Source of the DNA: Candidatus Jordarchaeia archaeon
GTDB lineage: Archaea; Asgardarchaeota; Jordiarchaeia; Jordiarchaeales; Jordiarchaeaceae
NCBI GenBank assembly: GCA_029856435.1
Contig: JAHQXB010000058.1
Location: 1 to 23,913 of the forward strand
Length of the DNA stretch: 23,913 nucleotides
Direction: 5' to 3'
Shown here: piece after piece, positions 1 through 23,913 of the stretch
Numbering within the stretch: the stretch's first letter is position 1
How the letters are laid out: the number at the start of each line of letters is the position of its first letter
Program-made: the position numbers and the translations under genes
Notes under the pieces: generated by a model
What the model saw: only the letters and a program-made list of their open reading frames with translations
Database searches by the model: none
Told to the model about the DNA's origin: nothing

Positions 1-166
1 CGGTGTTTTTGCTATGTATTGGGTTATTGCTCGGGGTTCCAAAATTGTAGGCTGCAACAAGTATTCCCGAATTGAGGGTGCCAGAGGTGGAGGTAATAAT
101 GGGAGCTGTTAATGCTAGGATGAATAGTGTTGATACTATGAGAGCTGCAATTTTTGTTCGCTTCAT
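1..166 (-). CDS. Secreted or membrane-anchored protein, N-terminal 55 aa only (runs off the window edge)
   Basis: Manual translation from ATG at 166 after a purine-rich SD-like AAGGGAGAG gives MKRTKIAALIVSTLFILALTAPIITSTSGTLNSGILVAAYNFGTPSNNPIHSKNT...: basic N-region then a hydrophobic H-region, i.e. a signal peptide. The frame stays open to position 1. The track ORF 24..239 is a different, spurious frame. Confidence 0.7.
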   Translation of the reverse strand, partial: MKRTKIAALIVSTLFILALTAPIITSTSGTLNSGILVAAYNFGTPSNNPIHSKNT

Positions 167-621
167 TTTTTCTCTCCCTTATTTCCTTTTTTAAGCCATA
201 TCGGCAGAGAAAAGGGCGTAGCCTTAGAACTCGTAGCATCTTGAGTAGGAAAATATTAGAGAACCCTTTTTTCCTCTATAACTATTACTAGGTGTTTTTA
301 GCCCTTCTCAAATCCTATTAATTATTCTACCTCATATTTAAAACTTTAGCCTTCTGCAGGCGGCGTTATATTTCCATCAGTGAATTTTTGGTGTTTTGGG
401 TGAATATGTTTTTTTGAAGGTTTGTGGGGGGCTTTTTGTGGCTTCTTTCCCGAAAAATAAGTCTTTAGACGGGAGACTGGGCAGGTGGTTTCCGACGAAA
501 AAGGTAGCGCCACACGAGAATTTCACTAGGGGGGACATAGCGCCTCTGCAGACTGTTTAATGTTAAAGGGGGGATTGAAAAATAGAAGAGTAAATGATTT
601 GGTTAACTTTGGCTAAGTTTA

Positions 622-660
622 GGGAATAAAACGTCATTCTGTCTTTTCGATTTTATTCCC
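622..660 (-). ncRNA. Candidate SECIS element: 3'-UTR hairpin with tandem G.A/A.G pairs
   Basis: The mRNA strand reads GGGAAUAAAAU-CGAA-AAGACAGAA(loop region)-UGAC-GUUUUAUUCCC. It has a 10-bp perfect stem plus a U-G pair topped by CGAA/UGAC, and begins 15 nt after the stop of the UGA-containing gene. Confidence 0.45.
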
Positions 661-674
661 ACCAAATCTCCAAT

Positions 675-1133
675 TTAGGTTTTTAATTTTTTTATGACTT
701 CTAGTATTTCTTCAGTTTTTGGGATGTCGTGCATGGAGTCGCCGTAGTACGCGTATTGTATTGTTCCTTCCTTGTCTATTACTAGTAGTGCGGGCATTCT
801 CCCCAGTTTTCGCAGTATGATTTCTTGTTTTAGCAGTTTGGTGACTTTTTGTTCTTGGTCATAGTATATGGGGTATTTTCTTTTGGCGTATTTTGTTTCC
901 AGCTTTTTGGCGTTTTCCAGCTTGTCCGCAGTGATGGGGATTAGTACGGTGTTTAGTTGCTGGAACTCTTCGATGTGGTTTGCTAGTCTGGCGACGTGTG
1001 CCCTGCAGTATGGTCAGGAGATTCCTCTCAGTAGGATTAGGACAATGTTTCTTTTTCCTTCGAAGTCTCTGATGTTGGCTGTTTCTCCTCTTGAGTTAGG
1101 TAGGCTGAATTCTGGTATCCTTTTGCCCACCAT
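675..1133 (-). CDS. Peroxiredoxin-like (AhpC/TSA, PrxL) selenoprotein, 152 aa; in-frame TGA at 1014-1016 read as Sec40, UxxC motif
   Basis: Manual translation: MVGKRIPEFSLPNSRGETANIRDFEGKRNIVLILLRGIS-U-PYCRAHVARLANHIEEFQQLNTVLIPITADKLENAKK...GRMPALLVIDKEGTIQYAYYGDSMHDIPKTEEILEVIKKLKT*. AhpC/TSA motifs lie on both sides of the TGA, which occupies the first Cys of CxxC. An alternative in-frame ATG is at 1187. Confidence 0.88.
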
Positions 1134-1274
1134 TTGGAACTTGTCCTTCGTTCTGCTACCACCTCCTCCTAATTGAAAAACATGCATGTACTAAAGCGTT
1201 TTAGTTAAAATATTTCTCCTTTTATTGCATATAAATTTAAAAAAATTTGGGGTTGATTTTGGGTTACCTTTTAT

Positions 1275-2150
1275 TTATTTTTTGAGGCCGAGTATTTCTC
1301 GTGCTTCGTCTGGGGTTGCTACTGGTCTTTGTAGTTCTTTGGCTATTCTTACTACTTTTGCTACGAGTTCGGCGTTGCTTTTTGCAAGGACGCCTTTTTC
1401 AAGGTAGATGTTGTCCTCCATGCCTACTCTTACGTGTCCTCCTAGGAGTATGGCTCCTGCTGCCATTTCCATTTCGTATCTTCCTGGGGCGCAGACGGAC
1501 CAGGTCCAGTTTTTGGGGATTTGGTCTACGCAGTAGATTAGGGTTTTGAGGTCGGGTGACATGCATGAGAGCCCGCCGAACATTACGAATTGGATGTGTA
1601 GGGGTTCTTTTAGTGAGCCTTCGGCTACCAGTCTTTTGGCTGTGTTTATTTGTCCGGTGTCGTAGATTTCCAGTTCGGGTTTGACATTGTTTTCATACAT
1701 GTAGCCTGCCCACTTTACAATGGTGTTTACCGGGTTTCCGAAGATGACGTTTCTTAGGACGGGTAGTCCCATGTCTTCCCAGAGGTTGAGTGAGCCCATG
1801 TTGAGTGATGAGAGGTCCTGTTTGAAGGTCATTCTCTCCTTCATTATTTCGTCCATTTTTTCTGGGTCAACCCTGCCCCCGCCAGTTGTGATATTTATGA
1901 TTAGGTCTGAGGCTTCGCTCTCCCTTATTCTTTTAACATACTCTTTTAGAACTGGGTTGGGATCTTTTGCTGCCCCTCCTGTTTCCGCGTCTTTGGCGTG
2001 GAGATGAACCACCGAAGCGCCAGCCTTCCTGCACTTTACGCATTCCTCAATAACCTCATCGATAGTTGCGGGAACATATGGTGTTTGAGCTCTAGAAATG
2101 AATTCTCCGCCGGTGAGGGCGGCCGTTATTATGAGTTTCTCCCTAGCCAT
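1275..2150 (-). CDS. BKACE family (3-keto-5-aminohexanoate cleavage enzyme-like, DUF849) beta-keto acid cleavage enzyme
   Basis: Motifs IITAALTGG, VVHLHAKD (Zn-binding HxH), SSLNMGS, KPELEIYD and GGHVRVGMEDN. Start placed at ATG 2150 behind SD GGAGGTG; the track start is 2174. Confidence 0.92.
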   Translation of the reverse strand: MAREKLIITAALTGGEFISRAQTPYVPATIDEVIEECVKCRKAGASVVHLHAKDAETGGAAKDPNPVLKEYVKRIRESEASDLIINITTGGGRVDPEKMDEIMKERMTFKQDLSSLNMGSLNLWEDMGLPVLRNVIFGNPVNTIVKWAGYMYENNVKPELEIYDTGQINTAKRLVAEGSLKEPLHIQFVMFGGLSCMSPDLKTLIYCVDQIPKNWTWSVCAPGRYEMEMAAGAILLGGHVRVGMEDNIYLEKGVLAKSNAELVAKVVRIAKELQRPVATPDEAREILGLKK

Positions 2151-2241
2151 AATTCCACCTCCAAAACTAATCATTTATAATATTTTTAATGGTTTAACGC
2201 CCTTTACTTTAATTCCACGCTTCAAGAATTTAAAATTGTTT

Positions 2242-3051
2242 TCATTTTTTCGTTTTTGGGTGTGGTTCGTCTAGGAGTGCTATCACTTCTTTGTATTGTT
2301 TCAAATCTGCGGGTATGCTTAGCTGGATTTCTTCTAGGAAGTCGGCGTATTTCTGTGGGTCTAAAACATTGTATAGGAAGTTTTTTATTTTGCGGGCTGT
2401 TTCTATGCCTTTTTGGCCGCACTTTTCAACCAGTAGTAGGAAGGCGTCTGCGGAGGAGGCTGCTACCGCGTTTTGGAACTGTTTTCCCCTGTCTGGAATT
2501 TTGTTTCTTATTTTCCATATGGATTCAAATAGTTTTAGGGCTTCCTCCATTTTTATAATCATTTTTTCGCAGCTCAGGGTGGAGGCCAGGTCTATGAGTG
2601 CATTGCCCTTACCGTAGAGGGCTAGGGCGTAGTCTGGCGCTATTTTTAGAGCTTCATCATAACTGTTTATTGCTTCCTCGTATCTGCCTAAATTTCCCAA
2701 GGCTAAGCCCTTATTGTAGTGTGTGACGAAATTGTGGGGGTTTAGGGCTAGAACTTTGTCGAAAAAATTTAGAGCCTCCCCGTATTTTCCCATTTTTATG
2801 AGTAAGCCGCCCTTATTGTTTAAGGCTTCCTCATCATTGGGACTTATTTCTAGAACCTTATCGAAACACTTCATAGCCTCCTCATGTCTCCCCAACTGGT
2901 CCAACGCTGTGCCCTTATTGGCTAGAGCCACAATGTCTTGAGGGTTGATCTCCAGGGCCTTATTGTAGAAGTCTATGGCTTCCTCAAATTTACCCTCATC
3001 TACCAAGGAGTTGCCTTTGTTGACTAAGGCTTCTACAGATTCAGAATCCAT
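2242..3051 (-). CDS. TPR-repeat protein with unknown C-terminal helical domain
   Basis: About five 34-aa repeats of the type ALxNKGxxLxxLGRxEEAxxxxDKxLExxP; SD GGAGG upstream. Confidence 0.9.
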   Translation of the reverse strand: MDSESVEALVNKGNSLVDEGKFEEAIDFYNKALEINPQDIVALANKGTALDQLGRHEEAMKCFDKVLEISPNDEEALNNKGGLLIKMGKYGEALNFFDKVLALNPHNFVTHYNKGLALGNLGRYEEAINSYDEALKIAPDYALALYGKGNALIDLASTLSCEKMIIKMEEALKLFESIWKIRNKIPDRGKQFQNAVAASSADAFLLLVEKCGQKGIETARKIKNFLYNVLDPQKYADFLEEIQLSIPADLKQYKEVIALLDEPHPKTKK

Positions 3052-3189
3052 ATAAACCCTCCAACTTATCCGATATCCTTAACATTACCAAAAAATATTG
3101 TATCTCCATAATTTTCTCCAGATGGAGTTAAATAAGACTTTCCCAGAACTAAGCCAACTATTATTCCCTGTTGGAAAATTTTACTCTTC

Positions 3190-3966
3190 TTATTTCAGAT
3201 TTTCTCGGTACATTGTGGAACCGGGATGAATTTCCAAATTTGTCTTTTCAACAAATTCCCTGTACCCTTTGTCTCCCAATATCTTTGTTAAAAGTTCTTT
3301 TATTCTTACAATGGTTTTTGAGCCTTGCGCGCCGCAAACCTCAGCCAGATTCTGTATCACCTGAATCATAATGCGGGGAACATCAGTCCTGAACCTCTCC
3401 ACTATGGGAGAGGATAATTTTTCTTGGCTCCAAACACGTTCCAAGGAGTCAATAACTGCGCCCACTTTGGAGATTGCTTCTTCACAGCTTGAGGGTTTTG
3501 TGAAGACCAGGAGAGCTAAGGCCTTGTTGAGAGAGGCTTCAGCTATTTTGGGGTTTAGAGCTAATGCTTCATCAAACATTTGGGTGGCTTCCTCAAATCT
3601 GCCCAAGCGGAGAAGAAGATTGCCCCTGTTGTAGAGGGTTTCTGCATCTTTGGGATTAACTTCTAATGCTTTATTGTAACATTCTAGGGCTTCTTTAAAC
3701 TCTAGAAGGTTGAAAAGCACGTTGCCCTTATTTGTTAAGGCTTCCCAGTCCCGAGGATTCCTCTCTAAAACTCTGTTAAAATAGTTTAGGGCCTCTCTAA
3801 ACCTGTGAAGCTCGAGGAGAGCCACCCCCTTATTAAACAGGGCCTCGGAGCATTCGGAACTCAAAGCCAGCGCTTCATCATAAAATTGGATAGCTTCTTT
3901 AAACTTTCCCAAATTGAAGAACTCATTGCCCTTATTGACGAGTTCTCTAACCCTTTTTGGATTCAA
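3190..3966 (-). CDS. TPR-repeat protein, tandem paralog of 2242..3051
   Basis: Same repeat pattern (ALFNKGVALLELHRFREALNYFNRVLERNP). Start placed at TTG 3966, 7 nt after AGGAGG, which aligns its N-terminus with the paralog; the track start is 3999. Confidence 0.88.
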   Translation of the reverse strand: MNPKRVRELVNKGNEFFNLGKFKEAIQFYDEALALSSECSEALFNKGVALLELHRFREALNYFNRVLERNPRDWEALTNKGNVLFNLLEFKEALECYNKALEVNPKDAETLYNRGNLLLRLGRFEEATQMFDEALALNPKIAEASLNKALALLVFTKPSSCEEAISKVGAVIDSLERVWSQEKLSSPIVERFRTDVPRIMIQVIQNLAEVCGAQGSKTIVRIKELLTKILGDKGYREFVEKTNLEIHPGSTMYRENLK

Positions 3967-4452
3967 ACAAATGCCTCCTATACAAAAACCAATCAGCACC
4001 TTTTACACTTTTCTCCATCTCCCAGCAGGAAAAGGAGTACAATCCAAATAGTCTCCAAAAAGTATTGTACAAAAAACACGCAATCCCATTCCAAAGTATG
4101 AAGTTTAAACCGATTTTATCTTGTGTATATTTTGTTACACCTTGGAGCTGCTAAAATGTCTTTGATTGCCCAAATTTGAATTCTTTCCGCCTATTTTAGT
4201 TGTCCCTCATAAGGGGGAAGAAAAGAACTTAAAAATTTTTGGGAGGAGAATAGTAAACACACTGGTTCCCTTTTTTTAGGCTTACAAAATTAGTTTTGGC
4301 TTCTTGGCATTTTTCGTCGTTAAACGTCATATCTGCGACAAAAAACAATACCTTATCACTACATCATGGGCCATACGCTTCAGGGAGCATGAATTTTGTC
4401 CAAGCTCCTTTTTTAGTTAATTTTAAATAAAGAGTGTGTTTTAGATTGTTTT

Positions 4453-4464
4453 AAAGGTTTAACT
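4453..4464 (+). promoter_or_regulatory. Putative BRE-TATA promoter of acyl-CoA synthetase 1
   Basis: AAAGGTTTAACT about 30-40 nt upstream of ATG 4494; similar AAAG(G)TT(T)AA strings precede other genes in the window. Confidence 0.35.
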
Positions 4465-4493
4465 TTTTAGATGTGGAAGAGAGAGGATTAACA

Positions 4494-6239
4494 ATGAGTA
4501 AGAAAAGTAAGGCAAAGCCCAGCGAGGCAAAGAAAGCAGCAAAAGCTGTGAAGCCTAAAGAGAAGGAGTTACCGGACTACATTAAGAATAGGATTTGGCT
4601 GAAGAATTACCCTCCAGACTTGCCCAAAGAGGTTAAGATACCAGCTGATAAGTCGATACCCGAACTTGCGGAGGAAGCCACAGACAAGTGGCCCAACTCT
4701 GTAAACATAATATTCTATGGAAGAGAATTCACTCGAAAAGAGTTTAAGGACTACATTGACAGACTCACCACGGCATTCCAAAAAAACCTGGGAATCAAAA
4801 AGGGAGACAAGATAGCCATATATCTGCCAAACTGTCCCCAATTCATCATAGCATACATGGCAGGACTGGCAGCGGGAGCCACCATGACCTGCATCAGCCC
4901 CCTATTTGTACCCCGAGAATTAGCTTACCAGTTAAAGGACAGCGGAGCAGAAACCCTAGTAACCATGGACATGTTCTACAACAATGTGGGACAAATAAGA
5001 AATGAGGTTAAACTAAAAAACATCATCATCACAAACATAATGGGACAAACGCCCAGTGTACCCGAAAGCGTGGATCAAGGAATATTCCACATGACAAACC
5101 TAATCAAAGACACTGCCCCCGACGTAACAAGGGTAAAAATCAATCCCAAAAAGGACATTGCAGTAATTCAATACACTGGAGGCACAACAGGTATGCCCAA
5201 AGGTGCACTCCTCACTCACTACAACCTCATAGCCAACGCCCACCAAATCATACCCATAACAGAAGCATTAAAAAAGAGGTTCAACGAGGAGCGAGTGAGG
5301 TCAATAAGCGTACTGCCCTGGTACCACATATACGGACAAACCTGCGAAATAATTGCGGGAAACCTCATAGACTCAACCGCGGTGCTTTTCGCCAGGTTTG
5401 ACCCGGGAGACATTCTTGATGCCATTAACAAGTATAAACCCTGGCTATTCTTAGGAGTTTCAGCTTTGCTCATAGCACTCATGAACCACCCCAAGGCCCA
5501 AGAAACGGATTTCAGCTGCCTCAAATACGTAAACATGGGAGCCGCCCCAACCCCAGACGAGGTTGCAAGGCAGTGGAAAAAGTTATCTGGACACCCGCTG
5601 AGCGAAGGCTACGGGCTAACAGAAACCAGCCCTGTAACCCATACCCGCCCCGCCCAACTTTTCGGCGAAAAACTGGGCAGCATCGGCCCACCGGTTCCCA
5701 ACACGCTGGCAGGCATAGTAGACCCCGAAACCAATGAGTTTCTACCCATAGGTGAACTGGGAGAACTGGTGATCAGCGGTCCCCAAGTGATGCTTGGTTA
5801 TTATAACAGACCTAAAGACACCGAAGCAGTCTTCTTTGAGGCAGGAGGATACAAGTGGCTCAAAACCGGAGACCTAGCCCGAATGGATGAAGACGGATAC
5901 TTCTATATCGTTGACCGCACCAAAGACATAATAAAATATAAGGGCCACAGCGTTTACCCCAGAGAAATTGAGGAGGTTATATTTGAGCACCCCGCAGTGC
6001 TGGAATGCGCAGTTATAGGTGTACCCGACCCTGAGGCAGGAGAAAATATAAAAGCGTACATATCGCTAAAGCCAGATTATAAGGGTAAAATAACGGAGGA
6101 GGAGATGAAGAACTGGATTAAGGAACGGGTTGCTGCCTACAAGTATCCCCGATATGTGGAGTTTATAGACGTTATCCCCAAGACCATCGTAGGCAAAGTT
6201 CTGAGGAGGGCACTAAGAGAAAAAGAGTCCAAAAAATAG
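4494..6239 (+). CDS. Long-chain acyl-CoA synthetase / AMP-forming acid-CoA ligase, paralog 1
   Basis: AMP-binding motifs QYTGGTTGMPKG, EGYGLTE, LKTGDLARMDEDGYFYIVDRTKD and C-terminal PKTIVGKVLRR. Start placed at ATG 4494. Confidence 0.95.
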   Translation: MSKKSKAKPSEAKKAAKAVKPKEKELPDYIKNRIWLKNYPPDLPKEVKIPADKSIPELAEEATDKWPNSVNIIFYGREFTRKEFKDYIDRLTTAFQKNLGIKKGDKIAIYLPNCPQFIIAYMAGLAAGATMTCISPLFVPRELAYQLKDSGAETLVTMDMFYNNVGQIRNEVKLKNIIITNIMGQTPSVPESVDQGIFHMTNLIKDTAPDVTRVKINPKKDIAVIQYTGGTTGMPKGALLTHYNLIANAHQIIPITEALKKRFNEERVRSISVLPWYHIYGQTCEIIAGNLIDSTAVLFARFDPGDILDAINKYKPWLFLGVSALLIALMNHPKAQETDFSCLKYVNMGAAPTPDEVARQWKKLSGHPLSEGYGLTETSPVTHTRPAQLFGEKLGSIGPPVPNTLAGIVDPETNEFLPIGELGELVISGPQVMLGYYNRPKDTEAVFFEAGGYKWLKTGDLARMDEDGYFYIVDRTKDIIKYKGHSVYPREIEEVIFEHPAVLECAVIGVPDPEAGENIKAYISLKPDYKGKITEEEMKNWIKERVAAYKYPRYVEFIDVIPKTIVGKVLRRALREKESKK

Positions 6240-6261
6240 GGGCAACTAGTTCCAATACAAC

Positions 6262-6276
6262 TTTTTTTGATTTTTT
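6262..6276 (+). terminator. Oligo-T terminator-like tract after acyl-CoA synthetase 1
   Basis: TTTTTTTGATTTTTT begins 22 nt after the stop; archaeal termination commonly occurs at oligo-T tracts. Confidence 0.4.
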
Positions 6277-6495
6277 CAAAGGGAGACGCAAAATTGTTCG
6301 ACTCCTAAAAAAAGGGAGCTTTTAATGAGACCTTTTAGATTTAAAATCTCTCGAGTGAGAAACAGAGTCCAAAACCTCTACATCTCCTTCAAGTGATTTA
6401 TGGGAAACTAAAAATTGTTTTTGAACAGGGCAGAGGTATTCTGGAGGATTTTGGAGACTTGTTTATGACTTGACAAGGAAGCGTGGGCCCGGGTG

Positions 6496-6508
6496 AAAAG
6501 GTTAAAAT
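6496..6508 (+). promoter_or_regulatory. Putative BRE-TATA promoter of acyl-CoA synthetase 2
   Basis: AAAAGGTTAAAAT about 55 nt upstream of ATG 6564. Confidence 0.35.
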
Positions 6509-6563
6509 CTATATGTATTCAATTTATACTAGAGAATATGTAATTAAAGGGTGGATTCTTTGC

Positions 6564-8261
6564 ATGTTTAGATTTAAATCGAAACTTCCGGACTATGTTA
6601 AAAAGAAGATATGGTTGAAGAGTTACCCTCCAGATTTCCCAAAGAAGATTAAGATTCCCAAGAAGTCTTTGCCCGAGGTGTTCAGGGAAGCGGCGGAAAA
6701 GTATGGCGACGAGGTTAGTCTCATTTTTTATGATAAAGAGTATACTCGCAAACAGATTATAGATTGGTCTGACAGGTTGGCTACCGCCCTCCACAATATG
6801 GGTGTAAGAAAGGGTGACGTGGTGGCGATTTATTTACCTAACAGTGTACAGTTTTTGGTGGCATACTATGGTATCCTAGCAGCAGGAGCTACGGTCACTG
6901 CCATAAGCCCCCTTTTCGTGCCACGTGAGGTCGCCTTCCAGCTAAAAGACAGCGGAGCAAAAACCATAATCACAATGGACCTCTTCTACGAAAACGTGAA
7001 ACAAATTAAAGACGAAACCCCTCTGAAAAACATTATTGTGTGCAACATTATGGGGGAGAAGCTCCGAATCGAAAAAGAAGACCTAGAAAAAGTAATAAAT
7101 TACCACGAGCTAATTGAGAAAACTCCGCCCAACCCTCCAAAAATAAGGATAAACCCCACAGAGGACGTGGCAGTGCTGCAGTACACTGGTGGAACAACCG
7201 GTCTACCAAAAGGTGCCATGCTCACACACTACAACATTTTAGCTAACGCCCTGCAAGTGGTTCCCATTACGGAAACTTTAAACAAAAGGTTGGGCATTAA
7301 TAGAACTATTGCCATTTCGGTGTTACCATGGTACCACAGCTATGGTCAAACAGTGGAAATTGTCGCAGGCGCCCTACTTAATAATCTTGGCATATGTTTC
7401 TCCCAGTTTGACCCCGCCCCCATTCTTGAGGCAATCCAGAAATATAGGCCCAACACCTTTATTGCAGTTCCCGCAATTTTGATTTTGTTGTTGAACCACC
7501 CCAAGTCCCGTGAAGTTGACTTTACCTGTCTAAAGTACTTTAATATGGGCGCCGCACCCACTCCTGTGGAGCTAGCTAGACAGTGGAAACAGTTGTCAGG
7601 TAATCCTCTAAGCGAAGGTTACGGGTTGACCGAAGCCAGCCCAGTGACCCATAGCCGATGCGCCCAGCTTTTTGGCGAAATTCTGGGCTCAGTTGGCCCC
7701 CCCATTCTGAACACCCTAGCGGGAATAGTGGATCCAGACACCAACGAGTTCCTACCCATTGGGCAGCTGGGTGAACTGGTGGTCAGCGGGCCTCAAGTAA
7801 TGAAGGGCTACTGGAAACGCCCCGAGGAGACAAAAAAGGTGTTCTTTAAGGCTGGTGGCGTAACTTGGTTAAAGACTGGCGACCTTGCCCGTATGGACGA
7901 GAATGGCCACTTCTACATCTTGGATCGCACCAAAGACATAATAAAATACAAGGGTCACAGCGTCTATCCGCGGGAACTCGAAGAAGTACTGTTTACCCAT
8001 GAAGCAATCATGGATGCGGCAGTGATTGGCGTGCCTGACCCCGATGTGGGCGAACAAATTAAGGCCTTTGTAGTCTTGAAGCCGGAATATAGGGGCAAAG
8101 TCACGGAGGATGACATACTATACTGGTGTAAAGAACACATGGCAGCCTTCAAATATCCCAGATATGTAGAGATTGTGGAGTACCTTCCAAAGAGCATGGT
8201 GGGTAAAACTTTAAGAAGAGTGCTCAGAGAGCAAGAAGCCCAAAGGACGGCGGAATCCTAA
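6564..8261 (+). CDS. Long-chain acyl-CoA synthetase / AMP-forming acid-CoA ligase, paralog 2
   Basis: QYTGGTTGLPKG, EGYGLTE, KTGDLARMDENG and PKSMVGKTLRR; colinear with paralog 1. Start placed at ATG 6564 after SD-like AGGGTGG. Confidence 0.95.
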   Translation: MFRFKSKLPDYVKKKIWLKSYPPDFPKKIKIPKKSLPEVFREAAEKYGDEVSLIFYDKEYTRKQIIDWSDRLATALHNMGVRKGDVVAIYLPNSVQFLVAYYGILAAGATVTAISPLFVPREVAFQLKDSGAKTIITMDLFYENVKQIKDETPLKNIIVCNIMGEKLRIEKEDLEKVINYHELIEKTPPNPPKIRINPTEDVAVLQYTGGTTGLPKGAMLTHYNILANALQVVPITETLNKRLGINRTIAISVLPWYHSYGQTVEIVAGALLNNLGICFSQFDPAPILEAIQKYRPNTFIAVPAILILLLNHPKSREVDFTCLKYFNMGAAPTPVELARQWKQLSGNPLSEGYGLTEASPVTHSRCAQLFGEILGSVGPPILNTLAGIVDPDTNEFLPIGQLGELVVSGPQVMKGYWKRPEETKKVFFKAGGVTWLKTGDLARMDENGHFYILDRTKDIIKYKGHSVYPRELEEVLFTHEAIMDAAVIGVPDPDVGEQIKAFVVLKPEYRGKVTEDDILYWCKEHMAAFKYPRYVEIVEYLPKSMVGKTLRRVLREQEAQRTAES

Positions 8262-8831
8262 AGTACATTCATTTCTCTATCTTTTTTTCAACTATAAAAG
8301 TAGTGAAATCCATTTTAGGAGTTAAGCCATAATTTAGTATATTTAGCCTGTGGACGCATTGGTTATCAACATGGTGTTCTGTTCCTAGTTTGCGGTGATT
8401 CTTTAATTAAGGTTGGGAAGAGCAGAGATGGAGTTGATCTCTCCTTGTTACGATCCAGCTTAATGCCTGTTTGGATGGTTTGCCTTTAGCGATGTGTGCT
8501 GCAGAGCTCTGAGTGCTGGTTCTAACAACATTTTACAATAAGTCGGCCCTATTCCCAGTTTTTTGAATGAATATGCGTGTTATATTTAAATATTGTTTTT
8601 GCCCACTTTTCTAAGACGGTGCGTGATCTTTAAGTGTTGGGTCTGCTATGGCTCTCGAAAACCCGTTTGGTGCAGGATTGCTTTGAGGGATTTCGCATGC
8701 ATCACAGAATATATATTTGGAAATCAGACATTAATAAGGTGTGGCTAGAAACTTGTTCGCTAGCCTCAAAATACATTTGAAGGTAAAACTACCAATAAAG
8801 TTTGTTTTCTATATTTTAGGTGGTGTGTTTT

Positions 8832-9632
8832 ATGCCCAAGTTTGAAACTGTCTTGTACGAGAAAAGGGGTGGTGTGGCGGTTATCACACTTAACCGTCCT
8901 GAGAAGTTGAATGCTTTGAATTCTCAGATGAATAAGGATTTAAAGTATGCCTTTAGGGAGGCTAGGGATGATCCTGAGGTTCGGGTGGTTGTGCTCACTG
9001 GGGCTGGTAGAGGTTTCTGCTCTGGAGCGGATATTTCAGACTTCGCCGGTGGGGTTACCCTTGAAGATTTTAGGAGGATGACTGAGCAGGGTGTAGTGCC
9101 TGAAACCATCATTACACCATATGATTTGATTGATGTGCCTAAACCCATCATTGCGGCGGTTAACGGTGTGGCTGTGGGTTTCGGTATGAATGTTCTTCTA
9201 AACTGTGACATCATCATAGCTTCTGAGGCGGCCAGTTTTGGAGAGTTCTTCATAAGAATGGGGTTAATTCCAGATATGAATGGAAGTTTACTGCTTCCCA
9301 TGCTGGTGGGAATTCATAAGGCTAAGGAGCTTATTTTCACTGGTGATAGAATAAGTGCTCAGGAAGCCTTGCGAATAGGATTAGTGAACCGGGTGGTTCC
9401 CCCTGACGAGTTGATGCCTACTGTGATGGAACTGGCAAATAGGTTAGCTGAGGGGCCTCCGCTAGCGCTGGCGATGTCTAAGAAGCTTATCCATGAGGGT
9501 TTCAGAAAAATTTTCGACGAAATGATTGTGAAGGAAGTCCAATATCAAGCCAAGCTTTACGCCTCGGAGGACCATAGGGAGGCTGCCCTAGCTTTTCTGG
9601 AAAAGAGGAAACCTGTTTTTAGGGGAAAATAG
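8832..9632 (+). CDS. Crotonase-superfamily (enoyl-CoA hydratase/isomerase) protein, PaaG-like residue pattern
   Basis: ITLNRPEKLNAL, GRGFCSGADI, KPIIAAVNG and EALRIGLVNRVV. The canonical Glu positions are N and F, and GLIPD carries an Asp. Start placed at ATG 8832. Confidence 0.92.
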   Translation: MPKFETVLYEKRGGVAVITLNRPEKLNALNSQMNKDLKYAFREARDDPEVRVVVLTGAGRGFCSGADISDFAGGVTLEDFRRMTEQGVVPETIITPYDLIDVPKPIIAAVNGVAVGFGMNVLLNCDIIIASEAASFGEFFIRMGLIPDMNGSLLLPMLVGIHKAKELIFTGDRISAQEALRIGLVNRVVPPDELMPTVMELANRLAEGPPLALAMSKKLIHEGFRKIFDEMIVKEVQYQAKLYASEDHREAALAFLEKRKPVFRGK

Positions 9633-9666
9633 AATTTTCCGACCTCTATCCCTTTTTCTTTATGCC

Positions 9667-10416
9667 CTATTTCTCTTGTTTGTTTTGGGTTTGGTTTTGG
9701 ATTCCTAGAAACTTGTAGAGGGTTTTTTTGAGTTCGGGGAACCCTTTGGCCACGGCTTGGGCTCCATATTTGTTTCCGTTGGTGCTTTCTTGCCAGTCTA
9801 TCCATATGGAGTCTATGCCGGCGGCCCTAGCTCCTTTTATATCGGTTTCTTGATTGTCTCCCACGTGGACTGCTTGTTGCCTTTTGATGTTTAGTCTTTT
9901 CAGGACTTCTAGGAAGGGTTGGGGACTGGGTTTGGCTTCGGGACTTGTTTCTCCCGCAACTACTAGGATGTCAAAATAGTCTGCTAGGCCGGAGGCTTGG
10001 AACCTTTTTTCCTTCCATCCCGGGGCGAAGTCTGTGTCGCTGAGTAGGGCCAGTTTGTATCCTTTCTGTTTAAGCTCTTTTAAGAGCTCCGGTGCTCCTT
10101 CATAGATTGTGGTGGTGTCTTTTAGTATTTCCCAATAAGTGTTGGTTAGTTTGGTGATGAAGTCCTGAGAGACGTCAGTTACATTGTACTCTTTTAGGAT
10201 TTGTTTCCACCATTCGTCTCTGCTCCGTGACAGCCTTTTTTCCCTCTCCTCCTCGGTTTTTATCACCTTTTTCAGTATGGTTTCATAATCTGCGTCTATT
10301 CCTCTGCTTTTTAGGAACTCAGTTATGAGCTCAGCCACCTTCCTGTGGGAGTGTATACGATTGCTAAAGGAGTCTACGAGAGTTCCATCAAAGTCAAATA
10401 TTACAAGTTTCTTCAA
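9667..10416 (-). CDS. HAD-superfamily hydrolase (subfamily IA)
   Basis: Motif I FDFDGTLVD, motif II LLSD, motif III AKPSPQPF and motif IV HVGDNQETDIKGA. Confidence 0.93.
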   Translation of the reverse strand: MKKLVIFDFDGTLVDSFSNRIHSHRKVAELITEFLKSRGIDADYETILKKVIKTEEEREKRLSRSRDEWWKQILKEYNVTDVSQDFITKLTNTYWEILKDTTTIYEGAPELLKELKQKGYKLALLSDTDFAPGWKEKRFQASGLADYFDILVVAGETSPEAKPSPQPFLEVLKRLNIKRQQAVHVGDNQETDIKGARAAGIDSIWIDWQESTNGNKYGAQAVAKGFPELKKTLYKFLGIQNQTQNKQEK

Positions 10417-10939
10417 TTCTTAATCCCCTTCATTTTTAGCCTTAAAATAATTAATATGCTCTATCAAATGGGAATCGTAACCATTTAAACCTTGCGAGGG
10501 AAAAAACATCAAAAAATAAAACTAACTTCCCAATTGAGACACGGTGAAACCAGAAGAATCCAAATATTGAAAAAAAAGAGAAGCAGAAAAATAAGTTCGG
10601 CAAACCCAAAAAAGGGGGAGGATGCAGCGTCCACTAGTCGGGATAACAATCCAACCACAATACTGCGGGCAGTAGAATCCAAGGATGCGTTGGCATGGAA
10701 AATATCCCGGATTTACCTAAAATTTTTAGCTCGACAATGTTAAATTTGTTTTATTGTAACCTGTTTCCTATCCGATTTCCTCTCCTCTACGCCCTGGAAG
10801 AAAGGATTTTCTACCACTTAGTAGCGCCAGATACGGGAACCGAATCAATTTAACATTTCGAGTTAGGGTTAAAATTTTAATAATGTGCTCATCATTGTAC
10901 TTTCAATTTAAGTATTATCGGAATGCTGGATGTGGCAAA

Positions 10940-12781
10940 ATGTCTATGAAGAATGGTAAAATTCTCCGGGTAAACCTCACCACGAAGGATATAACTACCG
11001 AGAATATTGATTCAGGTGCTGCTAGGAGTTTTTTGGGTTCCAAGGGTTTAGCAGCCTACTACTTGTTTAAAGAGCTGAGACGGGGAGTTGACCCGCTAAG
11101 CCCCGAAAACAAGCTGGTCTTTATGACCGGCCCCCTAACGGGCACTAAGGCTCCCTCGTCCTGTCGATTTGTGGTTTGCACAAAATCTCCACTAACTGGT
11201 GCTTGGGTGGATAGCAGTTGCGGCGGGTTCTGGGGGCCAGAACTCAGATTTGCGGGCTTCGATGGTATCATAGTTGAAGGGAGGGCGGAAAGCCCAGTCT
11301 ATATTCATATAAGTGATGGTGAAGCTTCCATAAGGGATGCAGGTTTTCTGTGGGGAATGGGTACAATAGACACCATAAGCTACCTTAGGGAGAGACATAA
11401 GTCGGATAGAACCGTTAGGGTAGCTACCATTGGGCCAGCTGGTGAGAAGCAGGCTAGGTTGGCAGCAGTTATTGCAGATATGAGGGCGGCTGGCAGAGGG
11501 GGAACAGGTGCAGTTATGGGTTCCAAGAAGCTTAAGGCCATATCAGTTGTGGGTCACGGAAAGGTTCCCATAGCCGATCCGCAGAAATTTAACAGTTTAG
11601 CAAAAGAGGCGCATAAGGAGAATAAGGAGGACAGTGCAAGAATGGCCGCAATGGGTACCGCCTCAATCGTGAAGCTGGTAAACTCTACTGGCGGCTGGCC
11701 TACCAGAAACTTTAGTGAAAGCCAGTGGGACGAGGCGGCTGAGGAACTAGCCGGAGAAACCTTTCAGAAAACTCTATGGGGCGGAGGAAAATATGTGAAG
11801 CCCTGCTACAACTGCCCCATAAGATGCGCCCACCTAGCAGTCATAAGAGAGGGAAAATACGCAGGCATTTCCGATGAAGGACCAGAGTATGAAACCATTT
11901 CCCTGTTTGGGCCCAACTGTGGAATAAAGAGCAGAGAAGTAATCACGGTGGCAGACAGGATGTGCGACAATTACGGCATTGACACCATATCTTTGGGGAA
12001 CACTATTGGTTTCGTTATGGAGTGTGTGGAGAGGGGACTGGTTAGCTTGGAGGAGATTGATGGGGTGGATTTGAGGTTTGGAAACGAGGAAGCGTTCCTT
12101 AAAGCGGTAAACATGGCGGGAAATGTTTACGGTAATCTTGGGAGGCTCCTCGCCAACGGAGTTAAGCGGGCGGCGGAAAAAATCGGTAAGGGTTCCGAAA
12201 AATTTGCCATGCACGTCAAGGGATTGGAAATACCGGCTTATGTTCCAAGAGCTGGGCATGGACACGCCCTAGCTTATGCGGTTGCGGATCGTGGAGCTTG
12301 CCATCTTAGACCCTGGCTTTATGGTGCGGAGCACTTTTTCGGAAAGTTGAATCCCAGTACTACTGAGGATAAGCCGGAAGCGGTTAAGCTGGGACAGCAG
12401 AACCGGGCTTTAATCCACAGCAGTGGACTCTGCCAGTTCGCGGTTAGTGAGGATATGCTTTATGAATCTTTGCTTCAGATGATAAACGCCGCAACTGGTT
12501 TTAACTATACTGTGGATGAGTTTCGATTGGTAGGTGAGAGAATAAATAATTTAACTAGGAGTTTTAATTGTCGGGAGGGATTCACAAGTAAGGATGACAC
12601 ACTTCCTTATCGCTCCACAAATGAGCCGTTACCCACGGGGCCCCAGAAGGGTCAAGTTATTAGACTCAGTGAGATGTTGCCAGAATATTATAGGGTCTGC
12701 GGGTGGAGCGAGGACGGTGTTCCCACCAAAGAAAAATTAGAGGAACTGAGGTTGGATTTCGTCATCGAAGACCTATATTAA
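10940..12781 (+). CDS. aor: Aldehyde:ferredoxin oxidoreductase family (tungstopterin, [4Fe-4S])
   Basis: KSPLTG, GRGGTGAVMGSKKLKA, CYNCPIRC, EGPEYET, DNYGIDT, RGACH and GLCQF. Start placed at ATG 10940. Confidence 0.93.
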   Translation: MSMKNGKILRVNLTTKDITTENIDSGAARSFLGSKGLAAYYLFKELRRGVDPLSPENKLVFMTGPLTGTKAPSSCRFVVCTKSPLTGAWVDSSCGGFWGPELRFAGFDGIIVEGRAESPVYIHISDGEASIRDAGFLWGMGTIDTISYLRERHKSDRTVRVATIGPAGEKQARLAAVIADMRAAGRGGTGAVMGSKKLKAISVVGHGKVPIADPQKFNSLAKEAHKENKEDSARMAAMGTASIVKLVNSTGGWPTRNFSESQWDEAAEELAGETFQKTLWGGGKYVKPCYNCPIRCAHLAVIREGKYAGISDEGPEYETISLFGPNCGIKSREVITVADRMCDNYGIDTISLGNTIGFVMECVERGLVSLEEIDGVDLRFGNEEAFLKAVNMAGNVYGNLGRLLANGVKRAAEKIGKGSEKFAMHVKGLEIPAYVPRAGHGHALAYAVADRGACHLRPWLYGAEHFFGKLNPSTTEDKPEAVKLGQQNRALIHSSGLCQFAVSEDMLYESLLQMINAATGFNYTVDEFRLVGERINNLTRSFNCREGFTSKDDTLPYRSTNEPLPTGPQKGQVIRLSEMLPEYYRVCGWSEDGVPTKEKLEELRLDFVIEDLY

Positions 12782-12894
12782 CACGCCAAAATTGTCCCTA
12801 CCTTAATTTTTACTTCATAATTTCATTTTTTAGGGAGGGTTCATTGCCGTTTATTTCCCATTTTTACACGTGATATTTATTCTATATTTTTATG

Positions 12895-12909
12895 CAAAAA
12901 TTTTTATCC
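12895..12909 (+). promoter_or_regulatory. Putative BRE-TATA promoter of the thiolase-fold/DUF35 operon
   Basis: CAAAAATTTTTATCC about 45 nt upstream of ATG 12950, inside a 168-bp gap that also has T-rich tracts. Confidence 0.35.
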
Positions 12910-12949
12910 TTAAAGGAATAACTGATAGCTAAAAGTTTGAGGAATTGGG

Positions 12950-14098
12950 ATGACAAAAGCTGTTGCTATAGTTGGTTTAGGTCAGACTGAAAGCAGGGCT
13001 TTAACACCCACACAGGATTTTAGGGAACTCATTTACAGCGCGGCAAAGAAGGCCTACGATGACGCAGGTTTAACCCCCAGAGACATTGATGCACTTTTAA
13101 CTAATGAGTATGACTTTTATGCGGGTATAAGCATTGCTGATGAGTACACTCCAGACCAGGTTGGTGCCAGGCTCAAATTTGACAACTTGGTTTGTAACGA
13201 TGCAACAATTGCCTTCATAAATGCCTACATGCTTATTCTGAGCGGCGCCGCAGATATAGTGGCCGTTGAGTCAAACTCCAAGGTTGCAACCGACGTTGTT
13301 AACTATCCTGAGGTTTTGCTGGCAGCCCTAGACCCAGTTTACAACAGACCGCTGGGTGGACACCCCTACTACATTGCGGGAATGGACATGATGAGCTATC
13401 TTGAAAACACTGACACCACCGAAGAGCAGATTGCCAGGGTTGTGGTTAAAAACAAGGGCAACGCGCTACTTAACCCGAACGCAGGCTTTGGAGCTAAACT
13501 CACAGTTGAGGATGTGTTAAGGTCTGAATACGCGTTCTGGCCTATTAAACTCTTAGAAATCGCCCCCTTAGCTGACTATGCTGCCGTGGTTCTCCTAGCA
13601 GCCGAGGAAAAAGCGAAATCCATTACGGATAATCCAGTTTGGGTTACTGGTGTGGGGCATGCCACAGATTCAAGCTACATTGAGTGTTGGCCTTGGGGTG
13701 AAGCCCAGTGGATAAGAAATGCTTCACAGGAAGCCTACAAAATGGCGGGAATAAGTGAACCCTGGAAGGAAATTAACGTGGTGGAAATATCAGAAGCCTT
13801 CGCATACCAAGAACTGCAGGCCCTAGAAGCACTGAGGATTTCAAGCGGTTCCCCAGGGAATTTGTTGGAAATGGGCACATTTGATTTGGATGGTAGCCTA
13901 CCAGTAAATCCTTCAGGAGGCTGCCTAGGCATGGGCTACACTCCGCAAGCCACAGGACTCCAGAGAATAGCGGAGATTGCCCTACAGCTACGTGGAGAAG
14001 CGGGAAAGAGGCAGATTCCAGAAGCGGAGGTCGGCGTTGCTGTGGGGAGCGACTCTGAAATCATAAAGTGTGGAGGAGTTGTGATACTTTCGAGGTGA
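12950..14098 (+). CDS. SCP2/SCP-x-type thiolase-fold protein, Ltp4-like, non-canonical active site
   Basis: Thiolase fold (VAIVGLGQT, VVKNKGNALLNP, PVNPSGG). GGCLGMGYT has Tyr where thiolases have GHP His. Confidence 0.85.
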   Translation: MTKAVAIVGLGQTESRALTPTQDFRELIYSAAKKAYDDAGLTPRDIDALLTNEYDFYAGISIADEYTPDQVGARLKFDNLVCNDATIAFINAYMLILSGAADIVAVESNSKVATDVVNYPEVLLAALDPVYNRPLGGHPYYIAGMDMMSYLENTDTTEEQIARVVVKNKGNALLNPNAGFGAKLTVEDVLRSEYAFWPIKLLEIAPLADYAAVVLLAAEEKAKSITDNPVWVTGVGHATDSSYIECWPWGEAQWIRNASQEAYKMAGISEPWKEINVVEISEAFAYQELQALEALRISSGSPGNLLEMGTFDLDGSLPVNPSGGCLGMGYTPQATGLQRIAEIALQLRGEAGKRQIPEAEVGVAVGSDSEIIKCGGVVILSR

Positions 14099-14104
14099 TA
14101 AGGA

Positions 14105-15301
14105 ATGGCGTTTGAAAATATGGTTAGATTCCCTAAAGGATTTTCTAAGAGGAAAAGGGTGGCCATTGTTGGTGCAGGTATGACTGATTTCCGCTCCATA
14201 CTGCCTCACACCACTAGGGAACTATGCTTCGAAGCTTCAAAGAGGGCACTTGACTCCTGCGGCCTCACACCTAAGGATGTAAAGGCGGTTATCGGTGCCT
14301 CAGCTCCAGATGCCTTTGACGGCATACATATTAAGGGCTGGAACCCAGTTGACGCTATGGGTGCTGTGGGAAAACCCTACGCTCGAGAGTTTGTGGGAGG
14401 CGGGACAGGCGTTGGCTGCATAGTAAACGGCTGGTACTACGTAGCCTCAGGCCTATATGACATTGTGCTGGTTTGTGCCTTTGAAAAAATGTCGCCTCCA
14501 GTCCCCCACGCTCAGAAACTGTTCCTAACAATATTTGAACCCATACTGGAGTGGGCACTAGGACCCAACTTGGTATGGATCTTCGCTCAGGAGATGAATC
14601 GATACATGACCACTTGGGGAATTAAGAAGGAAACCATCGCTCTATCCGCAGTGAAAAACAAGGGCAACGCAATGGATCACCCCCACGCACAGTTACCCAT
14701 GAAAATCACAGTGGAGGACGTTTTGAACTCGCCCATACTTGTTTGGCCGGTGAACAGGCTGGACATCAGCCCCTCTTCTGACGGCGCGGCAGCCATTGTA
14801 CTGGCATCGGAGGATGTTGCCAAAAGGATAACGGATACACCGGTTTGGATTGATGGTGTGGGAATGTGTATCGATAGTCAGTATTGGACCAATAGAGATC
14901 TCGCCTTTCCCTATTATGTGTACTATGCTTCACAGCAGGCTTACCGGATGGCGGGGATAAGCGATCCTATGAAGGAGATTGATGTCTGGGAGCCCTACGA
15001 CCCCTTTGACTATAAGGAGTTGCACCACTTGGATGGGCTGATGGGTAAGAAAGGCTATGCTCCAAAGCTTCTTGCTGAGGGGCAGCTTGCAAGAGATGGC
15101 GACTATCCCTCGTGTCCTTCGGGTGGACTTCAGGGTGTGGGTAACCCTATAGCTGCTGCGGGAACTATGAAGGTCTGTGAGATATACTGGCAGCTGAGCA
15201 ACCAGGCGGGAAAAAGACAGGTTGACGATGCTAAAATAGGGATAGCTCAGGCTTGGGGTGATTTGATGCAGGTGGCAACTGTTGTTGTATGTAGAACATA
15301 G
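14105..15301 (+). CDS. SCP2/SCP-x-type thiolase-fold protein, Ltp3-like, non-canonical active site
   Basis: VAIVGAGMT, AVGKPYAREFVGGGTG (no Cys at the nucleophile site), DISPSSDGAAA, EPYDPFDY and GGLQGVGNPIAAAG (His replaced by Asn). Starts 6 nt after the previous stop, SD GAGGTG. Confidence 0.88.
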   Translation: MAFENMVRFPKGFSKRKRVAIVGAGMTDFRSILPHTTRELCFEASKRALDSCGLTPKDVKAVIGASAPDAFDGIHIKGWNPVDAMGAVGKPYAREFVGGGTGVGCIVNGWYYVASGLYDIVLVCAFEKMSPPVPHAQKLFLTIFEPILEWALGPNLVWIFAQEMNRYMTTWGIKKETIALSAVKNKGNAMDHPHAQLPMKITVEDVLNSPILVWPVNRLDISPSSDGAAAIVLASEDVAKRITDTPVWIDGVGMCIDSQYWTNRDLAFPYYVYYASQQAYRMAGISDPMKEIDVWEPYDPFDYKELHHLDGLMGKKGYAPKLLAEGQLARDGDYPSCPSGGLQGVGNPIAAAGTMKVCEIYWQLSNQAGKRQVDDAKIGIAQAWGDLMQVATVVVCRT

Positions 15302-15313
15302 GAGGTTGAGTCT

Positions 15314-15985
15314 ATGAGTAAAAAGCAAGTTAAAGTTGTGGCTATGGTTGACCAATGGGAGAAGTTTCTGAAGCATCTTCCACCAGACCTGAAAAAGTTC
15401 TACCAGAAATTGGATATTACCCAGTCTCCAAGTAAAAAGGGACAAATAGAGAAGGACTTGGAAGAGAAGGGGTTAATGACACACATCCCAAACTGGAAGC
15501 TTGACAATGGCATCTATCTTGGAAACTATAGGCTGCAATTCAATTATTCTAGAACCGCAGGACATGCTATTGGAACCTTTCTTAATGGTTTGAGGGAGGG
15601 CAAAATACTGGGCAGAAAGTGTCACACCTGTGGCAGGATTCTTGTTCCCCCAAGGATGTTCTGTGAGTGGTGTTTCAGGGAAACTGACCAGTGGGTGGAA
15701 GTGGCAGATACGGGCATAGTTGGAACATATTCCGTTTCATACATTACAGCCGACCCCAAGGTGAGGCTGGAGAAGCCAATTATAAGCGGTGTGGTGTGGC
15801 TGGATGGAACCAAGCTTGAAACACCATCATCAAAGACTGTGAGACACTGGGGAGGCTTCATGCACTACTTCGACGAGGTGACTCCGGAGAAAATCAAGAT
15901 TGGAATGAAGGTGAAGGCAGTTTGGGAACCTCCAAATAAGAGGAGGGGCTCCATACTGGATATAAAATACTTTAAACCGGTGTAA
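15314..15985 (+). CDS. DUF35 (Zn-ribbon + OB-fold, ChsH2/BbsA-like) protein with ~70-aa N-terminal extension
   Basis: KCHTCGRILVPPRMFCEWC, GIVGTYSV and KIGMKVKAVW...GSILDIKYFKP; SD GGAGGT. Confidence 0.92.
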   Translation: MSKKQVKVVAMVDQWEKFLKHLPPDLKKFYQKLDITQSPSKKGQIEKDLEEKGLMTHIPNWKLDNGIYLGNYRLQFNYSRTAGHAIGTFLNGLREGKILGRKCHTCGRILVPPRMFCEWCFRETDQWVEVADTGIVGTYSVSYITADPKVRLEKPIISGVVWLDGTKLETPSSKTVRHWGGFMHYFDEVTPEKIKIGMKVKAVWEPPNKRRGSILDIKYFKPV

Positions 15986-15995
15986 GGTGGATGTG

Positions 15996-16478
15996 ATGAC
16001 TGAACCAAACAAACCTCCTTATGTTGGAGTGAATACACTCCACTGGACGGAGAGTAACATTGACAACTATTATGAGTATCCTGCTGGGTTCGCTGGCTCC
16101 AAGTTTTTCCACGAGTTAAAAGAGAATGGAAAAATTGTGGCGAGCAGGTGCAAGAAGTGTGGGAAAATGGAACTTCCTCCTAAGGCCTTCTGCGTGGACT
16201 GCTTCGATACTGAAATAGAGTATGTGGAAGTGGATTTGCCGGGATTCGTCTATACTTACAGTGTTTCCTTTTACGATTTGGATGGCTCCAAGCTTGAGAA
16301 ACCCATAATTTGGGCCCTCATCGCCTTTGAGGAGGCGGAGGGCGGAATCATTCATAGGTTGGGTGAAGTGGAGCCAGAAGAAGTCTACGTGGGAATGGAT
16401 GTAGTACCAGAGTTTAGACCAAAGGAAGACCGCACGGGAAGCATACTCGACATCAAGTACTTCAAGCCAACTGTTTAA
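15996..16478 (+). CDS. DUF35 (Zn-ribbon + OB-fold) protein, paralog 2
   Basis: RCKKCGKMELPPKAFCVDC, GFVYTYSV and VGMDVVPEF...GSILDIKYFKP. Start placed at ATG 15996. Confidence 0.92.
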   Translation: MTEPNKPPYVGVNTLHWTESNIDNYYEYPAGFAGSKFFHELKENGKIVASRCKKCGKMELPPKAFCVDCFDTEIEYVEVDLPGFVYTYSVSFYDLDGSKLEKPIIWALIAFEEAEGGIIHRLGEVEPEEVYVGMDVVPEFRPKEDRTGSILDIKYFKPTV

Positions 16479-16580
16479 TAACTTCATCTCCCCACTTTTT
16501 TCTGGGAAATCCTTTTTTACTTCCTTTTATAGTGGTTGGAAAGCTAAAATATTAACTGTTGAAGGAGTTATTTAGGAAAA

Positions 16581-17168
16581 TTGAAGTCTGAAGAAATTAT
16601 TGTGTGTGTTGAAAATACTGGAAGTGGCTTTCGAATTTTTCCTATGGAGAGGGAGGAAGCCCACAGAAGGGGAGTAAAGCACCTTGTGGTTAGAATCTTG
16701 GGATTCAACAGGGAGGGGATGCTCCTTGTTCAGAAGAGAGCTCTCACCAAAAAGAGCCACCCTGGAAAATATACTGACAGTGCAAGCGGACATGTTTTGT
16801 ACGAGGATGACTTTAGCTTTAGGACCATAATGAAGAGTGCGGAGAGAGAACTCTGGGAGGAAATGGGAGTAAGGGGAATACTAAAACTCTACCTGGAACA
16901 GAAGTTTGACCATGAAGACCTGGAGTTAAACTATGTTTTTCTTGCACTCATAGAAGGGGAACCCCGATTCAACGAGGAGGTGGAAGCTGAAAGTAGCGGA
17001 TTCAAAACCGTGGAGCAGCTCAGACACATGCTCAAAAACGAGAAGTTCGTGTATTTCGCAAAAGAGTTGTGGGAAAAATTTCTTGCCGATTATCCAACTA
17101 CGGAAGCCATAAAAAAATTGGCGGAATCCCTGGGAAAAGCTCACGCTAGAAAAGACGGGGAAAATTAG
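16581..17168 (+). CDS. NUDIX-domain protein related to type-1 IPP isomerase
   Basis: HRRGVKH, LLVQKRA, KKSHPGKYTDSASGHV and AERELWEEMG; TTG start after SD-like AGGAG. Confidence 0.85.
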   Translation: MKSEEIIVCVENTGSGFRIFPMEREEAHRRGVKHLVVRILGFNREGMLLVQKRALTKKSHPGKYTDSASGHVLYEDDFSFRTIMKSAERELWEEMGVRGILKLYLEQKFDHEDLELNYVFLALIEGEPRFNEEVEAESSGFKTVEQLRHMLKNEKFVYFAKELWEKFLADYPTTEAIKKLAESLGKAHARKDGEN

Positions 17169-17277
17169 CGGGTAGTTCTGTAACTGTCGAATTGACCCAA
17201 ACTCAAACCTTAAATACTTTAAAAACAACCAATTAACCAGACTAAAACAAAAAAGCAGTGTAAGTGATGTGGAAAGC

Positions 17278-17739
17278 ATGTCAGAAGAATATAAAGACGT
17301 TTTCATATGTGTGAAATGCAGAAACCCTAGGGTAACAAAGTCAGCAAGAATAGTAAAGAACAGCGCAGTTATCACGGGCAAATGTCTGAAAGGACACTCA
17401 TTCAACCTCAAACTACCCATAGAACAGGAACACAAGTGGATTGGCTACCTGAGAGACAGCGTGTACAAGTGCCGGTGCGGAATGCCCCTAGAGGAACACA
17501 AAGTTAAAGTGGGAAAAAAGAAAACCCAACTCATACTAAAATGCACAAAACACAAACAGGTAACCATGATAGACACCCTACTGTGGAACACAATCTCAGC
17601 AGACAGAGAAACACAAAAAACACTAGAAAAATATGAACCCCCAACACTCAAAACAGACAAAGAACCCGAAAAATACGAAAAAATAGTCAAAACCAAAAAG
17701 AAGGAAACACCAGGACCCCAAAAATGGCACCCAACCTAA
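17278..17739 (+). CDS. Hypothetical basic protein with two Cys/His (putative Zn-binding) repeats
   Basis: CVKC...CLKGH and CRC...CTKH; strongly coding-like A/C wobble bias; oligo-T tract downstream. Confidence 0.8.
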   Translation: MSEEYKDVFICVKCRNPRVTKSARIVKNSAVITGKCLKGHSFNLKLPIEQEHKWIGYLRDSVYKCRCGMPLEEHKVKVGKKKTQLILKCTKHKQVTMIDTLLWNTISADRETQKTLEKYEPPTLKTDKEPEKYEKIVKTKKKETPGPQKWHPT

Positions 17740-18045
17740 ACCCTACAAAGCCAACCAAAACACCTGAAAAATTTTTGAACCCTTATTTTTAAAGGCAACA
17801 GACTCAAGGAACACAAAATAAGCTCCCATAGCCAATATCAGTTGACACCCCTCACGACTAAGGGACTTACCTCATCATCAATAATTCTTGTAAAAGTGGA
17901 AAACAACTAGTCCTAAAAGTTAAAATTTCAACCTTTTTATCTCTTCGATTCCCTCGCCATCAGGCTAGAGACCAATTAAGGTTTTTGTGGTTAGATTTTT
18001 ATAGGGAGTTAGACAACGTTTCAATGTAATGGCATTCACGTTTTC

Positions 18046-20013
18046 TTGGAGGTGCCAACAATTAAAGAACTAATAAGTAGGGAAAAAGGCAAAAAAGTTG
18101 TGATGCTCGGGAACGAAGCCATGGCTCGAGGCGCACTAGAAGCTGGAATCGGCTTCGCAAGCACCTACCCCGGAACACCAGCCAGCGAAGTAGGAGACAG
18201 CATAGCCCAAGTAGCCGAACAAATACCAGGACTAACCTTCCAGTACTCCACCAACGAGTACGTGGCGCTAGAAAACGCCATAGGAGCCAGCTGGAGTGGA
18301 GTCCGAGCACTATGCGCTATGAAAATGGTGGGTATGAATGTTGCTGCTGATCCTCTGTTTACTCTTGCATATAGTGGTGTTACACCCACTGGCGGCCTCG
18401 TTATTATTAATGGTGGAGATCCCGCTGCGTTATCTAGTACTAATGAGCAGGATAATCGTTACTACGGCTTGCACGCCCGCATCCCTGTGGTGGAGCCAGC
18501 GAGTGTGCAGGAGAGCAAGGACTTTGTGGTTGAGGCGTTCAACATTTCTGAGAAATTCGATGTGCCCGTTATCGTGAATAGCACTGCAAGGGCCTGTCAC
18601 GCTGTGGGTGTAGTGGAGCTTGGAGAACTCAGGGATCCACCCAAAGAGGGACGTTTTGTTAAAAACTGGTCCAAGTACTATAACACTCTGGTTCTTGCAG
18701 TTATGAATCACCAGAAACTGATTAACAATCAAAACAAGATGATAAATGAGTACGCCCCAGTCACCAAACTAAACACCATACTGCCTGGCGACTCCAAAAC
18801 TGGAATCATAACTTCGGGAATGTCCTACAATTACACCTTGGAGGCTCTAGACGTTCTGGGAATATACGATGTGCCTATTCTGAAGCTGGGTTTGGTTTAT
18901 CCTCTTTCTCCAAAGCAAATTGTGGACTTCGCCTCAAAGCTGGAGCAGATTATTATTATGGAGGAACTCGACCCCTTCCTGGAGGGCGAGGTGAAAAAGA
19001 TAGCCTATGATCAAGGGCTGGAAATCCCCATAAGGGGAAAGGAGCTTTTCCCAGCAACTGGTGAACTAAACACCGATATTGCGGTGCAGGCTTACGCCAA
19101 GGTGTTCGGAAAAATTCCACCCATAGATATGAACGAGGTGAACTTGAAGGCTTTGGGTGCTTCAGCCATTCTGCCTATGAGAACCCCCACCATGTGTCCG
19201 GGCTGTCCCCATAGAGCAACCTACTATGCAATTAAGAAGGCCATTGAGGGCAAGAATTATGACGTAGTGTGGGCTAACGACATTGGCTGCTACGCGACGG
19301 GGGCTCTACCGCCTTTCCAGATGGGTGACTTTATGACTTGCATGTCTGCAGGCGAGAGCATCGCGGCGGGTATGAGCTATAAGGCGAAGAGCCAAAAGAT
19401 GGTAGCCTTCATTGGTGACTCAACCTTTCTACACACGGGAATCCCGGGGCTGCTAAATGCTGTGTGGAATGATGCAGACCTTCTCCTTGTAATAATGGAT
19501 AACCGTTGGACCGCTATGACCGGCCATCAACCCACCCCGGCGTCAGGTGTTAACTGGTCTGGGAAGCAAGCTAAGGCTGTGAGTATTAGAGACATAGTGT
19601 CTGCGCTGGGTGTGGACTATGTTCGGGTGGCGGATCCCTTCAACGTTAAGAACGCCATTGCCATATTTGAGGATGCACTGAAGAGAACCGGTGTGCGCGT
19701 AGTCATCTCCCAGCAGGAATGCCTTCTTGAAGCTAGGAGACGCAACAGAGCAGTCATAGAGGAAAAGAGAGAGAAGGGTGTAAGGCAATATATTGATGTT
19801 AATGAGGATGCTTGCATATTCTGCGAGGAGTGCATCAAGGAATTCGGCTGCCCAGCTTTGACCGTGGCCGAGTTTGAGGGAGAAAAGGTTTCCCACATAG
19901 ACCTGTCTAGGTGTGTAGAGTGTATGGTGTGCAAACAGCTCTGCAAGGGCTGCGCCATCACTGTCACAAAGGTCTGGCCTGGAACAACCATTCTGGAGGA
20001 AGGTAAGAAGTGA
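18046..20013 (+). CDS. iorA: Indolepyruvate:ferredoxin oxidoreductase alpha subunit
   Basis: LGNEAMARGALEAG, YPGTPASE, CPGCPHR, DIGCY, TPP motif GDSTFLHTG and a C-terminal 2x[4Fe-4S] domain (CIFCEEC...C, CVECMVCKQLC). The start could be GTG 18052. Confidence 0.95.
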   Translation: MEVPTIKELISREKGKKVVMLGNEAMARGALEAGIGFASTYPGTPASEVGDSIAQVAEQIPGLTFQYSTNEYVALENAIGASWSGVRALCAMKMVGMNVAADPLFTLAYSGVTPTGGLVIINGGDPAALSSTNEQDNRYYGLHARIPVVEPASVQESKDFVVEAFNISEKFDVPVIVNSTARACHAVGVVELGELRDPPKEGRFVKNWSKYYNTLVLAVMNHQKLINNQNKMINEYAPVTKLNTILPGDSKTGIITSGMSYNYTLEALDVLGIYDVPILKLGLVYPLSPKQIVDFASKLEQIIIMEELDPFLEGEVKKIAYDQGLEIPIRGKELFPATGELNTDIAVQAYAKVFGKIPPIDMNEVNLKALGASAILPMRTPTMCPGCPHRATYYAIKKAIEGKNYDVVWANDIGCYATGALPPFQMGDFMTCMSAGESIAAGMSYKAKSQKMVAFIGDSTFLHTGIPGLLNAVWNDADLLLVIMDNRWTAMTGHQPTPASGVNWSGKQAKAVSIRDIVSALGVDYVRVADPFNVKNAIAIFEDALKRTGVRVVISQQECLLEARRRNRAVIEEKREKGVRQYIDVNEDACIFCEECIKEFGCPALTVAEFEGEKVSHIDLSRCVECMVCKQLCKGCAITVTKVWPGTTILEEGKK

Positions 20014-20654
20014 AAAAGATTAACGTCTATATTTGTGGAGTTGGGGGACAGGGCACAATGACTCTGGGACAGCTTTTGAAGGAGGCCGGTCTCGTTGATG
20101 GTTTGGTGGTTACTGGTACTGAGTCTCGTGGCGCTTCGCAGCGTGAAGGTGCAGTAGATAGCCATGTGAGGTTCGCTGTTTTGGAGAAGGGTGAAAAGTT
20201 TAATGAGCGTAAGAGTATCCATTCTCCCCTTATTCCCATTCGGCAGGCCCAATTGTATTTGAGCATGGAGATGGCTGAGACTCTGCGAAACATCAAGTAC
20301 GTTGCAGAGGACGGCATAATCATCATGAATAACTATGAGATTTGGCCTCCTCAGGTTAGGACTGGCGAGATGCCCTACCCTTCGCTGGACAAAGTTGTGG
20401 AGAACTTGAAACAATTCAGTAAAAACGTGTACGTAGTTAATGCAAATAAGCTGTCTGAAGAAAGGTACGGTGACTATTCGGGGGTTAACATGATTTTTCT
20501 GGGTATAGCTATGGCTACGGGTAAGATTCCAGTTAGGGTTGAAACCTTGGAGAAAGTTATTCGGGAGCGAATGTGGAATCCGGAGAAAAGCATTGAACAG
20601 TTCAGGTTTGGCTTAGAAGAAGGAAAAAAGATTCTAGCAGCGGGACCAGCATAA
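20010..20654 (+). CDS. iorB: Indolepyruvate:ferredoxin oxidoreductase beta subunit
   Basis: GVGGQG, GASQREGAVDSHVR and NMIFLG; GTGA overlap with the iorA stop. Confidence 0.93.
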   Translation: MKKINVYICGVGGQGTMTLGQLLKEAGLVDGLVVTGTESRGASQREGAVDSHVRFAVLEKGEKFNERKSIHSPLIPIRQAQLYLSMEMAETLRNIKYVAEDGIIIMNNYEIWPPQVRTGEMPYPSLDKVVENLKQFSKNVYVVNANKLSEERYGDYSGVNMIFLGIAMATGKIPVRVETLEKVIRERMWNPEKSIEQFRFGLEEGKKILAAGPA

Positions 20655-21120
20655 CCTATTTTTTAAGGGGGGCAGGCGTTTTGCTCCAACTCCACCTCTA
20701 AAAAATTTTTAATTTTTGATTTGTCCTTTTTAGTAAAAAAAGGATTTTTTGTTTCGTAGGGTGATGCTCATTTTATCAGACTTTCGATGTAGTCTGGTTT
20801 TCAGATTGTTTTGGGAAGTTTCCGGAGTCCATTAGGCTTCCTTGTGTGTCGTTTATTTCGGCTGGATAACGTGTAAAATTTTTCGGCTTTCGCATGGGAT
20901 TTTTACTTCCACTGGAAGTTTTACTTCCTTTTTTTACTCTTTGAGGGGTAAAAGAAAATTCCTGGGCGAGAAACTGTTAATCACCTCATATTATCTGGTG
21001 GGTGCTGATAGGAAGTAACCGTGTTGATACATATAGTAAAAAAGGGATTAGGATAAAATCGGGAGTAGAATGAGGAAAATTAAATATTATTTCGTGGTAA
21101 TATTTTACAGGTGGTTCCAG

Positions 21121-21432
21121 TTGTCTAAAGATTTAATCAAGATTATATAGGAAGCCACTATGGGGGACAATGTTGACGAAGCCTTAACTCTCGTTTTGGG
21201 TGGATATACTTCTAAGAGAATTTCTAAGCGGGTATTAAAATGTTTGAGGAAAGTGTAGTACGTCATTTGAGAAGTACGAAGAGAGATTCGGTGTAGACAT
21301 TAGCCTGTCACATTGAGCATGAAATGGGTTATGCCATGTGGAGAGCATTACTAGATGAAAGGGAAGGATTGGAAAAAAGGTAGGGTAACTAAAATTGAGA
21401 TCAGAGAATTCGTAGAGGAAATGCTGGAGTAA
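21121..21432 (+). pseudogene. Decayed small protein, antitoxin-like archaeal hypothetical family
   Basis: TTG after AGGTGG. Joined frames give SKDLIKII*EATMGDNVDEALTLVL...MFEE.../SFEKYEERFGVD.../HEMGYAMWRALLDEREGLEKR; needs one stop and several frameshifts. Confidence 0.45.
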
Positions 21433-21530
21433 TTCAGTATATATGCGAGACCGAGATTTTGTTTAGTCACTTAGTATGTTTATGCTTTGATTAAGGGTTT
21501 AATTGTTTTGAGACTTCTATTTGTTATTGG

Positions 21531-22775
21531 TTAGTTTTTTGTGTAGCAGTATTTTGTTTCTTTGTATTGTTTTTTGAGTTGGATTACTTCTTCTTTTATT
21601 TTTTCGGGGTTTTCGTGTTTTATTATTGTGCGGGTTATTAGTTGGGCGATGTGTTCCATTTCGCTTTCTTTCATTCCTATTCTGGTGCATTCTTGTATGC
21701 CGAGCCTGATGCCTGAGGGATTTTCTGTGTTTTCGTCTTTGTCCCAAGGTAGGAGATTTTTGTTGCAGATGATGTTTGCTTTCTCCAGTGTTTCGGCTAC
21801 CTTTTTTCCTCCTCCTTGGTTTCTGACGTCTATTGCTATTTGGTGGGATTCTGTGAAGTCTTTGTGTTCGCATAGGACTTGGAAGCCTTTTTCGTAGAGG
21901 CTGCTGGCTAGTTTCTTGGAGTTTTTCTGTATTTGGTCTGCGTATTTTTCTCCAAACTCCAGTTCTTCAATTAGGGTTACTGCTAGGGAGGGGAGTCGGT
22001 AGAGGTGGTGGTTGGAAACTATTCCGGGAAAGATTGCCTGCGCCACCCTCTTTGATATTTCTTCATTGTTGGTGTAGACTATGCCGCCTTGGGGACCGGG
22101 GAAGGTTTTGTGACTGGATGTGGCGACTACATCTGCCCCTTCTGCTAGTGGCTCTTGGAACCTTTTTCCAGCGATTAGTCCTAATACGTGGGATGCGTCG
22201 TACAGGATTTTGGCGTCGTCTAATATTTCTTTGATTTCTTTTACGGGGTGGGGGAAGAGGTATAGGCTTCCCCCAAGGACTACCAGTTTGATTTTTTCCT
22301 TCTTTGTTATGAGCCTTAATTTTTCCACATCTATGTTCATTTCTTTGTGGTCAAATGGCATGTTTAGGGTTTTTAATCCTCTTAATCCCGCAGCCCCCAA
22401 TGGGGAGTGGCTGATGTGCCCTCCATCAGCGACTCGGAGGTTGGCTATTTGGTCTCCGGGCTGGGTTAGGGCGGAGAAAACGCAGAGGTTGGCCACAGAG
22501 CCTGAGATGGGGCGGGGGTCAAAGTACTTGCATCGGAAGAGTTTCTTACCTAACTCTGTTACTAGGGTTTCTATTTCGTCGACGTATTTTGTTCCTTGAT
22601 AGTATCTTTTGTAGGGTAGTCCTTCGGCGTATCGGTGCATCATGTCCGAGTTGAAGACTTCTATGGCTAGTGGACTCATTATGTTTTCGCTGGCGATTAG
22701 ATTTAGGCATTCGTCTTTTCTCCAAGTGTTATGTTTCTCGACCAGCTCAAGGGTTCTTTGGAGTTCAGACTTCAT
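21531..22775 (-). CDS. glyA: Serine hydroxymethyltransferase (archaeal type)
   Basis: NLIASEN, HRYAEG..KRYYQG, DGGHISH, YDASHVLGL, PLP-lysine motif SSHKTFPGPQGG and PSGIRLG. Confidence 0.96.
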   Translation of the reverse strand: MKSELQRTLELVEKHNTWRKDECLNLIASENIMSPLAIEVFNSDMMHRYAEGLPYKRYYQGTKYVDEIETLVTELGKKLFRCKYFDPRPISGSVANLCVFSALTQPGDQIANLRVADGGHISHSPLGAAGLRGLKTLNMPFDHKEMNIDVEKLRLITKKEKIKLVVLGGSLYLFPHPVKEIKEILDDAKILYDASHVLGLIAGKRFQEPLAEGADVVATSSHKTFPGPQGGIVYTNNEEISKRVAQAIFPGIVSNHHLYRLPSLAVTLIEELEFGEKYADQIQKNSKKLASSLYEKGFQVLCEHKDFTESHQIAIDVRNQGGGKKVAETLEKANIICNKNLLPWDKDENTENPSGIRLGIQECTRIGMKESEMEHIAQLITRTIIKHENPEKIKEEVIQLKKQYKETKYCYTKN

Positions 22776-22884
22776 ATTTTATTTCTCCAGTAAGAGAATA
22801 GTGAGATTAAAAGGTAGGGCGGATTAAAAATTTATCTCCTCTAATTTGTTAATAGAATAATATAAGTTTATTCGCATTTGGACG

Positions 22885-23697
22885 ATGGCCGATTTGAAGA
22901 TTGCAATGGCTCAAATAAATTCAACCGTGGGAGATTTGGCTGAAAACTTGAAAATAAAAGGTATGTTAATGATGCAAGTAGGCGCTATGCGGATTTGGTG
23001 GTGTTCCCGGAATTAACTGTTACAGGTTATCCGCCTCATGATTTGCTGCTTGAGAGAGCATTTGTGGAAGAGAGCAAGCATCTTCTTCTAAAGTTAATTT
23101 GAAAATAATGCAGTGGAAATAGAGGGAATAGTTGGCTTTTGATTATAGAGGAAAAAAGCTGTACAATGCTGCAGCCATTTTTCAGCGGAATAGGTTGGTA
23201 AATGCGATTTACAAAACCCTGTTGCCAACATATGATGTATTCGATGAGGATAGGTATTTTGAGCCTTTAAAAGAAGAGGAGATTAAGCCCACAAAAATGA
23301 ACAATTGGAGGGAGGGAGTTTAGTTTGAGGGGTGGAGATTTGTGAGTATCTCCGGGATGAGGGGTATGATATTAAGGTCACAAATTTGCTCGTGGGTGCA
23401 GTTAACTGAGTGTCACCTTTTGGGTGTATGTTTTTGGGCCGTTTCCTGCGTTCCCATATTAAAGCCCATTTTGAGTTACTGAGGGGTAGAAACGCCGAAA
23501 AGGGCGCCTCGGGAGTGTGATGAAAGCCGAAAAACAAATGACACGCAGCAGGTGACACCAAATTAATTGTGCCTTCTCGTGGACAGAGGGGCCAAACTGA
23601 TTGTTAATATTTCTGCTTCCCCCTTTTATGTTGAAAAACGGTTTGAAAGGGAAAGGCTGCTTAAGAGAAAAGGCCATTAAGAATAGGGTACCGTTAT
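22885..23697 (+). pseudogene. nadE: Glutamine-dependent NAD+ synthetase, glutaminase (nitrilase-like) domain; frameshifted and interrupted
   Basis: Segments in alternating frames: MADLKIAMAQINSTVGDLAEN / ADLVVFPELTVTGYPPHDLL / LYNAAA..YKTLLPTYDVFDEDRYFEP / EICEYL / GAKLIVNISASPFY. At least 4 frame breaks plus two insertions. Confidence 0.88.
23395..23573. mobile_element. 179-bp MITE-like element with 23-bp imperfect terminal inverted repeats and 8-bp target duplication
   Basis: Left end GGTGCAGTTAACTGAGTGTCACC versus reverse complement of the right end GGCACAATTAATTTGGTGTCACC (17/23 identical). Flanks are TGCTCGTG (23387-23394) and TTCTCGTG (23574-23581). Removing it restores nadE TNLLVDRGAKLIVN. 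Confidence 0.8.
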
Positions 23698-23913
23698 CGG
23701 ATAGTTAACATTTTATGACTATCCGTTCCACCTCGGCCCTAAGGGCTTCACTGGTGGCTTTCGGGGGCAACGGCCAAGCACCCCACATTGGGAGTTTTGT
23801 GGCTATGTTCCAGGCGGCGACCAGATGCCTATCCGCCTGGGAAGCCGCATCTCTTGCATTCATAGAGGCGCCCATTCGGCTTGTCAACTCCTCCACATAT
23901 CGGGCACTTCCTG
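23698..23913 (-). mobile_element. Right end of an IS200/IS605-family element: tnpB 3' end plus subterminal hairpin
   Basis: Hairpin CGGATAGT-CAT-AAA-ATG-TTA-ACTATCCG (23698-23725) overlaps the tnpB stop; nadE similarity ends at this junction. Confidence 0.75.
23705..23913 (-). pseudogene. tnpB: TnpB C-terminus (Zn ribbon + RuvC-III region), partial, with a +1 frameshift
   Basis: RKCPICGGVDKPNGRLYECKRCGF, then a frame change at the GGG run 23839-23841, then QADRHLVAAWNIATKLPMWGAWPLPP...IKC*. This matches the TnpB CxxC-CxxC-DRDxNAAxNI tail. Confidence 0.8.

What the first reader, a model, noticed from the sequence alone, without database searches (positions are those of the whole stretch)
675..1133. 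Hidden selenoprotein: peroxiredoxin-like gene read through an in-frame UGA (U-P-Y-C)
Seen: a continuous AhpC/TSA-like frame with a single TGA (1014-1016) exactly at the first Cys of the thioredoxin-fold CxxC (RGIS-U-PYC). Coding-like A/C wobble bias continues on both sides, there are no frameshifts, and the six-frame track missed the gene entirely. Known: Sec-containing peroxiredoxin-like proteins and Sec recoding have been described in Asgard archaea. Inference: this is a true selenoprotein and the host encodes Sec machinery. Standard pipelines would truncate it or call it a pseudogene.
Basis: partly seen in the sequence, partly recalled or inferred. Interest (0 to 1): 0.85.

Follow-up and report, generated by a model that had tools for sequence, protein, structure and literature searches.

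The report
Known Asgard peroxiredoxin-like selenoprotein gene
This is a real selenocysteine-containing peroxiredoxin-like gene of an Asgard archaeon (class Jordarchaeia/Freyarchaeia), but three papers already list this protein family as a selenoprotein in this lineage; the only unusual part is the folded RNA behind the gene, which does not look like the published signal for reading UGA as selenocysteine.

Summary
Observation confirmed and interpretation supported, but the gene is already known.

**The gene**
- On the minus strand, window 675-1133 (or from 1187) is one frame with a single TGA at 1014-1016, giving RGIS-U-PYC.
- It scores as AhpC/TSA and Redoxin.

**Evidence that the TGA is read as Sec**
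- The TGA sits at the same column in every close homologue I read at DNA level: about 30 genes in 27 Asgard genomes of four families, plus two metagenome contigs.
- dN/dS is 0.04-0.2 on both sides of the codon.
- One Helarchaeota ortholog has TGT (Cys) there.
- "W" in database homologues is TGA misread by gene callers.
- TGA is otherwise an ordinary stop in this genome.
- The genome encodes SepSecS, EFSec and a PSTK-like kinase in one cluster, plus a Sec-containing selD. tRNA-Sec is missing from this assembly but present in two same-genus genomes.

**Why it is not new**
- The same-genus protein is letter-identical to "Jordarchaeia_GCA_019056875_U" in Huang et al. 2024.
- Sun 2021 and Valentin-Alvarado 2024 also list it.

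**What may be new**
- A 73-nt three-helix RNA (596-668) follows the stop in all 30 TGA-bearing genes checked.
- It is strongly covarying and is absent behind the one Cys ortholog.
- It lacks the AUGA-stem-GA layout of published Asgard SECIS elements.
- The scan's first readers noted the same UPYC gene in two other genomes.

The parts
675..1133 (-). PrxL coding sequence from ATG 1133-1131 to TAA 677-675: 152 codons, Sec at codon 40. The protein has no Cys outside the U-P-Y-C box.
   Evidence: Translation; Pfam AhpC-TSA/Redoxin; alignment with orthologs; dN/dS 0.04-0.2 before and after the TGA; AlphaFold2 model with pLDDT 92.9 and a Prx/Trx fold.
1014..1016 (-). UGA codon read as selenocysteine (first position of the U-P-Y-C redox box). 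The Cys codon TGC of the box is at 1007-1005.
   Evidence: Same column is TGA in about 30 orthologs and paralogs and TGT in a Helarchaeota ortholog. In the model the residue lies at the N-terminus of helix 41-52.
1134..1187 (-). Possible N-terminal extension or 5' leader. It holds ATG 1187-1185, the Shine-Dalgarno-like GGAGGAGGTGGT at 1169-1158, and ACG 1151-1149 at the place where other lineages have the ATG/TTG start (M-KDKF...).
   Evidence: Upstream alignment of 12 orthologs. The KDKFQ codons vary mostly at third positions. In G004 no ATG/GTG/TTG lies between the upstream stop and the ACG. The start codon is not settled.
596..668 (-). Conserved 73-nt three-helix RNA in the 3' UTR, starting 6 nt after the stop. 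It is the candidate SECIS, of non-canonical layout.
   Evidence: Alignments A1, A2 and A5; covariance model R1. Of the cells, 93.7% are paired; 16 of 23 pairs show compensatory changes; 0 of 500 shuffles reach this. There are 31 hits in 27 of 151 Asgard genomes, and all 30 checked lie -5 to +8 nt after the stop of a TGA-bearing PrxL gene. No hit behind the Cys ortholog, the BCP homologues, selD or vhuD.
662..668 (-). P1 5' strand GAUUUGG. It pairs with CCAAAUC at 596-602.
   Evidence: 98.6% paired; sequence nearly invariant; two pairs with compensatory changes.
622..660 (-). P2 hairpin: an 11-bp stem GGGAAUAAAAU / GUUUUAUUCCC. Its apical loop begins GAAAA and ends AUGA.
   Evidence: All 11 pairs show compensatory changes somewhere in the 30 distinct sequences. 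By my count the 3' UGA of the loop is present in about 28 of 32 copies and the 5' GA in about 20 of 32.
605..619 (-). P3 side hairpin AACUU-AGCCA-AAGUU. The UUAGCCA segment is nearly invariant.
   Evidence: C-G to G-C swap at the middle pair (16 versus 12 sequences).

Best explanation
Window 675-1133 (-) encodes a roughly 152-residue selenoprotein. The reading frame may begin a few codons further upstream. The protein belongs to the Asgard 'Prx-like thiol:disulfide oxidoreductase' (PrxL) family, in the subfamily with the signature KDKF...LPNSRGE...R-x-I-x-U-P-Y-C.

Shown here:
- The UGA at 1014-1016 is under strict conservation, and the frame is under purifying selection on both sides of it.
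- The position is Cys in a natural ortholog.
- The genome carries the archaeal/eukaryal Sec pathway.

Inferred, decoding: Sec-tRNA(Sec), made by SerRS, PSTK and SepSecS with selenophosphate from SelD, is delivered by EFSec to this UGA. The delivery is directed by an RNA signal in the 3' UTR. The only conserved candidate for that signal is the 73-nt three-helix element at 596-668.

Inferred, enzyme chemistry: the protein has a peroxiredoxin/thioredoxin fold, with Sec40 at the N-terminus of the first active-site helix and Cys43 one turn later. The selenolate is the attacking nucleophile, and a Sec40-Cys43 selenenylsulfide is the oxidised state. It therefore most likely works as a thiol/selenol-disulfide oxidoreductase or a peroxide-reducing enzyme recycled by a thioredoxin-like reductant. 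The substrate is unknown, and the family has never been assayed (Mariotti 2016, PMC4989117).
For: - **Frame and family:**
- **TGA conservation:** the TGA is at the same column in 16 genes of 13 relatives. It is also there in every further gene found through the 3' element, 30 of 30, and in two metagenome contigs.
- **Selection:** synonymous sites are near saturation while dN/dS stays at 0.04-0.2, both before and after the TGA.
- **Cys ortholog:** P0020 has TGT at the position.
- **Normal stop usage:** TGA ends 304 of 1349 long open frames, so there is no genome-wide reassignment. The long SepSecS and EFSec frames contain no stops.
- **Sec machinery:** SepSecS C117:28492-29763, EFSec C117:27075 onward, PSTK-like C117:22889-23617, and selD on C35 with a Sec codon.
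- **Other Sec genes:** two VhuD genes each carry 2 TGA.
- **tRNA-Sec in the genus:** 9-bp acceptor stem, G discriminator, UCA anticodon.
- **Structure:** pLDDT 92.9; best match Sulfolobus Bcp1 (3drn), TM 0.89; Sec40 precedes helix 41-52.
- **Literature:** the G002 protein (same genus) is identical to 'Jordarchaeia_GCA_019056875_U' in the Prx-like selenoprotein file of Huang 2024. Prx selenoproteins are reported in Jordarchaeia/Freyarchaeia by Sun 2021 and Valentin-Alvarado 2024.
- **3' element:**
Against: - No tRNA-Sec gene was found in this assembly with Rfam, aragorn, blastn or a fuzzy pattern.
- The PSTK-like hit is below the NCBIfam cut-off (201 versus 290.5 bits).
- selD contains a 30-nt insert with an in-frame TAA. 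The insert is conserved in all six genomes of the genus, with a fixed stem and a free loop. Other agents of this scan read it as a tRNA-type intron.
- No canonical Asgard SECIS (R-UGA, 7-15-bp stem, 8-20-nt loop, GA) lies within 400 nt after the gene, and Rfam finds nothing in the window. The recoding signal is therefore assigned by association only.
- There is no expression, proteomic or selenium-labelling evidence, and the enzymatic activity is untested.
Confidence: 0.93

Rival explanations
1. The gene is a pseudogene, or the TGA is a sequencing or assembly error. A nonsense codon has inactivated an ordinary CxxC redoxin.
For: Table 11 splits the frame into 57-aa and 40-aa pieces. NCBI annotation of close relatives lists only C-terminal fragments of 84-103 aa (P0015, P0033, P0034).
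Against: The same TGA is present in about 30 independent genes from four families. dN/dS after the TGA is 0.04-0.2. The full-length fold is predicted with pLDDT 92.9. The Sec machinery and other Sec genes are present.
Confidence: 0.02
2. The UGA is decoded as something other than Sec, for example as Trp (as the 'W' in database homologues suggests) or as Cys by near-cognate read-through. Alternatively, translation simply stops there.
For: About 30 full-length database homologues print W at the position.
Against: The two W-proteins whose DNA could be read translate to their record only with TGA=W. One of them also runs through its real TGA stop into the 3' UTR ('...NK-W-FGR', which is UGAUUUGG). 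Another (P0014) matches a sequence published with Sec at that place. TGA is a normal stop in this genome. The position is the nucleophilic first Cys of a CxxC box, where a Trp would destroy the site. A natural ortholog has Cys there.
Confidence: 0.03
3. The gene is a selenoprotein, but the 73-nt three-helix RNA at 596-668 is not its SECIS. It would instead be, for example, a stability, termination or regulatory element specific to this gene family. In that case Sec insertion is directed by an unrecognised signal elsewhere.
For: - The element lacks the AUGA/GA pair flanking the main stem that defines published lokiSECIS and eSECIS-like models.
- The same genome uses canonical-looking elements behind vhuD and selD.
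- The 5' GA of the P2 loop is missing in about a third of copies.
- Model R1 finds no second copy behind any other Sec gene of this genome.
Against: - It is the only conserved sequence after the stop; conservation ends at its last base.
- It starts -5 to +8 nt from the stop in 30 of 30 TGA-bearing genes, across UxxC, UxxU and UxxA/S/T variants.
- It is absent behind the single Cys ortholog.
- Its A-rich loop start and G-A loop end resemble the apical loops of the canonical elements of this genome and the published lokiSECIS loop.
- No canonical element occurs within 400 nt in any of 30 loci (1 hit against 4.2 expected by chance).
Confidence: 0.25

Closest known systems
Asgard Prx-like (PrxL) selenoproteins: 'Prx-like thiol:disulfide oxidoreductase' of Huang, Xiao and Zhang 2024 (PMC11227280), including Jordarchaeia_GCA_019056875_U. 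Also the Prx selenoprotein of Sifarchaeia/Jordarchaeia (Sun 2021, PMC9723677) and of Freyarchaeia/Atabeyarchaeia (Valentin-Alvarado 2024, PMC11291895).
   Same: Same protein family and same subfamily. It has the same U-x-x-C box with Sec first and no other Cys. The same-genus ortholog (83% identical to the window's protein) is letter-identical to a published entry.
   Different: Nothing of substance at the protein level; this genome's copy is simply another member. The papers I could read do not show the RNA element behind this subfamily.
Lokiarchaeota PrxL.1 and PrxL.2 with their lokiSECIS (Mariotti et al. 2016, PMC4989117).
   Same: Prx-like fold, UxxC/UxxU redox box, no Cys elsewhere, and a Sec signal placed right after the stop codon.
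   Different: The three Loki GC14_75 PrxL proteins belong to the other subfamily (...FFRG-x-W-U-x-x-C/U...). Their lokiSECIS is AUGA, a 9-bp stem, an 11-nt loop and GA. The element here has no AUGA/GA around the stem, has a three-way junction instead, and has a 14-19-nt loop.
Asgard eSECIS-like type I/II elements (Huang 2024), as seen in this genome behind vhuD (C180, C99) and selD (C35).
   Same: Position directly after the stop. A closing outer helix plus a side hairpin, also present behind selD and vhuD_C180. An apical loop with an A-rich 5' half and G-A near its 3' end.
   Different: The GA quartet at the base of the main stem is missing. A GA...UGA pair sits at the top of the stem instead, with AUGA on the 3' arm. 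The P1 and P3 sequences are specific to this gene family.
BCP/PrxQ-type peroxiredoxins (Sulfolobus Bcp1, PDB 3drn; S. tokodaii Prx-like, PDB 2ywn).
   Same: Same fold (TM 0.89) and detectable sequence similarity (E 1e-7). The second residue of the box (Cys43) aligns with the peroxidatic Cys.
   Different: Peroxiredoxins have P-x-x-x-T/S-x-x-C. Here the Thr position is Sec and the Pro is absent, so this is a CxxC-type redox box, not a classical peroxidatic site.
Bacterial Prx-like thiol:disulfide oxidoreductase selenoproteins (UxxC; listed as 'predicted with high confidence' in the 2026 review PMC13188914).
   Same: PF00578 domain with a UxxC/UxxU motif.
   Different: Bacterial genes use a SelB-bound hairpin inside the coding sequence. 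Here the machinery is archaeal/eukaryal and the candidate signal is in the 3' UTR.

Membership tests
Asgard Prx-like (PrxL) selenoprotein family | AhpC/TSA-Redoxin (thioredoxin-like) fold | tested here: met
   Pfam PF00578 7.4e-22 and PF08534 7e-19. AF2 model pLDDT 92.9; TM 0.89 to Bcp1 3drn.
Asgard Prx-like (PrxL) selenoprotein family | CxxC-type redox box instead of the peroxiredoxin T/SxxC, with Sec (UGA) at the first position | tested here: met
   RGIS-U-PYC. U aligns with the Thr and C with the peroxidatic Cys of BCP homologues.
Asgard Prx-like (PrxL) selenoprotein family | No Cys outside the redox box (Mariotti 2016) | tested here: met
   The 152- or 170-residue translation has Cys only at position 43 of the box.
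Asgard Prx-like (PrxL) selenoprotein family | Sec/Cys pairing: UGA conserved in orthologs and aligned with Cys in other homologues | tested here: met
   TGA in about 30 genes. TGT in Helarchaeota ortholog P0020. Identity of a same-genus ortholog to a published entry.
Asgard Prx-like (PrxL) selenoprotein family | Host has the archaeal/eukaryal Sec pathway (tRNA-Sec, PSTK, SepSecS, EFSec, SelD) | tested here: inconclusive
   SepSecS, EFSec and Sec-containing selD score over cut-off; the PSTK-like hit is below cut-off but lies in the same cluster. tRNA-Sec was not found in this assembly, which holds only 2-7 detectable tRNAs. It is present in same-genus G005 and G003.
lokiSECIS / Asgard eSECIS-like type I element | (A/G)UGA immediately 5' of a 7-15-bp stem, an 8-20-nt apical loop starting with adenines, and GA (or AA) immediately 3' of the stem | tested here: not met
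   No such element within 400 nt after the stop in any of 30 orthologous loci (1 hit against 4.2 expected). The same script finds the vhuD_C180 and selD elements. In the conserved element, P2 is flanked by U and UAA, and AUGA lies in the loop on the 3' side.
lokiSECIS / Asgard eSECIS-like type I element | Conserved stem-loop placed right after the stop codon of a Sec gene, with an A-rich 5' half of the apical loop | tested here: met
   Distance of -5 to +8 nt in 30 of 30 loci. Loop consensus (G)AAAA...UGA.
Methanococcales-type archaeal SECIS | GAA_A internal bulge below a short G-C-rich upper stem | tested here: not met
   The P2 stem is continuous and A-U rich, with no G-C upper stem. No Rfam match at E<=1 in the window.
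Classical peroxiredoxin (BCP/PrxQ) | P-x-x-x-T/S-x-x-C peroxidatic motif | tested here: not met
   The Thr column is Sec and the Pro column is Arg in the alignment with BCP homologues L035 and L037.

The most novel reading that the evidence does not exclude
The KDKF/UPYC subfamily of Asgard PrxL selenoprotein genes is served by a SECIS architecture that the papers I could read do not describe. It is a three-way junction: P1 is GAUUUGG/CCAAAUC, P2 is a 10-11-bp hairpin, and P3 is a hairpin with an invariant UUAGCCA loop.

The element has no AUGA/GA quartet at the base of the main stem. In about two thirds of copies a GA...AUGA pair caps the stem at the apical end instead. The linear order AUGA, then about 11 nt of helix strand, then unpaired AA is that of a eukaryotic SECIS. 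That would make the element read like a circular permutation of a type II SECIS, or else a signal recognised through other determinants (P1 and the P3 loop).

If functional, it would show that one Asgard cell reads at least two structurally different Sec signals.
Probability: 0.35. Interest if true: 0.6.

Novelty: already known. Interest (0 to 1): 0.3.

Why it matters
For the gene itself the value is in annotation. Standard pipelines cut this protein to an 84-103-residue fragment, or print Trp at the active site because they switch to a TGA=Trp code. Users of the databases will therefore misread a catalytic selenocysteine.

Biologically it adds one more copy to a published family, so it changes nothing about what is known of Sec use in Asgard archaea.

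The RNA behind the gene could matter more. Asgard SECIS elements are used to argue how the eukaryotic SECIS arose. A conserved, covarying element that serves a Sec gene without the AUGA/GA core at the expected place would bear on which features the still-unknown archaeal SECIS-binding factor really reads.

Tried and rejected
1. **Rfam on the window.** A scan of the whole window at E<=1 gave no match, SECIS families included.
2. **tRNA-Sec in the own genome.** Rfam RF01852, aragorn in several modes, Rfam on the Sec-gene cluster, blastn with the same-genus tRNA-Sec and a fuzzy anticodon-arm pattern all failed to find it. I treat this as uninformative, because the assembly holds almost no detectable tRNAs.
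3. **Crude genome-wide hairpin scans.** Scans for GAAAA...RUGA loops and for lokiSECIS-like patterns were too noisy to use, although one hit turned out to be the selD SECIS.
4. **RNAalifold on the first MAFFT alignment.** It recovered only P2, because of one-base misregister in the 3' part. I replaced it with a hand-given structure and a covariance model.
5. **Search for a second copy of the element.** Model R1 found none in the own genome. Only 150 of about 6,200 first-look candidates were scored, so this is 'not found', not 'absent'.
6. **Universal tandem G.A (kink-turn-like) cap on P2.** Rejected as universal, because the 5' GA is missing in about 12 of 32 copies.
7. **Supplements of Mariotti 2016.** They are not held as text. 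Table S4 of Huang 2024, the SECIS assignments per gene, is not among the held files. I could therefore not see what those authors assigned to this gene.
8. **Type II (mini-stem) eSECIS patterns.** I did not scan for these downstream of the gene. I rely on the lack of any conservation beyond base 596.
9. **Complex prediction** was not used, because no protein-protein claim is made.

Full report
**1. The observation**

The feature is on the minus strand. Bases 1014-1016 of the + strand read TCA, which is TGA on the coding strand. Reading 675-1187 (-) with TGA as U gives an uninterrupted 170-residue product. Its only recoded codon lies in ...LLRGIS-U-PYCRAH....

A table-11 ORF list shows only a 57-aa head (1014-1187) and a 40-aa tail (675-797). 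Neither would appear at the default 60-aa threshold. Pfam places AhpC-TSA (7.4e-22) and Redoxin (7e-19) across the TGA.

**2. Is the TGA real and read through?**

A six-frame search of 60 relatives found 16 close homologues in 13 genomes. They belong to four families and are 54-92% identical. Each has TGA at the same column. Two of them have a second TGA three codons on (UxxU), and one has UPYA.

Following the RNA element described in section 6 through 151 genomes of the phylum raised this to about 30 genes. All carry TGA at that column, in UPYC, UPFC, UPYA/S/T or UxxU boxes.

Among eight orthologs, synonymous sites are near saturation (pS up to 0.9). dN/dS stays at 0.04-0.2 both before and after the TGA, so the part after the 'stop' is translated.

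TGA closes 304 of 1349 long open frames of this genome. Reading it through lengthens long frames by only 13%. The code is therefore not reassigned.

**3. The 'Trp' trap**

The large protein database returns about 30 full-length homologues with W at the Sec column. These W residues are TGA:
- The two whose DNA could be read translate to their record only 'with_TGA=W'.
- With TGA=U they give ...GIS-U-PYC... and ...GLN-U-PYC....
- One also runs through its real TGA stop into '...NK-U-FGR', which is the UGAUUUGG of the 3' element.
- P0014 matches a Sifarchaeia entry that Huang et al. print with Sec.

Only one homologue, P0020 from a Helarchaeota MAG, translates by table 11, and it has TGT there. 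That is the classical Sec/Cys pair. Close relatives in NCBI are annotated as 84-103-residue C-terminal fragments (P0015, P0033, P0034).

**4. Sec machinery**

The genome is 3.54 Mb in 181 contigs and 97.8% complete. Contig C117 holds SepSecS (515 bits), EFSec (308 bits) and the best PSTK-like hit within 7 kb of each other. The PSTK-like hit scores 201 bits, under the 290.5 cut-off. A selD with its own Sec codon lies on C35. Two vhuD genes carry two TGA each.

selD also has a 30-nt insert with an in-frame TAA. The insert is present at the same place in all six genomes of the genus, with a fixed 9-bp stem and a freely varying loop. Other agents of this scan have read it as a tRNA-type mRNA intron. 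I did not test splicing.

tRNA-Sec was not found here. However, aragorn sees 2 tRNAs and Infernal 7 in the whole assembly, most with inserts, so absence means little. Same-genus G005 and G003 hold a gene with the following features:
- a 9-bp acceptor stem, GGCGGACUG/CAGUCCGCC
- a G discriminator and an encoded CCA
- a UCA anticodon and a long variable arm
- inserts in the D and T loops

This fits the intron-bearing tRNA-Sec described for Lokiarchaeota.

**5. What the protein is**

The AlphaFold2 model (pLDDT 92.9) is a peroxiredoxin/thioredoxin fold. Its best match is Sulfolobus Bcp1 (TM 0.89, 24% identity). Sec40 sits just before helix 41-52.

In the alignment with BCP-type homologues the Sec falls on the Thr of the peroxiredoxin T-x-x-C motif, and Cys43 falls on the peroxidatic Cys. 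The motif's Pro is missing. There is no other Cys. This is exactly the published definition of 'Prx-like' (PrxL) proteins.

I infer a selenolate nucleophile and a Sec40-Cys43 selenenylsulfide. The substrate is unknown.

**6. The RNA behind the gene**

Six bases after the TAA begins a 73-nt element (668 down to 596):
- P1: GAUUUGG/CCAAAUC.
- P2: an 11-bp hairpin whose loop starts GAAAA and ends AUGA.
- An unpaired UAA.
- P3: AACUU-AGCCA-AAGUU.

On 30 distinct copies, 93.7% of cells pair and 16 of 23 pairs show compensatory changes. No shuffle or slid register comes close.

A covariance model finds 31 copies in 27 of 151 Asgard genomes, in four families. All 30 that I checked start -5 to +8 nt from the stop of a TGA-bearing PrxL gene. 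The model finds nothing behind the Cys ortholog, the BCP homologues, selD or vhuD. Sequence conservation ends at the element's last base.

This makes the element the only candidate SECIS, but it does not fit the published models. The lokiSECIS is AUGA, a 9-bp stem, an 11-nt loop and GA. The eSECIS-like pattern is NNGAN-stem-loop-stem-N(G/A)ANN. A scan for (A/G)UGA-stem-loop-stem-GA found 1 hit in 30 loci against 4.2 expected. The same script finds the elements behind vhuD (C180) and selD of this genome, and the one behind vhuD (C99) is canonical by eye.

The GA...UGA pair at the top of P2 could form tandem sheared G.A pairs. However, the 5' GA is absent from about 12 of 32 copies, while P1 and the P3 loop UUAGCCA are nearly invariant.

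The three PrxL genes of the original Loki genome belong to the other subfamily (FFRG-x-W-U...). The lokiSECIS description of 2016 therefore does not cover this subfamily. I could not see the per-gene SECIS table of Huang 2024.

**7. Comparison with the literature and verdict**

- The same-genus protein (G002) is letter-identical to 'Jordarchaeia_GCA_019056875_U' in the Prx-like selenoprotein set of Huang et al. 2024, which places the window's genome in that class.
- G047 equals a Sifarchaeia entry.
- Sun et al. 2021 list a peroxiredoxin among the three selenoproteins of Sifarchaeia and Jordarchaeia.
- Valentin-Alvarado et al. 2024 list a Prx-like selenoprotein in Freyarchaeia.
- A 2026 review lists the family with UxxC/UxxU.

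The gene is therefore a correct call of a known selenoprotein in a lineage where it is already published. Its value is for annotation.

The part worth a further look is the non-canonical 3' element. First readers of this scan noted the same UPYC gene in two other genomes.

Noticed in passing
G000:C35:14799-14828 (own genome, minus strand; inside selD, locus L005): selD carries an exact 30-nt in-frame insert with a TAA, between ...NDVY and AIGG.... It forms a 9-bp hairpin. All six genomes of the genus have it, with the stem fixed and the 5-nt loop free to vary. Other agents of this scan already report it as a tRNA-type mRNA intron, including on this genome.
   Followed up: partly
window 1149-1169 (-): Where other lineages start this gene with ATG or TTG (M-KDKF...), the six genomes of this genus and G031 have ACG. 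It lies 6 nt after a strong GGAGGAGGTGGT, and the following KDKFQ codons vary mostly at third positions. In G004 there is no ATG/GTG/TTG between the upstream stop and the ACG. This could be ACG initiation, or the start may simply have moved to ATG 1133.
   Followed up: partly
whole genome G000; G005:C1:about 810400-810560 (-), locus L050: Standard tRNA finders see almost no tRNAs in this 3.5-Mb genome: aragorn finds 2 and Infernal 7, mostly 92-107 nt long. The same-genus tRNA-Sec carries two inserts, in the D loop and the T loop, and scores only 27 bits against Rfam tRNA-Sec. Intron-rich tRNAs defeat default detection here.
   Followed up: partly
database proteins P0002-P0032; loci L066:248-841 and L067:553-1029: Public gene calls on short metagenome contigs translate these genes with a TGA=Trp code. 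They print W at the catalytic Sec, and in some cases read through the real TGA stop into the 3' UTR ('WFGR...').
   Followed up: yes
G047:C4:673175-674407, G017:C26:5844-7596, G062:C16:24886-25624 (loci L073, L070, L071): Sifarchaeia-type and Lokiarchaeia-type genomes carry two PrxL genes of this subfamily in tandem, each with its own copy of the 3' element. One partner is UxxU (two Sec) or UPYA/S/T (no resolving Cys).
   Followed up: partly
window 1275-2174 (-) and 2242-3051 (-): The genes directly upstream on the same strand are a beta-keto acid cleavage enzyme (BKACE, 5.2e-88) and a TPR-repeat protein. I see no obvious functional link to the selenoprotein. An A/T-rich stretch (tttaaatttatat, about 1220-1232) lies between BKACE and the PrxL gene; I did not test whether it is a promoter.
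   Followed up: no

Follow-up and report, generated by a model that had tools for sequence, protein, structure and literature searches.

Chain shortening of CoA esters through an aldehyde, outside beta-oxidation, is known from feruloyl-CoA hydratase/lyase with vanillin dehydrogenase, where the lyase has a crotonase fold. Ltp3 and Ltp4 of actinobacterial sterol clusters are proposed aldol-lyases, and a DUF35 gene adjoins them. In the account attributed to Wilbrink 2012 (cited in PMC6273163), these two adjacent, different thiolase-like genes have a CoA ligase gene (fadD19) and a crotonase gene (echA19) in their vicinity and are known from genetics only. Ltp2 with its DUF35 partner ChsH2 (T. curvata, 6ok1; M. 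tuberculosis) follows an ACAD-hydratase-aldolase logic and yields propionyl-CoA and a ketone. Bile-acid side-chain degradation in Pseudomonas Chol1 and Comamonas uses Sal-Shy(DUF35), Sad and a CoA ligase (PMC12329534, PMC8399759). There, a Cys-less enzyme of the SCP2-thiolase fold with a DUF35 protein splits a secondary 3-hydroxyacyl-CoA into acetyl-CoA and free aldehyde; Sad, an NAD-dependent ALDH, turns the aldehyde into the acid, which is re-activated with ATP. The pathway logic considered below is therefore already known from these bile-acid degraders. Both Ltp2 and Sal carry a Gly at the position of the thiolase Cys, and the base is the Tyr of YDHF in Ltp2 and of YDCY in Sal (PMC12329534). 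In contrast, the archaeal thiolase/HMG-CoA synthase/DUF35 complex (6et9) and the S. acidocaldarius KT/DUF35 fatty-acid synthase (bioRxiv 10.1101/2024.07.05.601840), in which DUF35 scaffolds thiolase-fold dimers, have retained the catalytic Cys and His, and their chemistry is of the Claisen type.

The analysed window is an entire 23.9-kb contig of an Asgard archaeon. The following features were assigned:

1275..2174, minus strand: BKACE, beta-keto acid cleavage enzyme (Pfam BKACE)
4473..6239, plus strand: lig1, AMP-forming acyl-CoA ligase, 588 aa (Pfam AMP-binding and AMP-binding_C)
6483..8261, plus strand: lig2, tandem paralogue of lig1 (Pfam AMP-binding; NCBIfam)
8820..9632, plus strand: crotonase-fold protein, PaaG/isomerase-like (Pfam ECH_1)
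9667..10416, minus strand: HAD-type phosphatase (Pfam Hydrolase/HAD_2)
10883..12781, plus strand: AOR, aldehyde:ferredoxin oxidoreductase, sensu stricto type (AFOR_N and AFOR_C)
12782..12949, no strand: AOR-thlA spacer, T-run and AT-rich TATA-like stretch (sequence inspection)
12950..14098, plus strand: thlA, thiolase-fold subunit (Thiolase_C_1)
14105..15301, plus strand: thlB, Cys-less thiolase-fold subunit (Thiolase_C_1; NCBIfam PRK06065)
15314..15985, plus strand: DUF35a, zinc ribbon and OB fold, N-terminal extension of about 90 aa (zf-ChsH2 and OB_ChsH2_C)
15987..16478, plus strand: DUF35b, zinc ribbon and OB fold (zf-ChsH2 and OB_ChsH2_C)
16581..17168, plus strand: NUDIX hydrolase, right border of a swapped cassette (Pfam NUDIX)
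18046..20654, plus strand: iorA/iorB, indolepyruvate-type 2-oxoacid:ferredoxin oxidoreductase (POR_N, TPP_enzyme_C, Fer4 and POR domains)

Pfam and NCBIfam searches confirmed the gene set of the original prediction, including its caveat that the minus-strand HAD gene breaks up the run. Whole-genome family searches agreed that the contig holds no ACAD, HADH or canonical thiolase; no Thiolase_N match was found on it except thlB. Since the window is the whole contig (C157), the absence of a gene within 24 kb means little. Elsewhere the genome encodes 13 ACAD, 7 HADH, 3 canonical thiolases and 6 thiolases of the SCP2 type in which the Cys is retained. Its ORFs include 10 AOR, 24 crotonase-like, 23 thiolase-fold and 15 ligase-like genes. 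With families of this size, chance adjacency is not rare. Rfam at gathering thresholds gave no match in the window, and the 560-nt gap between lig2 and the crotonase gene contained just short, spurious-looking ORFs. A scan with sigma-70 promoter and terminator models, which are inapplicable to archaea, returned the same counts as shuffled sequences.

Thiolases carry a nucleophilic Cys in an N-terminal C-x-S-G loop, a His in HDCF/HDAF and a His in GHP. Alignment of thlB to thiolase 7yvy revealed Gly99 in place of the Cys, Y298-D-P-F in place of HDAF and G-N347-P in place of GHP. Across 29 homologues drawn from several phyla, the Gly, YDPF and GNP did not vary, and the mean column identity was 73%. 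In thlA, the nucleophile-equivalent column read S32/G8/T7/A7/P5/C3 in 62 orthologues; the second motif is SEAF here (consensus DDxF), and the GHP counterpart is G-Y-T. The nucleophilic Cys and both His are thus absent from thlB and unconserved in thlA. As judged from these motifs, a true thiolase is excluded, and one of the outcomes that the original prediction had named as speaking against it did not occur. The thlB protein is likely the catalytic lyase and plausibly an aldolase-like one, with thlA as a probable scaffold partner that has no conserved catalytic residues.

On its thiolase fold, thlB shares with Ltp2 and Sal the Gly at the nucleophile site and the leading Tyr of Y-D-x-F/Y, an equivalence that rests on the 7yvy alignment and PMC12329534. 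The DUF35 partner is likewise present: two free-standing genes directly downstream encode proteins with the zinc ribbon and the OB fold. In Sal the DUF35 domain is instead fused to a MaoC hydratase, and Sal is a homodimer, whereas the module described here has two different thiolase-fold subunits. Position 3 of the motif also differs: the proton donor is the His there plus a second Tyr (Tyr344) in Ltp2, and the Cys there in Sal. In thlB this position is an invariant Pro; the position-3 donor of Ltp2 or Sal is not present, and no acid residue was identified in thlB.

In NCBIfam, thlB passed PRK06065, 'thiolase domain-containing protein' (573.8 bits, cut-off 455), and thlA stayed under the cut-off of PRK06066 (364 bits, cut-off 516). 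Both gave weak matches to 'lipid-transfer protein' models, far under the cut-offs. NCBI names thlB 'thiolase domain-containing protein' as well. Archaeal HMG-CoA synthase was considered and rejected: neither thlA nor thlB matched such a family in Pfam or NCBIfam, and no catalytic Cys is conserved. In phmmer searches archaeal thiolases (7yvy, 1e-48) stood closer to thlB than Ltp2 did, which is a distant relative (6ok1, 1e-16). The AF2 model of thlB (pLDDT 77) has a thiolase fold. Foldseek with this model placed thiolases at ranks 1-5, Sal at 26 and Ltp2 at 35, and every thiolase-fold class matched at TM 0.74-0.81, so that the fold cannot tell an aldolase from a thiolase. The NCBI label, and the fact that in sequence and fold the closest solved structures are archaeal thiolases, would fit a conventional thiolase with its DUF35 partner, of the kind that archaea use to make mevalonate or fatty acids. 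With the nucleophile and both His gone from thlB, for which Claisen chemistry is impossible, this reading is hardly credible. A decarboxylase of the KS/CLF kind is a further idea, prompted by the likeness of GNP to the Asn of Cys-His-Asn condensing enzymes.

About 75 of 80 loci in Archaea and Bacteria (Bathyarchaeia, Nitrososphaerota, Asgard, Actinomycetota, Krumholzibacteriota, WOR-3 and others) retain the order thlA-thlB-DUF35a-DUF35b, with gaps of 1-12 nt. In our window, 12 nt separate thlB from DUF35a, and 1 nt lies between the DUF35a stop and the DUF35b start. A scan of species-representative genomes gave about 590 matching stretches for the family. This module is an ancient, horizontally mobile operon, and the very high conservation of thlB across domains suggests one fixed substrate, possibly a ketone-yielding one. 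Its commonest neighbour was ACAD (within 3 kb in 40 of 125 loci). BKACE was found within 3 kb in 15 of the 125 and recurs in another Asgard family; ETF alpha/beta lie directly downstream in one relative. No NAD-dependent ALDH was found near the module at the 125 loci.

The AOR of the window has full-length AFOR_N and AFOR_C domains and is nearest to characterised AORs (P. furiosus 1aor, 3e-145; A. aromaticum 8c0z, 3e-124), which places it in the sensu stricto type. Four of the five other genomes in this genus have an orthologue (86-95%), and none of 394 other Asgard genomes does. Within this sole genus carrying the AOR orthologue, the module is absent from three of five genomes. Only four non-duplicate loci out of 125 had an AOR within 3 kb of the module. 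No AOR was found within 6-10 kb of a 93%-identical thlB, no AOR orthologue occurred in the module-bearing genome G005, and no AOR-family gene was found in 2 of 10 module-bearing genomes, which are possibly incomplete. The test set by the original prediction, that aor linkage should be conserved across genomes, therefore failed.

Comparison within the genus revealed where the units join. The run ligases-ECH-HAD-AOR is kept in the sister genomes G008 and G009, with a URO-D-like gene between HAD and AOR, and homology to both stops at the AOR stop codon. Between AOR and NUDIX, the sister species have a different Cys-less thiolase-fold gene and a DUF35 gene; the NUDIX orthologue stands after this alternative cassette in G007. 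Most thiolase-fold genes of the genome are Cys-less, and a second Cys-less cassette in the same slot is therefore weak evidence. Rearrangement break-points flank AOR on both sides, and in the sister genomes the ligase block occurs apart from the module. The region is a composite of units inherited separately, not a single pathway operon. The 168-nt spacer between AOR and thlA, with its T-run and TATA-like stretch, is probably a separate promoter of the module, in line with the earlier caveat that AOR and the aldolase genes may be transcribed separately.

Three Asgard genera nevertheless carry a co-directional AOR downstream of the module. In genus g1 (G000, G010) the AOR lies just downstream. 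A Hodarchaeota genome reads module-SCP2-FeADH-AOR-flavodoxin-SCP2. Genus g55 has module-AOR-ligase (an AMP-ligase) in G272 and module-x-AOR-SCP2 in G278. These AORs share 38-45% mutual identity and represent at least three lineages; in the AOR tree only the Hodarchaeota and G278 copies pair. Three such events were observed against roughly 0.1-0.2 expected by our own rough estimate over 22 genera. The placement of different AOR paralogues downstream of the module in three genera thus counts against pure chance. A literature search on AOR, Asgard and thiolase found nothing.

The two ligases are about 63% identical, and the best NCBIfam matches of lig1 are long-chain fatty-acid-CoA ligase models, every one under cut-off. 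For the crotonase-fold protein, the best PDB matches were T. thermophilus PaaG 6sl9/6slb; its NCBIfam matches were all under cut-off (TIGR02280, PaaG, 216.8 against 345). Enoyl-CoA hydratases have two catalytic Glu, in the GGG-x-E and P-E motifs. Alignment to C. acetobutylicum crotonase 5z7r placed Asn and Phe at these sites. The Asp of the P-D motif is present; the residue aligned with it is Asp in 6sl9 and Asn in 6sla, two chains that do not differ otherwise. By sequence, the protein is PaaG/isomerase-like and no canonical hydratase, as the original prediction had cautioned. Unlike in the feruloyl-CoA system, the lyase candidate here is of the thiolase fold and the crotonase has no hydratase residues.

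We tentatively prefer the reading that the module is a non-thiolase lyase complex and that AOR coupling is facultative and lineage-specific, a specialised branch and not a replacement of beta-oxidation; we place it just short of probable. By analogy with Ltp2-ChsH2 and Sal-Shy, thlA and thlB would form a heteromeric thiolase-fold complex held by the two DUF35 proteins. Because the acyl-accepting Cys is absent, thlB would most likely cleave or form a C-C bond without a covalent intermediate, with Tyr298 as the base and thlA as a degenerate partner. The likeliest reaction would be retro-aldol cleavage of a 3-hydroxyacyl-CoA, supplied by ACAD and hydratase encoded elsewhere, to acetyl- or propionyl-CoA and a carbonyl compound. 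A P. furiosus-type AOR appears to have been placed recently, directly upstream of the module, in this genus. If the carbonyl product were an aldehyde, its ferredoxin-linked oxidation by AOR would give an acid that the ligases could activate anew. Gene content, motif losses, conservation and synteny are observed here; that a complex forms, that it acts as an aldolase, that an aldehyde results and that AOR takes it up are inferences. A specialised aldolytic step feeding AOR is possible. In place of the NAD-dependent oxidation of the Sal system, such a step would use a tungsten AOR and ferredoxin in an anaerobic archaeal host. ACAD, hydratase, aldolase, aldehyde oxidiser and ligase do not stand together here in conserved linkage as in a Sal-Sad-ligase cluster. 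A literature search for anaerobic thiolase-like retro-aldolases yielded steroid work only.

In Pyrococcus peptide fermentation, AOR serves aldehydes from amino-acid 2-oxoacids. AOR and IOR may do the same here, in a neighbourhood that is coincidental. The non-thiolytic chemistry of the module would then give no AOR substrate, for example if it released a ketone from a tertiary 3-hydroxy-3-methyl- or 2-methyl-branched acyl-CoA, a type of cleavage demonstrated for Ltp2 and suggested for Ltp3/Ltp4. We regard this as a real, if somewhat doubtful, possibility. It is consistent with iorAB 5 kb downstream, with the position of AOR between break-points, with the single AOR out of ten in the genome that lies near acyl-CoA genes, with module neighbourhoods dominated by ACAD, BKACE, thiolase and the B12 mutase set and not by AOR, and with the ketone product of Ltp2 (PMC8399759). 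The co-directional AORs in three genera, and the Fe-ADH and flavodoxin in the Hodarchaeota genome, are hard to explain without an aldehyde link.

The original prediction went further and proposed a general, repeated cycle from acid to CoA ester, 3-hydroxy ester, aldehyde plus acetyl-CoA, then acid plus reduced ferredoxin and re-activation. Ligase, AOR and a non-thiolase lyase candidate do lie within 12 kb, G272 has module, AOR and ligase in a single run, and Sal-Sad-CoA ligase is a precedent (PMC8399759). Even so, we consider the full cycle improbable: neither an ACAD nor a hydratase is encoded in the cluster, both catalytic Glu are missing from the crotonase, the ligase block can part from the module, and full conventional beta-oxidation sets are plentiful elsewhere in the genome. 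By our inference, AMP-forming re-activation would also cost more ATP per cleavage than acetyl-CoA returns and be energetically unfavourable; the same argument was made for Sal (PMC8399759). Taken together, a general alternative to beta-oxidation is unlikely. An aldehyde route in place of beta-oxidation would be at most a specialised side branch. What stands of the prediction is the non-thiolase complex and the recurrence of downstream AORs in three Asgard genera; conserved aor linkage and a hydratase role of the crotonase do not. AOR reactions are reversible, and an anabolic direction can be conceived, in which AOR reduces an acid to the aldehyde with reduced ferredoxin and the module aldol-adds acetyl-CoA to give a 3-hydroxyacyl-CoA. 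Such thiolase-independent elongation would avoid the endergonic Claisen condensation. ACAD/ETF neighbours might serve as enoyl-CoA reductases, and the numerous KT/DUF35 pairs of Asgard genomes have been proposed to take part in fatty-acid synthesis (bioRxiv 10.1101/2024.07.05.601840). The cluster holds no dehydratase or reductase, however, and AMP-forming ligases fit the catabolic direction better, and we think this direction quite improbable too.

A bolder form, which we hold to be unlikely, is that the module is a widespread heteromeric acyl-CoA aldolase that has been wired to tungsten AOR in several Asgard lineages, together with flavodoxin/ferredoxin, Fe-ADH, SCP2 and CoA ligase. It would provide ferredoxin-linked aldolytic shortening or, in reverse, thiolase-independent elongation from acid and acetyl-CoA. 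Few enzyme sets have expanded in Asgard archaea as much as the thiolase-fold/DUF35 pairs, which are currently read as ketothiolases, a reading that supports ideas on fatty-acid metabolism at the origin of eukaryotes. If the bolder form is true, many of the pairs counted as evidence for fatty-acid synthesis in Asgard would not be thiolases. An aldolase exchanging aldehydes with AOR would add an entry or exit point for low-potential electrons to anaerobic acyl-CoA metabolism.

The window spans the entire contig C157 (23,913 bp) of a MAG of 3.54 Mb with a completeness of 97.8%. Annotation with Pfam and NCBIfam gave the following gene order.

1275-2174, - strand: BKACE, first on the contig, ~10 kb upstream of the module
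after BKACE, both -: two TPR genes
after the TPR genes, all +: lig1 and lig2 (AMP-forming CoA ligases) and the crotonase (8820-9632), in that order
between crotonase and AOR, -: HAD
10883-12781, +: AOR (aldehyde:ferredoxin oxidoreductase)
12950-16478, all +: thlA, thlB, DUF35a and DUF35b (the module)
after DUF35b, all +: NUDIX, a Cys-rich ORF, iorA and iorB, in that order
last on the contig, -: SHMT

The original prediction described this gene set as free of acyl-CoA dehydrogenase (ACAD), 3-hydroxyacyl-CoA dehydrogenase (HADH) and canonical thiolase. This was confirmed by the annotation and by genome-wide family searches, which found no ACAD or HADH on the contig and thlB as its sole Thiolase_N match. 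Elsewhere in the genome the same searches detected 13 ACAD, 7 HADH and 3 canonical thiolases. Paralogues are numerous, with 10 AOR genes and 24 crotonase-like, 23 thiolase-fold and 15 AMP-ligase-like ORFs. The gap on a single 24-kb contig is no evidence for an alternative pathway.

The active site of the putative aldolase was analyzed by HMMER alignment with the P. furiosus thiolase 7yvy. Gly99 of thlB occupies the position of the nucleophilic Cys, Y298-D-P-F stands in place of the HDAF motif and G-N347-P in place of GHP. The Gly, YDPF and GNP residues were invariant across 29 homologues from several phyla, at a mean column identity of 73%. Conservation was lower for thlA (36-52% identity versus 58-72% for thlB), its nucleophile-equivalent column read S32/G8/T7/A7/P5/C3 in 62 aligned sequences, and its remaining motif positions were likewise variable among the aligned homologues. 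Thus, thlA looks like a degenerate partner subunit. In sequence, thlB matches archaeal thiolases (1e-48) better than Ltp2 (1e-16), and its AF2 model (pLDDT 77) matched all thiolase-fold classes about equally. With the nucleophilic Cys, HDAF and GHP absent from thlB and a variable nucleophile column in thlA, there is very little chance that the complex is a true thiolase; we infer that it may be an aldolase. Ltp2 and Sal, Cys-less retro-aldolases of steroid and bile-acid side chains, both carry Gly at the thiolase Cys position. Their catalytic base is the Tyr of YDHF in Ltp2 and of YDCY in Sal, and the proton comes from a second Tyr (Ltp2) or from the motif Cys (Sal) (JBC 2025, PMC12329534). 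thlB shares with them the Gly and the Tyr at the first motif position, but differs by a Pro at motif position 3. Judged by its active-site motif, thlB appears to be a third variant beside Ltp2 and Sal. DUF35a (15314-15985) has a ~90-aa N-terminal extension without Pfam match; orthologues of other lineages have ~180 aa.

Scanning GTDB species-representative genomes yielded at least 600 matching stretches, and 592 were confirmed among the matches listed. Of the best 80 of these 592, about 75 had all four genes in the order thlA-thlB-DUF35a-DUF35b. These 80 loci came from Archaea (Bathyarchaeia, Nitrososphaerota/Caldarchaeales and several Asgard classes) and Bacteria (Actinomycetota, Krumholzibacteriota, WOR-3, 'Deltaproteobacteria' and Symbiobacterium). 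Within Asgard the thlB orthologue is single-copy and occurs in 55 of 400 genomes and 22 of 85 genera. The module is an old and mobile operon. Neighbours were surveyed within 3 kb of 125 module loci (80 GTDB, 40 Asgard and 5 contig look-ups, a few duplicates included). ACAD was found at 40 loci, BKACE at 15, a true thiolase at 14, the large subunit of a B12 acyl-CoA mutase at 11, an AMP-ligase at 7, AOR at 5 (4 non-duplicate) and NAD-dependent ALDH at none. The stable context of the module is acyl-CoA dehydrogenation, not aldehyde oxidation. In Bathyarchaeia (e.g. loci L050, L056, L057 and L063) the genes downstream of the module encode a B12-binding subunit, a methylmalonyl-CoA-mutase-like large subunit, MeaB and a corrinoid adenosyltransferase. 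A relative whose thlB is 77% identical carries ETF beta and ETF alpha immediately after DUF35b (L173 3774-5529). In many genomes of the Asgard family f20 (L150-L168), a convergent BKACE lies directly downstream of the module.

Linkage of aor with the module, the yardstick set by the original prediction, was not conserved, as seen from the few loci in the survey and from an orthologue confined to one genus. The window AOR has orthologues (86-95% identity) in 4 of the 5 other genomes of its genus and in 0 of 394 other Asgard genomes. Among the genus genomes with this AOR, the module adjoins it only in the source MAG (G000) and in G010, where no ligase block precedes AOR. G008 and G009 retain TPR-lig1-lig2-crotonase-HAD-(URO-D-like)-AOR at 88-92% nucleotide identity to the window, and G007, on a short contig, retains crotonase-HAD-AOR. 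In all three genomes homology stops at the AOR stop codon. From there to NUDIX (window 12782-16580) the cassette is swapped: the place of the module in G000 and G010 is taken in G007 (L128), G008 (L126) and G009 (L127) by a convergent pair, an unrelated 442-aa thiolase-fold protein with Gly at the Cys position and HDAY and GHP kept, and a 242-aa DUF35 protein. The URO-D-like gene (uroporphyrinogen decarboxylase/methyltransferase family) lies between HAD and AOR in G008 (L126 8521-9690) and G009 (L127 6737-7903) and is missing from the 467-nt HAD-AOR spacer of the window. G005, from another family, has a module 71-82% identical to that of the window and no orthologue of the window AOR; the top AOR match there (44% identity) is on a different contig, and a 41% identical paralogue on the module contig is about 65 kb away. 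An 18.9-kb contig with 93%-identical thlB carries no AOR within 6-10 kb, and 2 of 10 module-bearing genomes examined yielded no AOR-family gene. The 168-nt AOR-thlA spacer contains a T-run and then an AT-rich, TATA-like stretch. The spacer sequence and the break-point within the genus both favour separate transcription of AOR and module, as the original prediction had cautioned.

Co-placement recurred among the 40 Asgard module loci. A Hodarchaeota locus (L049 6638-16758, same place as L133) has a co-directional, operon-like run of methyltransferase-thlA-thlB-DUF35a-DUF35b-SCP2-FeADH-AOR-flavodoxin-SCP2, with a divergent ACAD (-) upstream. In G272, AOR lies 157 nt past the module and an AMP-ligase 63 nt past AOR; in G278 a single small opposite-strand ORF separates the module from AOR, and SCP2 comes next. 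Looser cases, 3-7 kb apart, were found in genus g53 and on Caldarchaeales-like contigs. Among the four module-linked AORs, pairwise identity is only 38-45%, no higher than for unlinked paralogues, and pairing in the AOR tree is limited to the Hodarchaeota and G278 copies. Thus, at least three AOR lineages were placed beside the same module. With ~8 AOR genes placed uniformly over 3.2 Mb and 22 genera taken as independent, ~0.1-0.2 co-directional AORs within 3 kb are expected versus 3 observed. This is a rough estimate rather than a permutation test, and metabolic genes cluster, so the excess is suggestive only. In the Hodarchaeota operon, the presence of Fe-ADH and flavodoxin speaks for an aldehyde intermediate.

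The remaining enzymes of the proposed cycle were compared with known structures. AOR aligns with 1aor (3e-145) and is a genuine AOR-type enzyme. The crotonase is nearest to T. thermophilus PaaG. Both catalytic Glu positions of the true crotonase 5z7r are replaced, by Asn and Phe, which bears out the earlier caveat that it is not a canonical hydratase, and the Asp of a P-D motif lies where the PaaG chain 6sla, otherwise identical to 6sl9, has Asn. The missing Glu pair and this Asp suggest an isomerase-like enzyme. In the window no hydratase or ACAD is encoded near crotonase or module. This PaaG-like crotonase is from an anaerobic archaeon, and contig C177 of the genome carries a paralogue with 70% identity to it.

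The proposed aldolytic, ferredoxin-reducing route is partly supported: a non-thiolase complex and an AOR stand, a conserved aor linkage and a nearby hydratase or ACAD do not. Tentatively, we favour a conserved non-thiolytic lyase operon whose coupling to AOR is facultative and lineage-specific. A coincidental neighbourhood, with ketone-forming or other chemistry, is possible and less probable; the cassette swap fits it, and the recurrent co-placement speaks against it. Cleavage to a free aldehyde, its oxidation and re-activation are established for bile-acid C5 side chains via Sal1/Shy1, Sad and a CoA ligase (PMC8399759; PMC12329534). Re-activation by an AMP-forming ligase after every cleavage would cost ~2 ATP equivalents per acetyl-CoA gained, as argued for Sal (PMC8399759), so bulk catabolism is unlikely to run through a repeated aldolytic cycle, although one specialised cleavage step is feasible. 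A full cyclic alternative to beta-oxidation is improbable, and reverse chain elongation equally so.

Three features of this putative lyase operon would be new: a thlA/thlB heteromer as its core, with two free-standing DUF35 proteins and a YDPF/GNP active site; the very wide spread among anaerobic Archaea and Bacteria; and, in a small number of Asgard lineages, replacement of NAD-dependent ALDH by a tungsten AOR that works with ferredoxin or flavodoxin. In G000, only 6 of 23 thiolase-fold ORFs, all SCP2-type, keep Cys, HDCF and GHP (the 3 canonical thiolases are not among the 23), and about 7 adjacent heteromeric pairs combine a 'Y-x-P / NP' subunit with a loop-deleted 'SE(A/P)F' subunit. Given this motif survey, counts of Asgard 'ketothiolase/DUF35 pairs' may overstate thiolase capacity.
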